NCBI GenBank assembly: GCA_965235115.1
Contig: OZ249443.1
Location: forward strand, 8,308,001 to 8,372,000
Direction: 5' to 3'
DNA: 64,000 bases
Source of the DNA: Laetmonice hystrix
Lineage: Eukaryota
The notes beneath the pieces are model-generated. The model did not search any database, was not told the origin of the DNA, and was given only the letters and a program-made list of their open reading frames with translations. Of this stretch, positions 1 to 64,000 are shown one piece after another. A program made the translations under genes and the position numbers. How positions within the stretch are numbered: position 1 is the stretch's first letter; every line of letters starts with the position of its first letter.

Positions 1-38
1 TAGTCATAGCAGCAGCCTTCATAGTTCTCCCAACTCAG
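1..38 (+). CDS. slo-2: Slo2 exon, partial (end of S6: [12 protein letters not shown])
   Basis: Matches the KCNT segment VALVVLPLQ; donor CAG|GTCAGT at 39, phase 0. Confidence 0.85.
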
Positions 39-3000
39 GTCAGTGGGTGATGATCGTTAGTTCTCGTGAGTCTCCAGTGGGAGAAGTTATTGCCCAAACT
101 ATGCGATGTTTACCGTATCCCAGTATTGAGAGTTTACCGTAATAATGGGTTACCGTTTCAGTTCGAACAGTTAGCGTTTACGTGGATGGAGCGGCAGAAA
201 CAGGGTGGTACCTACAGCAGTCATCGGGCGCAAAACGAGAAACATGTAGTGGTCTGCGCTACAACCTTACACGCAGACACAATCATGGACTTTCTCAACG
301 AGTTCTACGCCCACCCAAAACTGCAGGTAAAATACAACCCTTCTCATGGCGGCTCAATAAATGGAACCGAACCTAGTATAGATAGGTCTTCCATGAGAAT
401 GTCTAGTTCTAACGTAGGCTTTCTTAATAATACGTGTGGCATGAACCAGCTTCCACGTGTACTTGTGAATTATTGGAGTGTAATACACCGATATCGTTGC
501 ATTCTGATTGTAGTTTGCTTCGCTTTATATGAGTACAGACATATTTACCAAGAATTGTGAGGGGCAAATTTGCACGTTAAGACTGTTTTACGTCTTTCTG
601 AAAGGCTTGTATACCATAATCAGGAATCATGTAGTCATTTCGAGGTCATGTTTTCTCGGATAAATCAAAGCTTTATGTGACAGACAGTTTGTGAACTCTG
701 TATGGAGGAACAGTGTTTGAGGTTCCTTTTGAGAATAATATTATATAAAAGGTCATTGTTTGCCTGAAAGTAGAAATCTCATTCTGTGCATGTTAACCTA
801 CTTTACTGGTTTCGCCTCCTTCAGATATTCATGTATCCACATTGTACATTGTGAGCTAACGTTTCTTGAGCTGACCTAAGTAACTATATAGAACTTGCGA
901 TTGGTTAGCTCAGCTCATCACCGAAGGGTGAAAGAATGGTCTGAAGCTTGCCGTGAAACCGTAAAGAGAGGTTGTGTGAAACTTTGAGCCATGTTTGAGC
1001 CCTTTCTGACCGCGAGCCTTGGAGAATGCCCCATCCCTATCCCATCGCCGCTTCAATCCTAGCTAACAAGTTCCAGCTCACAGCCAGTAACATCTAACCC
1101 AGTTGATACAGCCAGTTAATTCTCCCATACCGTGCATAAACCCAACTAAACCAGCATGTCGGATCGGATAGTTCTTTCTTACGACTATCTCGTTCATAGA
1201 GATGTCGCCAATCAGGTACGCTTCAGGAACATTTTCCGGTCTCCTACTACATACAAACAACAACGAAAACATCAACAACAAATTGGATGACGAATTGACA
1301 AGTATTTGATAAATCCGGAGCTTTTCATTAGATTAATAGAAGGTTATCAGTTGAATCATAATAACAGAAATTTTAACTGCTTAAAATGTTCTTTAATGCA
1401 AGACCATTCGTAGGTACGAATGACAAATGCTCTGTGAACCAGATGGTGAGAAAGACCAATGTTTCAAACGATCTATATTATGATTAACCAAGCATGCTAC
1501 CAAACCATAACAACTATAAACCCACCGCGTTCAACCTCAAGTATTACTAACCCCAGCCTGGGACTGGCCCCGGTATACGCACTCCTCAAGACAGCGGCAT
1601 ATCTGGTTTTATGTTGGCCCCGGGTGTAGGATTACTTCGTGGTGATGGTGTCGCCCTGTGAACTCAACAACACAATGAAAATGATCCTCCAGGTGCCCAT
1701 GTGGGCCTCCCGCGTCATTCAGATCCAAGGCTCCGTTCTGAAAGACTCAGACCTAGGTCGTTGTCGGTAAGTACCGTACATCTCCACTTAAGGCAACCCT
1801 GGCCGGGTTTTTGTTTTCGTCTTGCCAGGATTATTATGTGGTGTTAGTTTCACCCTGTGAGCTGGACCCAACCATGAAGATGATTCTACAAGTTCCAATC
1901 TGGGCTACACGAGTTATATATATCCAGGGGTCGGTCCTCAAGGATGCTGACCTCTCCAGATGTCGGTAAGAATCAAACACCTCACATACGCCACCTGGAG
2001 GCCAAATCTGGAACTACTTCCTATTAATTGCAACATACAGATGTGAACCCTCATGATCACTTACTGAGGCCATGCTGCCGTGAAAACGTTTGATTTATAC
2101 GATATGTAGGCCTGTGTGGTTTATTAGGAAGAGACGAGTTTGTCGGTTGTTACAAGTTTCCAATATTTTTTTTCATAGGAGAGAAACTATCAGACGCCCA
2201 CCTGGCACTATTTGTTATTCTCCCTGAGGTACTGTTGTGAAGTCGTTGATGAATGATGATATTTTACTGGCGCCACAGTTCCTGTATGCAGTGTTAATGA
2301 TGCCAGCAATGTTTGGTGTGTTTTACTGATATGTTACTGATGCTCGTTGATTAGGTAGGTTGGCTGCAGTGACGTGATATTTGTTCCAGAATGCAGGATG
2401 CAGAGGCCTGCTTTATACTGGCTGCCAGGAGCTATGTGGACAGGACCGCCGCAGTAAGTGGCAAGACCTGAATATTCTGAGTCACTCTTTAAATCATGTT
2501 TGTGTCTCAGTGCTTGACTGATGCATGTAGAAAAGATGATAGCCCGGAAATACTGGAAAAACATAATGTCGAAAGAAGACATCTTGGATCATGTTCGGTT
2601 TTACGCCAGTGTATAAGCTATAATATTACGTATTACGGGAGGTACTTTTGTTTGTCCATAATTTTGTACGTACAGCTCCGTGACTGACGTGACTGCAACA
2701 TATTGTATGGCCGTGCCAGTATGTAGTGACACACATGTATGTGCGTGACTGCAGTGACATCCCTATACTGTATGTGCGTGACTGTAGTGACATCCCTATA
2801 CTGTATGTGCGTGACTGTAGTGACATCCCTATACTGTATGTGCGTGACTGCAGTGACATCCCTATACTGTATGTGCGTGACTGCAGTGACATCCCTATAC
2901 TGTATGTGCGTGACTGTAATGACATCCCTATACTGTATGTGCGTGACTGTAATGACATCCCTATACTGTATGTGCGTGACTGTAATGACATCCCTATACT

Positions 3001-6000
3001 GTATGTGCGTGACTGTAGTGACATCCCTATACTGTATGTGCGTGACTGCAGTGACATCCCTATACTGTATGTGCGTGACTGTAATGACATCCCTATACTG
3101 TATGTGCGTGACTGTAGTGACATCCCTATACTGTATGTGCGTGACTGTAGTGACATCCCTATACTGTATGTGCGTGACTGCAGTGACATCCCTATACTGT
3201 ATGTGCGTGACTGCAGTGACATCCCTATACTGTATGTGCGTGACTGTAGTGACATCCCTATACTGTATGTGCGTGACTGCAGTGACATCCCTATACTGTA
3301 TGTGCGTGACTGTAGTGACATCCCTATACTGTATGTGCGTGACTGCCTGTATTGGCACAGGACCAGCACACCATACTGAGGTCCTGGGCGGTGAAAGACT
3401 TCGCGCCGGCAGCTCCACAATACTTACAGATCTTCAGACCAGAGAACAAGTTTCATGTCAAGTTTGCAGGTGAGAATGACATTTACACCAGTCTTGGCAT
3501 CTTGGTTTTATCTGTTCTAAAGGGAAGAATGTTAAATGTACTTGAACCCCAGTAGTGTTACTTTCAATCGTCATATTCTATCTGCTCGAATACTGTTTTA
3601 CGTTTTCCCTCAAGACAAATTACCTTAAAGCAGACTTAGAAAACATTTTATGAATAATTTCTTACAGAATAAATCTAGAAGTATCTTTTTGGACTGATAA
3701 ATCGTCAACATTATCAGAAAGAATATTAATTAGCCTTTCTTTGTCATGATAATATAAGAAATGAGTAAATGAACAAAAATAAACGGAAAGTGCGAAACCA
3801 GGCTGTGTAGAATAGTCTGGGTGTTAGAGATTCTTTATGTCCAGTATCTGCGTGAAATGTACATTTAAAATCTTACATAGAACACCCACGTAATTACACG
3901 CAAACTATAACGAACAGTTTGCCCAGAAATATAAGTTAACACTGATTAATATGTAACCATATATCAGAATCAAAGATGAAGGACTTTGGTGTGACAGGTA
4001 AATTGTCCGTACCTTATATTTTGGTGAAGGCCAGCTTCTACGCTGATGATGACAACATGCTCTCGGTCTAAGTAATTTAACATGATAGAATGATAGTTAA
4101 CATAGCGACAGCCATGTGATGTTCCAACCAGGAATACACTGGAAACATACAGTTTACTATTTGGGTGTAACAAGCTAATGACAATGATGACAATGGAAAC
4201 GCCCCCACATCCACCCCCACATCCACCCGAGCCTATCAAAGCAGCACAAGCATGTTGTAGTGACCTTTGACCCTGATGAGTTAGGGTGAGCTTGACCGCG
4301 TATTTTACGGGCAGGAATTAAGGTTAGTCTTTCCCAGCCATGGAGACGGAAGCAAAGTATCCCAAAACATAGATTAATTGGTGATAAAAAAAACTAGATA
4401 CATAAACATGCTTGCATGAAACGCTTGTTTAGTTCAGGTTAGAGAGCATTGCTTGCATTATTTAGTTACCTAAAGAATCCTCCAACCAACCTATACAGAC
4501 AACTAATGCATCAGTTTTAGCCCTTGAATAAGTTGGTTTAAATATTTTTTTCTGATAGTGACTCCAAAGTTGAGAACAATACTATCTTTTAATTTGGCTC
4601 GAAGTGCTGAATGTTTACAAAACGACGCCAGTGCAGGGACTCTAGAAATACACATTTGGTGCCTGATGGTGTGGTGTCTGAGTTGTTCCGAAGGCCTGGT
4701 TTAACGAACCACCTTGAATTATTTAAAACCTCTACGTTATTAACGCGCACGTGCACAGTTATTATGTATGTTAAACTCTTTGGAAACCTTCCCGCATGCA
4801 CCGCGAATAGTTAAAAGCTTCGGCTGGTAGCGTGCACTAAAATGGATATTTTGAGGACACATTCTGAAATAACGTGAATTTTAGACCCTATGCCTATATG
4901 CCTGCGTGCGTGCTGTCTAGATTATCTACATCATTTTGTTTTCAGTTTAAAGGAGACATAATACTGAAATAAGGTGTGCTTGTTTGGGTGTGTTTTCAGA
5001 GCACGTGGTTTGTGAGGACGAGTTTAAGTACGCCTTGCTTGCCAACAATTGTTTATGTCCCGGCGCGTCGACACTCGTCACGCTGCTTCTACATACGTCA
5101 CGCGGAGCGTAAGTCGTCACGTCTTACCGTCACTACAGCGGCGACATCTGGCGGCGGGGAGCGTGGGGAGGAGAAAGGGGGGGGGGGGTGATCAGGGAAT
5201 GAAGCTTTTAGTTTATACATTTCTCAAGGTACTTAGAAGAAAGAAAACATGATGTTCTTGTAACAGTATACTCACATCCTAAAACAAAATATTCTACACC
5301 ATTAGAAGAATCACATAATTATGGGCCGAGTTGTTGCTCCTACAATTCGATATACTGTGAATGTGTAGAAAGTTGATGAGTTGAGATTTTGTTGTGGTGT
5401 TGACAGAGAGGGCCAGACCTCGTCCGAGGAGTGGATGCGACTCTACGGGAAGTGCTCTGGGAACGAGATCTATCATATTCATCTCGGCGACAGCCAATTT
5501 TTTGGGGAGTACGAGGGAAAAAGCTTCACCTACGCCTCTTTTCATGCACACAGAAAGTAAGACATAGACCACCGATTCTAATTTTATACTTCGACATAGG
5601 TTAAAAAAGGGCACATTTTACACAAAAACGTAAAATAAAGGGCAAAATCTAAAGTGCTTTCATTGAAGTATCTCAGTATCTCTGGAACCCATATGACGTC
5701 ACATTGCTAATTGATGACGTCACAGGTACGGTGTGGCTCTGGTAGGAGTCCAACAGGACAAACCGGGTTCCACCATCCAGCTCAACCCGGGACCCCGCCA
5801 CATCATGAAGAGGACGGACACGTGTTTCTACATGAACATCACCAAGGAGGAAAACTCGGCCTTTATCTTGGCTCACCCTAACCAGGAGAAAGAGGGTAGT
5901 ACGAAACGTACCAGTCCCACTCCGACCACCTCCAATTACTCCAAGGTGGCCTCCATGATCGCCAGTGTCGGTGAGTCTCACGCTCCCCTCCCCCAACCCA

Positions 6001-9000
6001 AACAACCTGTCCCTCAGTCCTCCAACCTCACTTCACTGATTGACACTGAGTTAGATACTCTGGGAGTCATCCACCCACAAATGGTCATGGCGGACAGTGT
6101 GAGTAGCCTCCTCTCCCTACAAAACAGTGACCTTTATAGGAATGGTCAATTTGAGAAATGGAAAAAGCCCTCAATACCCCTTGTTATTTTTGCCATTTTA
6201 TTTTGCGCCGTTCTATTTCTGTTCCGGAACGTGTAGAATAAGTGACAGTTACACAAGAAACAACGGAGGTGTCCTGTGTAGTCAGAATATGGGACAGAGA
6301 CAATAATTATTATTGTGAGTCTGAGAAAATGTACCTTTTCGAATATTTCCATGATCATCCCTGCCTTACTTGTACTGACCATCATGTCTTGACTAGTGTA
6401 CATTCAAGGTGGACTACAGGTGGTTTCACAGTTGGGTGTTATGACTACGACTAGAAAAGACTGGTTTGTCTTACATTGAATTACGTGATAAAATGTCAAA
6501 GGTGTATTGGTGTTGTTACGTATGCCACTGGCTATGGAGAATGGTATCATGTACATGTTAACATCTTGTTGCCTTGAGGTAGTATGTGGACCTTCGGTTC
6601 ACAGCTCCAGTGACGCCTAAAGCTTAATAATAGTATTATCAAGTTGTTTAAGATATTTAATCTTTCTAATACAGGTAATGATATTATTTCAGCCAAACAC
6701 CTGATACTTCATGGCTGACATAAACAAATTTTCAATAAACTTTCAATAATAACAATACTGGGCATTAAACACAAATATATGTGACCTTTTGGGGTTTTTT
6801 TTATCAAAGACTTCTTGATCATGAGATGAAAATAATATCGATCAAGATTAACTGCGAAGTTTAAGAATATGTTGGTAACTGACAGTCCCATACAGATAAC
6901 AGGCTCTGGTAGTACATCTTGACTACTCCGCTAATGAGTGCTTGTTTCATTTCGAATTTTAGTGCAAGCAAGTGTTTCCTTTGCTAATCATGGATTTCTT
7001 TTATCTTTTTATTTAGTGATGCACATATCGCAAGCTTTCGTTAAATCAGTCAAAAAGGACCATCATGTGACTAATGGGAACTATTAAAGAAAACTATAAC
7101 AAAGTTCTTGTTTTCCCTGAAGTCCTGTGACTTGGAACTGGAGTGTGATTGGTTGGTGGTTTCTAGGTGCTGTGGCGTTGGCCGTCAGACAGGACAAGAG
7201 AGGCACTAGGAATGAGATCATAGTGAAGGCAGAATACAACGCAACCCGTTCAGGTTCCCCAACAACCCGCTTCTTCTATAGATTCTCACCACTGTCACCA
7301 GATGGTGCTGCAGTCAATGAGACAATCATAATGGAATCAGCAATCATGACGTTTCGGCAAAGGCATTGGTTGAGGTGTCATCTGGTGATATTTTTTAGGT
7401 TATACATGTATTAGCATACAGTGCCGCCACCTAACGGTGAATCACAAGGCTGCATGTTTTATCGTTGACACCCGTGACATACGTATTGCACCTTTTACAT
7501 TAAAACTATAAAAGTGTACTTTCAATTCGTTTTATTTTAACACCTATAATGATTACATGTTACGTTACACACAATTCATAGTCCGTTTTTGTGAGACTAC
7601 GGCAAGGAGTAATAGAAAGTTCTGGTGGGGAAACCCGGTCGTTCCGACTTTGTATGAGAACTAGGCGATGAAGACTCTCATACTCTCAAAAATAGAAAAT
7701 TACAATTAATAAATAAATGACGTAAAACAAATTCAGTATTTTGTCTAATATTACTGGGTAGGTCGGTAATATCTTCAGAGATAAAGTTCAAGGGTATAGG
7801 GCATTTAAAACCATACTTCAATTGTAATTGACTTTTTTATTATAGTCATCCAGCCACTTTACCGCTTTCCTGGGATCTGCTGAAAAAATAGATCAAATGC
7901 ATGAGTTAATTTCTATTGTCACTTTTTCATTATAGCCATGACCTTGATTAGTTCATTGTTTACATTTTTAAAGCACAAAATAATTTCATTCGGTGAGTTT
8001 TCTTTTTTCAGGTTAGATGTCTCGGTGTATAATTTGTTTGTATGTGCCCCCTCCCCACTTGGCGTTCAGACGCAGAGCCGATCGATGAAGAAGAAAAATG
8101 TGCAGCACCTCGTGATGGTTTTAGAGGATTTACCTGGTCAATAGCCCAAACATTATCACAAACATTTTGGATGACATTTTTTTCAGATTCAACCTTTAAC
8201 CCTGGCAAACGCTGTAAGTTTGATCCTCTCTGGTTTGATCCAACGTGGGCGTCACACTAACCCAGAGATTCTAGAAACCAACAGCCCGTCTCTCATTCCC
8301 AACTCTGCTCATTGGGGTCTCTGCTGGTCGCTCCATTACAGCCACCAACAGAGGCCCGTATGAGGCGGATTTGGCAATGAGACCCGTACGACAGGTGCTG
8401 GCACCTGACGGGGCCTCTACGAACTGGGCCCCGAGCTATACTGGCACCCCACCTGGTGGTGGAATAGTGGGTGGGAATGCGATCACTGAGAGCGGGTTGC
8501 GGCATACTCACAGCTTTATTAATGCTTTACTCATTTCATAAACACTGGAGAACGTCCCAACGTTTGCTTATTCATGCTGTGTTTATCCAAGGACACTTGT
8601 ATTTAGTGCTACTGGAGGTATCTTTTTGCAGAGGAATCAGGATCTCTTGCTAATGACCGGATTTACCATTAGATTCTAGACCAGCTGGTGGTGTGTACAT
8701 GTATTGTCATTAAAGCCGGTCAATGCATTTCATTCCGCGTAGGTTGTGTGTGGAACGAAAGACATGTGCCTACTCTTCAATATGTAAATACATAGACACA
8801 AACGACACAAGTAATTAGTTTGCAAACACACCCACATGTTATATACATAGAAAGGGTTAAACCAAGCTGACTACAGTGCATTAATTATTTGGACGGATAA
8901 TCGGGACAGCAAGCAAATGTTAGTGGTAACAGTTTGAAATGTCAACGTGACCATAGAAGTGCTATCGTCATTGTGACGGTATGTGATGAGTTCGACACTA

Positions 9001-12000
9001 GCACCTTCTCCACTAACGTAACAATCTCATTCCAGGCTCTATATTTCAGAGTGACGGTGATTAATTTGTGAACGCTGAATGAATGAGAGAGTTTTTTGAT
9101 GAAAGGCCGTGAAGCCGGGGGTGTTAAAGTACACCTGGTGGTGACTGTTGGTATAATTATCTATCGTAGAGCGCACGACTCCACCCGAGGGCGAGTTCCG
9201 AATGATGGAGACTTGTTACGGGGCGTCTCATAGGTTACAGATGCCTGGTACTTATAGAAACATTCCTCACCGGTCCTTTCTAACTTTGATCTATCTTTTC
9301 GTTTTTACAAAGTGGTAGACTGCCAGGTAGTCAGATACTCTAGGTAGCTCTAGTTGTGCGTGTCTGTTCGGTGTATGGACATCATGTGTCGGGAAATCGT
9401 TCAACTATCCCGAATGATGAGAGCAATTGCCGACGGGACAATTGTATATCTGGTGTGACGTTTAGTGCTGTGGTTTGACACAGGGTGGCGCTCCTAACTC
9501 TGTCTTTAGCATTTGACCCGGATGTGGTTGACGTTTTCTTCATTGCGTCTCTGTCAAGTCGTGTCCGTTCGTTGCCACATTGCTTTTTTCACTTAGAGAT
9601 GTCTTTTCTGTACATCAAACGTGTCCATGTTAAAGGATTGTTTCAATGAAAAACATCCTTTATTGGGGGAACGCCCCTTAAAGGTAAATTAAGTGCACTT
9701 GTATTGAAATCTGGGCAGTTTGGAAGATGGCAGGATCACTGCAGAGAAATTGCAGTTTAAAAACTACTGAAAAAAAACCACTTTGAAAAGGCGTGTAAAA
9801 TGGAGTACCCCAATAGGCCTATACCCGGTCTATGCTTGTAAAATTGCGTAAAATGCAAGAATCTCGGCATCTTCCCATTGGTTTTCTCCCCGTTGATTTT
9901 CAATGATATTGTTCCCACAGGTAACATAGTGAAGTGTAAGTCACCCCACTTTCCCAGCTTCATTCGCCTCAATTCTACTTCCTGCTTATTACAACCTTTT
10001 ATGTTGCATGGGCCATCTTGACCTTTCACTTTGTACTTTATGAGAAATGAGACTGAGTTATGTGTTGTATAACAGAGCTCGGCAAAGCAACCCTTATACG
10101 TGTAATTCATTTGAACCAGCCTAAAAAAAACAACTTAACATTTGGAAACTTGGTAATGGAAGAGATAATAAGGAACTTGCCATCTTGTGTATTGAATTTC
10201 CTCCAAGCGATCGTCTCGACATTGTATGTTTTCATGTTGCATCCCTCACTCGGGATGTTACATCTGTCAAGGGTGTTTCATTTCCTTCTCCTTTCTCTTC
10301 AAGTGTCCTATTTGTTCTTTCTTTCTGTCTTTCTGCGGTCAGGCGTGGCCCAGTCGGAGGAGGAGACTATCCCTCCACCCCCTACCTGTCCTCAGTTAAA
10401 CCTGCCTATTGCCAACCATGGTAAAAAACAACCTTGACCTTTCACCTTGAGTATTTGTTGCATGTGTGATAGAAATCAGAACGTCTGAGTTTTGTTGAGA
10501 ATCGTCTCGATCTTACGGCTTGCTTCATTACGCCATCGTCAGTCTTATATTTCACCATACTTTGTCTCGGCCGCTTGTATATGTGTATAGGTACATTGAA
10601 TCGTGAATTTTCTTTGCCATAAATGACCTTGACTTGCAGTAAATGACCTTGACTTTGAAGTGCCTTACGTCATACACAGTGACACGCGCCTCGTTCGGGG
10701 GCAGCCAGTAACAACATGCCTTAACACTTTGTCACATGCGCAGGCCATGCACACACATCGAATTGCACTCCTCAACGTGGACCACAATCAACTTTTAACA
10801 AATAGGACAACACCCTTCCCCCAAATAAAATCTCTTTTTGAACTTGAATTAAGCAGCAAGCTAAGGAATAATGAAATGTCAATGCGGGCAGAAGAGATTT
10901 AAGAAGGCATGAACCCCCATCGTTTGCCTACAACTGATGATACCCAAATTGAACGTAACTCGACGGTCAGCGATACAAATTAATTTTCTGACATTACTTT
11001 TTATTATTATAATTTATTGATTTAAATAGGAAGCTTAAGGAGAAAGAAAACGATTGATAAAGACTCCATCCGTAGTGGAAGAAGTTCTATTAAGGAGAGT
11101 CCCGATGGCCAATCTTACTCACCAGACGGCAGCACGCCAACGATCGTGCTGCCACCTGGAGAAAACAACCAGGCTGCCATGGAAACAAGTATTTTCATTT
11201 TCCCATTGATTGGTTTGAGTTATTTATGGTTAAGACGTATAACTCTTGGATTGATGCGTGCCACGACAGTGTGTTTTCTCACCAGATTTTGGCCCAGTTG
11301 GTTTTAAGTGAGTTTAAGCCTGAGGTGTCTTGGCTTTGATCAGCGTTTGGAATGCACCACTAACATGTGTTCCATAGCAACAGCACGCAAGGATATCCAA
11401 ATACAGCATACAGTTGTAGGGTAGCCTATATGGACAAACCAAAAGGGGAAATAAGAAAAATATTGTTATTACTTAGAAGATAGGAGTTAGCCTATCCGGC
11501 GCCTTGGTGTATGAAATGAGACGCGGAGACGTTGGGTCAGCCGTGCCATGCAGTGCATAAGGGAAGGGAGTAAGGTGTCATACAGCCTCCTGACTAGCTA
11601 TTATCTCCCCTAACCCATCAGAGTATGAGCAATCCCAATTAATATTCTTCATTGCTAGCCCTGTGCATCCGCCTTAACCTGATCAGTCCTACCTAATCCA
11701 CAACCACACATGGATCCACCAGAGAGCTTTTAAGAATGGGCTAGTATAGCTGGTTGCCGTAACAACACTATTATATATTATAACATGTACTCAAGGTTTT
11801 TCCAATTTGGTTGTTTCCACACATTGACACAGCGTTCGTAGTGGCATGTATTGGGACATCTTCTGGTTCAACTCACGTGTTCATGCTTCACCTAAATCCT
11901 GATATTAAGGCATTGTTGACTGCACTGAGATGTGAAGTAGTGTATGAACAAAGAACCTGTTTGTGTCTTGCCAATCATGGTAGTCAAAACACGGTAGTGC

Positions 12001-15000
12001 TGCATTGTAGAATAATGCTTCTGTTGTTAGAAAATGGTTCATGTTCATTTACAGATATGATCAATAATGGGTTAATATAATACATAATCGTCAAGAGCTT
12101 TTTTTGCCAGACGAAAAATATTTGATTACCTTTTTAGTAGATATTCCTTAAACAACTGTAATAAAGTTAATATTGATTTAGTAATGATGTCGTATTCTTC
12201 AAGCGAGAACAAGGAAAGTATAAAACGACAGGATCGCGGCAGTTATTATTTTAGAAAAATATTTTTGTATAAATAATTGCAGCCCGTTTCAGATGGAAGT
12301 GAAAGCCATAAAGGGATATGTTTTATTCGGAGTCAGTCCTGACTAGACCAATAATGGCGAGGACGGGATTGGTAGTTTGGAGTGGTAGGTTGACGTCTGT
12401 TTCTATGGTTACAGGTTCTATGGTTTCCGACAAGGCACAGAAGATAGAACTACACCAAACCCACAGTAACAACCTCCTGGAGCTTCCCAAGGGAATGTCA
12501 CTGGCGGTCAGCAATTTGTCCAATTTGTCTTTTCCGATTTCATTTTAACAGTTTAAAGATCACGACAAAGATGTTTTTTGGGCAAAATCCTTCAGCATGC
12601 CAATTATGTATGATAAACTCTGCTAATCTAAAACCACAAAGATGAAATATAAAAGTAGATGCTTTGCTGAATGCATAAATGACTTTTGTGGACTCTCAAG
12701 GTTGATGAGGGCAGTGGGTTATGTTTGTAGAACCTACAGAAGAGGCCGAGTATCGCGCCGGTACCGGCGGTGTTAGAGGCTAACGGTATCGACATCACTG
12801 TGGAGTCGGAGACTGAGACAGAGAGCGACTCAGACCAAGGTGATGAGGAGGACACCGTGCCTTGGGGAACCCCCGTACCCGAGTGAGTATGACGTCATTA
12901 TCCACCCCATGAGATGAGGTTAGCGATATTTTGTTGAGACTGGTGTCAAGTAATTGACAGACACGCCGGCATTATGATACAGATGGTGTACCTATACAGA
13001 TCACAGAAACATCGAAATGCTGTACATGTATATATATATATTATGAGACCATGATATAGAGGACACAGACTGAAACTGGCTTCCAGGTTTTTTCATGCCA
13101 GACCACAGCCAACCTACATTATCAGTCTCAATTCTAGAAAAAAAACCAGGTTTGAGTTGTACCCAAATATGATTTTTTTACCAAGAACATTTTGATGGAT
13201 GTGACTGGTATGCAGAAGACGGTATATCGAATGTGTTCTGTTTTAGTAGCCAAGACAAGCTTGTGTAAGTATGACAGCCCGTCGTTGTTCAGTACAACAT
13301 TTCCATATAACGCAACATCACAATCACTAAACCAGTTAGGACAGTCATCGGCACCCTGAAATGATCAGTTACCTTTCCTAGAGCAAGCAAAAACACACAC
13401 ACACAACAAGCAGACAGACGATGTCATCCATTATTTTGTCACCGTCAGTGAAAACTTAATTTCCTCCATTATTCTATTTTAAAGTGTAGCCCGCTATTGA
13501 GTGTTGAATTATTTATACCGGGAGTGTATGTTTGGTAGTTGTCGAGGTATTCGACTTGCGTGGTGTGGTTTCTCCGGTAGAGATGCCTTGGTTTGTAACT
13601 GGTCCGATTTTAACTGTGCATGTATGAGTACACACGTACATTATACACACACGTATCTATACGTAACACTTGTATACTAGATGTTGGAGGTGTGCTTTAC
13701 ATAGTAACCCACACAAACCCACACATACAAAATCAATATGCTCAAAGTCATGTTAAATAAACAGTTCTGTTTGCATGACATTTTAGCCGACGTTTTTTAT
13801 AACTAGTTTGTTAAAGTGGTTGCACAGATATTAGTTCTTACCAACAATAAATGTCAGATTTTTCTTTAAATAAACAGTGCATGATGGATTTAATTTTGGA
13901 ACTTTGGATGTGCATGAATGTATATGACAGGGGTGTTGTTTTTCACAATATACACACTGTGTTACCATGGATACATAACTATGTATTGTAGAGGATGGGA
14001 GGTGCCAGTATTGGGTTTTCATTAGTCAAGTGTTAATGTTGATCCTTTCTCCGCCATCCTAGCCCTATACCAGTGTGTGGAGCAGGTGGCAGGTACTATA
14101 ACTGGCCCAATGAAAACCCAACTATATACTGGCTGGCCATTCAGGTATGACCCCAAGATCAGGCCTAGGGAGTCTTCTGAAAACATTTTCTAAAGTTTTC
14201 TGCCTATATAAAGCACTAGAAACAAAACGGTCAATAGTTGTTTGATCCATAAAAGAGAAATGCGACTTACATACTGTACTTCAAGGGTCACCAGAGAAAA
14301 TACCGACGGAATATTTTAAGACAATGAGAGCGATAAACCACAGTGCGCTTATTTCATTTTCTCAAGTATGATTACTATTATAGCGTAACGGTCCTATGGA
14401 ACTTCAGCTTGGGACACCCCATAGCACAACTAAACACATCGTGGTTGTCCTAATATTTAGTGTTTCTCTTTATAATTGCTTATTGAACATTATTGACTGC
14501 GCTTCTGGCAGTCATGTGCCAACACATGGAAGAAATAATGAAGATAGTTATTGATATTGTTATCTGTTAACTGATCACTTTGACAATATCACACTTTTCC
14601 ATGGTTAGAGATTAAAGAATTGCAAGTATCTGTTATTATGACTACTTTAGATAGTTTATTGTTCCACATAATTTATGCCGTTTCTTTTCATTTTTTGCAT
14701 TATTGTTTCATTGTTTTGCTAGCCGTGACCTGGAGATGATAACATTACGTCATATTTTTGTTTTTATTAATAATATAACTGATGGTTCAAAGTTGTGTTT
14801 TTTCCAAACAGTTATGTGAAAGGCTTTCCCCCTACTCCCCCCTACATTGGCTGCAGCCCGAGGCTATGTCACCTACTGAAGAACAAACAGCCATTGTGTT
14901 GCCTACAGCTTTCAAAGGTAGCTATGGCAAACACGGCAAGGTCAACGCATATCGCCATGGCGCCAAGGTCAACGAAGGTCATAGAACGGAAAATTTAGAA

Positions 15001-18000
15001 GTTTGGGTGTAACTGTGTTTCAGCTGGTTACATGGGTATAGCTTAAGCGATCCAGTGGGAACTTTACGTTGACTTCGAACGGCACAGTTCTTGGTGACAT
15101 GTTGATTCTTGGAGAGTCCTTCCTTTCTGTCAGCTTTTTATTTTACCAAGCCTTCGGTTAGTTGGACTGTTTGACTGCAATCACAAGGGAGAAACGATTC
15201 AATGAACTGCCGAATGAAATACAAACCTAGAGGATATGTACACATCAGTGCATTATGTATCATGAAAATATTGTTACTGTAAGTCAATAGGACAGAGGAA
15301 ATGGGTTGTCCCTTGTGAAGGCGGCTAAAACAGATCTACTGCTTTCTGCACTTGCATGGTGAGCACATGTGCCCCCTCCCACGACCCCCACCGACGCTTT
15401 CAGTTTCCGTATCCTTCCTTCACAGGGCAAGGTCCCGTAGTAGTAAGTCGCGGTGGCACCAGGTGGCAGCGCGCGCGCTTATGTGTCACAGTGTATGTTG
15501 CCTCAGTGGGTGTTGATAGGGCGGCCGGGCATGCCTCATCACTCATCTCTATATTTTCCTCTTAGTTATGTGCGCGGGTTCCCACCCACAACTCCTTACA
15601 TCGGTACAAGTCCAACCGTCGTACACTTGCTGCGCGACAAGCGACCGTTGTGTTGCCTGCAACTGGCCAAGGTACAAACTGCCAGACTTATCATAAAATT
15701 ATCGATATCTTCTCAGAATATTTTACATATAATAATTGGCATTATGATTTGCATTAAAAACAATACCGCGCTGAAGATTGCTTCGAATTTGCAAAATTTT
15801 GAGCGTTTGTTTTTTCTCCCTTTTTGATCTATATTGAAGACCCCATGCAACCTTTTCCCTTTTTCTGCATGACTGTTATGGTTAACAAAAATGATACTAA
15901 TCATGGCATATAGCAACCTCCCAACCAACCAACCACTACCGTACTTTGTGACCAGCAAGACGTCTTGTATTGAATTCCAGCATGGGTGTTTTAACATACC
16001 CTGAACCCATGGCGAACAAGCTATTCAAGTTATTTTGACGATATAAAAGCAGTTTACGCGGCAAGTTACTGAGAAGAAGGGGGGGGGATACGAATAAAAA
16101 GAATATTGAAAAGACTACACTGACATACGGTATATGGAATATTATAGAAAATATAATGACAGCTGGTAGAGTTGAGAGCATCAGTAGTCAGTCATGAGGT
16201 GTCATATCTGTTTTGAGACTACCAAGGGGAACAGAGAAGGCGGAAGTTGGAGGTTAGATCAGCTACCTTGTTTTGTAGAAGCTTCGGAAACCCTTACTTC
16301 AATGTTCCTGGGGTTTGAGAAGATATGCACCTGTGCGTCCTTAAAGATGCGAATGTTTGGTTTTTATCAAAGATTGACTGGAATAAGTGTTTTTTGGCAC
16401 TGTTTGTGGTTGCGCCAAATGCATGTACGCCTGGTGGTTAAGTGACTTGTGTCTCGATGTTCTCCTTTCATGTTCTCCTCACACTGCGCCATACCTAATG
16501 TATACCCCTACACGTATCTTATCTGCTCTGCCTCGTTTGCGTGTGATAAAAAGATTTCTACATGTCCACTATTACTGAGTGACCCAGTCACAGACCTGTG
16601 TGACTGAAAATACAAACCTCTGAATAAATACAGAATTAAATGTTATTAACGTAAATGAGAGTTAACGGGTCGACCCAGACAAAACACTTTGTATAGAAAG
16701 GAAAATAATTGACAAATTGACAACAGTTTTGATCACCATCCTCACATTTGTCAATAGGTTGCATTTATAATTAATTATAGTATACTAATAATAAATCGAT
16801 GGCTATGTAAGAAGTAGGGTAAAAACCGTGAAACTTTAGAAAGACGGTTTTTGAGTGTATTTTTGTTGGTATTGGCAGGCTTGTGAACACTGCAGTTTTA
16901 AACACGCCAAGGAATACAACTGGCCGAATCGGGCCATCATTGTGGCGGCAGATTATGCAAGTAATGGTCTCTATAACTTCATCGTGCCATTACGCTCGCA
17001 CGCCCGGCCTAAACACACGCTCAACCCAATCGTACTACTACTAGAGCGACCGTAAGCAACATCTTATTGATTACTTTTAAACATGTATCTCATTAATTAC
17101 TTGGCTTGATGAATTCCGGAAATTTGAAATTGCCATTCCACGCGCAGATTCATTGAGGATAAAAGCAGAATGTGCAAGCTGACAGAAAAGTTAAGAATTT
17201 TAAAGATTCTGTAAAATTTCAGGGCCACCTTTTCTTTTATAATTATAAATGATTGTTTGTTGACCTCTCTGACCTAATGACACGGGTGTCAGAGAACAAC
17301 CTTTGCTGACCGTCATTTCGTGTTCTACCGACAGGCCGGACCAGAGTTTCCTAGAGACGATTTGTTACTTTCCCATGGTTTACTGGATGATCGGATCTAT
17401 AGACTGGTTAGTATCCACAGTTTAAGTCCTCAGTGGGACCAGGGGCCAGGGTCCTGGTAGCTCACGTTAATGACGCCCCAGTATAACTATCTCGGCGTTG
17501 TGTCGAGGTGGTCAGTTTAACCTCTAGCGGAAACCGGAGTACCGGATGATAACCACCGATCTGCAGCAAGTGTCTTTTTACGTTAGAATAATTTGACCTT
17601 CAGGCATATTAGATAACGGCGAGAATTACCACAGCATTATGGTAAAGCTATGAGGAGTAATTAAGTTTATACGTGTACAATGTTACTTAAGAGCAAACAC
17701 TTTTTTCGAGGAAACCTTATAAAACAAGATAATAATGCCGGTTTAATGTTTGGATACTCAGTTTAGATGACCTGCTACGTGCGGGTATCAACCTGGCCGA
17801 TAACGTGGTGATTGTGAACAAGGAGAGTTCTAACTCAGCCGAGGAGGACACCTTGGCCGACTGTAACACCATCGTGGCTGTACAGACTATATTCAGGTGG
17901 GTTATATCCTTAACAGAAAGCTTCTATATCCCTGACTGAAAACTGCTATATAACTTACAGAAAACTGCTATATCCCTAACAGAAAACTTCTATATCCTGA

Positions 18001-21000
18001 CAGAAAACTTCTATATCCATGGCAGAAATCTTCTATATCCCTGACAGAAAACGTCTATATCCCTGACAGAAAACGTCTATATCCGTGACAGAAAACGTCT
18101 ATATCTCTGACAGAAATCTTCTATAATCCTGACAGAAAACGTCTATATCCCTGACAGAAAACTGCTATATCCCTAACAGAAAACTTCTATATCCTGACAG
18201 AAAACTTCTATATCTCTGACAGAAAACTGCTATATCCCTAACAGAAAACTTCTATATCCTTACAGAAAACGTTTATATCCCTAACAGAAAACGGACATAT
18301 CCCTGACAGAAAACTACTTCTATATCCCTAACAGGAAACTGCTATATCCTGACAGAAAAATTTTATATCCCTGACAGAAATCTTCTATATCCTTGACAGA
18401 AAACGTCTATACCCTATCCCTGACAGAAAACTGCTATATCCCTAACAGAAAACTTCTATAAACTGAGAGAAAACTGCTATATCCCTGACAGAAAACTGCT
18501 ATAGTAAAGACGGCAAAAACGTAGTCGATTCTGAGAGGTTTTTCCCACCAGACTTGGTAGGCCTACCGTAATGCCCTGGTTGAGTTGACACTCAAAACTT
18601 CCCCTTTAACATTTTCACCTCCCACTTTCTACATGATAGATTGTTTTCGTTATTTTGTAGGTTATTTCCAAGTGCCAACATCATCACAGAGCTATCGCAG
18701 GCGTCCAACATGAGGTTTATGCAGTTCAGGGCCAAGGACCACTACGCCCTCCAACTCTCCAAGATGGAAAAGGTTAGTTGATGACTTGACAGTTATGATA
18801 TTGTACGCCGAGTCTGGGTGAAATGGAGACAATCTTTGTTTCTCAATGAGGGCTTGGTTTCTGGTTGCAGCAGAAAATTAAGATAATCTCTGGGCGAGTA
18901 ACGGTGTTTGTTTGATGTGTTACTTCATCATGTCACCTTGTAGTGGGAAGTAACCGTGCATGGACTGTAGTCACTATTGAAGTAGACTTACATATATCAT
19001 TGACATTGCTGGTGGAATCCTGCTGATGTAAGGACACAGACAGGGAATGGCTGAGTAGTTTGCGTGGAGTTACGTGGTCACACCTAAACACATGTATATC
19101 AGTAGAGGACACGATATTTGATTATTTGAGTGAGCGATAATATGTGTAATGACCTGAGCCGATCTGGGCGGCCAAGGTGAATGTGGTTAGACGTAGGTAT
19201 ATATATGAATGTTGGCTTCTGCTGTGAATGGCTGGGCACTTATTTATAGACTAGTTAGGATCTATGAGAGATCGATAGTGGGAGCTAGATCCAGGAATAG
19301 CAGTTGAAAGTAACATGCATGCATGGGGCAAACAGGTCGGGAAGAGGGAACCCTTTTATTTTCCCAAAGTCTTCATTCGTCTTCGCTTTTTACCTGGAAC
19401 GTTTCATAGAGGAACCCCCGCTTCAACCCGGATGGAATAGTTTATTACAAAATACAAAACCCTCAGGCTTTCAATGATTTTCTACTCCACCTTCTTATTG
19501 GGCCATCGATTCCCATTTCAGAAGCATTGGCCCGGGCGCATTCATTGATTTCTATTGTTAGTTTGTAACTTCTTTTTATGTTCTTTTTTCCCGCTACAGA
19601 AGGCTTTGGTAAGTGCTTTTTTGTCCATGGCCTTGACCTTGTGTCACGTGACTTCATTCCCGGCATGCACTCTACCTGTCGCATGCTGCACTCATTCCCT
19701 TGGACCCATCCCCAAATTGTCAAATAATTCTGAACGTAAGTAACGGAGGGATATCTTATTTGAGATACACTCCCAAATGGCCATGGAGGAAAAGAGCTTA
19801 CATCTAGGCCTATAGGTCTACTTTGGACCGATGGTTTTGGTAGGCCTAAGTCCACACTGCACGGTGTCTCTCGCTAAATAGCAGGAGTGCAAAATAATTG
19901 AATCCGTTAAGTCCGATTTTGAATGTTTGTGCGACGTCAGAGAATGAAGAATGTTACAAAATGTTATTCAGGTGTAATTCGGGTAACAGTAAGGAATGGA
20001 CTTGTTTGCATGGCTTCTCATTCCTTCTGTCGAAATACCCGTGAACTGGAGCGGTTGACAACACTGAAATTTTATGGTCAGAGTCATTCTGGTATCGCAT
20101 TCGATTCGTTCTGAAAGGCAACCTAAGCGACTCCAAGGTTGTCCAAATGAGGTTATATATCCTTTTCTGGATTTAATGAAGCCATTGCGATAAGAAAGGC
20201 TGGAAATGAAATGACTTGTGTTTTATTAATTAAAACCTGTGTTAATGTCCGGAAATCTTAATGTTTAAATGTAGATGATTTTACCAAATCATCGTTGAAT
20301 TATTATTTTATTATAGAATATATTTTCTAGTGCACGTTTTCGTTATGCACCTTTACGTCGTGTACAAGTTCGTTCCACAGAGGGTTCCACGTAACCTTAT
20401 TCGTTTATTTAGATTTCTAGACTGTTTTTAATTTCCTTTGTTCCTTTTTGATCGTTAAATAAGATTTAAAAATACGGATTTTTATAAGGGCAGGGCAAGT
20501 GAAGCAAATTACTTTTTTCTCTTCCTATATTTCTCTTCATATAATTGACCTGTTTTGACCAATGGGTATCGTAGGTTAGATTCGGTTTTTATACCCGTTC
20601 TGTCCTAGAATGTAGGCTGAACGGGCCTCACGTCTATACTTACATTATTATCTGTCGGCAGCTACCAATACCATGCACGAACTGTGTCTTACATTTGGTC
20701 CGACATTTCCATATAACTCTCACCCCTCTGAGTTCTTTGATGATGACCCAAAACAATGGTAGCTTTCAGGGGAGGGAGCACCCCTCGGTGTAAGGGCGTC
20801 AAATGTTAGAAAAAAATGACCTTTTATCAACGATAATAAGGCCACCCTATCCTGCGTACCAAGGTCCTGCTGGCCTGTGTAGGCGGCCCCCAACATGGGC
20901 CCAGCTTGACAAGGGGAGACCTCACAGACCGCGCCCCTTGTACTAACTATGTATACGTGTAGGCAGGTGATTCCCATCCCCCGGTACCGGCTAGGGTCCT

Positions 21001-24000
21001 CCTGTCACAGTGCCCGGTTCTCACGGTCCTTCCGTCTCTATGTATACGTGTAGGCAGGTGATTCCCATCCCCCGGTACCGGCTAGGGGTCCTCCTGTCAC
21101 AGTGCCCGGTTCTCACGGTCCTTCCGTCTCTATGTATACGTGTAGGCAGGTGATTCCCATCCCCCGGTACCGGCTAGGGTCCTCCTGTCACAGTGCCCGG
21201 TTCTCACGGTCCTCTCGTCTCTATGTATAGGCCTAGGTGTAGGCAGGTGATCCCCATCCCCCGGTACCGGCTAGGGGTCCTCTTGTGACACTGACAGTGC
21301 CCGGTTCTCACGGTCCTCTCGTCTCTATGTATAGGCCTAGGTGTAGGCAGGTGATCCCCATCCCCCGGTACCAGCTAGGGGTCCTCTTGTGACAGCGCCC
21401 GGTTCTCACGGTCCTCCCGTCTCTATGTATGCGTGTAGGCAGGTGGTCCCCATCCCCCGGTACCGGCTAGGGGTCCTCCTGTGACAGTGCCCGGTTCTCA
21501 CGGTCCTCTCGTCTCTATGTATATGTGTAGGCAGGTGATCCCCATCCCCCGGTACCGGCTAGGGGTCCTCCTGTGACACTGACAGCGCCCAGTTCTCACG
21601 GTCCTCTCGTCTCTATGTATACGTGTAGGCAGGTGATTCCCATCCCCCGGTACCGGCTAGGGGTCCTCCTGTGACAGTGCCCGGTTCTCACGGTCCTCTC
21701 GTCTCTATGTATACGTGTAGGCAGGTGATTCCCATCCCCCGGTACCGGCTAGGGGTCCTCCTGTGACAGTGCCCGGTTCTCACGGTCCTCTCGTCTCTAT
21801 GTATAAATTTTCAGAAAGAGAAGGAGCGAGGGTCACATCTTTACTACATGTTCCGGCTGCCGTTCGCTGCCGGTAATGTGTTCAGTGCCAGTATGCTGGA
21901 CACACTTCTATACCAGGTACGACTTCAGGTCGGGTACTTCTATACACGCTTTGTACGGGGACATGGAATCTTTAACAAATTCTGCTCTAAAAGTTCGAAG
22001 ACAATTCATGTGTCTTTAAAAATCCCTTTGGTCCTTGTAAGCTTTTGTCTTTTGTTAAAGTTAAGCTGAGGTCAACTTAATGCATGTTATCCTACCCCGA
22101 CGGACCGTTTGGATGGAGGAGATGCCGTTAAAAACTTGTATTTTATCATCAAGAAATCCTGTATAATATATATGTCTATAGTAGTGGATGTAAAACCAAC
22201 CTGTGAGTATTAATCTTAATTTGTTTTTTTAACCCAGGCCTTTGTAAAGGATTACCTCATTACATTTGTACGTCTCCTGCTCGGCATCGACCAAGCTGTG
22301 GGCTCAGGCCACCTCTCCTGTGTGAGTGCAACCATTATCATTTTGCCATTCTCACTATGTGCCAACTAATTTACTCAACTCTGTGGGTAAGGAGAAAACG
22401 AGAGTGTACAGCAGGATGCGGTATAATCTTTCCTGCTGATCAGAATTCTGGAACCCCCTGTAGATATCAACTTCACCCTGTACCTGGAACCCCCTGTAGA
22501 TATCAACTTCACCCTGTACCTGGAACCCCCTGTAGATATAAACTTCACCCTGTACCTGGAACCCCCTGTAGATATAAACTTCACCCTATACCTGGAACCC
22601 CCTGTAGATATCAACTTCACCCTGTACCTGGAACCCCCTGTAGATATCAACTTCACCCTGTACCTGGAACCCCCTGTAGATATCAACTTCACCCTGTACC
22701 TGGAACCCCCTGTAGATATCAACTTCACCCTGTACCTGGAACCCCCTGTAGATATCAACTTCACCCTGTACCTGGAACCCCCTGTAGATATCAACTTCAC
22801 CCTGTACCTGGAACCCCCTGTAGATATCAACTTCACCCTGTACCTGGAACCCCCTGTAGATATAAACTTCACCCTGTACCTGGAACCCCCTGTAGATATC
22901 AACTTCACCCTGTACCTGGAACCCCCTGTAGATATAAACTTCACCCTGTACCTGGAACCCCCTGTAGATATCAACTTCACCCTGTACCTGGAACCCCCTG
23001 TAGATATCAACTTCACCCTGTACCTGGAACCCCCTGTAGATATCAACTTCACCCTGTACCTGGAACCCCCTGTATAAACTTCACCCTGTACCTGGAACCC
23101 CCTGTATAAACTTCACCCTGTACCTGGAACCCCCTGTAGATATCAACTTTACCCTGTACCTGGAACCCCCTGTATCAACTTCACCCTGTACCTGGAACCC
23201 CCTGTAGATATCAACTTTACCCTGTACCTGGAACCCCCTGTAGATATCAACTTTACCCTGTACCTGGAACCCCCTGTATCAACTTCACCCTGTACCTGGA
23301 ACCCCCTGTATAAACTTCACCCTGTACCTGGAACCCCCTGTATCAACTTCACCCTGTACCTGGAACCCCCTGTATAAACTTCACCCTGTACCTGGAACCC
23401 CCTGTAGATATCAACTTCACCCTGTACCTGGAACCCCCTGTAGATATCAACTTCACCCTGTACCTGGAACCCCCTGTATAAACTTCACCCTGTACCTGGA
23501 ACCCCCTGTATCAACTTCACCCTGTACCTGGAACCCCCTGTATAAACTTCACCCTGTACCTGGAACCCCCTGTATAAACTTCACCCTGTACCTGGAACCC
23601 CCTGTATCAACTTCACCCTGTACCTGGAACCCCCTGTAGATATCAACTTCACCCTGTACCTGGAACCCCCTGTAGATATCAACTTCACCCTGTACCTGGA
23701 ACCCCCTGTAGATATCAACTTCACCCTGTACCTGGAACCCCCTGTAGATATCAACTTCACCCTGTACCTGGAACCCCCTGTAGATATCAACTTCACCCTG
23801 TACCTGGAACCCCCTGTAGATATCAACTTCACCCTGTACCTGGAACCCCCTGTATAAACTTCACCCTGTACCTGGAACCCCCTGTAGATATCAACTTCAC
23901 CCTGTACCTGGAACCCCCTGTAGATATCAACTTCACCCTGTACCTGGAACCCCCTGTAGATATCAACTTCACCCTGTACCTGGAACCCCCTGTAGATATC

Positions 24001-27000
24001 AACTTCACCCTGTACCTGGAACCCCCTGTATAAACTTCACCCTGTACCTGGAACCCCCTGTAGATATCAACTTCACCCTGTACCTGGAACCCCCTGTATA
24101 AACTTCACCCTGTACCTGGAACCCCCTGTAGATATCAACTTCACCCTGTACCTGGAACCCCCTGTATAAACTTCACCCTGTACCTATGTTTCAGATGAAG
24201 ATCAGCAAGGATGAGTTATGGATCCGGACGTACGGGCGCCTGTACCAGAAGCTATGCTCGACAACGTGTGAGATCCCTATCGGAATCTACCGGACCCAGA
24301 CCCAACTGTCGTCCGACTCCTCCTCGGTAAGTTATCCCCACCCCCACGGTCCCATCACAGAATAACATACTCTGTGGTCCCATCACCCGGCAGTCGTCAA
24401 GTTTTCATCGTCAAATCACATAATGGCGGGTGTGGGTGAAAAGGGTAGGCCAGGGACCGAGGGCCGCAGGGGATATCAAGAATTTCATCACCCAAGGACA
24501 TCCCACGTCTCGACTATAAGAGATGAACCCTTGCTCAGGAATCACCAGGTCATTTCTCAAGGGATCGTACCAAGTCGTTTCCCTGTCAGAACCTCCGGTT
24601 TTTAATTAGCATCGTCATCGACACCATCTATGGCATGAGTTTTATCCAGTAGCGAATCCAGGGGCTGGGTCGGGGTTTTCATCCCATTCGGGAGGTAAAA
24701 ATAATGGAACCCAAATGTAACCTTCATCAGTCCATCAAAATCCACATCGGTTCATTCATTATTAACATCATCACCGTTAGCCGGGAGAGAGATTTGTGAT
24801 GAGTTAAACCTGACTAAACACTTACCGTGTGTTTGTCAGAGTGAGCGGCGACCGTCGTTCTTTGCCTCTGTAAGTACACACACGTCTTCGTACCACACAC
24901 CAACTTGCCTGACTCAAACCTCTTCCCCCGGGAACGATCTCTGGTAGGGAGACCCAGTATCGGCATGATGTCAGTACCTTACAGTCATCACAGCCATGGC
25001 AGTCTACCTGCTAAAGACCTTCCAGTGTATTCTACTCCACAAACATTGCATTGCTTTTCCTTGGATCTAAATCACATTGGAGTTTCATTGCGAATGCCTT
25101 ACCCAGAAAGGGAACGCAAGTTTGGAATGCTGCCTGCAACACTTGGGAGAAGGGGAGGGCGTATTGCGATACCATTTTATTCCTAAGTGACCAATCCCAA
25201 TACCCCTTTCAAGTGAAGTCATGTGCACCTGCCAATGAAAATGATTCTCTCATAATCGGATGGCGTCGTTTTCTCGAAGCACCTCCGTGCATGGCTCGTG
25301 GTGATTATGTCATGTTTTTAAAGTTAAGATGTATCATTTGTTCTGGGGTGGGGGTCAATTAGTGTTGCTGTCGGTTTGTTCCATGATGAAAGACCATGGC
25401 GCTGACCATGATCCTGTTTCTCAAAACTAAAGTTCTTGCTTAAGCTTAAGATTGATCTGAGCACTTGTGATTGGCTGGTCTTCTGTGACTAGCCAATCAG
25501 AAGCTTTAGCTGGGCCGAGATGACGATAAACCTTGCCTCGTGTACCGCAAGCATGTGACACTCGGCTGAGACCTGCTACATGGACCAAACTGTTATCATA
25601 ATCTGTGTCACTGAATGCTATCTTCATATTGGCGACCACTCGTTAGGTCGCTCCAAACTCCGCAGCCTTTATTGTGTTTCTGTCAGGGGGGGGGGGATTA
25701 CATGTCAGTTTGTGACATGTCTTGCTCTTCTAGAACTCGTAACTTACTCATCAGTCTTTTCATTCGGCGACCATGAGCATGATATACTACATAACGTTAA
25801 TTACGGAGTCTATCATGACGTATGTATCGATATTTAGTGAGTTTAGCAATATTGAATAGTATTGGTTATTACTGAACTCAATGTGAGTTATTAATATTAG
25901 TACTTAGTGAACTCGGTATGACGTATCAGTGGTAACCAAACATGGCATCAGGTAACAACGTCCGTGCTCACTGACTTCAGCAGCAGAAGTTTACCTTTAA
26001 CAAATGTTCCTTTCCCGACACATCGCATTGCGCAAATCAAGTCCTGTCGATTATTGGGCTACATTGACTCCCTTAAAGGGCCACCAGCATTTAGGAAGCA
26101 TGTACTTTACCTTTGCTAATGTTGTTTCTAAACTATACATTTCTGTGAATATGGTATACTTTATTTTTACTCTCTTTTCTTTCCGTCATAATGAAGATAA
26201 TGGTTTGTGATTCACAACCCTGTAAGATAATTAGCATATACTGCCTATTTATTGGTTTCAGCTGTGGGATGCTAAAGAAAGTTATATAAACTTTCCACTT
26301 TAATTCGTTTTGAGAACAACTCAATGGTTCTGTCTTCGTATACCTCTATTTTACCCGCTCTTTTCTACTTTATCCCACTGTTAATGTTGTAAAGTCGACA
26401 ATCTTGCTTGAAAGCAAAGCGAAAGAAATGTGTAATGAGAGTTGGAATCGTATGCCGCCGTGGTAGACGGAGTAAAGTCGGCCGTGTTGTAGACAACTCT
26501 GTGTTTGACCACTTCAATGTGCTCCTTGTTTGGCCTTGATTTTTGACTCTGTTCGTGCATGTGTTTCGTCCCTCCTCGGAAGCTGTTGGGCTCAGAGCAG
26601 AGTCCCGACCATAAAGTCATTGGGCGCAAAAGCCTAAAGCGTAGACGGATGCATGGCAGCTTGTACGTGAGTATAAAACTACTGTCTCGCCTCGAGCCTT
26701 CGCCACAAAACACCACGCAACACATGCCTACAGTCAGCTCGCACAGAATATTGATGTAATGATACCATCCACGTCAGTGGGCACTTTCTGTGTCAGTCTT
26801 CAACACACAAAGTTAACAATCGAAATTTGTTACAAAATAACCGAGTTTGAAGCAGCGGCAATCGTCCATTAAACGTATTGAGGCTACTGTGGTTGTTGAA
26901 GCGTTCTGTGGTAGACTTCTTCTCGCAGCTGCATGTGTGCCGTTTTGCTCTTTGTTTGCCCTGTCTTTTCTTTTCTATCCTTTATGTTGCTTTCTCTTTA

Positions 27001-29236
27001 TTGCTTACTGTGAGCCCAAGATACAGACTGCATAGTTAGCATCAACCTGGAGGTCGGCAAGGGAAACGTTCTAGTTGTTGAGGATAATCATAATACCTCT
27101 GGCATTAACAACGCCTTGCTAGCGTGTCCAATGGTAACGGGTTATAATCTGCTTGTACCAGGAGCAGTTTTCCACCTATACCATATAGTGGTAGGAAGTG
27201 GCTGCACTATAAACCAGGATAGTATCTGACAGATACAAGCTAGTTTGGTCTGACTACCATTCACCAGGGCAGTAGTCACCTACCAATACAAAATGCTTTC
27301 AAAATGCGCCTATTTATATTTCTAATATGTTATAGTATGATTTAATATGTTTTTTAATTAGGATTATTGAAGCTTCTAATTTTCAGAGACTTGTCAACAG
27401 CTAACGCAAGCAGCAAGCCTGCATGTCATACCTATTGAGACAGCACCATTTGGTTTGATTTATTCGGACGAGTTTCTCCCTTGCTTTACAGTGCATGAGG
27501 AATAATATGTAGAAAGTACCATGCAATTTCCACAAATTTCCAGGCGTATAATTTAAACAAAAATAGACATCACTCAGAGCCACTCTCCACACCGATAAAG
27601 TTCACAGTAAACGCACAAGGTAGATTTAAGTCACACATGGAAGGAACACTGTTCCTTCTAACACTTGTCTGGCACGTCACACGGCCGGTTACATATTCAC
27701 TCACATGGTTAACCCAAATGGATTTTAATGTGCCATAAGTACGGTATGTTTTGTGACCAAGAAAGGCGAGTCAAAGGCGTATACGCTACCTATAGTGGCA
27801 ATCTGAGTCGCCATCTAGAGGGAAACTATTTACCGGAACGACGAAACATTTACACCTTCCACCCATTTTGGATTGAAAACAAAATAAGTCATTGTAAGAA
27901 AATCCTATATCAAGTCGAAGTAGAACTATATAAAATGGTTGACTCATCTCAAAAGTTCTTTAGGAGCAGCGAGACAAAATACACAAATTAAGCATAGATT
28001 ATTCGATTTTAGAATTAACCTTAGATCGAACTAACATAGGCACTACCACTAGAAATTACACGTGTAGCCTAGAGCCTATTCCAATAATACTACCCATTCA
28101 CATTTTTGCAGTGTTTAAATTTGCAGATACCATGGACCGTAACAATGTTATTGATATACTCGTTGACCTGAAGTGACACACACTCGTGCACCCACCCCAA
28201 CCCATTGGTCCGCCGTTGATGGTTGCCGTGCATGGCGCGTGCTCACTATGTTTGTGCTGCTTTCAGATGTCACTCAATATGGACGAAGAGCAGGGCAGCA
28301 GTACGGTGGCTGTGGAGAGACAAGAGATCTCCCAGATGGTCAAATGTCGGATGGCTAGCCTAGGGCTGCCTCTAGAGGACTACGGTAAGTATAGCAACGG
28401 ATCCCCGTTATCAGACATTTTAAGCAATCTGAAAAAAATAGAATCGCTCCAGTATCTAGGGCCTATTCAGCCGAGCAAAAATCCCTCTATTAAAAGCCCT
28501 CTAAAAGCCTGTACGGCGTTCTGTAAAATTCCTCAGCGGTAGTTGACGTTAGCACTACGGTGGTGGATTGGTACATTTCAGATGATGTGAGTGACAAGCG
28601 AAACACCATCTCTTACGTCATTATCAACCCCAGCTACGACCTCAAACTCGAGCTCGATGATATAATGTAAGTGTTCTTGTTCAGTTCCTGACCTGTTCAG
28701 TGTGTCACTGGCAGGAGGGCGTCACGCCTAAGATAAGAGTTGTAAGCTGTGAGCACATTACCTGAGATAACCTAACCGGTATGTGCCCATAAAATCACGC
28801 TGGTTTCGGTTGTGTCGTAGATACTTGATACGTCCGAGTTCCTTGTCACCACAAGCGTCACCCCTGATTGACGAACGGAAAGCCTTGAAGATTATGAAAC
28901 GGGAGGAACCGACAGGGGCCGAGAAAGGCAAGGAGAACGTGGGCTTGACTGTCACCGAGGTAAGGGAGGAAGGGAAGGAGGGAGGGAGGGAGAGAGGGAG
29001 GGAGGAACATTTCGGTGGAATGGTACTATGATTCGATTGGGACGTGACCCTATACTACAAATAATGAAAAATGTGTAACGGGAGTGTTGACTCGTTTTGT
29101 GTGGATATCATTGGTATAGATGTGAACTTGTATATACTTGCAGCCCAACACCTCGGTAACGGTTGAGATGCAGGTCGACTCCGATTCGCTGCAGTCCCCC
29201 ACTGAGGGGAAAGGATTGGCAGGAACTATTGTTTGA
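1..29236 (+). CDS. slo-2: Slo2/KCNT (Slack/Slick-family) potassium channel gene, multi-exon, 5'-truncated by the window edge
   Basis: The core exons join in phase through GT-AG introns and spell S6, RCK1, RCK2 and the C-terminus, collinear with KCNT1/2 ([85 protein letters not shown]). Stop TGA at 29234-29236. Confidence 0.97.
162..326 (+). CDS. slo-2: Slo2 exon (FEQLAF...EFYAHPKLQ)
   Basis: Acceptor TTTCAG at 161, donor CAG|GTAAAA at 327; strong KCNT match. Confidence 0.95.
1630..1766 (+). CDS. slo-2: Slo2 mutually exclusive exon A1 ([46 protein letters not shown])
   Basis: 137 nt, TAG acceptor, CG|GTAAGT donor, no stop; paralogous to A2. Confidence 0.85.
1829..1965 (+). CDS. slo-2: Slo2 mutually exclusive exon A2 ([46 protein letters not shown])
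   Basis: 137 nt, pyrimidine tract plus CAG acceptor, CG|GTAAGA donor; closer to KCNT1 DYYVVILCP...RVIYLQGS. Confidence 0.92.
2390..2453 (+). CDS. slo-2: Slo2 exon ([21 protein letters not shown])
   Basis: Phase 2 to 0, TTCCAG acceptor, GTAAGT donor; matches EACFILSSRNEVDRTAA. Confidence 0.93.
2737..3346. repeat. 33-bp minisatellite, about 18.5 copies
   Basis: Unit GTATGTGCGTGACTG(C/T)A(G/A)TGACATCCCTATACT; produces the 11-aa periodic ORFs. Confidence 0.97.
3361..3469 (+). CDS. slo-2: Slo2 exon ([16 protein letters not shown]...KFHVKFA)
   Basis: CAG acceptor, G|GTGAGA donor; conserved KCNT RCK1 motif. Confidence 0.95.
5000..5108 (+). CDS. slo-2: Slo2 exon ([36 protein letters not shown])
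   Basis: TTTTCAG acceptor, GTAAGT donor; phases fit. Confidence 0.95.
5407..5556 (+). CDS. slo-2: Slo2 exon ([24 protein letters not shown]...FHAHRK)
   Basis: CAG acceptor, GTAAGA donor; matches YGRCSGNEVYHI. Confidence 0.95.
5726..5970 (+). CDS. slo-2: Slo2 exon (YGVALVGV...NPGPRHIM...[10 protein letters not shown]...MIASV)
   Basis: CAG acceptor, G|GTGAGT donor, ends in phase 1. Confidence 0.95.
7167..7414 (+). CDS. slo-2: Candidate Slo2 exon beginning GAVALAV; 3' end uncertain, possibly terminal
   Basis: TTCTAG acceptor in phase 1 gives IASV-GAVAL, like KCNT1 IASMGTVAM. The frame stays open to TAG 7412-7414; no strong phase-1 donor seen. Confidence 0.45.
8187..8213 (+). CDS. slo-2: Candidate 27-nt Slo2 microexon (DSTFNPGKR); a longer 144-nt form from the acceptor at 8069 is also open
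   Basis: TTTTTTTCAG acceptor, GTAAGT donor at 8214, phase 1-1. Confidence 0.5.
9036..9056 (+). CDS. slo-2: Candidate 21-nt Slo2 microexon (GSIFQSD)
   Basis: Branch-point consensus CACTAAC at 9011-9017, TTCCAG acceptor, G|GTGATT donor, phase 1-1. Confidence 0.4.
9921..9935 (+). CDS. slo-2: Candidate 15-nt Slo2 microexon (GNIVK) or recursive splice site
   Basis: Pyrimidine-rich tract plus CACAG, 15 nt, then GTAAGT; phase 1-1. Confidence 0.45.
10343..10420 (+). CDS. slo-2: Candidate Slo2 cassette exon ([26 protein letters not shown])
   Basis: Long pyrimidine tract plus CAG, G|GTAAAA donor, 78 nt, phase 1-1. Confidence 0.6.
11030..11188 (+). CDS. slo-2: Candidate Slo2 linker exon ([53 protein letters not shown])
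   Basis: TAG acceptor after an AT-rich tract, 159 nt open, phase 1-1, A|GTATTT donor. Confidence 0.65.
12415..12506 (+). CDS. slo-2: Slo2 linker exon ([31 protein letters not shown])
   Basis: Supplies the phase 1 to 0 change needed before the next exon; TTACAG acceptor, GTCAGC donor. Confidence 0.75.
12731..12882 (+). CDS. slo-2: Slo2 exon ([11 protein letters not shown]...acidic tract...PVPD)
   Basis: Matches KCNT RRPSIAPV plus an acidic linker; GTGAGT donor. Confidence 0.9.
14063..14092 (+). CDS. slo-2: Candidate 30-nt Slo2 microexon (PIPVCGAGG)
   Basis: TCCTTTCTCCGCCATCCTAG acceptor, CAG|GTACTA donor, phase 2-2 matches the flanking exons. Confidence 0.35.
14812..14917 (+). CDS. slo-2: Slo2 mutually exclusive exon B1 ([35 protein letters not shown])
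   Basis: 106 nt, phase 2 to 0; matches KCNT [22 protein letters not shown]. Confidence 0.9.
15566..15671 (+). CDS. slo-2: Slo2 mutually exclusive exon B2 ([35 protein letters not shown])
   Basis: 106 nt, same phases as B1, strong TTTTCCTCTTAG acceptor, AAG|GTACAA donor. Confidence 0.9.
16879..17051 (+). CDS. slo-2: Slo2 exon ([11 protein letters not shown]...[10 protein letters not shown]...[10 protein letters not shown])
   Basis: Conserved start of RCK2; GTAAGC donor. Confidence 0.95.
17335..17406 (+). CDS. slo-2: Slo2 exon ([23 protein letters not shown])
   Basis: Matches FLEAICCFPMVYYMEGSVD; phase 2-2. Confidence 0.93.
17762..17896 (+). CDS. slo-2: Slo2 exon ([22 protein letters not shown]...VQTIFR)
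   Basis: Matches [21 protein letters not shown]. Confidence 0.95.
17912..18503. repeat. About 22-bp degenerate minisatellite, about 26 copies
   Basis: Unit TATATCCCT(G/A)ACAGAAAACTTC. Confidence 0.95.
18661..18772 (+). CDS. slo-2: Slo2 exon ([26 protein letters not shown]...SKMEK)
   Basis: TTTTGTAG acceptor, AAG|GTTAGT donor; conserved [12 protein letters not shown]. Confidence 0.95.
20950..21805. repeat. About 92-bp minisatellite, about 9 copies
   Basis: Unit GTATACGTGTAGGCAGGTGATTCCCATCCCCCGGTACCGGCTAGGGG...CTCGTCTCTAT. Confidence 0.96.
21815..21916 (+). CDS. slo-2: Slo2 exon ([34 protein letters not shown])
   Basis: Near-identical to [13 protein letters not shown]...MLDTLLYQ. Confidence 0.96.
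22238..22321 (+). CDS. slo-2: Slo2 exon ([28 protein letters not shown])
   Basis: Matches SFVKDYMITITRLLLGLD; GTGAGT donor. Confidence 0.95.
22447..24185. repeat. 36/32-bp minisatellite, about 50 copies
   Basis: Unit GTACCTGGAACCCCCTGTA(GATA)TCAACTTCACCCT. Confidence 0.97.
24195..24326 (+). CDS. slo-2: Slo2 exon ([34 protein letters not shown]...)
   Basis: Conserved WIRTYGRL; GTAAGT donor. Confidence 0.96.
24840..24869 (+). CDS. slo-2: 30-nt Slo2 microexon ([10 protein letters not shown])
   Basis: Branch-like TGACTAAAC at 24811-24819, TTTGTCAG acceptor, GTAAGT donor, phase 0-0. Confidence 0.7.
26583..26666 (+). CDS. slo-2: Candidate Slo2 cassette exon ([28 protein letters not shown])
   Basis: Pyrimidine tract plus AG at 26581-26582 (alternative CAG at 26600), GTGAGT donor, phase 0-0; resembles KCNT HPLLRRKSLQWARR. 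Confidence 0.55.
28267..28384 (+). CDS. slo-2: Slo2 exon (MSLNMDEEQ...[23 protein letters not shown])
   Basis: Matches ERQELSELVKNRMKHLGL; GTAAGT donor. Confidence 0.93.
28582..28666 (+). CDS. slo-2: Slo2 exon ([28 protein letters not shown])
   Basis: Matches TLSYVLINPPPDTRLE; GTAAGT donor. Confidence 0.93.
28821..28959 (+). CDS. slo-2: Slo2 exon ([11 protein letters not shown]...GLTVTE)
   Basis: Matches VYLIRPDP; GAG|GTAAGG donor. Confidence 0.88.
29144..29236 (+). CDS. slo-2: Slo2 last coding exon ([30 protein letters not shown])
   Basis: TTGCAG acceptor in phase 0; open to TGA. Confidence 0.8.
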   Translation, partial: PNTSVTVEMQVDSDSLQSPTEGKGLAGTIV

Positions 29237-29402
29237 AACGCTGGACAAACAGTCAATGTCCTTGGCCTTTTGCCAAAACTGCTCAATATGCTTTTTATGA
29301 AGCGCTGGCGTTTGACGTTTGGGAAGGCCTCTGGGTTTGTGATTGGCAGTCGGCAGCATTTTGTCGGCAGATAAATTACGCTCCTCTCTGCACCGGTTCC
29401 AG

Positions 29403-29416
29403 CCGCCACCTGGTGG
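29403..29416 (-). promoter_or_regulatory. CTCF motif
   Basis: CCACCAGGTGGCGG on the minus strand; perfect match to CCRSYAGRKGGCR. Confidence 0.5.
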
Positions 29417-31015
29417 TTAATTGATGAACTTCGGGAAGCTGGAGATATCTCGGGAACAGGTTCGTTTTCGTAAGCAGGTTTTAAGTTTATTATGCAGGGA
29501 TGATGCACTGTTGAATGCGGGTATATATAACATAGAAGATCCTGTTACACAAATCTTGTGGAGTAACATAGGCCGGCGAGCGTCAGGACCAAAGTCTCGA
29601 ATGTTCTGTAAACTATAGACTGGGAATGAAACAGGTGTGTTTTAAAACATGGACGCCCAGTTAGCTAACACAAGCTGTGTAGTTTTGTCGCCAACTACTG
29701 TCAACATTAAACTGGGCCAACAGGCATACAGACAGCGTGTCAGCTACCGCGAACTTTTTCACGTCTGTGGAAAGACTTAGTGACGCTTGGCTAGGAAGTT
29801 TCGCGAGAGCTCATGTGTAGTCTCGCGAGATCACGGTAGGCGCGTGACTTTGTTCCGTGCCAGTGTTGGTGCTACGAGGGAGTCGGACGTCAGCATGCGC
29901 TCGACAAGGGGCGCTGTCAGATTTTCCTCTTTTCTCTCCCCATCTCTCTCTAGAGTCTAGAGTGAAACAGAAACTACTCAAATGTGCCTATATTGGACAG
30001 AAGCCTCCAGTGTAAGAACAATTCACTGATGCTCACGGTTTGAAATTTTAAGAAATAGAAGAAAAAATATATCTTTGGAAGTTCATGCATGACTATAAAC
30101 GCTAGAAGGAAATAGCAAATTTATGAAACGAATTACGCGGAATGTTAACGATACAACTACTACCAAAAGTTTGATGATGTTTCCTATACCTACACATTAT
30201 AAATGGAAATCTTTGAGATGTTTTTTTACAGAATGTCAACGACAGGGACCGGATCTTTTCTATACATCTACATCTCGATATTATTACATTGACACGCCTG
30301 CTAAGAATTAATCACAATATTCCACATATAGTGTTGCTTTTTTGAATCGCTATGTGTGTTTAAATGTTCCAAATGTATTAGTTGAAAAATGTGTATCATT
30401 TGGCTGGACCAAAGTACGACGTTCAACTGTAATGTAGAAGTATCTTAAAATAAGTGAATTTTGAGGGAGGTGCCTTTATACAAGCTCGAACAGGATGTGG
30501 ATAAAACCCCTAGGCGTGTGACATTTCCACTGAAAGATATAACAGATGACCGGCGTGCCGAAACCACTCAAGAGCAATTCTGCGTGCATGTTAGCCCCGA
30601 ACACCTTTTGCTATACCTGTTCGCTAAAGAAAAAAACACACAAACATGACGGATATCAGTTCCGCCATCGTACTGCTTAAAAAAGGACTTTCAGAAACAC
30701 TTTGCATTACCCCATCTAAAGGCCTTCATCATGATGCAAACATGTATTACATGCACGGCTAACTGTAGTCAATGGCGGACTTGAGGTAATACACGCATAT
30801 TTACTACACAATCTACATGACTTGAAGAAATGTATAGGCCCTACACGGCGTGTCGATTTTACAATTCCTGGAAAACTTGCTCACAAACATAGTTTTCCTA
30901 AGCGACCTGAGTACCTGAGCTTCGACGTTGGATATGTAGCTGTTGATCTCGCGAGAGTATGACGAGACCATGAGCCTGGACGCGTCGTTTATCACGTGAC
31001 GTGTGCCCGGTTTCA

Positions 31016-31028
31016 CCACCAGGTGGCG
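31016..31028 (+). promoter_or_regulatory. CTCF motif
   Basis: CCACCAGGTGGCG, perfect core. Confidence 0.5.
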
Positions 31029-31989
31029 TCCAGCTTCAGTCCCGCTGACCCCCGTGTGTTAACATATCAATTGCCTCTGTGTACCGGCCTTAATTGACAT
31101 AAACCAACATTGGATGTCGATAACAAAAATATATCTCGTTTACTAAGGAAGAGGAAAAGGACATTATGGCGCAGTTATAACGTTTGAATGTAGAAAACTG
31201 TAGTCATGTATTTTAAACACGATTTTACCATAGCTCATTCCGTGACAAATATGTGTTGGTCCCAGTGACGCTCAACCCCAGAAATATTGTTACCGGCAAG
31301 TATATATCGTATACGTCAGGTTTATCTCCATGGATTTGCGCTCAGTCAGCGGCTCGAGGCAACTATTATTGGTCCCATTTGATATTTTTAAATAAATGCA
31401 AGGAGTTTTAATTTCGAGAAAATACCCCTTATCCGACTGATTTGGATAGTCTATCCTTTCGTGAAAATAATCACCGTACTTTATGTGTGATTATAAATAT
31501 TAGAGCCATGAAGGTAAGGACATTTAGTATCAATTTCTTCTCGGTATGGTTATTTATGTTTCTGTTTGATGGTTGCCAAAGAGAAAATAGGTATTAAGCA
31601 TAATTTTGAACCATATTTAATTATGCCGTACCCCCTTTTGCGTGCTTTAAGACAACTCCGTTCGACTGCAGACAGAACAATGTGATATTTTATTACTGAG
31701 ACAAGTGCTTTTGAAAGCGTCTGCCTCATCTATGCGTTTTTTATGTGCTGTTGTACAAAAAGGTGTACGATGTATGTATAAAGGCCATTCAAGTTATGTG
31801 GGTTTTGTCTCTCTGTCACCGGAACATCTCATTAATTGACTTGTGTTGAGATGTGCTACCCCGACTGGTGTCACCATGTGGTCTTATTGTTGGAATGTCG
31901 TATCAGATCAGTCCGACTCACTGTTACAAGTAGCAGTGGTCATGTAGTGACATGTTTCAAACCAGACCACCTTACAATGATGGTCCTGT

Positions 31990-32522
31990 GGTGACATGTA
32001 TCAGACCAGACCCAATCATCAGAATGGTACTGTGGTACATGGCCTTCCAAACCATACCCTAAAAAACCGTATATATACTGGTGTGGTCTTGTATTGTTGA
32101 CATGTATCAGACCAGACCCGATCATCAGAATGGTACTGTGGTACATGGCCTCCCAAACCATACCCTATAACTGTATGTGTACTGGTGTGGTCTTGTATTG
32201 TTGACATGTATCACACCAGACCCAATCATCAGAATGGTACTGTGGTACATGGCCTCCCAAACCATACCCTAAAAAACCGTATATATACTGGTGTGGTCTT
32301 GTATTGTTGACATGTATCAGACCAGACCCGATCATCAGAATGGTACTGTGGTACATGGCCTTCCAAACCATACCCTAAAACCGTATATATACTGGTGTGG
32401 TCTTGTATTGTTGACATGTATCAGACCAGACCCAATCATCAGAATGGTACTGTGGTACATGGCCTCCCAAACCATACCTTATAACTGTATGTGTACTGGT
32501 GTGGTCTTGTATTGTTGACATG
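31990..32522. repeat. About 105-bp tandem repeat, about 5 copies
   Basis: ACATGTATCAGACCAGACCC...GTATTGTTG recurs at about 104-106 nt spacing. Confidence 0.93.
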
Positions 32523-33928
32523 CCGTATTTCACCCCACGGTCCTGTTTCACCATGTGGTCTGGCTTGTTGAAATGCCATGTCTTGAGTTCATGATGTCGC
32601 CATGTGGTAAACCTTATACCATCTATTTTCAAGTCCTAGTACTTATTATTCCATTTTAAATGTTTGCATGGCCTGTCACGTATATCTTTTGAACGCGAGC
32701 TAGCGTATGAATGACCATGATGCCAAATGTAAAATCTCTATTTTCTTACAAAACGGTGTACTCTATATTCCCCCTGTCCGTTGGTATAATACGATTTATC
32801 TTGCACATGTTGTTAAAAAAGCACTAGGACAAGGAAAAGGTACTAAGTAGCTCAAAGATCTACATGATACAAACAATTTTAGCCAGTGGTATGACTGCAT
32901 TTGGAAGGCCTAGAGGTAAAATGACATGGCGACCAATTGGTATCATTCTTGTTATATTGGAATAAAGTAAGGCTTTTTTTTAAAATATTGTGTGCCATGG
33001 CACTGTCCAAACTGAGGAGATACTCGTAATTGGTTACGTACCGATTGTAATGTTCACTGAGAACAGGTAAAGAGTTAACTGTATGGTTCTTATTATAGAC
33101 AGGGCATTATCGATTGTCAAATCTGCATAATATGATTATTATTTATTTGGCGTTCCATGGAGGTGGCACTGTTTTTCAATAATAGTTTTTCTTCTAACTT
33201 TGATTAAATGCTGCCGTACTTCATAGTCTGCGTGTGCGAAAGTTCCTATTCCTGGACCAAAAATTTGCACTTGACTTAGGCGACAGTCGGGGAAGAACAC
33301 AAAAAAAGGTTTGCACAGTATCCTGCAGGAACTGTGCTTGAAGAATAAGGACGAGTGCCTCCATCTGTAGATCATCAATGGCACATTGCACCTTTTCCTG
33401 ACACGATAACACTTTCATCAGTATTTTTAACAGTTTCAATTTAATTAAAAGAAAGATATTTCCCCCGCAAAAATACTAACTTGCCATGCGTGTTACCAAA
33501 ACCGGACACCCTCATTGTAGCCTTGTATAATCACGTGTCATCCCTTGTTTGTTTTTTAACAATCGTCCAGTCCTATGTACACATGTAACTTACGTGTCCT
33601 TGACATACTTGCTCACGACGTACACAACGTTCCGTTGTTACCGGTGTATCTCAACCTATATTGTATAGACCTAGGACACCTTCGGAAGTATAACCATGTT
33701 GTTTGTTGACGTTATTACGGAACGTCTGGTTCTATAACGTCAACAAACTCAAGCATACGTCATTTCTGATTGAGCGCGTTTGTGCGAGACGCGCGCGGAA
33801 CACAACCGCCTCATTGCCGCCAGGGCTGCGTCATTGTTTCATTCAGCCACGGTATAGCCACACATACAAATACCTTCTCTCTCATGTGATTTTTTTTATA
33901 TTGTGTGATGTAAATTGTTATATTTTAC

Positions 33929-33934
33929 AATAAA
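33929..33934 (+). terminator. Candidate polyadenylation signal for Slo2 (would give a 3' UTR of about 4.7 kb)
   Basis: AATAAA in a U-rich context with GU-rich sequence downstream; not unique. Confidence 0.35.
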
Positions 33935-34298
33935 AGAATTTTGGTGTATTTTTCTAATGTGTGAATACCCCCTGCATCCCAATAACGTTAGAAGTATATA
34001 TGCTAAAATAGTTTATTGAAAACTTATAATGGTAAGTCAGACTGGCCAGTCCATGAATGTAGAGAGTAAAGTATGAAGATAAAATTGAGTCAAAGTAATA
34101 TTAAATTTCCACCCCTTTATTGCTTTTGACATATGCCGAGATCACAGATGCAAACATATCGAAGGCATAGCAATAACAAGCTAAGGAATATCATGTTAAA
34201 CCTGGAGTTTTCCATCAATAGAAGTTGGGCAGGTCATAACGCCAACAAGAGGCATTGCCTTGGATGAACCGAATTAACCACGGTGTTACATCTGTATA

Positions 34299-34312
34299 CC
34301 ACCAGATGGCGC
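34299..34312 (+). promoter_or_regulatory. CTCF motif
   Basis: CCACCAGATGGCGC, perfect core. Confidence 0.5.
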
Positions 34313-34899
34313 ATATGCTCCATCATATCGGCCATACAGTGCAGTTAAAGTCAAGTCTTAGAATGCAATAAGCCGAGAAAAATTTAAAATTATTAATTAC
34401 AGGGATTTAAATGTGACATGTACTATAATACTAGCCACAGGCATTCAAAAGTATATCACAATTAATATATACACGCTTAAAAAAGAAAATGCAAAAATAG
34501 TTAGTCCCAAACATTCTCATTGCTAATTATTAATGTATCGCCCTATACTTGACGAGATCATAAAACAAATTGTTGCCTATAACATGACCCAAACCCACCC
34601 TTGCTAACTATAAAAATAAGAACAACCATTTATAGAATGGTTCCTTGCGGTTCCTTGCCCATCATTATTAGCGTCTCCAGTTTGATCCTTCTTTCCGCTT
34701 GGAGAAAGGTTTCGTGTCCAGGGACCTATAAAAAGGTGACAAGGCAGTAAGTATTATAACCTCCCCATGCCTCATAATTCAAGCTTTCCTACTACCCCCC
34801 CCCCCCCCCCGCCCACCCTTTACCTTGTCGCTACGTTCCCAACGGGGGGAAATATGGCAAAGTAGGGTCAGTCCGTAAAGTGGGCCATGTGTCCACCGA

Positions 34900-35019
34900 G
34901 GCGGAGTATACCCACAGTCACATGGCGGAGTATACCCACAGTCACATGGCGGAGTATACCCACAGTCACATGGCGGAGTATACCCACAGTCACATGGTGG
35001 AGTATACCCACAGTCACAT
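34900..35019. repeat. 24-bp tandem repeat, 5 copies
   Basis: Unit GGCGGAGTATACCCACAGTCACAT. Confidence 0.95.
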
Positions 35020-35081
35020 AGACAGCGTGGTAATGTTTAGATCTAGCTGGTTAGCGAAAAGGTAGGCTGGATACATATCTA

Positions 35082-35299
35082 CAGTGATCTGAAAAAAAAC
35101 CTAGCAAGTCCACTTTGCCTCATTTTGAGAAAACTGGGACAAACAAACCATTCCTCCCATTGAGGTGCTGCAACCGCTAGGTTTTTCCAGGTCAAGAACT
35201 ATGAATTGCGTAGAGTTCTGATAACTTGTATAGGAGTATATGAAAGGGCAAAACCTTGGGACTAAAACTTGACTTATACTAGGTTTTTCCAGATCACTG
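35082..35299. mobile_element. Tc1/mariner-type MITE, 218 bp
   Basis: TA|CAGTGATCTG..AAAAACCTAG ... CTAGGTTTTTCCAGATCACTG|TA: about 21-bp terminal inverted repeats with TA on both flanks. Confidence 0.75.
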
Positions 35300-35683
35300 T
35301 AGATATAGTACGAGTACATGTATTATGTTCACAAGCCTGTCGCTACGAGTATCTCCTCCTGTTAGACTCTGACGGAACAAGTAGAAAGTTCCGAACCATC
35401 CATCAAAAACAGCTGCGCACAGATGTTAAAAAACGAGCGGAATTTACAGTCTGGAAGGGAAGAAAAGAGCCAGGGCATGGTAAAGTAGTTGTAGCACCGG
35501 GTGTGTTTGTATTTAAACATCCATGAACTCGGACCAAGTCGGTGGGAGTTTTCCCAACAGTCAAACAGTAGCACACACTGCATACGAAAGCGTTTTGAGT
35601 TGTTTTTGTGTTGGTTGATGAATGAATTGTTTGTGTCGTAATGACCTGATCCCAACCCCTGCCCCCGTTAATGGCTCACAGCA

Positions 35684-35831
35684 CTACGACTGGAGACTGA
35701 AGAGGCTGTTTGAGATATCCTCGACGAGTTCGGCCGACTCGGTGAAGTAGCGCATGAAGTCGTGTACTTTATATCGGAGTGCCATACCGCCCACCGGTAC
35801 ATCGAGTAGGCCGCCCCCCTCGTCCACGTGG
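35684..35831 (-). CDS. MyTH4-FERM gene last exon (HVDEGGG...[30 protein letters not shown])
   Basis: TTCCCTCAG acceptor, phase 2 matches the previous exon. Confidence 0.75.
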
Positions 35832-38024
35832 CTGAGGGAAGGCATTCAATTCAACACTATACGTACACCACAGTCAATTTGTACAATTGATATTTTTTGT
35901 TTATTTATGAGGATAGAAAAATAACATAATGTCTATCAGGTGATTTATTGATGAGGACGGTTGTGATATACGAGGACCACAATGGCCAGGTAAACTGAGG
36001 ACTATGATGTGCAGGTCTAATGACGAGGACCATAATGGTCTAATATACTGATGAGGACTATGGTGCAGATAAACCGGTGAGGACGGTAATGTTAAGATAA
36101 TACTGATAAGTAATTGGCAAGGTAAAGTCTTAAAGTTGACTTGCTTACCTTTCCGCGCCCCCGTCTGTGTCTTCATCGGAAGCCTGGTCTGTGTTAGTTT
36201 TGAAGTTTTGAAGTCTATTGAAGGTCAGTAGAAGGTCACATATGTCCTTGGCCTCGGCTGACGTGAACACATACTGTTCGTCGTTGGCCGTTGCTATGGT
36301 CACACATCTTCCATGTGTCTTTGTCGTCCTGGCAAAATCAATGGAAAATGTCGGGTACTCCGGTATTATCCATCAATATATGACACTGGCTGTCCTACCG
36401 CGTGGCAAGAAGAGGGAGCAGAAAATGCCAAATGCTGCACAACTATGATACTTTCTACCAAGTTCAAATAGGCCGTTTTACGCTTTAGAAGGAAAGGCGA
36501 GCCTGAAATGCCAACCTGATAGACATTTTGATCAAGGCGCCCCCTACCTCCCAAAACACCTGTTGTGCCGGGTAATGCCCGGTTAGACAAGACAGCAGCC
36601 TAGTCAGTTCTCCACCTCTCGCTGCTGACTTGGGTTTGACTTTTTAGCATCCTACTTTACTATGAAAGGAGTAGTGGCAGGCTGACACTAACTTATCCCA
36701 ATATTTTCTCGTTTTAACTTACCAATTCATCAAGCTAACGTACTTGCCAACAATATCACACGCTCATTTCGGTTGTTCTTCACATATTATAAGATCTACA
36801 CGCTTTTGCAACTCAGTACCTTTATAAGATCTACACGCTTTTGCAACTCAGTACCTCCTAAAACTGGCGGTATCCACCGGAAGTAGTGCTTAGCGACGGG
36901 TACCGTAAGCGACCGGTAGACCGGAAGCTGTTCACCTCGCTAGGCGCTAACCTGGCCATGCCCTTGGCTGATTCCCTCCTTCCTGGTTGCAGAGAAGGCA
37001 GCATCTCCAGCCAAGCCATGTCGTTGGACTAAGCGCTTAGAGCCAACCTCTGTCGCTTGGCCCATCGGAAAGATTCATGGTCTTCCGGCGATATCTGCCA
37101 GGCCATATAGATCTACGACCGTCCTGGCGCCCGGCCCTGCCAGGCGCTATACGATTGTCCTGGCGCCCGGCTCTGGCTTCGCTGAACAGTTAGTCCTACA
37201 TCCAGAATTGCGGCTACCGCCAGTTTTAAAGCCGCAAAAGCCTGAAGATCTTATCATGAAAGAACAACCGAGATCAGCATGTGACGTGGGAAGTGGGTTA
37301 GCTTGATTAATTGGAGAGTTAAAACGGGGAAATAAGCCTAGAGTAGAGGGATAAGTTGCCAAAAAGAGTAATGCCACTACTCCTTTAATAGTAAAGTAGG
37401 ATGTTAAAAGGTCAAACCCTGGGCCCGGTTTTTACTTCGTCATTTTACCAATCTTAAGACTGGAATTTGATGATTGACTTGTGTTATGGTATCTCATTGG
37501 CTGACTTCATTTGAAGAACCAATCAGAAGTTCGGAAACGAGTTCAGTCTTCAGATTTTTAAGATTCGGTTTGCAAACAAAAAACCGGGGGTTAGTCAGCA
37601 ACGAAGCGGAGAACGGTTAGAAGCGGTAATGCCCACCTGCTACAGGAGACACTGCTGATGTCGGAGAAAGCCAGCTCCAGCATGACGCTGTCGGCGGCGT
37701 CCACCACGTAAAACCCACCGGCGTTGACGGCCAGACAGACCCTGGCCATGGCAGGGATCGGTCCAGCGAACGGGTACGCCTCAAAGAACCGGGAAAACTG
37801 GCGGGGCCACTTGTGGACGGCCAGCTCAACGACGTCCTCCTTCACCTAGTGGAGAGAGAGGCGGTGGGGCTAACTGTGGGCGAGTCCGGAGATCCATCTA
37901 TTGTTGGGTTTATTGGAGATAGAGAAGGTGGCGTACGAACGTGTGGAAGACAGCAAGATATAAGGACAAGAAAGAAAGAGAGGGTGTGGCACTATAAGAG
38001 AGTGATGGAGGAAAACCGCGCTGT

Positions 38025-38110
<86 letters not shown>

Positions 38111-41100
38111 CTCTATCTGTGTCTGTGTGTTTATATGAATGTCATTGGATGGAGTGGTTGCCCCCTATTAAAGGTTACATAAGAAACGTTTGGAGATACT
38201 CAGGCCCGTATATTGCCCGACAGAAGTAGGACCTCTTCTCCCCCTTACCCTGAGTGGCGAGGCACAGTTAAGGAAGGAGTGTTCGTGGATGACCATTGGC
38301 ACCCACTGTTCCAAGTGACTGTTGTTGTGAAGGAGGTGGTCCGGTATGTAGGAGGGAAGTAGAGACTTGAGGCGCTCCTCTTTCATGTCGAGATCGTGCT
38401 CTATGTAATACTGCTGGGCGGCCAGCCGCGCCATCTCGTCGGCCTGTCAACACCACATCTATAACTCGTATTCTGGGCACCAGGCCAGGACAACGTTTAG
38501 TTAGCAACGGCTCTAATTTGATCTCTTTTTAACTCCAAGAAGTCATGCTGGGCCATCGAAAAATGACACGGTGATATCATAATAAGGAGGGAGATAGATT
38601 ATGTATAGCCGTGCTGCATGGGTAAAAAGTTAGGAATCGGTATGGAAACTTGTTGCTTCATAGGCAGCCAGGCCAACACAAAGTCGGCTAAGTTTGATGA
38701 CAGTATAAAAACACTTGATATGGTATTGGCGGGCATCCAATAAAGCCTGGTTTAAGCACATAAGTGCAAGATGATGATCTCCTTAAAAAAAGAATTGAAT
38801 AGACCTCAACAGAAACATTATACGTCTCTCACATACAGTCTCCTCAACTCACATTGTCTATGCGATACTCGCCGAACTTAATCCCTCGCACCACCTGGTG
38901 GTAAATGAGGTTTGTCGCCACAGCGTCACTTCCGGAGTCATGCCATGGGGAGAAGTACTCCTTCCGGAAGAAAAGCCGCCAGGGGGCGTTCCGCTCCTCA
39001 AAGCCACGTTCTCGCGCGATCTGCTCGTACTGTGATATGGCGTCCATGACGTGTTTCCCTCCGTTGCCTAAGGAGGTAACCTGGAACGTAGCCATGGCAA
39101 CCCATGCACGCATGCGCTTTCAATGGACACATAATCGGCTTGACAGGACACAACACAAATATTATAGGTCAAGTTTGTGTGATTCTTACACGTTATAAGA
39201 CGAGCTAGTTTTTGGGAGTATGGCCAAGCACAGTAGACTCACCTTATCAAATGCTGTTATAAGAAGAGAGAATCCAAACTGGTCCCGGAGTCCCAGTTTC
39301 TGTGAGAGTTCTTGAGAGAACTCACGCGCCGTGGTGGACGAGTCGGCCAGGAGTGTCTTTGTTTGACCATTCATCAGCGTGGTCAGCAGTGGCCACTGAC
39401 GCTTCGTCTTGCAACCCTAGAAACACACATTTACATTTAGAGAGGTAACGGGGCTAATTCCCGGTGGTTTGAGATTCTGGCTGAGGGCCAGCTAAGGAAG
39501 TGCCTTTCCTCCGGGCTCGAACACTGCCCTCATCGCCGGGTGTTTCCGACTGGGTTATCAGGAGGTCGGCCTGTAACACCGTGTCCAAGGACAACATCCA
39601 ATAAAGGGGGGGGGGCGGCTAAGGGAATGCCCTAGAAAAAGGGTCTGTAAGGGTCAGGTCAATAAATTATTTTAGCTAAAGAAGGAACCATAGAGTTAGA
39701 ATGTCTCGAGGAAGGGTTCATAAACTGATTAGTGATATGTATGATTCGTATTTGGAACGTGTACTTGAAATTGTGTTGAATATAGGGGGTGTTTACCATA
39801 TCCTCTCAGGTTAAGGCGAAAATCGCGATTAAAATGCCTGGCGTAAGAGGTCTAAAAGACTTACTTATATGCAACAAGCTAGCTGAACTAAAGCGAAAGC
39901 ATCTATTGACATCCATCCCATTTGTAAATAGGTGCAAAGTAACACTGTACCTGGAATTCGAGCCAGCCGGGGGGTTCGTTCCGGTTACCGTTAGTCAGGG
40001 TGCGCTGTAAACGTTCCTGACAGAACGGCGCGTATCGGGGCGGGCCAGCGACGATAAAATAGTGCAGGTAGGGGAGGAAATTCTTAGACGGAACGAAACA
40101 CCCGGTGCACAGTGACAGGAGGATCCATCCTCGGGCGTGACTGTTCCGGTCCGGGTTTTGTGTCAACTGCTTGCAGATCTGACAGTAAACTTCGTCTCTA
40201 TAAATAGAAACGTCATCTGTCATCACGTGACCTCGCCGAGATTTTTATGCGGTGACAAATGTAGGCATAAATGCCAAGACCCACATCTAGAATTGCTTTC
40301 TTGTTACAGTATCGAGGCCAAGTCAAAACGTATGGTCTGATATTTAAGAACCAAGTAAGAGCGAGGCCCTTACTGACAATATTAGTAGTAGTCTACTATT
40401 AGTGTAGTCTTCTATTATGTGTAGACTTCTAAAAAGTGGACCGAGGAGGGAGGCTGATTGGCATAAAATCAGTAGGGCTGAAAGTTGCAGTTTGAATTTC
40501 GTATAGATTCCGAGGACAGAATGCTGCCGCAGTAGTCGTGGTCCTACCTTAGATCGGGACGGACAATGGCGTTGCCGACGATATAGTGAACCTTCTCCAG
40601 AGAGGTGGTAGGCCGGTTCATCAATAGCTCGTCAACCTCTTTCTGTTCTCCAGACAACATTGCAAAGTTGAAATCTTCCGATTTCTTAGCTTTTCCCTTC
40701 AGCGCGCCGCGGATGAATTTTTTTTGCAATGAAAATCGGCTGGCCTTGGAGGCATTTAGACCGTGATGTTCCTTGTTCTTATTGTCTTTTGAATCCTGTC
40801 GAACTCCGTCAGGGCTCTGCTCAACCTTTGAGAGCTTGGAGTTTCGGCCAAGGCTGGCGTATATTTTACTCATCACTGGGGCTGTGTCCTGGAGATAAAT
40901 AATGAGTAGAGAGCAACAAATCTCACAAAAAGGCAAAACGTATAATATAATATAATGGGTTGTTTCTAGAAAGAGCCCCCCTTCTACCCTTTAGATCTGC
41001 TTAGATAGTAACTTTGAACTAGGGACTTCATTCCCTGCCACTTGATTGTCCGCGAATACTATAAAAGAAGTTACGTGATCAGTGACCAATATCTTCCCGG

Positions 41101-41752
41101 GATCGCTGTCGGTAGGCTGAAGTTGTTCCTGCATTGCTTACTGACTATGAACAAGGTGGCATTAAAACGTCCATTCATTGAACCATACATGAGAATAAGT
41201 GAGGGTTTACCTTAACATTCTTCTGATCTCCAGTTTTGTCTGCCATGTCTCCCATAAACCGGAGAATCGTGATCCACACTGCCAGGGCGGCCTGTGTGTG
41301 AGAGATAACAGGATTTAAACAATGTGTGCGTGGGGAGGGGGGGGACTATCAAACTGCGATAGATGTGTAAAATACAATCATGCCAACGTCTCCAACGGCG
41401 GCAAGGCTTTGAGTCATACAAAATAATTATACACACCATAAAGTGAAAAAGTAATTCTACAACTTCTTATTGCGTTGAAGTACCCAGAGAGATTTTAATA
41501 TCGGTTCTGAATAATGTCTTTGGTATAACTTGTAGCCAGACAACTAGTATAAAGTCTTGCCTGGCGGTCCTCTCTCCGTAGCGGCAGTAAGGGTGCCTCC
41601 AACATTGTCCGGGTAAAACGACAACTCACGCCCTCCCGGAAGTAGCTGGTAGCGAAGTTAGCAAACTTGTGCGGCTCCATGTTGTTGGTGGCGCCCTCTG
41701 TGTCCGAGAGGTCATGCTCTATGTCCAGGTTTGCCATGGACCCGCCCACGTC
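35684..41752 (-). CDS. Myosin-VII-like MyTH4-FERM protein gene (10 in-phase exons, 664 aa to stop), apparently without SH3 or second MyTH4-FERM
   Basis: Collinear with the myosin VIIA tail: [106 protein letters not shown]. Stop TAG at 35686-35684. Confidence 0.93.
36149..36328 (-). CDS. MyTH4-FERM gene exon (end of FERM F3: [28 protein letters not shown] plus acidic tail)
   Basis: Matches Myo7 [34 protein letters not shown] donor. Confidence 0.88.
36787..36856. repeat. Exact 35-bp tandem duplication
   Basis: TTATAAGATCTACACGCTTTTGCAACTCAGTACCT twice. Confidence 0.95.
36859..37228. mobile_element. Intronic MITE-like element, about 370 bp
   Basis: 14-bp perfect inverted termini TAAAACTGGCGGTA / TACCGCCAGTTTTA. 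Confidence 0.6.
37637..37845 (-). CDS. MyTH4-FERM gene exon (VKEDVVELA...ISSVSCSR)
   Basis: FERM F2/F3; phase 0 to 2. Confidence 0.93.
38028..38107. repeat. (CT)n microsatellite
   Basis: About 40 CT units with one interruption. Confidence 0.98.
38249..38443 (-). CDS. MyTH4-FERM gene exon ([13 protein letters not shown]...CASPLR)
   Basis: FERM F2; 65 codons; GTAAGG donor. Confidence 0.92.
38853..39080 (-). CDS. MyTH4-FERM gene exon ([17 protein letters not shown]...FGEYRIDN)
   Basis: High similarity to Myo7[18 protein letters not shown]; GTGAGT donor. Confidence 0.95.
39243..39416 (-). CDS. MyTH4-FERM gene exon (GCKTKRQW...[11 protein letters not shown]...[12 protein letters not shown])
   Basis: FERM F1; GTGAGT donor. 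Confidence 0.94.
39951..40197 (-). CDS. MyTH4-FERM gene exon (MyTH4 core: DEVYCQ...PPGWLEFQ)
   Basis: Canonical MyTH4 motifs. Confidence 0.96.
40548..40888 (-). CDS. MyTH4-FERM gene exon ([10 protein letters not shown]...[23 protein letters not shown])
   Basis: Matches Myo7A PVMTKIY and [23 protein letters not shown]. Confidence 0.93.
41211..41291 (-). CDS. MyTH4-FERM gene exon ([27 protein letters not shown])
   Basis: 15-residue identity with Myo7[16 protein letters not shown]. Confidence 0.94.
41561..41752 (-). CDS. MyTH4-FERM gene exon ([10 protein letters not shown]...[10 protein letters not shown]...REDRQ), GC donor
   Basis: CTAG acceptor; CAG|GCAAGA donor keeps phase 0 with the next exon. 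Confidence 0.88.
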
Positions 41753-42305
41753 CTAGATAGTGAATAATGCCGGGTTATAAAAACATCACTTATATACCTT
41801 TATCGGACCCGCCGCTGTAGGCCGGTAGAGATGGCTTTCCACATTATAAACACACGCAGGCCTACGCACAGGTGTTTCTAACATACATTGAACTTATTAA
41901 CTGTGCATTTTTTATGTTGTATATTGTTGCTGTTAGCGTCAGTATAGTATTTAGATATCTCATACTTATTTTTATGGGTCAGCTGATTTTATTTTAATGA
42001 AACCTTTATGCGAGACCGCCTCTTAAAAGGTCCTTCCCTGTAGGATACAAACTAAATTTTATAGATGGAAGGAATTCTTTTTATCGCAATGAAAGATTCA
42101 ACATGCCCAACTACTATTATGTATACTTTAATTGTCAGTTCAAGGTAGGCCTATATGGGAAAAGGTTAGCTTTACGTGTCGCTGAATATTTTTTTCTGGG
42201 CTTATCATTGGTGTCAAAGGGGTAGTTGACATTTTACGAATGGTTTATACTATAATAAGCTGAGAGGTCAAAAACCTCTGGCGTAGATCTACGTGACTTT
42301 ATTAC

Positions 42306-42420
42306 CTCAGACGGGCCACCGTCCTCGTTCATGGTTTCCATTTCCGGTAGCGTTCGGTAGTTGAGCTTTCGTCCGGTAGATGCCGCTGAGGTCGTGTGCC
42401 GCTGATTTCCTGGTATAGAC
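42306..42420 (-). CDS. Probable upstream exon of the MyTH4-FERM gene (SIPGNQRHTT...EDGGPSE)
   Basis: TTGCAG acceptor, GAG|GTAATA donor, phase 2 to 0; no family similarity recognised. Confidence 0.55.
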
Positions 42421-43888
42421 CTGCAATTAACACCCATGTACTTGACTAAGTACATGAATACCAAGTGAAGAATACAAATGATAAGTTTTTCTTTATGAGT
42501 AGGTAAAGAAGAATCCTGGGTTGTAGCATGAAGTGAAATGTGTGGAGACAAGATAACTTCATTCTTATCGTTTCCAGACATCAGTTCAGGCCATGAACTA
42601 ACTTCTTGGTCGACGTCCCTGCCCTTCAGTAGGCCGAATGATGGTTACCACAGGGTAGTAGGATATCTCCTTTCATACTCGCTCGCAGACATCGGTTTTA
42701 TCAACGAGACTAGACTAGTCTCGTTGGTTTTATCGACGGACACTTAGAACGAACGTTTCTAGGTGGCGTGTTCACCTCATGCAACTCGTTCCATGCTAAA
42801 AACCTGTTCCTGTGCCATCCATTCCAAGACTATATTCAGCTTCTGTTACTTTCAACAAACGCGTATCATATTTTAACCCGTTTAGTAGGCAAAAGCAAGC
42901 TTCACTGGACTTGTACACTGAAGGGCCCTGTTCTGAAAAAAAAGTTGCGTCACTGTCGGAGGTAAGTGGGGCGAGAGACACGATGGTAGGACGGAGGGAG
43001 GCAGGGGTCATGTGACTCGTCACTCCACCGGATGTCAGACCGTGGCAGCGCGCGCAGCCAAGCGGGACGCGCGACTGTCGTCTGGTATTTTCATCGATTC
43101 GGGCATTAATGTCGTTAATCAGAGCTGAAAGTTGGTTAAAAACGGTGCTCCGTCCGTGACTGTAATATTTTGTCTTACTTTCTGTGAGTTGGAGAGAACT
43201 GAGTTTATGAACTAGGAGATCCTATTAGTGATATCTATGCTGGGATGTTGACGTATATGCGAATATAGTATAGGGAATATAGATGGATTAAAGACACATT
43301 TGATACGATTAGTTTCTAGGAAGATGTCTCACTCTGCAGGCCAATGTAGTACTTTTAAAAGACTTAAAACAAAATTGATGAGCACCTGTCAATGAAGAGC
43401 CTGGGGCCTAATACATATATGTTGTCACCAAACTTGTCAAAGACGACGGTAAGTGTAGGTAAAGTCACCATGCGACCTCTAGAGTTCGCTAATTTAGTAT
43501 AGGGGATTCGGTCATGCATCCCTCTTGGGATTGTCTCCGGTAACGTGCTGTAGGTGAACGCTGCTCTTCATGATCGGCTCTATCTGTAAGACATGAGCCC
43601 TGGCCCTTTAAGGACTTTCAAAACATGCCCCTGGTAGGTCTATTATATAAAGCCATCTACATGTATATGATACACAATATTTGATCATCTCAGCCTCAGG
43701 ATGTCAATGTTGACAGGCTAACGGCCTCCTGTTCGACCTCAAGGGGTTGTCTGGGGCTGGGGTATTATTGTATACTCCCACTTGTCACCGTTAGCAGTGA
43801 CTGCAGGGACACACTCAGACGTCTTAGAGGACAACGTGTTTACCTCAGGTATACAGATCTGGCGAGGCTGAACGGATCTCTGGGAGAC

Positions 43889-44478
43889 CGTCAGCTGGCT
43901 GGCACGTCATGGACACAGAGCTCACGTCATGTTGGGAGGAGACTGTCAGCTGGTTGGCACATCATGGACACAGAGCTCACGTCATGTTGAGAGGAGACCG
44001 TCAGCTAGCACGTCATGGACACAGAGCTTACGTCATGTTGAGAGGGGACTGTGTGCTGGCTGGCACGTCATGGACACAGAGCTCACGTCATGTTGAGAGG
44101 AGACCGTCAGCTGGCACGTCATGGACACAGAGCTTACGTCATGTTGAGGGGAGACTGTGTGCTGGCTGGCACGTCATGGACACAGAGCTTACGTCATGTT
44201 GAGAGGAGACCGTCAGCTGGCTGGCACGTCATGGAAACAGAGCTCACGTCATGTTGAGAGGAGACCGTCAGCTGGCACGTCATGGACACAGAGCTTACGT
44301 CATGTTGAGAGGAGACTGTCAGCTGGCACGTCATGGACACAGAGCTCACGTCATGTTGAGAGGGGACTGTGTGCTGGCTGGCACGTCATGGACACAGAGC
44401 TCACGTCATGTTGAGAGGAGACTGTGTGCTGGCTGGCACGTCATGGACACAGAGCTCACGTCTTGTTGAGAGGAGACT
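43889..44478. repeat. About 50-57-bp minisatellite, about 11 copies
   Basis: Unit GCTGGCACGTCATGGACACAGAGCTCACGTCATGTTGAGAGGAGAC(C/T)GT. Confidence 0.95.
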
Positions 44479-45064
44479 GACAGAAAGTGCGTGGTGTCGG
44501 GGGGGGGGGGGGGGTGTAGTCCATGTATCTATAGGTACGCTATGTGCATATCTAGATGCCTTATAGATGCGGGTATATAGGTGTAATTACAATACATGCA
44601 TCATATCTGATATATATGCAATACCTCATACATTATTGATTTATAAAGTGTTATAAAGCCTGTGAATGTATGCCTATATGTATTAGTACAGATATTGGCG
44701 TAGGTGTGTGTGTATACGTCTGTGTAAGTAGGGTATGCATGTAGGCCTACACGTGCGTAGTTATAGGTATGTGTAGGCCTATAGGTAGGTATGCATGCAG
44801 GTTTATGTTTATGTGCAGTGCGTGCGTGGAAGGGGGGTGTGCGAGGGTGCGTGCGTGCGTGAGACACCAGCCACCCAAGCGGGTACACATTAAACCAACC
44901 TCCAGCGGCAGACGTCGGATGCCAACGTTTAGATCCCACAGCTGATCCAAACCTACCGACCCCTGGACCACCTCGCCGGGTGAGACGAACCGGCCTGACC
45001 GGCTTAGCCGGCCCAGCTGGTTGATGGCTGCCTGGCTGGCTGCCTGGCTGGTTCGATTACTTAC

Positions 45065-45216
45065 TCCGGCGACACTAACCCGGTCATCACATCATATCAT
45101 TCGGATTAATCCACGATATCAATTTGATTGTCATCACACTGTGCTGATTTAGAAACACACTCCATGCAGTCCGGCGTGTTTTGGTGGCGATGTGTTTGAC
45201 TTGTTGAGAGGTTCAC
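45065..45216 (-). CDS. Candidate start-codon exon of the MyTH4-FERM gene (ATG 45087, MTGLVSP-E)
   Basis: GTAAGT donor at 45064; the phase-2 end matches 42420; in-frame TGA 4 codons upstream of the ATG. Confidence 0.35.
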
Positions 45217-45925
45217 CTGGTAAGGTCGTATCATAAGACGGATGGTATTGGCAGACAGGGATGATGTCAGGCAGGGGCTAGTGTCGGCACCTAACGGTAG
45301 GGGAGCAGTCTTCTGTCGTCTCTGGGTCGTGACTGGCAGACGGTGATGTGTACTGAAGGGGGGGGGGGCGGTATTAGCCGCTATATCGGGGTTATTTCAC
45401 GGATAGGTAGTCAACAGTGAAACTGCGGGCAGTAATACTGAATGTGACGGTTACTGAAGGTTTTTCTGGTCGCTATGTGGCAGCCAGAGCGAGTTTTCTC
45501 ACAGTGTCTTCAGTTTATTTTCACTCTATACGTTATAGGTCAGGGACGGTGAGAGAGTCGACTGAGAAAGTTTTTTAGTGGTCTGGTAGAACGTGTTTTT
45601 CGCACTGAAGATGGTTTTAGTTGTCGACATCATACGAGTCGCTCACCATAGCAGAGTCAATAGCCATTAAAGGTGTCGCGGGATATTATATTGATGTATA
45701 TGGAAGACATTATGGGTAGGCCTATAGTACTGGTATAACTAATAGCTCTGGTTTAGGGAATGATAAATCTAATCCACGCGGACAACAATTCTCATGTAAT
45801 AACCAGCATAACCTCAGGAATCCGGCCTGACGTCAACTTGTTTACTTCTCAATATTGCCATAATAAGCACCACTTAAAGGGACTGGGTCACGACATGAAT
45901 TCATCAAGTTCCTGTGAACCCATTA

Positions 45926-46083
45926 CAGGGGTGTAGCCAGGGGGCGAAGGGCCCTCCCCCCCCACTACCACCAACCAAACGTACCCCAGAAAAGATTGAA
46001 CTTTCATTATACAAACACCAATAGGTGTTTACAAAGTGTGCCACTGGTGCCCCCCCCCCCAGACAATCCTGGCTATACCCCTG
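45926..46083. mobile_element. TA-flanked MITE, 158 bp
   Basis: TA|CAGGGGTGTAGCCAGG ... CCTGGCTATACCCCTG|TA (15/16 inverted match). Confidence 0.75.
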
Positions 46084-46350
46084 TATTATGGATGTCTGGT
46101 CAGCAATGGTAGCGCCTGTCAACCCAACCGAGACGGTAGCCAGTGTTATACTGCACCTTTCTCCTCTAGATGTCGCCACATACTCTAATCTTGGGAATCT
46201 TGGCGAAATGAGTATTTTAGATAATAAATCCGACTTCATATTTATTTTTAAAAAGATAAAAAAAGAATGGGTTATTTACTGACCAGCCTGTGTGTATATC
46301 TGGAAGTTTGACCAGCTAGTTTCATGGTGTATATAATCCACAACGCTCAC

Positions 46351-46432
46351 CGTCCTGGTCAGCTGCTGCAGGCAGTGGCAGAACGAACTGATAATTCACC
46401 AAGGCAGCGCCACCAGTCTATATGTGGTATTC
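46351..46432 (-). other. Candidate non-coding 5' exon
   Basis: TTTAG acceptor, ACG|GTGAGC donor; stops in all three frames. Confidence 0.3.
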
Positions 46433-46993
46433 CTAAAGCATAACTCATTGGGAAATACATCTGTTTGAATTACGTAGGAGGGGGGGGGTAAAACATTTTA
46501 TTCTATCGGCAGGTATGTTGAGTACAATGGACGTCAATGTCAATCATGTAACTATCAAACACACCAAAGATCTAATCTGTTAGGCCTATGTAATAACGTG
46601 ACATAAATCTGTGATCATGACCACAGAAGTACTAACACCATCTGTCAGTGTACATTAGATTCCTCATTAAACACGGCATCCACACAGCCGAATTATGTGA
46701 ACAAGCTCATTTCGTACAGTCATCTCCATAGTGGATCTGGCAGTCGTTTAGAGAATGGCTGGTCGGTTGAGATTAGGTTCCTCATCCCCGCCAACATTAA
46801 ACGATTCGGCAGTGGCAGCGCCAGCCAGCTCCTCTGTACGGCCGAGTGTCAGGGCACTCATTGCTTTGTTGATGTCGGACACCAGATCTATATTCTGACA
46901 CTTTCGGACGTGTCGTGATCATGCTGGAGGACTGAAGGCGGTCTATGTGTGTATTGAACCTTGATTTCGTATAGAGGCACGCCCCCTGATACC

Positions 46994-47683
46994 CTCCCGC
47001 TGTATCTGATACCCGTTCTGTATCACAGGGTCTGAGGATTCACACCTTGACCCTACTCGCGGGGGGGGGGGGTGGGGTACTCCCGCTGTATCTGATACCC
47101 GTTCTGTATCTCAGGGTCTGAGGATTCACACGTTGACCCTACTCGCGGGGGGATACTCCTGCTGTATCTAATACACATTCAGTATCACAGGGTCTGAGGA
47201 TTCACACGTTGACCCTACTCGCGGGGGGGGGTACTCCCGCTGTATCTGATACCCGTTCTGTATCTCAGGGTCTGAGGATTCACACGTTGACCCTACTCGC
47301 GGGGGGATACTCCTGCTGTATCTAATACACATTCAGTATCACAGGGTCTGAGGATTCACACGTTGACCCTACTCGCGGGGGGGGGGGGGGGGGGAGGTAC
47401 TCCTGCTGTATCTGATACCCATTCCGTATCACAGGGTCGGAGGATTCACACGTTGACCCTACTCGCGGGGGGGGGGAGGTACTCCTGCTGTATCTGATAC
47501 CCATTCAGTATCACAGGGTCTGAGGATTCACACGTTGACCCTACTCGCGGGGGGGGGGGAGTACTCCTGCTGTATCTGATACCCATTCAGTATCACGGGG
47601 TCTGAGGATTCACACGTTGACCCTACTCGAGGGGGGGGGGTACTCCCGCTGTATCTGATACCCATTCAGTATCACGGGGTCAG
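46994..47683. repeat. About 70-85-bp minisatellite with a variable poly-G tract, about 9 copies
   Basis: Unit TACTCC(C/T)GCTGTATCTGATACCC...GATTCACACGTTGACCCTACTCGC(G)n. Confidence 0.95.
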
Positions 47684-49300
47684 ACATGTCTATAAAATCA
47701 TTTTTCAAGAAGCCCAGATAGGCCTATGAAATTTTAAATATGCCATCACAAAAATGTCTAGCTTCTAGACTTTATATGTTAAGCCATTCCAGCTGTGCCT
47801 ATGTGCACAAAGACTGCCTGGTCAAGATGGACATGAAAATGATAGGCGTTTATCTGTATTTTGGAAGATTTACATGTTTAAATAAATTCCGATAAAAATG
47901 TGTATATATATTTAGATATTTTTTTCTATTTTTTCTATAGACATATTAAGTGGAATTTTGAGACCTTCTCAATTCACAGAAATTCAACAGATCACTCCAT
48001 ATTCCTAAACCTTTCATGGAGTATGCTCCATACATAGTAGACCTATTTCAGACCTTATTTCAGACCTCTTTCACGACGCACCCCTGCAAATATCACAATA
48101 CAAAGTCGGGCAAGTTACAGCACTGCCTCGCCCACCTTCAAAAGAAACTAACGCCCATGCCATTATCGGGAGAAAGCCCATGAACAAATGTAAACTCTAT
48201 GAGGGTTTGATATCAAATGTCACAGTTTGACTTTACATCAGACGGCCTTTAAAGAAAATAAATGGTTGAAAATTGTTGCGATGCTGACTGTCGTTTGATC
48301 TTTACCATTGGAGAAAAAATATCAAGCGAAATATGGCCTAAAGCCCGCGATACACCAGTTTGCGATTTGATTGCAATTCAAAGACTTAAAGGGAGGACTT
48401 AAAGGGAGGAACTCGAACGTGATGTTAGACTTTGAAAAGTTTAACTTCCTTCGTGGCTAATATAGTTTAAAGTGATACAGCTCTAAAAATCCCACCCATA
48501 AAATTCTCTTCCTTGAACTGCGTTTGAAGGACTTCAATCCTGCTCACTGATGTAGTGTACAACTCAAACTGTTTGTAAAACTGACGTTAAAAGTCTGATT
48601 TCTCATGTGAAAAAATAGTTTTCCCCCTTTTGTTTTTGTTTATCAAAAGACATTTGCTAAGAACTACTCCACAAAAGTAGCAAACGAAACTTATTTCCCG
48701 ACTGCAGACAATGAAGCAATTTATTGCCATTGCATGTGGGCGCCCTGTTCCTCTCACACCTGCTGTTCATGCTACTAATTATCAGCGATGAGTGGCGAAA
48801 GATTCTCTTGCCAAATCAATTACCAAGGAAACTTTGGCGGGCACCGCCGACATATGAAGGACTGACTGGTTTACTGTCGACTCAGCCCGGGTGGTGGCGC
48901 CACTGTCCTACGGGCGGTAGGTGTGTGATAGACAGGGTAGAGGGCACGGGGTGGCGGGGTTAGGATAGGGGGTGACCAGAACAGGTTCGCATGGCAGGGG
49001 AACACAATGCAGAATCCACTATGCGATTTTCCTGGCGATTTCCTGAACACACACAAATCCTATTTGTCACACGGGGAGGGGGGTCTAAAGTCATATAGAG
49101 CATCGATCTCCTATACCTACCTGGGGGAATAGCCATTTGTACTTGGAGGAATAATGGTGGTTGGCATGACAACTTGGCCGATATGTGGCGCTTCCCTTTC
49201 CGTGGTAGTCGTATTACTCAAACATAGATTGAAAATCATGAATAAGAATAATGTCACTGAATTCAATATTATACCATAGCATGTCGCAGTGATAAACATA

Positions 49301-51183
49301 AACGCATGTAATCCCTCCTCAGGCTCTCCATTGAAGGTAGAACTAATGGCTGCGTCTACTCCCAAAAGAAATGAACATATGCTTCATGTTTGAACAGCCA
49401 CCAATGTTACATGCCTGTCGATGCGTTGATAATGGACTTTTTCTCTATTTCTCTCCAAGATACATGATCTGTAGACCTGCATGTCCTACAAAACACGTCA
49501 TACGGTAAAGGATAAAAAACCTAACAATATTGTAGCTGGTGGTGGAATAAAACATATCGTGGTTGAAGCCTGGTTTCGTTTTACTCTATCTTTTCCAATA
49601 CAAGTTCCTTTTTAGCATCATCCTCAGTTTTCAAAACGTAAACCAGCAACTATAGCGCAGTACTTACCAACGCCGTCTATCGTTAGGGGTTCTCGCATAC
49701 CCACCGACAGGTCTGCATACATGGACATTCCTACAGTAACATATCAACACCCATAGCCCTGTATCTATACATCACAGGCCGACCACATGATGGATAGTGT
49801 TGACCAGATTGTACGAGGACGCCATCTCTAGACGCCGTCCCTGTTTAATGTATATTGCTCACGCCACCGTACCATCCATCCCGTCATATTGTCTCAATCC
49901 TTCAGCAGTCCGAGTAATTAGCCCGGAGTCGCTGAGATTTCACTCGAGCCGAGGTACATGCTCGCACCTGCTGCCGATGTAATTGCCTAATTGCCTTATA
50001 CCGTCTCAAGGATAAACGGATAATTATAAACGTCCCAAAGAATACGTTTTTACATGACCGAAGGGGGTCCGGGAAGGGAGTATATTGGTCTAAAATGAAT
50101 CGAGTGAGAAAAAAAATCCATTCGGAAAAAAGAAACATTATTGGTGGTGGAATAAAATTGATGAGGTTTGACATAGTAGGGACTGGACCCTTTGGGACAA
50201 CTCCTGACATCACTTGATTATTAAAGATAATAGCCCTAACCATCGTTCTTTTCAAATTGTTGCCTTGAAACCTTCGCTGCTTTTCGAGCGCTACGATTTT
50301 CTCGCATTTGTGAGTTGAGAGGATGAAATCTGATTTACCATTTAGGGCCAACAGGGTCGAATCGATCCATAACTGTACAGCCAAGTGGACTCGCATCAAT
50401 TTAAAATAAAGAGTGACTCCATCTTCCAGTTTATATTAGATAGGATACGAACCAGTTTATTTGCAACCTAAACGGTTGGATTACGTATACAAAAGGTTTA
50501 CATGTTTGCGTCCTACCCTCAAAATCCCACCGGGAGCGCCAGCTTTATCCTTTAATCGGATAATCGCAGGGATATCCAAGTTCTCGCGTTCCGGAGAATC
50601 AGGGACTTTAACAAGGCCTTTCTGGTATCACAATACTGATACCGATAGCGAGTTGTTATTGACGCCGCAATGCCAGCTAGCAATTCGAACAGGGAAGGGG
50701 CAGAGGTAGTTATAGAGGACATGGGAATGCATAAACATATCGAACTTAGTCCTCATATCAAATGCGTCGCCATATGTCTCTTGTATACAGGGGATATTGT
50801 TAGAATATTCCTGGGAATATACATCTCCTGTCCTAAACTATACGGTAAGTCGAACCCAAGCTTCAGATCAGGTCCACCATGAGGGGCAGATTAGGTTTAT
50901 AGTATTCTCTCATAGCATCGAAATCTGGATAAATCTACAGTATTGTTAGGACGTTTATCCTTTACCGTATGACGTGTTTTGTAGGACATACAGATCTACA
51001 GATCATGTATCTATTACTTGGAGTGAAATAGAGAAAAAGTCCATTATCAACGCATCGACAGGCATGTAAAATTGGTGGCTGTTCAAACATGAAGCATACT
51101 TGACGCTGTGTTCATTTCTTTTGGGAGTAGACGCAGCCATTAGTTTTACCTTCAAAGGAGAGCCCGAGGAGGGATTACATGCG
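49301..51183. repeat. Inverted duplication of about 235 bp (49301-49529 versus 50940-51183)
   Basis: Same sequence in opposite orientation with scattered substitutions and two indels; both arms encode GVDAAIS.TF.GEPEEGLHA. Confidence 0.93.
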
Positions 51184-51400
51184 TCTGAATTTCCAAATTG
51201 TTTAACATCCGAAAGGCAACGTTTCTCCAAATGTGGCAATCTATGCTGGAAAACACTCAGAGAACATCAAAGATTTCCCGGGAACGACAGGCGCCAGGTA
51301 TTTTTGGTAGGTCGAATAGTGCAACATATTTTGCCATAATACAAATAGAAAGAAATTATGGGTTAGTACTTTCTACATGACCCCCATCGCTTTCGATGAA
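49902..51400 (-). pseudogene. Decayed ORF of unknown identity downstream of the L-like fragment
   Basis: One frame from 50783 to 49902 (about 293 codons) has only 4 internal stops; protein-like frames continue upstream with frameshifts. Confidence 0.6.
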
Positions 51401-52249
51401 TTTCTGTCAACCTATAGCTGCATGTCTAGGGAGTAAGTTTGGTTATTACTTGTTTGGGAGTAGATTGTTGACTATACTTGCTGGATGCGGGCTCTTAGGT
51501 CTGGATATGAGCTGCATGGTTGTGTAATAAAAACTTTACCTTTCGCCGTTGGCGCCGTAGACCTACTCAATTCTGTTTTTCCATTTCATTTCATGACATA
51601 ACTATACATTTCCATGAGAAGGGGATTGGTACACTTGTTACGGTACAGAATGATTTTGAACTCTTTCAGAAAAAAATAGGAAATGCTCATCATCGGTGGT
51701 AACAATTGCACACTCAAGGTGTTATTTGAAAGAGGCCATCTTACATATGGTTTCAAGATATTCTCTAGCTTTAACATATTATTTATTTAACATATTAACA
51801 TATTATTTCAATATTATATCTAGTGTTCCTCTTTCTATTCCTCTTTGATACACCCGATAAAGATAGACCTACTCCGTCCCACACTATAGGCTGTAAGTGA
51901 CACTTTAATTTGAAGTAACTAATTGCCTGTTTCATTTCATTTATACGTAAATCACAATGTTAACAATGATGCCATTTTCTGTTGGCGTTCGTCCACAGAA
52001 GATAAAAAGTCACACCCTCGTTCATTATGCGCCATCTCATCTCATTTCTTTCATTCCATTATTATTAAATCTTTCCAGGCTACTCAGAACGCAAACACCT
52101 CATAGGGCAATTAGATACGTAATTACATTAACATTCACCATGACTTAATATGACGAGTTCATTTTCTCGGCTTAAAAGTACCGGACCTGTACACTGTAGA
52201 GGGCCGCCCGTCCAGAGAAAATGTCAGTGTCTCATGTCGGTAACGATAA

Positions 52250-54470
52250 GTTGGTGACCTTCTATTTTGCCCAGTCTTCATAACCTCATGACCTGGCATT
52301 TAAATGTGTATGGTTTAAGCCGCCATTCCTTTACCACCGGAACAGGTGTTGGCCGAACCAATGGCCGTAGTTTCATGTTAATCCCCTGAAGATGTAATTT
52401 AGTGTAGGTCCAATATGTCCCGGATGAGCTTTAGTCGAGCATATGTACGTCAAACCAGCTCATCCCTTGACATGTGGCTTCGACAGGCCAGGGCAAAGTA
52501 CTATAGAGTATCAGAGGCTCTAGATGTCCATAGAAAACTCAGCGACGCGATTCACCCCGTCTTGTCGCTCTGTCGAGTTTGGCCAGTTACAGTCGCGTCA
52601 CAATATATAAAATCTGTTTAATATGATTAATCTTGACTGTGGTAAGTTGTTCCCGGTAATTTGAGACGGCTGAACACAATTCAATGACTTCCATTCTCCG
52701 CACAACTGTTATACCATACTTTAAAGGTCACACAACTTACCCAGTCTGTACTTTCTTACAAGAAAAAATCAGAATTACAAAATTATGTCAGACCCTACAA
52801 GCAATTTAAAGTATCTAGTTCTTTGTATAACACTCCGCTTTAAAAAAAAACGAATACGGGATCATGACTTTGAAAGAATGTTACTCAGTTTGTTCTTTCC
52901 CTTGTTCTATACCATTCCGCCAGTTTATATTTTTCATTACTAAGAGAGCACCAACCATTTTAAAGAGATCTGTTAAAGGCGCCTGTCCTTGATTTCTTAT
53001 TTAGTACATGCAGTATTATAGCAGTGATCGGGATATTATAGATCTGTGGTTGGTCCACCGCCTGTAATGTTTGTACAAGGAACTACGAGAAGGGCAACTA
53101 CTGTTTACCGGCCTAAAGCCACTGGCTTCAAGATTTACACACCTGCATATTTAGTGGCGCTGGTTGTAACTAAGAGACCTAGCCATCGGCACGGGTGGTA
53201 CCAAGAATCTACCTCGGGGGTGGGGATAGAGGGTTGGGTAGAGCTAGGGGTACAATCTGATATAGCAACGCCATGTTGTCGCTACCGACAAATATGAACG
53301 CCAAAGGCGCATTAATGTGGTTAACAGCGCCACTCTCCGGCTGAGGACTACACTAACACAATGTCTGAGGGACCGGCCATTTCATCCCTATAACTCAGAT
53401 GTGTGTACAATATAAATAATTGGTTTACCTAGCCAAGCCCTTCTCCCGGCGCCATCGCTCGCTAAGAATGCTATCAGAAATATGGTTCAACGATGTTGGC
53501 ATATAAATACGTGGAGTGGCCCCAAAGTGTCATGCCTCATCATGAAACATGCAGGCATGGACCGCAGGCAGGCGTGCTCCTGCTGCTTGCGTGTCCTCAG
53601 CTGATTTTATTAGGAGGTCCTTAGAATGTGTACGCCCACATAATGCACAGAAAGTATTATTCTAGAGCAGAAAGGCTTTCTCCCGAGGTGGTCCTGCAGC
53701 TCCCCACCCACCAAGGAAAACATACACTTTATGAAACAACTGGCTGGCAGCACAAAACCTTTTATGTGTCACATTTAACTTGGAAGTCACACAATATTTT
53801 TACATCCTATGCCTCAGTGGCGTTGGCAGGATTTCCGGGATTCATTTCCTTTTTTCGGCATGCCGGGAAATGTTGATGGTAACCAAGACAATAACAGTGG
53901 CTTGGTNNNNNNNNNNNNNNNNNNNNNNNNNNNNNNNNNNNNNNNNNNNNNNNNNNNNNNNNNNNNNNNNNNNNNNNNNNNNNNNNNNNNNNNNNNNNNN
54001 NNNNNNNNNNNNNNNNNNNNNNNNNNNNNNNNNNNNNNNNNNNNNNNNNNNNNNNNNNTTGTAAATAAACAATGAGTAATTTGTTAAAACCTCAGCGCAT
54101 GCCTTGATGCCCTTGCCGTGAGACTGAGGGGCCGAGAAGAGACAGTAGTTAGATACACATCAATCACAACCAGAGAGATTACCTAATTTAAATCGTTACC
54201 AATCTATCACTACATGACGCTGGTGTACACCCATTCCCCTATACCCCACTACCGCTCTGTGATTATCGTCAGGAGGATTATCCTCGATCCTGAGACACCC
54301 CCCAGTCACGTTCTGGAAGGATAAAACTGTGAGCCGGGTAGAGATAAGAGGGATTGAGAAGGGGTACAGAAGGTACAGCTGTATGGTCACATCGGCATGG
54401 TCGTGTTCATTATCTTCTCGATACGTAAGCCCCACTCAGTAACGTATTTTATAGTTTACGATTGCAGGAA
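52250..54470 (-). pseudogene. Putative endogenous negative-strand RNA virus L-protein fragment (capping/connector/methyltransferase region), decayed
   Basis: HPCRWLGLLVTTSATKY (53197-53147) resembles the first-Lys motif of mononegaviral L methyltransferases. DFIYCDA (52614-52594) resembles the catalytic-Asp motif. Several stops and frameshifts. Recognised from memory, not by search. Confidence 0.55.
53907..54058. other. Assembly gap (152 N)
   Basis: Run of N. Confidence 1.
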
Positions 54471-54850
54471 AGCTCAATGGACCATATGTGAACAGAAACA
54501 AAATAATGAAGTAATGACGACTTAAGTCAATAAAGGGAGAAATATGAAGAATATAATAGAGTTTTAATGAACCAGCCTCTCTCTCTCTATCGCAGAAGGT
54601 ATTTTTTCCTATATTCCTATACGTCAGAGCGTTTTTCAGCGGATTCTACATGGATTGTAATTATCCCCTATAAATGAAAACGTTAAATAACATTGGCATC
54701 TCTAACAGATAACCTGCACCATACGTATTGTATTTTCATGTCTCTGCGCCTTTGGTGTCCTCTAATTTCCTTTTTGGAAGGTATCGAATGACACATTAAA
54801 GTGAAAACATGTATATTCTCGGCGAGTGCTACCATGCTGCATGCCTTTAA

Positions 54851-55446
54851 AGCCCGCCGCGGACGACGACATTTTTGCGCGAACATTTGTTCCCGAACAA
54901 AAATCCGCTCATGTGCGCTGATGGAAACGCCGAACGAACAGATGTTCGTCGGTATTCGACATGTTTAATATTTCCGAACAAATGTTCGTCGTCTGCGGTA
55001 AACCACGAATTTCTGTTAAACATCTGCATGTCGAATACCGACGAACAATTATTGTTCGCGAACAATAATTGTCTGAGCGGATTTTTGTTCGCGAATATGT
55101 TCGTCGTGTGCGGCGGCCTTAAACGTGCATGTTGAATACCGACGAACAATCGTGCGCGAACAATAATTGTCCGAGCGGATTTTTGTTCGCGAACAAATGT
55201 TCGTGAACATGTTCGTTCGCGAACAAATGTTCGTCGGTATTCGACGTGCAGATGTTTAATTCGTGATTTACCGCAGACGATGAACGTTCGGAACATTTGT
55301 TCGGAAATATTCAACATGTCGAATTCCGACGAACAATTGTTCGCGAACAATTATTGTTCGGCGTTTTGATCACCGCATGCACACGAGCGGACTTTTGTTC
55401 GTGAACAAAATGTTCGCGAACAATTGTTCGTCGTCTGCGGCGGGCT
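54851..55446. mobile_element. Non-autonomous DNA transposon, 596 bp, with internal palindromic repeats (Kolobok-like termini)
   Basis: Terminal inverted repeats AGCCCGCCGC(G/A)GACGACGA, 18/19 match; TTAA on the left flank, TATG on the right; many TGTTCGCGAACA-type palindromes inside. Confidence 0.75.
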
Positions 55447-55839
55447 TATGTTCCGTACTGATGGGTAATAGCAGCTGTATGTCGGTGCACGTGCAGTCGT
55501 GAACTGACCACGTTGATACGAAACGTGACCGGTCTCACAGACCACGTACAACCCGGGAAGGAGACGGGGTTGTCGTGTAGAACTTCTTCTCCAGTTTCCG
55601 CAGCGCGCATGATAGTCCATGATTTCACGGGGACGTGGCCAGACAGAGCAGAACTTTCGGAACGGGGGGGGGGGGTGCAGAATATATGAACAGATTTTTA
55701 ATTTTTTCTAATTTTAATGAGAATAATGATAACCTGGGTTGAAATGGGAGCGTTTTCTGTTGCTGGTATTGCTTGTTTCTTTCTTCCGGCTATAACGTTC
55801 ACTTTCCCAGCTCACTGCAACAATGGAAAGATTTGGGGT

Positions 55840-55965
55840 TAGGTTTATCGTCTCAGCAACAGCCAGGGTCTTATAGAGGCGGTCAGTTTTCTACTGATGG
55901 AGGAAAACCGGAGGACCCGGAGCAATCGCAAACCTTGCAGCAAGTAACTGACAAACCTTCTCGTC
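55840..55965 (+). mobile_element. SINE/MITE body fragment (related copy at about 17500-17575)
   Basis: Shared GGTCAGTTT...GAAAACCGGAG(G/T)ACC...GCAGCAAGT core at both sites. Confidence 0.55.
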
Positions 55966-57984
55966 TGCGGTACGAATGACATCGATGGAAAGCGAGCAGC
56001 GCCTGAGTGAACATCATTCTCTCCAAGCCCACGGCAGAAAGTGATGTTGTTTTATTTGTTCTTGCGTTCAGACGTTGTGAAATGCACTGGAGTATTTTTG
56101 ATTACTGATTTTCTATAGATTTCTTTACTCGAGTCAAGCGGATGCAATAATGATAACAGGGCGCGGGGAACGTGGAGATATTTTTTGTTTCATTGAACAA
56201 GATGTCTGACATTGACGTCAAAGGGAAATTACATTAGCGCAGTGCTGCCACAAAATACGTCGTTTTATAAGAAAGAATCAAACCAACATATATGTCCTCT
56301 GTTCTTTATCTGCGTATGGGATTTTTTTATAAGATTTTTGACAGAATGCAGGATACTTCAGAGAGGTGGAGGTTGCGGTAGGATGTAGCGACATTTTACT
56401 AACACAGTCGTTTCATGACTATACAATAAATCACACGATACTCGTTGAACCTCTGCCCCTGAGGTCTACATTTTGTGAAAGTTTTACATATCAGCCACAC
56501 GTTCTAGTGCCAGACCTATTCACAATCTAACGCCGGCTCTGTTTTAATAGCACGTGATAAAGTGAGGCTGACGTCGGTGGCCCTCGTTCACGGATCAACT
56601 TCAACACCTCTCGGGCTAGACGCCCACTTTGTTAGTCCAAGCTGATGTATACGGACACAGAGTCCGGGCTACATGACCGATAGATCAGACAGCAGGTCGC
56701 CACCCACGGTCTCCGCTCTGGTCTGTTGTCTGTACACGCAGTAATTACATTGTGAAAAGGCAATAATTGCTTAACGCAATGGTTGACAAACGCATGCGAT
56801 TCATTTAGTCTGCGTGATCTAGGGATTTTCCCAGACGAACTGGCATGCTGGGCACTCACGGCGTGCCTATAGTCTATAATTGACTGATTGTATCAGAGCT
56901 CCAACTATATAGAGGCGTAATATTGCCACGGACCATGATTAGCCGGCAAGCCCTGACCATACTCTAGCAGGGACATGGATTACGGAGCTGCAATCTGTGG
57001 ACTATATTTTGGGAAGATTCTTTATTGACGATAGGTGATGGTATTTTTCTAAAATTGACATATAACTCTTTGACTGAGCCAAATACGGGCCATTAATGTT
57101 TTCAACAGCTAGAGTATAGAGTCTGTTGAGTACATGTATATGTGAAGGTCACACAATGAACACACTGTCCGCCATTTATACTTTAAACCCGCAGAAAAAT
57201 ATCAATAATATTATTCTGGACCTAAGGAAAGTGTCACGCTTTAATTTTCTGAAGGTAATTACGTTAACATTGGCGACTTGTGGATTTTATGACATTTGTA
57301 ATACGAGACCTTCCATGGAAACACCCTTTTATATACCATCATTAGCTTGGCTGCCTTTCTCTTTCCTTCATTACAAGGTTATAGTTTCACATAAATATCG
57401 TCTCAGCTATAAATCTGTCGGGTTTGCCTCGTTGTCTAGATCATTCCTGGGTCAACTGTTCAGAGGTTGCCATGAGTGACACGTGATAATATTTGCGTCA
57501 ATCTTTAAATCACATCTCTTGTATGAGTATGAACAGCCACTAATGGATGGAGTGGGGGTATGAGACTTTTTATTCACACACGACGAATGACGACAAGCGA
57601 TAAGTCTCTGGAGCATCGAACCATTAGCTACCCAATAGACCACCCCTAAATAGGAGGGGCTTGCTTTGTTATTAGGGTTGGCCCTCTGTCCTATTCCTGG
57701 TATGGGCCTATTTCCTTAGTTCCTGACTTCCCAAATACCCAGCCCTAATAAAACACAGGACCACGTTCGTGATGTGCTGACTGACCCGTGCCGCGTGTAC
57801 ATAGGGGTCTCTTGGGGTTCGTACGCTGCAGGACAAAACAAGAAATGGAGTTCATTACTGACTTACAAATAGTTCAGCCTCGACGGCCTCTAATACCTCA
57901 TGAATACACGCCCGTCTGGCTCTAGCGTGATCCCATGGTATTCCAACAACTCGCGTCGAGATCAGCCGTGAAGGTGGACTGTCC

Positions 57985-58140
57985 GGACGGGGGCAGGGCG
58001 CGGGCGTGGGCAGGGCGTGGACGGGGGGAGGGCGTGGACGGGGGGAGGGCGTGGACGGGGGGAGGGCGTGGACGGGGGCAGGGCGTGGGCCGTGGCAGGG
58101 CGTGGACGGGGGAGGGTGTGGACAGGGGCAGGGTGTGAAC
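57985..58140. repeat. G-rich tandem repeat of about 17 bp
   Basis: Unit GGG(A/C)GGGCGTGGACGGG, about 9 degenerate copies. Confidence 0.9.
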
Positions 58141-61100
58141 GGGGGGAGGTCGTGGGTTTCTTTAATTGCATTTAAAAACCTTCATCAGGTTTGGATATAA
58201 TAACTTAACTATAATAATTGAAGGGTAAAAATACCCATCGTACATGGAGTTAGAATAAGCTACAAAAATTTCATTAAACACTGCCTGTCTGATCGGTTAA
58301 GCTGAAAGTGCCATTCATCTCGCTAAACTTTGGTGCCGGATTACATTAAAGTTAAAATCCGTGTTGACACAGAGATTGTATCCAGCAATGGCTGCGGGGA
58401 GATACAGCCGTCTGTGTGTGTCAGAGACGTAGGGAAGTAATTCGTGACAAAATTATCCTATAATAGCAAGGCGGCCGCACGTTGACAATCCCATGGTGGG
58501 CAAGACCCTTAGCTGAGGTTGGTATGAGGCGTATTGATAATTTGTCACTGGTACACGCGGGACTTACTGAGGATGGATCGATGGGACATCATTGTGAAAA
58601 AAAAACGTGGAGGGGAGTGGGGACGTTGTGGTCAGATAGCTAGAGTTCACATCATGACTGATTGTCTATGGACTGTAATATACAAGCAATGAAAGCCGAG
58701 GCAGACTGAACCAGTGAACAGGAAAATGAATCAACGACCGCCGGATCTTTGCCAGACACTCAATAAACTGTCTCCTATAAAAATGACTTCCATATAAAGT
58801 TCAAACTGAAGAACACACATCTGGCATTTCCTTCCATTTATCTGTGAACGCCTCACAGGATGTTTGTTGGGATTACACCCACGAATAACGCCAGAGGTCC
58901 GTTCTCAACATTGCCGTGGAAGAATGGCTTCAATTGAGTGCTCCAACTAGCGCTTTACCCAACTCGACAAGAGATTCCCATTTCAATCTTTCAGACCACT
59001 TTTACAAGCACCAATTCAGTTTTTTGAGGCATCGTTACGATATTGAATTCTCAATAATTTGATTTAGTGGCGCATTACAAAAGGAAGAATGATCATTAAG
59101 CTGGTTTATCAGATTCATTAAAAGTTGTCTTGAACTTCTTTGGCAAATTAATACTTAGTTTAAAGGAATGGGGAATCTAACGTAACGGTTGCCATGTCGT
59201 CTGCCTGAGAAACCCCGCCAGTCCTGGGAAGCCCGCAGTCTTGCGGAGCAAACAAGATGTATTTTAGCAGTACTTAATTCTGTAGGAACTGATTTGAATG
59301 GATTGATAAATTGTACTCAACGTGATAGATCCCTCGTGCTATTTTCTTCGTGTTCCATTCTTTTATTTAAATAAATTCCAAGAAAGCAAATACAGACAGG
59401 AAGCCTTGAATCTGAAATAATGCCAGCAATTATATTATATTATAATTATATTAAATGCTTCATTTAAAATTATTTCTTGTGTGCGGGACTACTGTGTATC
59501 TCCACTGTACTGTGACATTACCGCCTGTATCTAAATTCACGCTGAGGTTTCCTTCCACACAGTCAGCGTGCTGTTTTACTCACCCATCATCCCTAAACAT
59601 GTATTCTAAGCATGGCGTATACACTTATGTTTGTCAACGTAATAAAATACACAAATGTTTTTGTTTTCTGCACACTACTGTTTGTCTCTTGATTCTTGAT
59701 CATCACTAAATAATGATAATTAACCCGATAGTGGCTTGATTTTATGTCAACAAAATGACAAACTCGCTGAAACATCCCACTGCGATTATTTAAAAAAACC
59801 GTCATGTTTCATCGATATATCGGCTATGACCTTTGGACAATGAATCAAGACAAAAATAATAAAGCCGGAAAACTATTTCAAATAGGAGCTGTACTTATAA
59901 ATTAATGCATCATACAAGATTTATGTACCTTAAAAAAACTTGATTTTGCCCTGCGCTTGTTGTGAACCGCATCTAGTTTTTTTTCAGCGTCAGCACAGCA
60001 GGGTGGTGTCGACACAAGCGTGTTCTCGATCCAGTATTTATTGTAATACGTATAATCAGGTTTGCTGAAGGTTTTTATGAGTTTATTCCGTGCGAGATTT
60101 AGTAAGCGAGTGTAAAAAATCCACATACTTAGCGGGTATCTGGGATTGCAGTGTTGTCGAGGATAGTGCCATACATATTAATGATTAGAGACTCATTCAT
60201 CATGAAGCTAGGATTATCATTATTCGCTTGTAAATACTTGGCAAAATGAACTCCCTGTCGCCTTTATTTTAGTATCCTGAGTGACGGTGAAATATCCTCA
60301 TGAACGGGACGTGACATTGGTAAACGCCATGGTCCTAAACCTGGACTGTCATCCTATTGACTGCATACTAATTGAGCATACTTTATGTTGTAATAATAGA
60401 CCACATGCACGTTTCCCCAGCATGTCTGGCGCGGGGGGTTTCAATATAATTTGTTAACTTCAATTCCTGGGGGAGGGGGTTGGGGTGCGGTGGCTGAGTG
60501 GTCTCTGCCGCTGGCTGAGAATCACATGGTTTTTGGTCTGAGATATGAGAGGGTTAGTTTGTTACTTACTACATATTCGGTGATTTCGCGGGTACTCTGG
60601 TCCTGCTCGATATGACCCTAGCTATTACTGAGGCATAGCACCCCCATACAAGATTGAATCTAGTCCCGGGTATAGATCCTACACAACGACTTGTATTGTG
60701 GCACGTAAAATTACCCCGACCAGCCATTGCGTAATTGAGAGGAAGAAATCGTGTCCCGATGTACAGGTTTCTCTCTAATATCATCTTGGTTAAACCTACA
60801 GCAAAAGTTCCTCACTAACGTACCTTTGAACACCAGTAACACCATATAAAGTGTCTAAGGTCACACCGATAAGTGGAACACTGTCTACGGCGACTTTTTA
60901 AAAATACCGCCCGGGTCATTCGCTATTTCTCACGTGAGACAGCGGGAGCTATATCTATTAATAGATTGAGATAATGGCCAAATAGGGTAAACAAACCGAC
61001 GAAGCCAGCGGGAGAATGTCTCTACATTTCGGTTGATTATTTCTTTATTAAAGATCAGATAATCACAGAATTGTAGGTAAGAACAAGCTTGTTCATGCTG

Positions 61101-61318
61101 AACACCCTTATATTGATAGTTTGAACTTTTCTATTCCCTTTAACGGATAAAGCTGACATTGTAATTAGTCTCACCCTAAACATTGCCAACAGTTGCCACC
61201 AGGGCGACAACCTCTTGCTCACTCCACACAGAGCGCTTCAATATACCGTTTAGAAATGATAATACGTCAGCTTACCCATGTAATCATTCAGCTGTACACA
61301 CAAAGGAGTTCTCCTGTA

Positions 61319-61446
61319 GGGCCGTAGCCTGCGGGGGGGGGGGGGGGCAAGGGGGCAGCTCCTCCTGCGATTTCCTGTTTTTTGTTTTAAATGTAACCCC
61401 AACATTAACACTGCTATTGACACCTAGCTGGTACAGGCTACGGCCC
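61319..61446. mobile_element. Short MITE
   Basis: 13-bp perfect inverted termini GGGCCGTAGCCTG / CAGGCTACGGCCC. Confidence 0.6.
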
Positions 61447-61619
61447 CGTTAAATCTGCAAAACAAGATCGATTTAATTGCGTTAAAAACGTGATTCCAGG
61501 GGAGCAAAAAGAACGGCTGATTGTTGGGAGTTTCTGTTCAATTCTCCAGGGTCGCGGAAGTCTTCTCACAGCTCTACATCAGAAGGAATCAGGTCGTACT
61601 GGCTGCACTGGCTTCACTT

Positions 61620-61639
61620 TCATTCATTCATTCATTCAT

Positions 61640-61672
<33 letters not shown>
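61620..61672. repeat. (CATT)n plus (CT)n microsatellite
   Basis: Read directly from the sequence. Confidence 0.95.
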
Positions 61673-61678
<6 letters not shown>

Positions 61679-61747
61679 CTCTCTGTCGTTCTTTCTCTCT
61701 CCAACAACAAAAATACAAGAAACATGATAGGACATGTAGTTGCTTAA

Positions 61748-62134
61748 AGGCCCTGATCCACCGCTGCGGATTGCTTGCGAATTTGCTTGCGGTCGCCTTG
61801 CGGTCACTCAACCGCACGGTGACCGCAGCGGTGGATCACATCTTGGATTATAGCCAACGGACATGCTGCGGTCTACCGCAAGTCGTTTTGTCCTCTGCGG
61901 GCGACCTGCGGGCGACCTGCGGACATATCAAACCTGTTTGATTTTACCGCGGTAATGGACGGCCGCAGGACGACTGCAGTGCTTTCGCAGTTGTGTATCA
62001 GCTCAAACTCTCTTGCGGGCGCATTGCGGACGACAGGCGGTCGCCCACAGGCAGCCGGCGAATAACCAGCCGCAGACTGGCCGGTGAGTGACCGCCGTCC
62101 ACCCGCAGCCCGCCCGCATCGGTGGATCACAGGC
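61748..62134. mobile_element. TTAA-flanked non-autonomous DNA transposon, 387 bp
   Basis: TTAA at 61744-61747 and 62135-62138; inverted TGATCCACCG / CGGTGGATCA near the ends; GC-rich interior with CCGC/GCGG repeats. Confidence 0.65.
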
Positions 62135-62154
62135 TTAAGTATGGTAGGGTGGTG

Positions 62155-62340
62155 GGTGGCTCCAGTGGCCGAGTGGTCTAAGATATTTGCTCATGACAGA
62201 GCTCTAGGACCATCGCCTCACACCACTGCTGTCCGGGTTCGATCCCCTCCCCGGCCAGGGCTGCATGTGTGAAATGTTTTTCAGTCAGTTCTTCCCGAAG
62301 GCAAGGCGTAAACCCCCAGACAAGGTGACACTGGTGACTG
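62155..62340 (+). mobile_element. tRNA-derived SINE
   Basis: A-box TGGCCGAGTGGT at 62166-62177, B-box GGGTTCGATCCC at 62235-62246; spacing and flanks do not make a cloverleaf. Confidence 0.7.
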
Positions 62341-63133
62341 ATGACTGGCTGGCTAATTATACCTTCCTATGATACAATGATCAGGGGTAGTCAGGTGGCA
62401 AATCTCAACCCCGTAATACAAGTACCAAATCATGCATTCTCAATCTCTACGCTATAAGTATGTGATGTACATTGGTTACATGTATAAAGTAGTTATATAG
62501 GAAATGTTTTCTCTACACATACTGAATGTCATGCTTGTAGATTCCATGTCCGACCGCACAATAAGTTTATTACTTACAAGAAAGTACTCTACTGACATGG
62601 TTGGTTGTTGTCGAGTTTCAAGCTTGTATTTCCCCGTCGTCATATTTCATAGTCTACGTTTGTAGATGAAGTCACATTGGACCTCTGATAATCTTCATAA
62701 ATAGTGTTGTCGTTAGTTATCGCTTGCGTATAGCTTCTACAACTCACATGATAACAAAACGTGACCTTGACTGAATGCGAGGTGGTCCATGGTAATAAAT
62801 TATCACGACAGGCACATATATCAGAGATCGTCTAATTCCACATTCCGCTGCATGAATAAAAGAATAAAACAACAAAACCTTCTAATTCCTGTCGGTGTCA
62901 ACCTCCCTTACCCGTGGTATAAAAATGTTTTGGAGCTGTAGGCGTAAACGTCCCACGTTTCCCGGTTTGCTGGTTTCATTATGTCAGAGATATCACTGGA
63001 TTAGGCCTATGTAATATTCATACACATCGTACTGATCCCTGTTGCTTTACCGAGTAGCTGGGAGAAAACAGCAAGTCACTGACATTTCCGCGTACTTACG
63101 GGAATCTGAGAACGATGCTGTCATGTGGTGTTG

Positions 63134-63149
63134 TCAGCAGGGGGCGCTA
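63134..63149 (+). promoter_or_regulatory. CTCF-like motif in a CpG-containing, promoter-like region
   Basis: TCAGCAGGGGGCGCTA, one mismatch to the core. Confidence 0.45.
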
Positions 63150-64000
63150 GTGGTGGCGGGGACATGACTTCTCACTCCCTCACGAGTCGACATCACTAAA
63201 AGCGGCAGGATTATAGACAGCAAGCCAAAACACCACCTCGACAAGTGATCCGCTGGTTATTCCGTCACCTCCCATTATAGGTTTATGCAGCGCGGCGCCA
63301 CAAAGGTTATCTACACGGTCAACAGGATTCCTGAGAGATCAGTGTTACAACCCTATTGACATCCTCGGCTTTTTACATGGTTTAGGGCTTCAGAGGTGAC
63401 GGCGGAACGAATATTAGCATTCTCTCTCTCTTCATACGTCAGTCCCATCCCCTGTCGGTAAAGTACATGCTCAAGATGTCAGCGCAGTATTAAGAGGTCT
63501 TAGCTGCATTTAGAGCAGTGTTTCGCAATCATTTCGGGGTCACTGAAAACTTTGAGAATCTGATTCAGGGTATTAACCCCTCAACGGACATTTCTATTTT
63601 AAAAAAAACTCAGTATGTAAACATTCGCACGCAAAAATCATGCCGTCATTATTTTAGATGCCACTTTGAACATTCTCTCAGTTTTCTTACTCCCTCCCTT
63701 AAGCTGCCCTATAGACACCCCCCCCCCCCGATACATGACCGACTCATTAAACACCTATGACAGGGCTGAACCAGTTTGTTAAAAGTAGGGGTTGTTTGGC
63801 CAAGGTGAAAACTGATTTAATTCGAACCCCTGAGTGGCCTTACTCTAGGCTTATTGAGCAGGCCTTGTATGTATCATCAATAACGTAAGTGGGTCCACAT
63901 TTTGAAGGGTAATATCCTTAAAGAGATTTCGGCTATGTATAGCCTAATTAGTCCAAGGGTTAATCCTGGATGAAGGACTATGATGCGTGTCTAGATGACT

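What the first reader, a model, noticed from the sequence alone, without database searches (positions are those of the whole stretch)
1630..1965. Mutually exclusive duplicated exon pair in Slo2 RCK1, separated by a 62-nt intron
Seen: two 137-nt exons with identical phases and intact splice sites, 37/46 aa identical. The intron between them (1767-1828) is only 62 nt, and its only branch-like CTTAA (about 1786-1790) is about 23 nt from the upstream donor. Including both shifts the frame. Established: steric donor-to-branch-point clash plus NMD is a known way to enforce mutual exclusion (alpha-tropomyosin type), and such cassettes are well known in Drosophila slo (BK). I do not know of this pair in vertebrate KCNT1/2. 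Inference: two RCK1 variants differing at Y/F, D-P/N-N and Y/Q next to the residue equivalent to human KCNT1 R398.
Basis: partly seen in the sequence, partly recalled or inferred. Interest (0 to 1): 0.8.

Follow-up and report, generated by a model that had tools for sequence, protein, structure and literature searches.

The report
Alternative exon pair in Slo2 channel
A worm-like invertebrate's sodium-activated potassium channel gene (Slo2/KCNT) has two tandem, interchangeable versions of one 137-base exon; both are kept intact in a distant relative, so it is very likely a real either/or splice switch, an ordinary kind of feature in a gene where it was not recorded.

Summary
Exons A1 (1630-1766) and A2 (1829-1965) are both 137 nt, in the same phase, with AG/GT splice sites. 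They share 37/46 residues and 93/137 bases, and 33 of the 44 differences are at third codon positions. They encode human KCNT1 residues 401-446 in RCK1, including the R428 hotspot.

The main new evidence is an orthologous locus in a distant relative (L007). It keeps both copies intact with splice sites, while the introns no longer align. A2 is 46/46 identical there. A1 is 39/46 identical and keeps its signature, including Gln in place of an almost invariant Tyr (human Y431). A1 is therefore a coding exon under purifying selection, not a decayed duplicate.

The pair is lineage-restricted. An exon tree puts the duplication before the split of these two species. No copy was found in the other sampled loci or in annotated isoforms of nemerteans, other annelids, a brachiopod or molluscs.

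Productive mRNA must use exactly one copy, because 137 = 3n+2. It is not conserved: the same intron is 541 nt in L007.

No RNA data cover this gene. The scan has noted similar pairs in other genes of this genome, but not this one.

The parts
162..326 (+). Constitutive upstream exon of Slo2/KCNT (RCK1 beta-A/alpha-A). It ends in phase 0 and holds the Lys equivalent to human KCNT1 R398.
   Evidence: Translation and splice context. Aligns to human KCNT1 346-400. 98% identical at protein level in L007.
1630..1766 (+). Exon A1, the divergent copy, 137 nt. It encodes [45 protein letters not shown](R). Gln replaces the near-universal Tyr at position 31.
   Evidence: Ortholog in L007 at 10028-10164 with 39/46 residues, intact AG/GT, pN 0.09 against pS 0.75. 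The only SNP seen, 1755 A>G, is synonymous.
1767..1828 (+). 62-nt intron between the two copies. All A residues are at 1796 or before, followed by a 30-nt A-free G/T/C tract up to the acceptor.
   Evidence: The alternative haplotype differs by small indels and C>T changes in the tract and introduces no A. The orthologous intron in L007 is 541 nt.
1829..1965 (+). Exon A2, the canonical copy, 137 nt. It encodes [45 protein letters not shown](R).
   Evidence: 46/46 residues identical in L007 at 10706-10842, with 19 synonymous and 0 non-synonymous differences. Higher Pfam Slo-like_RCK score than the A1 version, 84.5 against 76.8 bits.
2390..2453 (+). Constitutive downstream exon (beta-D of RCK1, [21 protein letters not shown]). 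It is in frame only after exactly one of A1 or A2.
   Evidence: Ortholog in L007 at about 12553-12618.

Best explanation
A1 and A2 are a mutually exclusive exon pair made by tandem duplication of one exon of the single Slo2/KCNT gene. The duplication happened in the lineage leading to this animal and the species of locus L007. Each mRNA that can make a channel carries exactly one copy, because each exon is 137 nt (3n+2). Double inclusion puts a stop 5 codons into A2, and double skipping also shifts the frame, so such mRNAs should be removed by nonsense-mediated decay.

The two products differ in the beta-B/alpha-B/beta-C/alpha-C segment of the RCK1 N-lobe. A2 is the canonical version and is frozen at protein level. 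A1 evolved quickly after the duplication and is now also constrained. Its conserved signature is Y3F, P14N, I24M, T27S and Y31Q, the last being human Y431, three residues after the epilepsy hotspot R428.

Shown: the anatomy, the frame logic, purifying selection on both copies, conservation in a second species, and the lineage restriction. Inferred: that both copies are spliced into mRNA, that A2 is the default and A1 the regulated minor form, and that the isoforms gate differently. In this species the 62-nt intron may additionally block A1-to-A2 splicing sterically; that layer is not conserved.
For: Gene identity:
- The spliced translation matches human and chicken KCNT1 RCK1 at E about 1e-48 and Pfam Slo-like_RCK.
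- The remaining exons are collinear with annotated KCNT2-like proteins through 28926.

Pair anatomy and frame.

Selection between the paralogs: 30 synonymous against 14 non-synonymous differences, pN 0.13 against pS 0.98. Binomial P about 2e-10 against neutrality.

Ortholog locus L007:
- Both copies are intact with AG/GT sites.
- A1 orthologs show 22.5 synonymous against 9.5 non-synonymous differences, P about 3e-8.
- A2 orthologs show 19 synonymous and 0 non-synonymous differences.
- Introns between the species do not align at all, while A1 aligns at 77%.

Timing and polymorphism:
- The tree gives (A1w,A1L) support 97/92. Together with the identical A2 copies they form a clade at 96/89 that excludes all other taxa.
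- Both exon SNPs in other haplotypes are synonymous.

Precedent: in C. elegans, 14 of 19 non-3n mutually exclusive clusters depend on NMD, including slo-1 exons 10a/10b (PMC4165533).
Against: There is no RNA evidence. Neither exon was found in any RNA run. No transcript-derived protein of this species or of the L007 species turned up.

Only two species carry the pair, so conservation rests on one comparison.

A1 has the poorer polypyrimidine tract and replaces an otherwise near-invariant Tyr. It could be rarely used or restricted to a few cells.

Functional difference between the isoforms is pure inference.
Confidence: 0.75

Rival explanations
1. Steric exclusion is the operative mechanism, as in alpha-tropomyosin or OGDH. 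The branch point for A2 lies so close to the A1 donor that U1 and U2 cannot assemble on the 62-nt intron, so A1 can never be joined to A2. The frame shift is only a back-up.
For: All A residues of the intron are 29 nt or less from the donor, followed by a 30-nt A-free tract. The proposed vertebrate threshold is about 50 nt (PMC7969005). The intron is far shorter than the six other introns of this gene that I measured, which are 163 nt or longer. The length is nearly kept (61 or 62 nt) in the other haplotype.
Against: The orthologous intron in L007 is 541 nt, with a consensus-like TTAAT 27-28 nt from the acceptor, and the pair is maintained there anyway. The minimal intron or donor-to-branch distance of this animal is unknown. 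C. elegans excises introns down to about 40 nt. In C. elegans the sterically blocked clusters are all 3n exons, whereas this pair is 3n+2.
Confidence: 0.4
2. A1 is a non-coding regulatory 'poison' exon or an unused relic. Only A2 ever makes protein, and inclusion of A1 merely triggers NMD to lower channel output.
For: A1 has a weaker pyrimidine tract (0.60 against 0.75) and a lower Pfam score than A2. It evolves faster at protein level. No annotated protein anywhere carries an A1-like exon.
Against: A poison exon or relic needs no amino-acid conservation. Yet A1 keeps an open frame, the exact length and 39/46 residues across a divergence where synonymous sites are saturated and introns do not align. 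The excess of synonymous change has P about 3e-8.
Confidence: 0.1
3. Choice between A1 and A2 is directed by competing RNA secondary structures, with a docking site and selector sequences as in Dscam, 14-3-3 or ATE1.
For: A 12-nt perfect complement links intron 1072-1083 to A2 at 1855-1866. A 14-nt 86% complement links 1263-1276 to the A2 pyrimidine tract at 1807-1820.
Against: Matches of this length are about what chance gives in 2 kb; my estimate is 0.1 to 2 expected. No intronic block is conserved between the two species. L007 shows no analogous pairing to its A1 or A2.
Confidence: 0.1

Closest known systems
C. elegans slo-1 (BK) exons 10a/10b and the filarial slo-1a/slo-1f isoforms
   Same: It is a homologous pair of equal-length 3n+2 exons (113 nt each) in the RCK1 region of a Slo-family K+ channel. 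The exons are mutually exclusive and partly policed by NMD (PMC4165533). In Brugia the isoforms differ in pharmacology and are sex-specific (PMC6779273).
   Different: The paralogue differs: Slo1/BK rather than Slo2/KCNT. The part of RCK1 differs too: around residues 560-567 of Bma-SLO-1 in nematodes, against the first Rossmann strands and helices here (human KCNT1 401-446). The origin is independent, and here the pair is confined to one lineage.
Alpha-tropomyosin exons 2/3 and OGDH exons 4a/4b (steric, distant branch point)
   Same: The branch adenosines of the intervening intron are 25-46 nt from the upstream donor and are followed by a long A-poor pyrimidine tract (PMC7969005). Here all A residues are 29 nt or less from the donor, followed by a 30-nt A-free tract.
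   Different: In those genes the arrangement is conserved over hundreds of millions of years and restricts intron size. Here the relative has a 541-nt intron with a normally placed branch-like site. Branch points were not mapped here.
Vertebrate KCNT1/KCNT2 (Slack/Slick) and annotated invertebrate Slo2 genes
   Same: It is the same gene family and the same exon boundaries. The exon is 137 nt in other lophotrochozoans too, and the DY[YF]VV...RVIYIQGS...RC[RK] block is highly conserved.
   Different: Every vertebrate, arthropod, mollusc, nemertean, brachiopod and other annelid model examined has a single version of this exon. The Batillaria genomic locus has one copy. From my own knowledge, the known Slack isoform diversity lies in alternative N-terminal first exons, not in RCK1.

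Membership tests
Slo2 / KCNT Na+-activated K+ channel gene | RCK1 sequence specifically closest to KCNT1/2 rather than BK | tested here: met
   phmmer against PDB gives KCNT1 at E 8e-49 over 122/122 residues, against BK at E about 1e-8 to 1e-9. Pfam PF22614 scores 77-85 bits.
Slo2 / KCNT Na+-activated K+ channel gene | Remaining exons collinear with full-length KCNT-like proteins (RCK1, BK_channel_a, RCK2) | tested here: met
   tblastn of the Lineus, Tubulanus and Dimorphilus proteins gives about 20 ordered exons from 150 to 28926.
Slo2 / KCNT Na+-activated K+ channel gene | Activation by intracellular Na+ | not testable with these tools
   This needs electrophysiology.
Mutually exclusive exon pair from tandem exon duplication | Adjacent homologous exons of the same length and phase with intact splice sites | tested here: met
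   Each is 137 nt, starts in phase 0, and is flanked by AG and GTAAG.
Mutually exclusive exon pair from tandem exon duplication | Double inclusion or double skipping is non-productive | tested here: met
   137 = 3n+2. Both included gives a stop after 5 codons of A2. Both skipped shifts the frame.
Mutually exclusive exon pair from tandem exon duplication | Both copies maintained by purifying selection across species | tested here: met
   L007 keeps both copies. A1 has pN 0.09 against pS 0.75. A2 has pN 0 against pS 0.60. The introns do not align.
Mutually exclusive exon pair from tandem exon duplication | Transcripts carry one or the other, never both | not testable with these tools
   No RNA run holds either exon. 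The laid runs are DNA.
Steric-hindrance (alpha-tropomyosin type) exclusion | Donor-to-branch-point distance below the spliceosome's minimum | tested here: inconclusive
   All intron A residues are 29 nt or less from the donor. The threshold in this animal is unknown and the branch point is unmapped.
Steric-hindrance (alpha-tropomyosin type) exclusion | The arrangement is conserved wherever the pair is conserved | tested here: not met
   The intron is 541 nt in L007, with TTAAT 27-28 nt from the acceptor.
Competing RNA structure (docking/selector) exclusion | Conserved intronic elements with mutually exclusive complementarity | tested here: not met
   There are no conserved intronic blocks. Inverted repeats are at chance level and are not shared.

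The most novel reading that the evidence does not exclude
A1 is a regulated, cell-type-specific Slo2 isoform whose conserved Tyr-to-Gln change sits on strand beta-C, three residues from the R428 hotspot where R428Q causes gain of function in people. On this reading the change resets Na+ or voltage sensitivity of the channel. It would be a natural, evolution-tested gating variant pointing to a role for this strand of RCK1 in coupling the gating ring to the pore.
Probability: 0.2. Interest if true: 0.5.

Novelty: new member of a known kind. Interest (0 to 1): 0.35.

Why it matters
Mutually exclusive exons are a standard way for invertebrates to diversify ion channels, so the mechanism is not new. 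I found no record of such a pair in any Slo2/KCNT gene, either in the literature searches or in the public gene models sampled.

The swapped segment is the RCK1 N-lobe stretch that holds R428, one of the commonest KCNT1 epilepsy sites. The alternative exon replaces a neighbouring Tyr that is Tyr (occasionally Phe) in every annotated Slo2 protein examined. Comparing the two isoforms by electrophysiology would be a cheap way to ask what this strand contributes to gating.

For annotation, gene models of this genome should carry two isoforms here, and probably two more at the RCK2 pair noted in passing.

Tried and rejected
- **RNA evidence.** Two run searches, one per exon, found only three DNA runs of one sample. 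Laying them showed continuous genomic contigs and no exon junctions.
- **Transcript-derived proteins.** Searches with UP+A1+DN, with A1 alone and with a full-length Lingula-like model restricted to this region found no A1-containing transcript product. They found only one genomic ORF, P0241, which led to L007.
- **Wider phylogenetic spread.**
  - The isoforms sampled from the clusters of Lineus, Tubulanus, Owenia, Dimorphilus, Lingula, Octopus, Mercenaria, Pecten, Haliotis and Mya (up to 15 per cluster) all carry one canonical exon.
  - Contigs L006, L010 and L013 show no second copy within 1.7 kb, 0.64 kb and 0.2 kb upstream of their single exon.
  - The JGI metagenome scan gave only a chance match.
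- **A mollusc-like exon with Asn at the same Tyr** (L005, L008) looked like a possible independent pair. The related Batillaria locus has a single copy, so it is most simply a lineage substitution.
- **P0121's two matched stretches** are an identical internal repeat in a Lingula-like model, so they are an artefact and not an alternative exon.
- **Conserved RNA pairing** was not found.
- **Contact mapping** of the substitutions in the solved KCNT1 structures was not possible. No tool returns coordinates, so the secondary-structure labels rest on the alignment and on general knowledge of the RCK fold.

Full report
**What is there**

The + strand of the window's first 29 kb carries most of a Slo2/KCNT gene. 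An upstream exon (162-326) ends in phase 0.

Two 137-nt segments follow, at 1630-1766 (A1) and 1829-1965 (A2). Each is preceded by AG and followed by GTAAG. A downstream exon follows at 2390-2453.

Spliced as UP+A1+DN or UP+A2+DN, the translation aligns end to end with human KCNT1 residues 346-467 at E about 1e-48. It aligns far better with KCNT1 than with BK, and it matches Pfam Slo-like_RCK.

The duplicated exon corresponds to human 401-446, the second strand to third helix of the RCK1 Rossmann fold. It contains the equivalent of R428. The equivalent of R398 is a Lys in the upstream exon.

**Is the duplication real and more than chance?**

The copies share 93/137 bases and 37/46 residues. 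tblastn of one against the window finds the other at E about 1e-23 and nothing else. The whole 627-Mb assembly holds only these two copies, in one Slo2 locus.

Of the 44 base differences, 33 are at third codon positions. By Nei-Gojobori counting, 30 are synonymous and 14 non-synonymous (pS 0.98, pN 0.13). The binomial P against neutral expectation is about 2e-10. Both copies have therefore been under protein-level constraint for most of the time since they separated.

**Comparative evidence**

A search with A1 alone found a single protein, a 55-residue genomic ORF (P0241) with the A1 signature VIQIQGS. Its 3.7-Mb ENA contig (L007) carries the orthologous locus:

| Feature | Position in L007 |
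|---|---|
| UP exon | 8492-8656 |
| A1-like exon | 10028-10164 |
| A2 exon | 10706-10842 |
| DN exon | about 12553-12618 |

All four have AG/GT sites.

The two species are far apart. Synonymous sites are saturated or nearly so (pS 0.60-0.77), and blastn finds no alignable intron sequence, only the exons.

Against that background:
- A2 is 46/46 identical, with 19 synonymous and 0 non-synonymous differences.
- A1 is 39/46 identical, with 22.5 synonymous and 9.5 non-synonymous differences, P about 3e-8.
- A1 keeps its exact length, its open frame and five signature differences from A2: Y3F, P14N, I24M, T27S and Y31Q.

A relic or purely regulatory exon would not behave like this.

In other haplotypes of this species, the only SNPs in UP and A1 are synonymous, while the flanking introns carry many SNPs and indels.

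**Age and spread**

A maximum-likelihood tree of the 46-residue exon from 27 sequences groups the two A1 copies (support 97/92). It joins them with the two A2 copies in a clade (96/89) that excludes every other animal sampled. This agrees with two substitutions shared by all four copies and rare elsewhere: Val at position 7, unique to these four in the 27-sequence set, and Val at position 36, shared there only with Owenia. The A1 stem branch is long (0.32). The duplication is thus older than the split of these two species but younger than their separation from the other sampled lophotrochozoans, and A1 changed quickly before settling.

Consistent with this:
- Only the canonical exon appears in the sampled annotated isoforms of Lineus, Tubulanus, Owenia, Dimorphilus, Lingula, Octopus, Mercenaria, Pecten, Haliotis and Mya, or in arthropods and vertebrates.
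- The Batillaria gene has one copy.
- Three other short contigs show no second copy upstream.

From its nearest relatives the animal looks like an annelid, as earlier notes on this genome also say. I did not establish its identity.

**How exclusion works**

The part that follows directly from the sequence is the frame. Each exon is 3n+2. A1+A2 reads into a stop 5 codons into A2, and skipping both also shifts the frame. Retaining the 62-nt intron meets a stop at the A1 donor.

Only single-inclusion mRNAs can encode the channel, and the others are expected NMD substrates. This is the commonest arrangement among non-3n exclusive clusters in C. elegans, including slo-1 exons 10a/10b (PMC4165533).

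- The intron is 62 nt.
- Every A in it lies 29 nt or less from the donor.
- The last 30 nt before the acceptor contain no A.
- The vertebrate threshold is put at about 50 nt (PMC7969005).

However, the relative keeps the pair with a 541-nt intron and a normally placed branch-like TTAAT. Steric block is therefore at most a species-specific addition, and its threshold in this animal is unknown. I found no sign of competing RNA structures.

**What the isoforms may do (inference)**

- A2 is the canonical form, with the higher Pfam score and 100% protein conservation.
- A1 has the somewhat poorer pyrimidine tract in both species. It replaces a Tyr that is Tyr, or Phe in a few bivalves, in every annotated Slo2 examined.
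- That Tyr is three residues after the Arg whose R428Q change is an established gain-of-function epilepsy variant.
- By alignment, and from my own knowledge of BK channels, this strand corresponds to the one carrying BK E399 of the Mg2+ site, at the face of RCK1 towards the membrane domain.
- A shift in gating set-point is therefore a sensible hypothesis, but nothing here tests it.

**Limits**

Conservation rests on one second species.

**Verdict**

This is a real, conserved, lineage-restricted alternative exon pair. It is a new example of a familiar mechanism in a gene family where it had not been recorded. The scan has noted about 25 similar pairs in other genes of this genome, which fits a genome rich in such switches.

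Noticed in passing
window 14812-14917 and 15566-15671 (+): There is a second tandem exon pair in the same gene, at the start of RCK2 (YV[KR]GFPP..PYIG..LCCLQL). Each exon is 106 nt (3n+1), with AG and GT flanks. The copies share 27/38 aligned residues, and differences by codon position are 10/7/27. This is probably another mutually exclusive pair. Batillaria has a single copy, and L007 does not reach this far.
   Followed up: partly
L007 7838-8440: Four partial tandem copies (165-nt period) of the 5' two-thirds of the upstream exon lie just before the real exon in the relative's contig. They carry changes such as HAVVRATT. They could be real decaying duplicates or an assembly effect.
   Followed up: no
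L005 660-797 and L008 773-910: A gastropod-like Slo2 exon has Asn instead of the conserved Tyr (VINVQGS), the same position where A1 has Gln. The related Batillaria locus has one canonical copy, so this looks like a lineage substitution rather than a second pair.
   Followed up: partly
window about 2740-3000 and beyond (+): A tandem repeat of a roughly 31-nt unit (gtgcgtgactg[ct]a[ga]tgacatccctatactgtat) lies in the intron after the downstream exon.
   Followed up: no
window about 23067-24179: A short-period tandem array gives repeated minus-strand hits RVKFIQG. It coincides with a strong negative GC skew (-0.375 over 22001-24000) inside a Slo2 intron.
   Followed up: no
I did not test its use.
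   Followed up: no
P0121; P0242-P0246: Public models with internal repeats exist. A Lingula-like model repeats identical segments, including part of this exon. Horse KCNT2 models of about 1550 residues score as if they carry two copies. These are probably annotation or assembly artefacts.
   Followed up: no

What the first reader, a model, noticed from the sequence alone, without database searches (positions are those of the whole stretch)
8070..11188. Array of phase-1 symmetric cassette exons and microexons in the RCK1-RCK2 linker
Seen: at least five separate AG...GT units (27 or 144, 21, 15, 78 and 159 nt), all multiples of 3, all phase 1-1 and stop-free, lie between the constitutive exons ending 5970 and starting 12415. 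Several have strong signals (GTAAGT donors, a CACTAAC branch point). Established: this linker is the splice hotspot of BK channels (STREX site), and neural microexons are a conserved bilaterian program. Inference: with the two mutually exclusive pairs and the downstream microexons, the gene could yield hundreds of isoforms, a BK-like combinatorial code in a Slo2 channel.
Basis: partly seen in the sequence, partly recalled or inferred. Interest (0 to 1): 0.72.

Follow-up and report, generated by a model that had tools for sequence, protein, structure and literature searches.

The report
Optional linker exons in Slo2 channel gene
A spiralian invertebrate's sodium-activated potassium channel gene (Slo2/KCNT) has one conserved and probably two more in-frame exons in the flexible linker between its two regulatory domains, an ordinary feature already annotated in ribbon worms, while the proposed tiny microexons are no better than chance.

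Summary
They are multiples of 3, phase 1-1 and stop-free. That criterion is not selective: about 450-480 such units lie between 5970 and 12415, and the antisense strand gives splice scores as good.

It is conserved with synonymous changes in two related contigs. It resembles a cassette that RefSeq shows both included and skipped in the ribbon worm Lineus longissimus.

- **78 nt (10343-10420) and 159 nt (11030-11188):** both look like coding exons. Codon bias is specific to the required frame, GC content steps up against the flanks, and splice signals are adequate. I estimate about 70% and 55% that they are real. Neither has a detectable counterpart in any of five relatives.
- **144 nt version:** intron-like.
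- **15, 21 and 27 nt units:** at chance level and not conserved.

No RNA run exists for this organism, so inclusion or skipping cannot be shown.

RefSeq already lists isoforms up to X30 for Lineus Slo2, including a +/-59 aa linker cassette, and a +/-45 aa cassette in Tubulanus. The combinatorial idea is therefore plausible but already annotated. The scan noted this same stretch once before without follow-up.

The parts
5726..5970 (+). Constitutive Slo2 exon at the end of RCK1; ends in phase 1 with a GTGAGT donor
   Evidence: The translation aligns to chicken Slo2.2 residues 570-630 and human KCNT1 591-645. 276 hits in the representative library. Single copy in the genome.
7167..7253 (+).
   Evidence: Orthologs lie at L001 1318-1425 (108 nt) and L003 2613-2732 (120 nt), all 3n and all ending CAG|GTTC. 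The first 9 codons encode identical amino acids, with 7 synonymous third-base changes against L001. A similar unit is in L002 (10905-10997) and in the Lineus RefSeq cassette KQGTVAMVVKAG....
8070..8186 (+). Part specific to the 144-nt version: most likely intron
   Evidence: Codon score is negative in all frames and there is no GC step. Two amino-acid-changing variants at 8072 and 8132 occur in the individual's own DNA contigs. No counterpart in relatives.
8187..8213 (+). 27-nt candidate microexon (T-rich tract, GTAAGT donor): unresolved, chance-level
   Evidence: Splice score 9.7, but comparable small units occur on the antisense strand. No 27-nt counterpart in L001, L002 or L003.
8283..8510 (.). 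Dispersed repeat element inside the intron; it produces a false exon-like unit at 8342-8470
   Evidence: At least 49 other matches across the genome in both orientations. Depth rises and loose ends appear at 8291-8335 in the DNA contigs.
9036..9056 (+). 21-nt candidate microexon with CACTAAC at 9011-9017: unresolved, chance-level
   Evidence: Splice score 7.4. No counterpart in relatives. The codon score has no power at this length.
9921..9935 (+). 15-nt candidate microexon (cacag|...|GTAAGT) with TGCATG 71 nt downstream: unresolved
   Evidence: Splice score 9.7. TGCATG at 10005. No TGC near the acceptor and no counterpart in relatives.
10343..10420 (+). Probable coding exon, 78 nt, phase 1-1 (peptide [25 protein letters not shown]), with a long pyrimidine tract, a GAG-repeat purine run and TGCATG 40 nt downstream
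   Evidence: Highest codon score of 267 units of 45 nt or more, and second-highest splice score. Frame-specific score of 11.1 against 0.9 and -1.2. GC is 0.59 against 0.44 and 0.39 in the flanks. None of 5,847 intronic stop-free windows reaches its score. Single copy.
11030..11188 (+). Probable coding exon, 159 nt, phase 1-1 (basic, Ser/Thr/Pro-rich peptide [19 protein letters not shown]...)
   Evidence: Codon score is 7.8 in the required frame against -10.1 and -5.3. GC is 0.48 against 0.27 and 0.37. Top 3% of intronic windows. Passes the joint splice-plus-codon filter. Unique in the genome. Weak similarity to the orthologous linker exon of L002 (shuffle p=0.016, not robust).
12415..12506 (+). 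Main linker exon (starts in phase 1, ends in phase 0), ortholog of the ...LELPKG... exon of other spiralians
   Evidence: Shuffle tests against the L002 and L003 exons give p of 0.002 or less. tblastn with the Lineus and Tubulanus linkers hits it.
12731..12882 (+). Conserved exon encoding [14 protein letters not shown]...
   Evidence: tblastn hits from many Slo2 proteins. The two variants seen in it (12766, 12820) are both synonymous.

Best explanation
The stretch 5971-12414 of this single-copy Slo2/KCNT gene is not one intron dotted with five optional mini-exons. It is a chain of phase-1 introns separated by symmetric (3n) exons that encode pieces of the disordered tether between RCK1 and RCK2.

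One exon, 7167-7253, is certainly real. Selection maintains its first ten residues. It corresponds to a cassette that is included or skipped in annotated Lineus transcripts.

Two more exons, 10343-10420 (78 nt) and 11030-11188 (159 nt), are probably real, lineage-specific coding exons. Every exon here starts and ends in phase 1, so any subset can be spliced in without changing the frame. Inclusion would lengthen the linker by 29, 26 and 53 residues. It would add acidic/proline-rich or basic, Ser/Thr-rich (RRKKT, RSGRSS, SP/TP) segments.

By inference only, weak donors (GTTCCC, GTATTT) and a downstream UGCAUG suggest regulated rather than constitutive use. The 144-nt version and the 15, 21 and 27-nt units are best read as chance AG...GT pairs.

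Shown: the exons' existence, phase, conservation (7167) and coding-like statistics (78, 159). Inferred: that they are alternatively used, and their effect on gating or phosphorylation.
For: - **Conservation of 7167-7253.** DNA z-score 15 against L001. Identical first residues with synonymous changes in L001 and L003. All three orthologs are 3n with the same CAG|GTTC donor.
- **Precedent in relatives.** Lineus isoforms with and without a 59-aa insert, and Tubulanus with and without a 45-aa insert, at the same phase-1 site.
- **78- and 159-nt units.** Codon log-odds are highest in the required frame. GC steps at both borders match those of known exons. They rank in the top <0.1% and 3% of intronic stop-free windows.
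- **Joint filter.** A splice-plus-codon filter passes three loci in the sense phase-1 scan: these two and a repeat. It passes about 8 loci in roughly 150 kb-equivalents of controls, so about 0.35 would be expected here.
- **Method check.** The same method ranks the RefSeq-annotated cassette first in both Tubulanus and Lineus.
- **Copy number and motif.** Both units are single copy. TGCATG lies 40 nt downstream of the 78-nt unit.
Against: - No RNA run holds this locus, so neither inclusion nor skipping is observed.
- Neither the 78- nor the 159-nt unit has a detectable counterpart in L001 (closest relative, 3.8 kb downstream of its 7167 ortholog), L002, L003, Tubulanus or Lineus.
- The filter thresholds were set after seeing the candidates.
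- The filter produced antisense false positives in Lineus nearly as good as the 78-nt unit. It also misses true exons with weak donors (7167 itself, Lineus cassette 1).
- The codon model was trained on only 779 codons.
- The variant data have no power for these units.
Confidence: 0.5

Rival explanations
1. Only 7167-7253 is a real exon. Everything on the reader's list, including the 78- and 159-nt units, is a chance AG...GT pair in a plain 5.2-kb intron.
For: About 450-480 formally equivalent units exist. The antisense strand gives similar splice scores. No unit is conserved in any of five relatives. The joint filter gives false positives in Lineus antisense sequence and in repeats.
Against: Frame-specific codon bias and GC steps coincide with the proposed splice sites for both units. 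About 0.35 passes are expected by chance and two non-repeat loci are observed. Relatives do carry cassettes in this intron.
Confidence: 0.25
2. The 78- and 159-nt units (and 7167-7253) are real but constitutive in this species. The linker is simply longer here and there is no isoform diversity at this site.
For: The 78-nt unit has strong splice signals (score 11.4). Linker length varies widely between species, from 43 to over 100 residues.
Against: The orthologous-type cassette is skipped in Lineus X27, and the Tubulanus cassette is skipped in X2. Donors of 7167 and 159 are weak. From general knowledge, exons without counterparts in relatives are usually alternatively used.
Confidence: 0.15
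3. One reading: at least five independently optional cassettes, including 15-, 21- and 27-nt neural microexons, that together give a large combinatorial isoform set.
For: GTAAGT donors at 8214 and 9936, CACTAAC before the 21-nt unit, and TGCATG 71 nt after the 15-nt unit. Lineus Slo2 is annotated with isoforms up to X30.
Against: Small units with equal or better splice scores occur on the antisense strand. None has a counterpart of the same length in L001, L002 or L003. There is no TGC motif near their acceptors. The 15 Lineus and 3 Tubulanus isoforms inspected show no microexon at this site, only 45-59 aa inserts. The 144-nt version looks intronic.
Confidence: 0.07

Closest known systems
RefSeq isoforms of 'potassium channel subfamily T member 2-like' in the nemerteans Lineus longissimus (X1-X30) and Tubulanus polymorphus (X1-X3)
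   Same: Same gene family, same phase-1 intron after ...KVASMIASV, and symmetric cassettes that are either present or absent (59 aa in Lineus, 45 aa in Tubulanus). The second Lineus cassette begins GTVAMVVKAG, like the window's AVALAVRQD exon.
   Different: Apart from that short motif, the cassette sequences are unrelated to the window's 78- and 159-nt units. Those isoforms are models in a public annotation. The window's organism has no transcript data available here.
BK (Slo1) channel splice site C2 / STREX insert in the RCK1-RCK2 linker
   Same: Same architectural position: optional in-frame inserts in the flexible linker between the two RCK domains of a Slo-family channel (own knowledge for BK; position in Slo2 shown).
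   Different: A different gene, and no sequence relation was tested or expected. STREX is a cysteine-rich insert of about 58-59 aa (own knowledge). The window's units are acidic/proline-rich or basic/Ser-rich with at most one cysteine.
Characterised mammalian Slack (KCNT1) isoforms Slack-A/Slack-B
   Same: Alternative transcripts of a Slo2 gene that change channel behaviour (PMC3850776).
   Different: Those isoforms differ at the N-terminus through alternative promoters, not in the RCK linker.

Membership tests
Slo2 / KCNT sodium-activated K+ channel gene | Exons encode the RCK gating-ring sequence homologous to KCNT1 | tested here: met
   Exon 5726-5970 aligns to solved KCNT1 chains (E 1e-16). 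19 further exons in the window match Slo2 proteins at 60-89% identity. Orthologs carry Pfam Slo-like_RCK, BK_channel_a and Ion_trans_2.
Cassette (skipped/included) exon | AG/GT-bounded, length 3n, frame preserved whether in or out | tested here: met
   Met by 7167-7253, 10343-10420, 11030-11188 and all the small units. About 450 chance units also meet it.
Cassette (skipped/included) exon | Transcripts with and without the exon in the same species | not testable with these tools
   No RNA run holds the locus; only DNA contigs of one sample do. Seen only in relatives' RefSeq models.
Cassette (skipped/included) exon | Coding constraint or conservation of the exon | tested here: inconclusive
   Met for 7167-7253. 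For the 78- and 159-nt units there is coding-like composition but no ortholog in five relatives.
Neural microexon (30 nt or less, SRRM4/nSR100-type) | UGC-containing enhancer close to the 3' splice site | tested here: not met
   No TGC within 60 nt upstream of the 15- and 21-nt units, and none in the 60 nt before 8187 (read).
Neural microexon (30 nt or less, SRRM4/nSR100-type) | Conservation of the microexon and its length across related species | tested here: not met
   No unit of the same length with a similar peptide in L001, L002 or L003. No hits in the Tubulanus or Lineus introns. The relatives are distant, so this is weak evidence.
Neural microexon (30 nt or less, SRRM4/nSR100-type) | Neural-specific inclusion | not testable with these tools
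   No RNA data.
BK STREX-type insert | Cysteine-rich insert of about 58-59 aa in the RCK1-RCK2 linker | tested here: not met
   The position is analogous, but the peptides of the 78- and 159-nt units have one and zero cysteines. This is an analogy of place, not membership.

The most novel reading that the evidence does not exclude
All listed units, microexons included, are independently optional. With the two mutually exclusive pairs and the tail cassettes, this single-copy Slo2 gene would then encode hundreds of channel variants, with a lineage-specific, fast-evolving set of linker inserts that differs even from the closest sequenced relative.
Probability: 0.06. Interest if true: 0.5.

Novelty: new member of a known kind. 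Interest (0 to 1): 0.3.

Why it matters
The RCK1-RCK2 linker is where BK channels are tuned by optional inserts. For Slo2 channels, only N-terminal isoforms have been characterised functionally in the review I consulted. Public annotations of ribbon worms already show optional linker exons. This locus therefore adds another example and a corrected gene model: one missed conserved exon and two probable new exons. It does not add a new principle. Its practical value is for annotating this genome and for choosing RT-PCR targets if the species is studied physiologically.

Tried and rejected
- **RNA evidence.** The look-up of sequencing runs returned only three DNA-like contig sets of one sample. 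Laying them gave variants but no joints. There were too few variants to test the 78- and 159-nt units: none falls in them, about 2 would be expected, and 14 variants were not listed.
- **Rfam.** Nothing in 5000-13500.
- **Transcript-derived fragments.** All short database fragments containing the 5726 exon are genomic read-through. Only two long gene models are spliced.
- **Extending the closest relative's contig.** A second run's contig (L008) ends earlier than L001. A protein search with the ORF around exon 12415 found no candidate.
- **My first idea about 7167.** I first took 7167-7253 for a decayed copy of exon 5726. I rejected this once relatives showed it matches the VALELQ/VAMVV linker exon type.
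- **Possible homologies.** A DP.W motif after 8213 resembles the Tubulanus cassette, but this is chance (p=0.05, with an equal antisense hit). LPIAN(H/Y) at L001 1918-1944 is not in a phase-1 unit. The similarity of the 159-nt unit to the L002 linker exon (p=0.016) is not robust, because the intron-like 144-nt unit scored as well in the same test.
- **Filter hits in a control intron.** Units at 21054-21388 looked like extra exons but lie in a tandem repeat and match no homolog.
- **Rbfox motif.** TGCATG near two candidates is only marginal (my calculation: 2 of 4 motifs fall in about 9% of the interval, p about 0.04). There is no consistent pattern in relatives.
Full report
**What is there.** The window carries a single-copy Slo2/KCNT gene on the + strand. 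Exon 5726-5970 encodes [12 protein letters not shown]...KVASMIASV and ends after the first base of a codon. Exon 12415-12506 starts with two bases that complete a codon. Exon 12731-12882 encodes the widely conserved [14 protein letters not shown] segment. The first exon aligns to residues 570-630 of chicken Slo2.2 and 591-645 of human KCNT1. In orthologs this follows the first Slo-like RCK and BK_channel_a domains. 'RCK1-RCK2 linker' is therefore the right place name.

**Check of the observation.**
- 8070-8213 or 8187-8213
- 9036-9056
- 9921-9935
- 10343-10420
- 11030-11188

The criterion is very permissive, however. I counted 448-484 AG...GT, 3n, phase-1 open units in the interval. The antisense strand of the same interval gives four distinct units scoring 9 or more, one of them 15.2, against five on the sense strand. 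Good-looking splice motifs around a short open 3n segment are thus expected by chance here, especially for 15-30 nt units.

**A missed exon.** Public fragments carrying the 5726 exon led to five related genomic loci:
- L001, a Logan contig of the closest relative, 88% amino-acid identity in that exon
- L002 and L003, environmental contigs at about 77-79%
- the RefSeq-annotated genes of Tubulanus polymorphus (L005) and Lineus longissimus (L006)

Beyond the 5726 exon, the only island conserved between L001 and the window is 7146-7209 (z = 15). It is the start of an exon at 7167-7253. Its length is 87 nt in the window, 108 nt in L001 and 120 nt in L003. All three are phase 1-1 and all end CAG|GTTC. 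The first nine or ten residues, AVALAVRQD, are identical, while seven of nine codons differ at the third base between the window and L001. That is the signature of a protein-coding exon under selection. L002 has a similar 93-nt unit (AVAIASVKNHK...). In Lineus, the second of two annotated cassettes starts GTVAMVVKAG.

**What relatives show about the site.** The database holds RefSeq isoform models of this gene for many spiralians.
- **Lineus longissimus.** Isoforms are numbered up to X30, in a cluster of 32 sequences. Of the 15 I inspected, 14 carry a 59-aa, two-exon insert between ...ASMIASV and GTVALELQH, and X27 lacks it. These isoforms also differ at the N-terminus, at a mutually exclusive exon at the start of RCK2, at a tail cassette region and at the C-terminus.
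- **Tubulanus polymorphus.** X1 and X3 carry a 45-aa insert at the same place and X2 lacks it.

Optional, symmetric, phase-1 exons at exactly this position, and combinatorial diversity of a Slo2 gene, are thus already present in public annotation. In the review I consulted, the functionally characterised Slack isoforms are N-terminal.

No RNA run holds the locus, so I used three indirect tests.

1. *Homology.* None of the units has a counterpart in L001 (which covers 3.8 kb beyond its 7167 ortholog), in the complete orthologous introns of L002, L003, Tubulanus and Lineus, or in 150 Slo2 fragments and proteins. The relatives are distant: about 78% DNA identity even in the highly conserved exon. 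This argues only weakly against lineage-specific exons.

2. *Coding statistics.* I used a codon log-odds score trained on 779 codons of this gene against its introns.
   - The 78-nt unit is above all 5,847 intronic open windows of the same length.
   - The 159-nt unit is in the top 3%.
   - These compare with 0.4% for exon 12415 and 5% for exon 7167.
   - The 144-nt unit and a 57-nt unit with perfect splice motifs score like intron.
   - For both the 78- and 159-nt units, the score is high only in the frame required by phase 1. GC content steps up at the proposed borders, as it does at known exons. The 144-nt unit shows neither feature.

3. *Joint filter* (splice score 4 or more, codon score 3 or more, length 45 nt or more).
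   - It passes three loci in the sense, phase-1 scan: the 78-nt unit, the 159-nt unit and a unit inside a dispersed repeat.
   - Across other phases, the antisense strand, four other introns and the two annotated relatives, it passes about eight loci in roughly 150 kb-equivalents, several of them in repeats. About 0.35 would therefore be expected here.
   - The same procedure ranks the RefSeq cassette first in both Tubulanus and Lineus.
   - It misses exons with weak donors and gave one antisense false positive in Lineus almost as good as the 78-nt unit.
   - The thresholds were chosen after I had seen the candidates.

I put the 78-nt unit at about 70% and the 159-nt unit at about 55% to be real exons.

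**The small units.** For 15, 21 and 27 nt, the codon score has no power. Splice scores are matched by antisense controls. No TGC element lies near their acceptors and no relative has a matching unit. The inspected Lineus and Tubulanus isoforms show no microexon at this site. A TGCATG lies 71 nt downstream of the 15-nt unit and another 40 nt downstream of the 78-nt unit. That is two of the four in the interval, which is marginal (about p = 0.04 by my calculation) and was noticed after the fact. I give each microexon roughly 10-25%.

**The individual's own DNA.** Contigs of the one available sample show about 54 single-base differences and 12 indels over 6 kb.
- Two differences fall in the part specific to the 144-nt version, and both change the amino acid.
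- Two fall in exon 12731 and both are synonymous.
- Among the 40 listed differences, none falls in 7167-7253, the 78-nt unit or the 159-nt unit. The region 9227-10944 has almost no variation at all, so this carries no weight.

**How it most likely works.** All exons in this chain begin and end in phase 1. Most junctions recreate a glycine codon (the 159-nt exon ends in A, giving AGT Ser before exon 12415). Any combination therefore stays in frame.
- **Shown:** the existence and conservation of 7167-7253, and the coding-like nature of the 78- and 159-nt units.
- **Inferred:** that they are optional, by analogy with Lineus and Tubulanus and from their weak donors. Also inferred is that they tune the length, charge and phosphorylation of the flexible tether between the two halves of the gating ring. 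The 159-nt peptide carries RRKKT, RSGRSS and three Ser/Thr-Pro sites.

**Verdict.** This is an ordinary kind of feature, partly real. The specific list is about one-third credible, and the best exon was missed. The organism's phylum is unresolved: its Slo2 protein is about equally similar (75-76%) to those of nemerteans, a chiton and a bivalve.

Noticed in passing
window 14822-14917 and 15576-15671: Both copies of the exon at the start of RCK2 match the same residues of homologs. The same duplicated pair exists in Tubulanus (L005 35627-35728 and 36734-36835) and in Lineus (L006 66483-66593 and 69658-69789). Lineus isoform X2 uses one copy and the other 14 listed isoforms use the other, so RefSeq annotates the pair as mutually exclusive in a relative.
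   Followed up: partly
window 5971-6236: The frame of exon 5726 stays open for 88 codons past its donor, with exon-like GC content (0.53) and a phase-1-compatible GT at 6097. It is not conserved in L001, so it is probably chance, but an alternative downstream donor cannot be excluded.
   Followed up: partly
window 8283-8390: Short dispersed repeat with at least 49 other matches across the genome in both orientations (MITE-like). It creates an exon-like open unit at 8342-8470.
   Followed up: partly
window 8218-8233: A 15-nt deletion allele in the individual's DNA removes one copy of a tandem GTTTGATCC... duplication just after the GTAAGT at 8214. The donor motif itself is unchanged.
   Followed up: no
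window 21054-21388 and 22357-23109: Tandem repeats with long open frames inside Slo2 introns. The units at 21231-21284 and 21335-21388 pass an exon filter but match no homolog.
   Followed up: partly
whole window, + strand: TGCATG occurs 41 times on the + strand, against 23 for its reverse complement and about 16 expected for a random hexamer in 64 kb. This is a sense-strand excess of the Rbfox-type motif.
   Followed up: no
L001 2637-2747 and 3617-3697: The closest relative's intron also contains two exon-like phase-1 units (111 and 81 nt) that pass the same filter. Their sequences are unrelated to the window's 78- and 159-nt units.
   Followed up: no
L003 4151-4325 and L002 12625-12910: In these relatives the exons equivalent to 12415 and 12731 are fused, and in L002 they also include the VALELQ start. 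The intron 12507-12730 is therefore absent from these two relatives.
   Followed up: partly

Follow-up and report, generated by a model that had tools for sequence, protein, structure and literature searches.

Our analysis of a window of 64,000 nucleotides from Laetmonice hystrix points to a splice switch in the gene for a Slo2 potassium channel. Two adjacent homologous exons, B1 (14812..14917, + strand) and B2 (15566..15671, + strand), are best explained, with good probability, as an old tandem duplicate of one Slo2 exon whose copies are used as alternatives. That the two form a mutually exclusive pair with both members in alternative use is judged very likely from the sequence, since the logic of the reading frame, the selection acting on the copies and the occurrence of the B1 type in a second species all support it. 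Each productive mRNA would then carry exactly one of the two exons, and two Slo2 isoforms differing at 10/35 residues would result.

The exon pair and its host gene

The host gene is identified by alignment as the single Slo2/KCNT gene of the genome, predicted to encode a sodium-activated K+ channel of the Slack/Slick type. With their full 35 residues, B1 and B2 each match the KCNT1 structures 5a6e, 5u70 and 8hir (E 3e-11 to 2e-10), and 8hir and 5u70 are the top structure matches of a predicted model of the orthologous RCK2. Between 17 and 21 of the window's exons are collinear on full-length KCNT orthologues, which carry PF07885, PF22614 and PF03493, and on these proteins B1 and B2 fall on one identical query interval. 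The alignment target of both is human KCNT1 749-783, just N-terminal of the first RCK2 strand, in agreement with the earlier note, which had placed the exons at the start of RCK2. Only two B1- or B2-like sequences were found in the 627-Mb genome, B1 and B2 themselves, and a third copy of the exon was not found there. The stretch from B1 through the intron to B2 is covered without interruption by independent contigs, built from three DNA runs of a single sample. These haplotype contigs show many intronic differences, none of those listed lies within B1 or B2, and a further two, in the upstream exon, leave the protein unchanged (synonymous). The Slo2 genes of Lingula, Solemya and Haliotis each exceed 100 kb.

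The pair is framed by two constitutive exons on the + strand. The upstream one (12731..12882) encodes the acidic end of the RCK1-RCK2 linker, including an RPSIAPVPA motif common to the orthologue fragment P0128; its acceptor lies at 12731 or 9 nt further on at 12740, its donor is gtgagt, and its 3' end, GA, supplies two bases of a split codon that B1 and B2 complete alike with a T as third base, giving Asp. The downstream exon (16879..17051) starts in phase 0 with ACEHCSF and carries the invariant Cys-x-His as well as the beta-alpha unit that comes first in RCK2. Three introns of the same strand separate the four exons: 1929 nt before B1 (12883..14811), 648 nt between B1 and B2 (14918..15565, GT..AG) and 1207 nt after B2 (15672..16878). 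Both alternative exons are 106 nt long, of equal phase and flanked by AG and GT. The acceptor of B1 is ttttttccaaacag and that of B2 is tattttcctcttag, both exons have polypyrimidine tracts, and both donors are weak (gtagct and gtacaa, respectively). The copies are identical at 25/35 amino acids and 66/106 nucleotides, a resemblance well above what chance would give. The lengths, phases, flanking dinucleotides, translations, protein identity and intron length given in the earlier note all agreed with the sequence when checked. No Rfam match was found in 12500-17500.

In-silico splicing of the upstream exon to B1 and the downstream exon gives an open frame, as does the same splicing with B2. 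Since 106 is not divisible by 3, inclusion of both or of neither leads to an early stop: with both exons a TGA appears three codons into the next exon, which bears out the earlier claim that double inclusion breaks the frame, and with both skipped the following exon is read almost to its end before a stop appears. Transcripts of these two kinds would presumably be directed to nonsense-mediated decay. For annotation this means that gene models at the locus must take exactly one of B1 and B2.

The cysteine difference and a candidate Zn2+ site

The two copies differ in cysteine content at two positions of the exon: position 14 is Cys in B1 and Thr in B2, and position 19 is Cys in B1 and Val in B2. 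Both retain the HLL and LCC motifs, as had been stated. The earlier note counted two extra cysteines in B1, and this holds for the Cys of "GCS" but not for that of "LCH". The latter, equivalent to human C767, is present in 92/94 distinct Slo2 sequences across animals and is therefore ancestral, and B2 has Val-Val at positions 18-19 where a near-invariant Leu-Cys stands in the Slo2 sequences compared. As read from this comparison, the change at position 19 is a loss in B2 and no gain in B1. B2, identical to the mollusc and annelid consensus at 30/35 residues, is classified by its residues as the canonical lophotrochozoan type, ancestral-looking apart from the lost cysteine. B1 is the divergent type, marked by P9, C14, R17, N24 and Q26 with the near-invariant Cys19 kept; on the same alignment it is a diverged copy which preserves the C767-equivalent cysteine and adds one more.

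According to Zhang et al. 2023, as cited in PMC13626651, the RCK2 of Slo2.2 contains a Zn2+ site that Slo2.1 also conserves and that Slo1 and Slo3 lack; the ligand residues of the human Slo2.2 site were not named in the reviews searched. One may tentatively propose that the Cys/His cluster formed by the swapped exon and its downstream neighbor corresponds to this inhibitory site and that the exon pair toggles it, with B2 lacking one ligand. A B2 channel would then have altered divalent inhibition or altered closed-state stability. C19, C29, C30, C+2 and H+4 are invariant or nearly so across phyla, and the cluster is predicted at a pLDDT of about 85 despite little secondary structure, in an AlphaFold model of the orthologous RCK2 whose mean pLDDT is 56 and in which the first half of the exon falls below 50. 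However, five candidate ligands are available, so that C19 may be dispensable. Somewhat more doubtful is the broader proposal that splicing switches the C767 equivalent in and out of a Cys/His knuckle, which would yield Slo2 channels with or without a complete Zn2+ or thiol-sensing site. If this were true, the pair would be a natural, splice-encoded counterpart of a point mutant which structural biology would otherwise need to engineer.

Age, maintenance and distribution of the two copies

The substitution pattern between B1 and B2 argues for an ancient duplication. By the NG86 method, 24 synonymous differences are counted over 26.3 synonymous sites (pS 0.91, saturated) and 16 non-synonymous differences over 78.7 non-synonymous sites (pN 0.20; Fisher p=4e-11). 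The third base is the same in just 9/25 codons for residues common to both exons, and the flanking introns of B1 and B2 are 28-30% identical, which is the random level. Saturated pS, low pN and unrelated flanking introns together indicate that the duplication is old and that both copies have been under selection at the protein level. Purifying selection is accordingly the force to which we attribute the maintenance of both B1 and B2, as judged from these substitution counts.

One could argue instead that one of the copies, most likely B2, is a relic, retired not long ago or never in use at all, and that a single isoform is made. Val at position 19 occurs in 0/94 other distinct sequences, the L18V and C19V replacements of B2 affect near-invariant positions and could signal a first relaxation of constraint, and the remaining lophotrochozoans examined manage with one exon. 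However, 25/35 residues have been kept while the synonymous sites and introns became saturated, and B2 is still identical to the ancestral consensus at 30/35 positions, its frame is intact, and it retains AG and GT together with a good pyrimidine tract. The B1 type, for its part, is conserved in a second species. A relic would fit these observations only if the loss of function were very recent, and we consider it improbable; selection on both copies remains the preferred explanation.

The second species is represented by P0055, a genomic ORF fragment which is of the B1 type: it is identical to B1 at 27/35 residues, has AG and GT at the same positions and repeats the B1-specific states K3, P9, C14, N24 and Q26. 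Its contig is 1.7 kb long, too short to show both exon types together. A word-based search for further B1-type exons with P0055 returned P0055 alone. A seeming similarity between the intron after B1 and the read-through of P0055 was rejected, as 1657/2000 shuffles score as high. The "PPY-x-GCS" fragments P0065, P0126, P0136, P0139 and P0146 were considered as an ancient B1 type and also rejected: they have P9 and C14 of B1, yet belong to distant lineages and their next exon is only about 44% identical. Among the annotated isoforms of molluscs, annelids and brachiopods, all 80 that were read contain a single version of the exon, and the whole Slo2 loci of the annelid Ridgeia and the bryozoan Bugula have one exon copy each. 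Thus the pair is restricted to a lineage, as a single copy or version is present in the molluscs, annelid and bryozoan examined.

Exon choice and the meaning of the switch

The exchange of this segment most likely tunes the behavior of the gating ring. The earlier note had proposed a switch between a redox- or lipidation-sensitive and an insensitive channel, with Cys14 and Cys19 of B1 opposed to Thr and Val of B2 as its basis. We regard this as rather improbable: Cys19 belongs to an invariant set with C29, C30 and the Cys-x-His of the next exon and looks structural or metal-binding, the sequence shows no evident context for palmitoylation, and the segment lies within the gating ring, in the cytosol.

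As for how one exon is chosen, steric exclusion was discounted in the earlier note because of the intron length, and we come to the same view. The intron between B1 and B2 has 648 nt, and the last AG ahead of the B2 acceptor lies about 45 nt upstream. With so short an AG-free stretch the branch point of B2 cannot be far upstream; it is proximal to the exon. Incompatibility of U2 and U12 splice sites does not apply either, given the donors gtgagt, gtagct and gtacaa and the absence of an [AG]TATCCTT motif. The intron being too long for steric exclusion, competing intronic RNA pairing of the docking and selector kind was suggested as another mechanism, and an AT-rich segment at 16093-16114 is indeed 73% complementary to both 14683-14704 before B1 and 15121-15142 before B2. 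This triple is weak. In an ungapped, G-U-aware scan of three intron pairs against 20 dinucleotide shuffles, the best segments score 33, 38 and 31, compared with maxima of 28-33, 29-40 and 28-36 among the shuffles, so that the complementarity stays within the shuffle range in all three pairs. Enforcement of the choice by such pairing is thus very unlikely. The choice between B1 and B2 would more probably result from competition of two exons with weak donors and from trans-acting factors.

Ion-channel genes commonly diversify through alternative exons duplicated in tandem, and Slo1/BK is a textbook case. The same Slo2 gene has another pair in RCK1 (window 1630-1965), and its copies, as with B1 and B2, match one orthologue interval. 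It differs from B1/B2 in size, with 137 nt and a 62-nt intron compared with 106 nt and 648 nt; steric exclusion is therefore possible in RCK1, whereas the intron of B1/B2 calls for another mechanism. In this respect B1/B2 resembles the clusters of Dscam exon 6, 14-3-3xi and MRP1, where long introns lie between alternative exons and a non-steric mechanism is needed. Unlike those pairing clusters, it has no complementary elements above chance.

The origin of mutually exclusive exons by tandem exon duplication was described by Kondrashov and Koonin (2001), as reviewed in PMC3342872. B1/B2 does not differ in kind from such exons: the homologous copies are adjacent, of equal length and phase, swap one segment, and an open frame needs exactly one of them. 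Our literature search found no record of such a pair in Slo2/KCNT or at this position. A close parallel is offered by Slo1/BK channels, in the alternative exon sites of slowpoke, slo-1 and KCNMA1 (Fodor and Aldrich 2009, as cited in PMC3342872). Slo1/BK shares with Slo2 the RCK1-RCK2 gating ring, and according to that source its duplicated alternative exons stand at domain boundaries and arose independently among phyla. B1/B2 concerns another gene and another segment, the Slo2-specific Cys/His-rich stretch before RCK2.

As a splice switch the proposed pair is of a common type, and it stands out chiefly for the near-universal cysteine that one copy has lost. The segment also bears on gating: p.Ile760Met of human KCNT1 is a gain-of-function epilepsy variant (PMC4811893), and I760 is position 12 of the exon by the 749-783 alignment. 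Thus the swapped segment holds both the I760M site and a cysteine whose conservation extends from vertebrates to insects. If both isoforms are made, as seems likely, they would offer a ready, natural comparison for the role of the Slo2-specific Cys/His cluster before RCK2.

Two copies of one exon in the Slo2 gene

The plus strand of the window harbors most of one Slo2/KCNT gene, from before 150 to beyond 28600, with 17-21 exons collinear with full-length KCNT orthologues of molluscs, annelids, a brachiopod and arthropods (67-76% identity). Two of its exons, B1 (14812-14917, plus strand) and B2 (15566-15671, plus strand), lie in tandem at the N-terminal edge of RCK2. Each is 106 nt long, with a pyrimidine tract and AG on its 5' side and GT on its 3' side, and their translations are identical at 25 of 35 residues. 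Both match one common 35-residue stretch in every KCNT orthologue, and each of them alone matches the KCNT1 structures (chicken 722-756, human chain residues 749-783, E ~1e-10). The sequence bore out all details of translation, length and phase in the earlier note, which had taken the two for a mutually exclusive pair. Searched in six frames, the entire 627-Mb assembly yielded B1 and B2 as the only two copies of the exon, and no third copy emerged when the introns were searched at low stringency. Additionally, three DNA runs of one sample gave contigs that are unbroken across B1, the intron and B2; therefore, this layout did not arise from misassembly. Both copies of the RCK1 exon pair of the same gene also appear in the orthologue exon mapping.

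At 12882, the end of the upstream exon, two bases of a codon are left over, and B1 and B2 supply the same completing base; the downstream exon starts at 16879 in phase 0. Splicing in silico gave an open frame with B1 alone or B2 alone and a stop within the next exon when both were skipped, while double inclusion breaks the frame, as had been claimed, with TGA three codons into the downstream exon. For the upstream exon, two candidate acceptors lie in frame, 12731 and 12740, 9 nt apart (tag/AAC CTA CAG/AAG), and the choice between them could decide whether three residues (NLQ) are included. Minisatellite arrays fill several introns of the gene (2690-3470, 17880-18500, 20900-21870, 22430-24200); one is built of a 22-nt unit, CTGACAGAAAACTTCTATATCC, and others of longer units that stay open over long stretches whichever of the three phases is read.

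Age, constraint and distribution of the pair

Between B1 and B2, differences affect 24 of ~26 synonymous sites (pS 0.91, saturated) against 16 of ~79 non-synonymous sites (pN 0.20; Fisher p = 4e-11). The third base is unchanged in just 9 of the 25 codons of common residues, and the 60 nt flanking the two exons are 28-30% identical, that is, unrelated. Therefore, the duplication is old, and both copies have kept their protein sequence. B2 is identical to the mollusc and annelid consensus at 30/35 residues. The derived states K3, P9, C14, N24 and Q26 of B1 recur in P0055, an ORF fragment from a second species that runs through a genomic exon. P0055 is 27/35 identical to B1, and its codons would permit AG and GT at the boundaries seen in B1; thus the B1 type is older than the split of the two species and has stayed conserved afterwards. 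These evolutionary data together with the frame logic point to a mutually exclusive pair as by far the best reading, well supported by sequence evolution. The listed differences between haplotype contigs are all intronic except two, both synonymous, in the upstream exon, and none lies inside B1 or B2, which is weak evidence that both copies are real exons, with ~2.6 expected there. It is conceivable that one copy died very recently. As separate observations, the synonymous divergence (24/26 sites) is above the 75% expected at saturation, and the two exons have an 11-nt block, TTGTGTTGCCT (Leu-Cys-Cys-Leu), in common without any mismatch; this block may reflect a shared splicing enhancer or codon bias.

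A single, B2-like version of the exon is present in each of the 80 annotated isoforms covered, which come from octopuses, abalones, clams, snails, a vent snail, Lingula and a tubeworm. Over the full gene locus, the annelid Ridgeia and the bryozoan Bugula have one copy each; the Ridgeia copy is likewise a 106-nt exon and has identical phases. Therefore, the pair appears to be confined to the lineage to which this genome and P0055 belong. A 4-kb JGI metagenome contig (L004), with an exon whose protein is identical to that of Mya arenaria, contains at 861-1389 3.9 tandem copies with a period of 134 (106-nt exon plus 28-nt GT..AG spacer) and 97% identity. This array is a young amplification of the orthologous exon, independent of B1/B2, and its spacers are too short for splicing as introns. 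Some Haliotis and Gigantopelta isoforms (P0209-P0217, P0223, P0224) carry a 7-residue insert, VQPTYHA or VQPKSYG, right after the exon; it starts with Val, as GT read-through predicts, and thus probably results from an alternative donor 21 nt downstream.

Possible basis of exclusivity

The most economical explanation would be that B1 and B2 compete for inclusion under trans-acting control, and that frame and nonsense-mediated decay would remove the double-inclusion and skipped products. The donors of both exons are weak and the flanking constitutive sites strong. Just past the B1 donor (14923-14974) a 25-nt unit is present twice, 27 nt apart, and both copies hold CAAGGTCAACG, like the exon-end/donor junction of B2 (CCAAG/GT); these could be decoy donors or chance. 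The suggestion of RNA pairing found no support: the best complementary segments for each pair of the three introns, with G-U allowed, scored 33, 38 and 31 against maxima of 28-33, 29-40 and 28-36 in 20 dinucleotide shuffles, so none is exceptional. Sites upstream of B1 and of B2 show 73% complementarity to an AT-rich element at 16093-16114, which is within chance, and Rfam gave no match. Steric exclusion is ruled out, as argued earlier from intron length: the intron (14918-15565) has 648 nt, and the last AG is just ~45 nt upstream of the B2 acceptor, so that the branch point is close to this acceptor. U12 incompatibility is ruled out by the donors gtgagt, gtagct and gtacaa.

Cysteines, a possible zinc site and channel gating

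Over 94 distinct Slo2 sequences of the exon from many phyla, Cys occupies position 19 in 92 and positions 29 and 30 in all 94, Thr position 17 in 85 and Leu position 18 in 80; the next exon has an invariant Cys-x-His (alignment of 23 orthologues). B2 has Val-Val at 18-19, and Val at 19 is found in no other sequence. B1 keeps Leu-Cys there, with Arg at 17 and a Cys added at 14. Of the two extra cysteines that the earlier note ascribed to B1, Cys14 is thus a novelty of the B1 type, and Cys19 is ancestral and was lost by B2. A redox switch appears unsupported at the sequence level, and so does a lipidation switch, for which nothing in the analysis speaks.

Tandem exon duplication occurs in 7-17% of metazoan genes (PMC3342872), and mutually exclusive exons arising from it are common. 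Slo1/BK, the sister family of Slo2/KCNT, also has alternative exons, classic ones that evolved convergently at domain boundaries according to the passage of PMC3342872 citing Fodor and Aldrich 2009. A full-text literature search returned no relevant paper on mutually exclusive exons in Slo2.

The set of invariant Cys and His residues resembles a knuckle with a structural or metal-binding role. An AlphaFold model of an orthologous RCK2, poor as a whole, gives the set pLDDT ~85 and little regular structure; the best structural matches of the model are Slo2.2 structures. The human gain-of-function epilepsy variant p.Ile760Met (PMC4811893) falls on exon position 12 (alignment to KCNT1 749-783); therefore, the exon segment bears on gating. 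The RCK2 domain of human Slo2.2 reportedly has an inhibitory Zn2+ site that is conserved in Slo2.1 but lacking in Slo1 and Slo3 (Zhang et al. 2023, cited in PMC13626651). A tentative hypothesis is that this inhibitory site is the Cys/His cluster of this exon and the next.

What the first reader, a model, noticed from the sequence alone, without database searches (positions are those of the whole stretch)
35684..45216. Apparently motorless, single-module myosin-VII MyTH4-FERM protein
Seen: an intact 10-exon frame encodes the first MyTH4-FERM of a myosin VII tail, then an acidic stretch and a stop where myosin VII has SH3 and a second MyTH4-FERM. Upstream exons (42420-42306, candidate ATG exon 45216-45065 with an in-frame stop before it) resemble neither IQ, coiled coil nor motor. 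No myosin motor motif (GESGAGKT, LEAFGNA, DIFGFE) appears in the ORF track up to 64 kb. The predicted product is about 710 aa. The last exon ([11 protein letters not shown]) echoes the pre-MyTH4 helix (YKFAKFAATYF), suggesting a vestigial second module. Established: Myo7 MyTH4-FERM binds CEN motifs of SANS/USH1G and ANKS4B in microvillar and stereocilia link complexes; headless Myo10 exists as an isoform. Inference: a duplicated stand-alone adaptor or dominant-negative regulator of myosin VII complexes.
Basis: partly seen in the sequence, partly recalled or inferred. Interest (0 to 1): 0.8.

Follow-up and report, generated by a model that had tools for sequence, protein, structure and literature searches.

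The report
Motorless myosin-VII tail-module gene copy
This is an intact gene that copies only the first cargo-binding module (MyTH4-FERM) of myosin VII. It has no motor, natural selection is still conserving it, and it is one of at least three such motorless copies in this probably molluscan genome.

Summary
On the minus strand, ten exons (window 41752-35684) give one open frame of 664 codons. Nine of them match, exon for exon and with the same intron positions and phases, the first MyTH4-FERM (MF1) of the full-length myosin VII gene on contig C10.

- **No motor or other myosin VII parts.** No motor, IQ, SH3 or second MyTH4-FERM homology lies within 122 kb upstream or 85 kb downstream. No motor exon lies anywhere on contig C8.
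- **Under selection.** The copy is far diverged (54% protein identity to C10, synonymous sites saturated) yet has no stop codon. It keeps 78% of the positions invariant in myosin VII. Variants in the reads give pN/pS of about 0.11 (8 synonymous, 3 non-synonymous), and all 7 indels lie in introns.
- **Not supported.** The "vestigial second module" echo in the last exon is at chance level. That exon and both upstream exons are unverified. Read-through of exon 11 to a TAA followed by AATAAA is an equally good 3' end.
- **Missing evidence.** No RNA run was found for this organism, so expression and the 5' end remain open.
- **New here.** Two further motorless MF1-like loci lie on C10. One forms a 100/100 clade with an annelid MF1-only protein, and the C8 gene is not in that clade.

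Function as a stand-alone adaptor is inferred. The three tested CEN2-pocket residues are conserved.

The parts
41561..41752 (-). Exon E3: region before MyTH4, including the pre-MyTH4 helix. The first in-frame ATG is at 41737-41735, and a TAG lies directly upstream inside the acceptor. The donor is GC (CAG|GCAAGA). An alternative strong GT donor at 41630 would drop 23 residues in frame.
   Evidence: the acceptor is homologous to the C10 exon acceptor
41211..41291 (-). Exon E4: start of the MyTH4 region ([15 protein letters not shown] motif).
40548..40888 (-). Exon E5: variable MyTH4 insert loop plus the helix before the MyTH4 core. It is 37% identical to C10.
   Evidence: no Pfam hit on its own
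39951..40197 (-). Exon E6: MyTH4 core. It holds the ARGW motif, equivalent to the myosin VIIb A1128/R1129 CEN2-pocket residues.
   Evidence: PF00784 at 103 bits; 3PVL_A E=2.8e-35
39243..39416 (-). Exon E7: basic linker (the K equivalent to myosin VIIb K1192) and the first half of FERM lobe F1.
   Evidence: PF21989 at 48.7 bits
38853..39080 (-). Exon E8: second half of F1 and start of F2. It is the best conserved FERM exon, 67-77% identical to C10 depending on the tool.
38249..38443 (-). Exon E9: FERM lobe F2. It is diverged, 45% identical to C10.
   Evidence: no Pfam hit on its own
37637..37845 (-). Exon E10: first half of FERM lobe F3.
   Evidence: PF21998 at 50 bits
36149..36328 (-). Exon E11: end of F3 plus an acidic tail ([13 protein letters not shown]). 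If the donor at 36148 is not used, the frame ends at TAA 36147-36145.
   Evidence: PF21998 at 24 bits
35900..35949 (-). Two AATAAA signals (starting at 35949 and 35905), about 200-245 nt after the read-through TAA. They are a candidate polyadenylation site for a transcript that ends with an extended exon 11.
35684..35831 (-). Candidate exon E12 (48 codons plus stop). It has a good acceptor and an open frame. It is similar to nothing in myosin VII, and no AATAAA follows for 1.5 kb. Unverified.
42306..42420 (-). It has a CAG acceptor, a GTAATA donor and a consistent frame, but no family match. Unverified.
45065..45216 (-). It has a GTAAGT donor, and after in-frame stops an ATG near 45087. Unverified.

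Best explanation
**What it is.** A real, selectively maintained protein-coding gene. It arose when nine consecutive exons of the myosin VII gene, the block that encodes the pre-MyTH4 helix and the first MyTH4-FERM (MF1), were copied with their introns to another chromosome.

**The product.** It is about 617-710 aa, depending on ends that are not yet defined. It is MF1 alone, with no motor, IQ lever, SAH, SH3 or second MyTH4-FERM, so it cannot move on actin.

**How it probably works (inferred).** It most likely acts as a free-standing binding module. It keeps the MF1 fold and the basic MyTH4 pocket that binds the acidic CEN2 segment of SANS/ANKS4B-type adaptors in myosin VIIa/b. It could therefore scaffold such partners away from the motor or compete with myosin VII for them.

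**Shown:** gene anatomy, origin by partial duplication, absence of a motor nearby, past and present purifying selection.

**Inferred:** transcription, the protein ends, partner binding, and the regulatory or adaptor role.
For: **Anatomy**
- 664-codon open frame across 10 exons with consensus splice sites.
- Domains MyTH4, F1 and F3 found by Pfam, and best PDB matches 3PVL and 5F3Y.

**Origin**
- Exons match the C10 myosin VII MF1 exons one to one.
- Coordinate transfer lands on an AG acceptor at all 9 exon starts and on a GT donor at 7 of 9 exon ends, in the same phases.

**No motor**
- The PF00063 scan of the genome gives no hit on C8.
- A motor-exon query in which all 32 candidates were scored gives none on C8.
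- tblastn with the C10 motor, IQ, SH3 and MF2 frames finds nothing significant (smallest E about 0.005) across the 214 kb searched.
- The motor motifs are absent, while the positive control finds them in C10.
- The ten largest upstream minus-strand frames have no Pfam domain.

**Selection**
- Third codon positions are 38% identical to C10, which is saturated. dN is about 0.35-0.38 and pairwise dN/dS is at most 0.13.
- An open frame of this length survives less than about 4% neutral divergence.
- The copy keeps 78% of the positions invariant in myosin VII, against 19% of consensus residues at variable positions.
- Among read variants, 8 are synonymous and 3 non-synonymous (pN/pS 0.11, binomial P = 0.0006). 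All 7 indel sites are intronic.

**Real single-copy locus**
- Read contigs cover exons and introns at an even 35-57x. One 3.2-kb contig spans E4-E9.

**Partner pocket**
- The equivalents of myosin VIIb A1128, R1129 and K1192 are conserved. The spacing was verified on 5F3Y_A.
Against: - No RNA run was found for this organism, so nothing shows that the gene is transcribed or where the transcript starts and ends.
- No ortholog was found in any protein collection. Constraint therefore rests on one paralog comparison and on within-sample variants.
- The reads may come from the same sample as the assembly.
- The SH3 domain, which packs against MF1 in myosin VIIa/b, is missing.
- 29 positions invariant in myosin VII are changed.
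- The branch is about ten times longer than that of the canonical gene, so partner specificity may have changed.
- Small upstream exons that encode some other domain cannot be excluded.
Confidence: 0.7

Rival explanations
1. The MyTH4-FERM block is the C-terminal part of a larger gene. Its upstream exons encode another domain that is not a myosin motor, and they were missed because they are short or diverged.
For: - E3 begins at a good acceptor that is homologous to an internal exon of myosin VII, so at least one upstream exon is likely.
- Two frame-consistent candidate exons with good splice sites exist.
- There are no RNA data.
Against: - The ten largest upstream minus-strand frames in the window have no Pfam domain, and neither does candidate exon 42306-42419.
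- The upstream 120 kb holds mostly repeats, a reverse-transcriptase-like frame and a single-exon GPCR.
- An in-frame ATG lies 5 codons into E3, just after a stop.
Confidence: 0.15
2. It is a silent or recently silenced partial duplicate, a young pseudogene or unexpressed relic, whose frame happens to be still open.
For: - Partial duplicates usually lack a promoter.
- No RNA evidence exists.
- No ortholog was found.
- The branch is long.
Against: - Synonymous sites are saturated against the parent, yet there is no stop in 664 codons. Neutral drift of more than 4% would usually break the frame.
- Substitutions avoid conserved positions.
- Present-day variants are mostly synonymous and all indels are intronic.
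- All 18 internal splice sites are intact.
Confidence: 0.1
3. It is part of a normal myosin VII-type gene whose motor exons lie beyond the searched region, or it was separated from them by an assembly error.
For: - A 152-base gap of N lies at 53907-54058.
- The genome-wide Pfam scan scored only 65 of 194 candidates.
Against: - A single-exon motor query in which all 32 candidates were scored finds no motor exon on C8.
- Nothing is found in 122 kb upstream.
- SH3 and MF2 are also missing downstream, where another gene on the opposite strand begins.
- A complete canonical myosin VII exists on C10.
- Read depth is even.
Confidence: 0.03

Closest known systems
Myosin VIIa / VIIb first MyTH4-FERM (MF1; solved as 3PVL with SANS and 5F3Y with ANKS4B), and this genome's own myosin VII on C10
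   Same: - Same domain order: pre-MyTH4 helix, MyTH4, then F1-F2-F3.
- Same intron positions and phases as the C10 gene.
- 54% identity to C10 MF1.
- CEN2-pocket residues conserved.
   Different: - No motor, IQ, SAH, SH3 or MF2.
- A separate gene on another contig.
- A branch about ten times longer than canonical.
- An acidic tail in place of SH3.
Headless myosin X (brain isoform)
   Same: A motorless protein that carries a myosin MyTH4-FERM and is thought to act without movement or against the full-length motor (PMC6345916).
   Different: - Headless Myo10 is an alternative-promoter isoform of the same gene and keeps the PH domains and coiled coil.
- The gene here is a separate, diverged gene with MF1 only.
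Annelid MF1-only protein KAK2143741.1 (Paralvinella palmiformis, P0101) together with this genome's locus B (C10:30.229-30.232 Mb)
   Same: - A motorless myosin VII-MF1-like protein of about 630 aa that ends just after the FERM.
- Found in a lophotrochozoan. Locus B and P0101 form a 100/100 clade.
   Different: - The C8 gene is not in that clade (AU p = 0.0002).
- It keeps the MyTH4 core in one exon, whereas loci B and C split it in two.
- It is only 30% identical to P0101.
Choanoflagellate MyTH4-FERM(-SH3) proteins of 614-630 aa (for example Salpingoeca rosetta PTSG_00887)
   Same: Complete open reading frames that encode an MF module without a motor.
   Different: - Only about a third identical to the C8 protein (P0072 33%).
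- They carry an SH3-like C-terminus.
- They served as the outgroup.
PLEKHH1-3 / MAX-1 (from general knowledge, not tested here)
   Same: Non-motor proteins with a MyTH4-FERM.
   Different: They have PH domains and are not derived from the myosin VII tail. The C8 exons are far closer to myosin VII MF1.

Membership tests
Class VII myosin | Myosin motor domain (PF00063) N-terminal to the tail | tested here: not met
   No PF00063 or motor-exon hit on contig C8, and none within 122 kb upstream.
Class VII myosin | IQ motifs / SAH lever between motor and tail | tested here: not met
   The C10 IQ/SAH frames find nothing significant upstream of E3.
Class VII myosin | Tail of MF1 - SH3 - MF2 | tested here: not met
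   Only MF1 is present. There is a single MyTH4 hit on C8, and no SH3 or MF2 homology in 85 kb downstream.
MyTH4-FERM domain proteins | MyTH4 domain | tested here: met
   PF00784 at 103 bits on exon E6 and 104.7 bits in the genome scan.
MyTH4-FERM domain proteins | FERM lobes F1, F2 and F3 directly after MyTH4 | tested here: met
   F1: PF21989 on E7 and E8. F3: PF21998 on E10 and E11. F2 (E8-E9) has no Pfam hit of its own but aligns colinearly with C10 and 3PVL.
CEN-binding MF1 of myosin VIIa/b | Basic MyTH4 pocket residues needed for CEN2 binding (myosin VIIb A1128, R1129, K1192) | tested here: met
   The A-R of ARGW and the K of the basic linker are conserved. The 64-residue spacing was confirmed on 5F3Y_A.
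CEN-binding MF1 of myosin VIIa/b | Actual binding of a SANS/ANKS4B-type CEN peptide, and presence of such a partner in this organism | not testable with these tools
   The spliced protein cannot be handed to the folding or complex tools by reference. No partner sequence was available.
CEN-binding MF1 of myosin VIIa/b | MF1-SH3 supramodule | tested here: not met
   No SH3 exon. The tail is similar to nothing in C10.
Lophotrochozoan MF1-only clade (P0101 / locus B) | Placement in that clade | tested here: not met
   A C8 plus locus B clade is rejected, AU p = 0.0002.
Processed (retro-) copy | Loss of introns | tested here: not met
   All eight parental introns are retained at the same positions and phases.

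The most novel reading that the evidence does not exclude
Lophotrochozoans carry a small, so far undescribed family of motorless proteins derived from the first MyTH4-FERM of myosin VII. It has at least two independent lineages. One (locus B plus the annelid protein) is shared between an annelid and this genome. The other is the C8 gene. These proteins would act as free adaptors or competitors that tune myosin VII-SANS/harmonin-type link complexes in ciliated or microvillar sensory cells.
Probability: 0.3. Interest if true: 0.65.

Novelty: new variant of a known kind. Interest (0 to 1): 0.5.

Why it matters
- **Blind spot in myosin catalogues.** The two myosin classification surveys checked here built their trees from motor (head) domains. 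A tail-only paralog would therefore not show up in such surveys.
- **A natural experiment.** A separate, selected gene that encodes only the myosin VII cargo module shows what MF1 can do without a motor. It offers a built-in competitor or scaffold for myosin VII adaptor complexes.
- **Recurrent or old.** This genome holds three such loci, and one lineage has an annelid relative. That suggests recurrent or ancient retention rather than an accident.
- **Limit.** Without expression data it remains a well-supported gene prediction, not a demonstrated protein.

Tried and rejected
The last-exon peptide against all C10 frames scores 37, against a shuffle mean of 35 with SD 3.9. 30% of shuffles reach the observed score. 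Rejected.
- **Ortholog searches.**
  - The exon E6 search of 1.84 billion cluster representatives gave nothing above 71% identity, all canonical myosin VII.
  - The profile search for proteins of 330-1050 aa was swamped by canonical myosin VII fragments. Only 120 of 2119 hits were listed, and the best identity to the model was 58%.
  - The exon E6 frame search for fragments gave canonical exons only.
  - The exon E5 search gave no hit.
  - These blanks do not show that orthologs are absent.
- **Alignments.** Aligning all exon peptides to one long homolog, to make a query specific to C8, failed. MAFFT scattered the fragments. Alignment A3 was used instead.
- **RNA evidence.** Two run searches found only DNA-like runs from one sample. 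The laid contigs are genomic and show no splice joints.
- **Dating the duplication.** This is unresolved.
  - Without an outgroup the copy sits with the mollusc myosin VII sequences (support 93/87).
  - With choanoflagellate outgroups it falls outside all animal MF1, and the mollusc placement is marginally rejected (p-AU 0.036). Long-branch attraction is likely.
- **More genome sequence.** Only 3.2 kb of locus B was studied.
- **Structure and complex prediction.** Not run.
- **Earlier scan notes.** None bear on this locus.
Full report
**Location and observation.** The window is G000:C8:8308001-8372000 in a 627-Mb, 35-contig genome. On the minus strand, frames carrying myosin VII-tail peptides are visible from 41752 down to 35684. 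I placed the splice sites by hand and joined the exons. The exons are E3 41752-41561, E4 41291-41211, E5 40888-40548, E6 40197-39951, E7 39416-39243, E8 39080-38853, E9 38443-38249, E10 37845-37637, E11 36328-36149 and E12 35831-35684. Together they give 1995 nt, 664 codons, with no internal stop. Every acceptor is AG. Every donor is GT except a GC donor after E3 (CAG|GCAAGA). Pfam on single exons finds MyTH4 on E6 (103 bits), the F1 lobe (RA_2) on E7 and E8, and the myosin-type F3 lobe (FERM_C1_MyoVII) on E10 and E11. The nearest solved chains are myosin VIIa MF1-SH3 (3PVL_A) and myosin VIIb (5F3Y_A).

**The parent gene and how the copy was made.**
- A genome scan with the MyTH4 model finds a single MyTH4 on C8 and a pair 6.5 kb apart at C10:27.15 Mb.
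- The motor model finds motor exons directly upstream of that pair, and none on C8.
- I fetched 40 kb of C10 and 150 kb flanking the window. The C10 frames hit the C8 region only at E3-E11, one C10 exon per C8 exon.
- Transferring C8 exon boundaries onto C10 by simple coordinate arithmetic lands on an AG at all nine exon starts. It lands on a GT at seven of nine exon ends, in identical phases. The other two ends differ by small length changes.
- The copy is therefore a DNA-level duplicate of nine consecutive exons with their introns, not a retrocopy.
- The C10 exons are 90-96% identical to myosin VII of snails, bivalves and octopus. C10 is the canonical gene, and the genome is probably molluscan, or at least lophotrochozoan.

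**No motor, and nothing else from myosin VII.**
- No C10 frame from the motor, IQ/SAH, SH3 or second MyTH4-FERM region matches at E below 0.001 in 122 kb upstream of E3 or 85 kb downstream.
- At lax thresholds there is only noise: the smallest E among motor, IQ and SAH frames upstream is 0.045, and about 0.005 in the whole search.
- GESGAGKT, NSSRFGK and DIFGFE are found in C10 and not in the 214 kb of C8.
- A motor exon used as a query, with all 32 candidates scored, finds myosin genes on nine contigs but none on C8.
- The ten largest upstream minus-strand frames in the window hold no Pfam domain.
- Further upstream lie repeats, a reverse-transcriptase-like frame and, at about +128.6 kb, a single-exon rhodopsin-type receptor gene on the same strand.
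- Downstream, plus-strand frames at the window start weakly resemble a Slo-type potassium channel.

**Is it a live gene?** The copy is far from its parent.
- Protein identity to C10 is 54% over 577 aligned codons. Third codon positions are 38% identical, which is saturated. dN is 0.35-0.38 and pairwise dN/dS is at most 0.13.
- In trees its terminal branch is 0.8-1.1 substitutions per site, against about 0.1 for C10. Most of the protein change is therefore on the C8 side.
- Even so, 664 codons are open. In simulation such a frame stays open with P below 0.05 once neutral divergence passes about 4%. A random frame of this length is open with P about 1.5e-14.
- Substitutions are not random. The copy keeps 78% of positions invariant across 16 myosin VII MF1 sequences. 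It keeps 66% of those at least 80% conserved, 38% of the moderately conserved and 19% of the variable ones. Most changes at invariant sites are conservative.
- Present-day variation points the same way. Contigs from three DNA runs of one sample cover 36100-42099 at an even 35-57x, introns included.
- Of 35 single-base variants, 11 are exonic: 8 synonymous and 3 non-synonymous (S36T, H133R, K243T). With 418 synonymous and 1427 non-synonymous sites, pN/pS is 0.11 and the binomial P is 0.0006.
- All seven indel sites are intronic.
- Caveat: the runs may be the sample from which the genome was assembled, so this is variation within one sample, not a population survey.

**The ends of the gene.**
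- 3' end. E11's donor is strong (AG|GTAAGC) and E12 has a good acceptor. However, E12 matches nothing: no Pfam family and only a chance-level score against every C10 frame. No AATAAA or ATTAAA follows its stop for 1.5 kb.
- If the E11 donor is not used, the frame ends one codon later at TAA 36147-36145. AATAAA signals then follow at 35949 and 35905.
- Either way the protein stops just after the FERM, with an acidic tail where myosin VII has SH3. The "vestigial second module" idea is not supported.
- 5' end. E3's acceptor is homologous to an internal myosin VII acceptor, and an in-frame TAG lies in it. The first ATG is five codons in, at 41737.
They have no other support.
- The product is between about 617 and 710 aa.
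- No RNA run was found for this organism.

**Relatives.**
- Searches of the large protein collections found no closer relative than canonical myosin VII: at most 71% identity on the MyTH4 exon and at most 58% over longer stretches. The organism's own proteins are not in those collections, so this blank says little.
- Within the genome, C8 exon queries uncovered two more myosin VII-MF1-like exon clusters. Locus B is at C10:30228954-30232294 and locus C at C10:19709673-19714052. Both cover MyTH4 to F3, and both split the MyTH4 core into two exons.
- Neither locus has a motor exon within megabases. The only motor hits on C10 are at 27.16 and 23.23 Mb.
- Locus B forms a 100/100 clade with an annotated annelid protein of 627 aa that is also MF1-only (Paralvinella KAK2143741.1). 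That gene has no motor in the 10 kb upstream. It lies beside a second, inverted MyTH4 gene.
- A C8 plus locus B clade is rejected (AU p = 0.0002).
- Choanoflagellates also have complete 614-630-aa MyTH4-FERM-only reading frames.
- The age of the C8 duplication is unresolved.

**Likely function.** This part is inferred.
- The fold-defining positions are kept.
- Yu et al. 2017 report that the triple mutation A1128E-R1129E-K1192E in the myosin VIIb MyTH4 abolishes binding of the SANS and ANKS4B CEN regions (PMC5493754).
- On 5F3Y_A these residues are the A-R of ARGW and the first K of the basic linker, 64 residues apart. All three are conserved in the C8 protein.
- A free MF1 that still binds acidic CEN-type segments could scaffold such partners or compete with myosin VII for them.
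- Against a simple reading: the SH3 partner domain is gone, 29 invariant positions have changed, and the branch is long. Specificity may have shifted.

**Verdict.** This is a motorless, selectively maintained partial paralog of myosin VII, and one of at least three motorless MF1-like loci in this genome. Two literature searches for a motorless or headless myosin VII MyTH4-FERM returned only work on other myosins and a plant kinesin. I class it as a new variant of a known kind. Its interest is moderate until transcripts are shown.

Noticed in passing
G000:C10:30228954-30232294 (+); partly held as L027: Locus B is a second myosin VII-MF1-like exon cluster covering MyTH4 to F3. It has an extra intron in the MyTH4 core and no motor exon nearby. 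It forms a 100/100 clade with an annelid MF1-only protein.
   Followed up: partly
G000:C10:19709673-19714052 (-): Locus C is a third MF1-like exon cluster with the same split MyTH4 exon as locus B. One hit contains a TAG.
   Followed up: no
L021 (Paralvinella palmiformis JAODUP010000816.1): The annelid MF1-only gene (627 aa) lies head to head with a second gene that carries MyTH4 and RA_2. No motor is annotated in the 10 kb upstream. This hints at local duplication of motorless MF genes in annelids.
   Followed up: partly
window 37300-37700: A very high-copy repeat lies in the intron after E10, with read word depth of about 150,000 against about 50 elsewhere. A plus-strand frame at 37423-37539 is 85% identical to a frame in the canonical C10 gene at 27161791-27161952, so it is probably a transposon fragment.
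   Followed up: partly
window 54-557 and 5718-6233 (+): Plus-strand frames resemble a Slo/Slack-type potassium channel. The Slo-like RCK match is 20 bits, below the cut-off. It is probably the neighbouring gene, converging on the MF1 gene's 3' end.
   Followed up: partly
window 2630-3470, 22200-24040, 34870-35065, 43900-44570: Long minisatellite arrays are open in several frames on both strands. The last one lies between the two candidate upstream exons.
   Followed up: no
window 37995-38165: A (GA/CT)n microsatellite lies in the intron between E9 and E10. Read contigs break there.
   Followed up: no
window 53907-54058: An assembly gap of 152 N. It was left as it is.
   Followed up: no
L012:4586-5740 (-) = about 128.6-129.7 kb on the window scale: A single-exon rhodopsin-family receptor gene (7tm_1, 66.8 bits) on the same strand. 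It is the first recognisable gene upstream.
   Followed up: partly
about 138-157 kb on the window scale (L013-L014): A tandem array with a period of about 4.6 kb, seen as repeated identical weak hits and repeated frames.
   Followed up: no
window 41630: A strong alternative donor (GTGAGT) inside E3 would join in frame to E4 and remove 23 residues homologous to myosin VII. The homologous junction uses a GC donor instead.
   Followed up: partly
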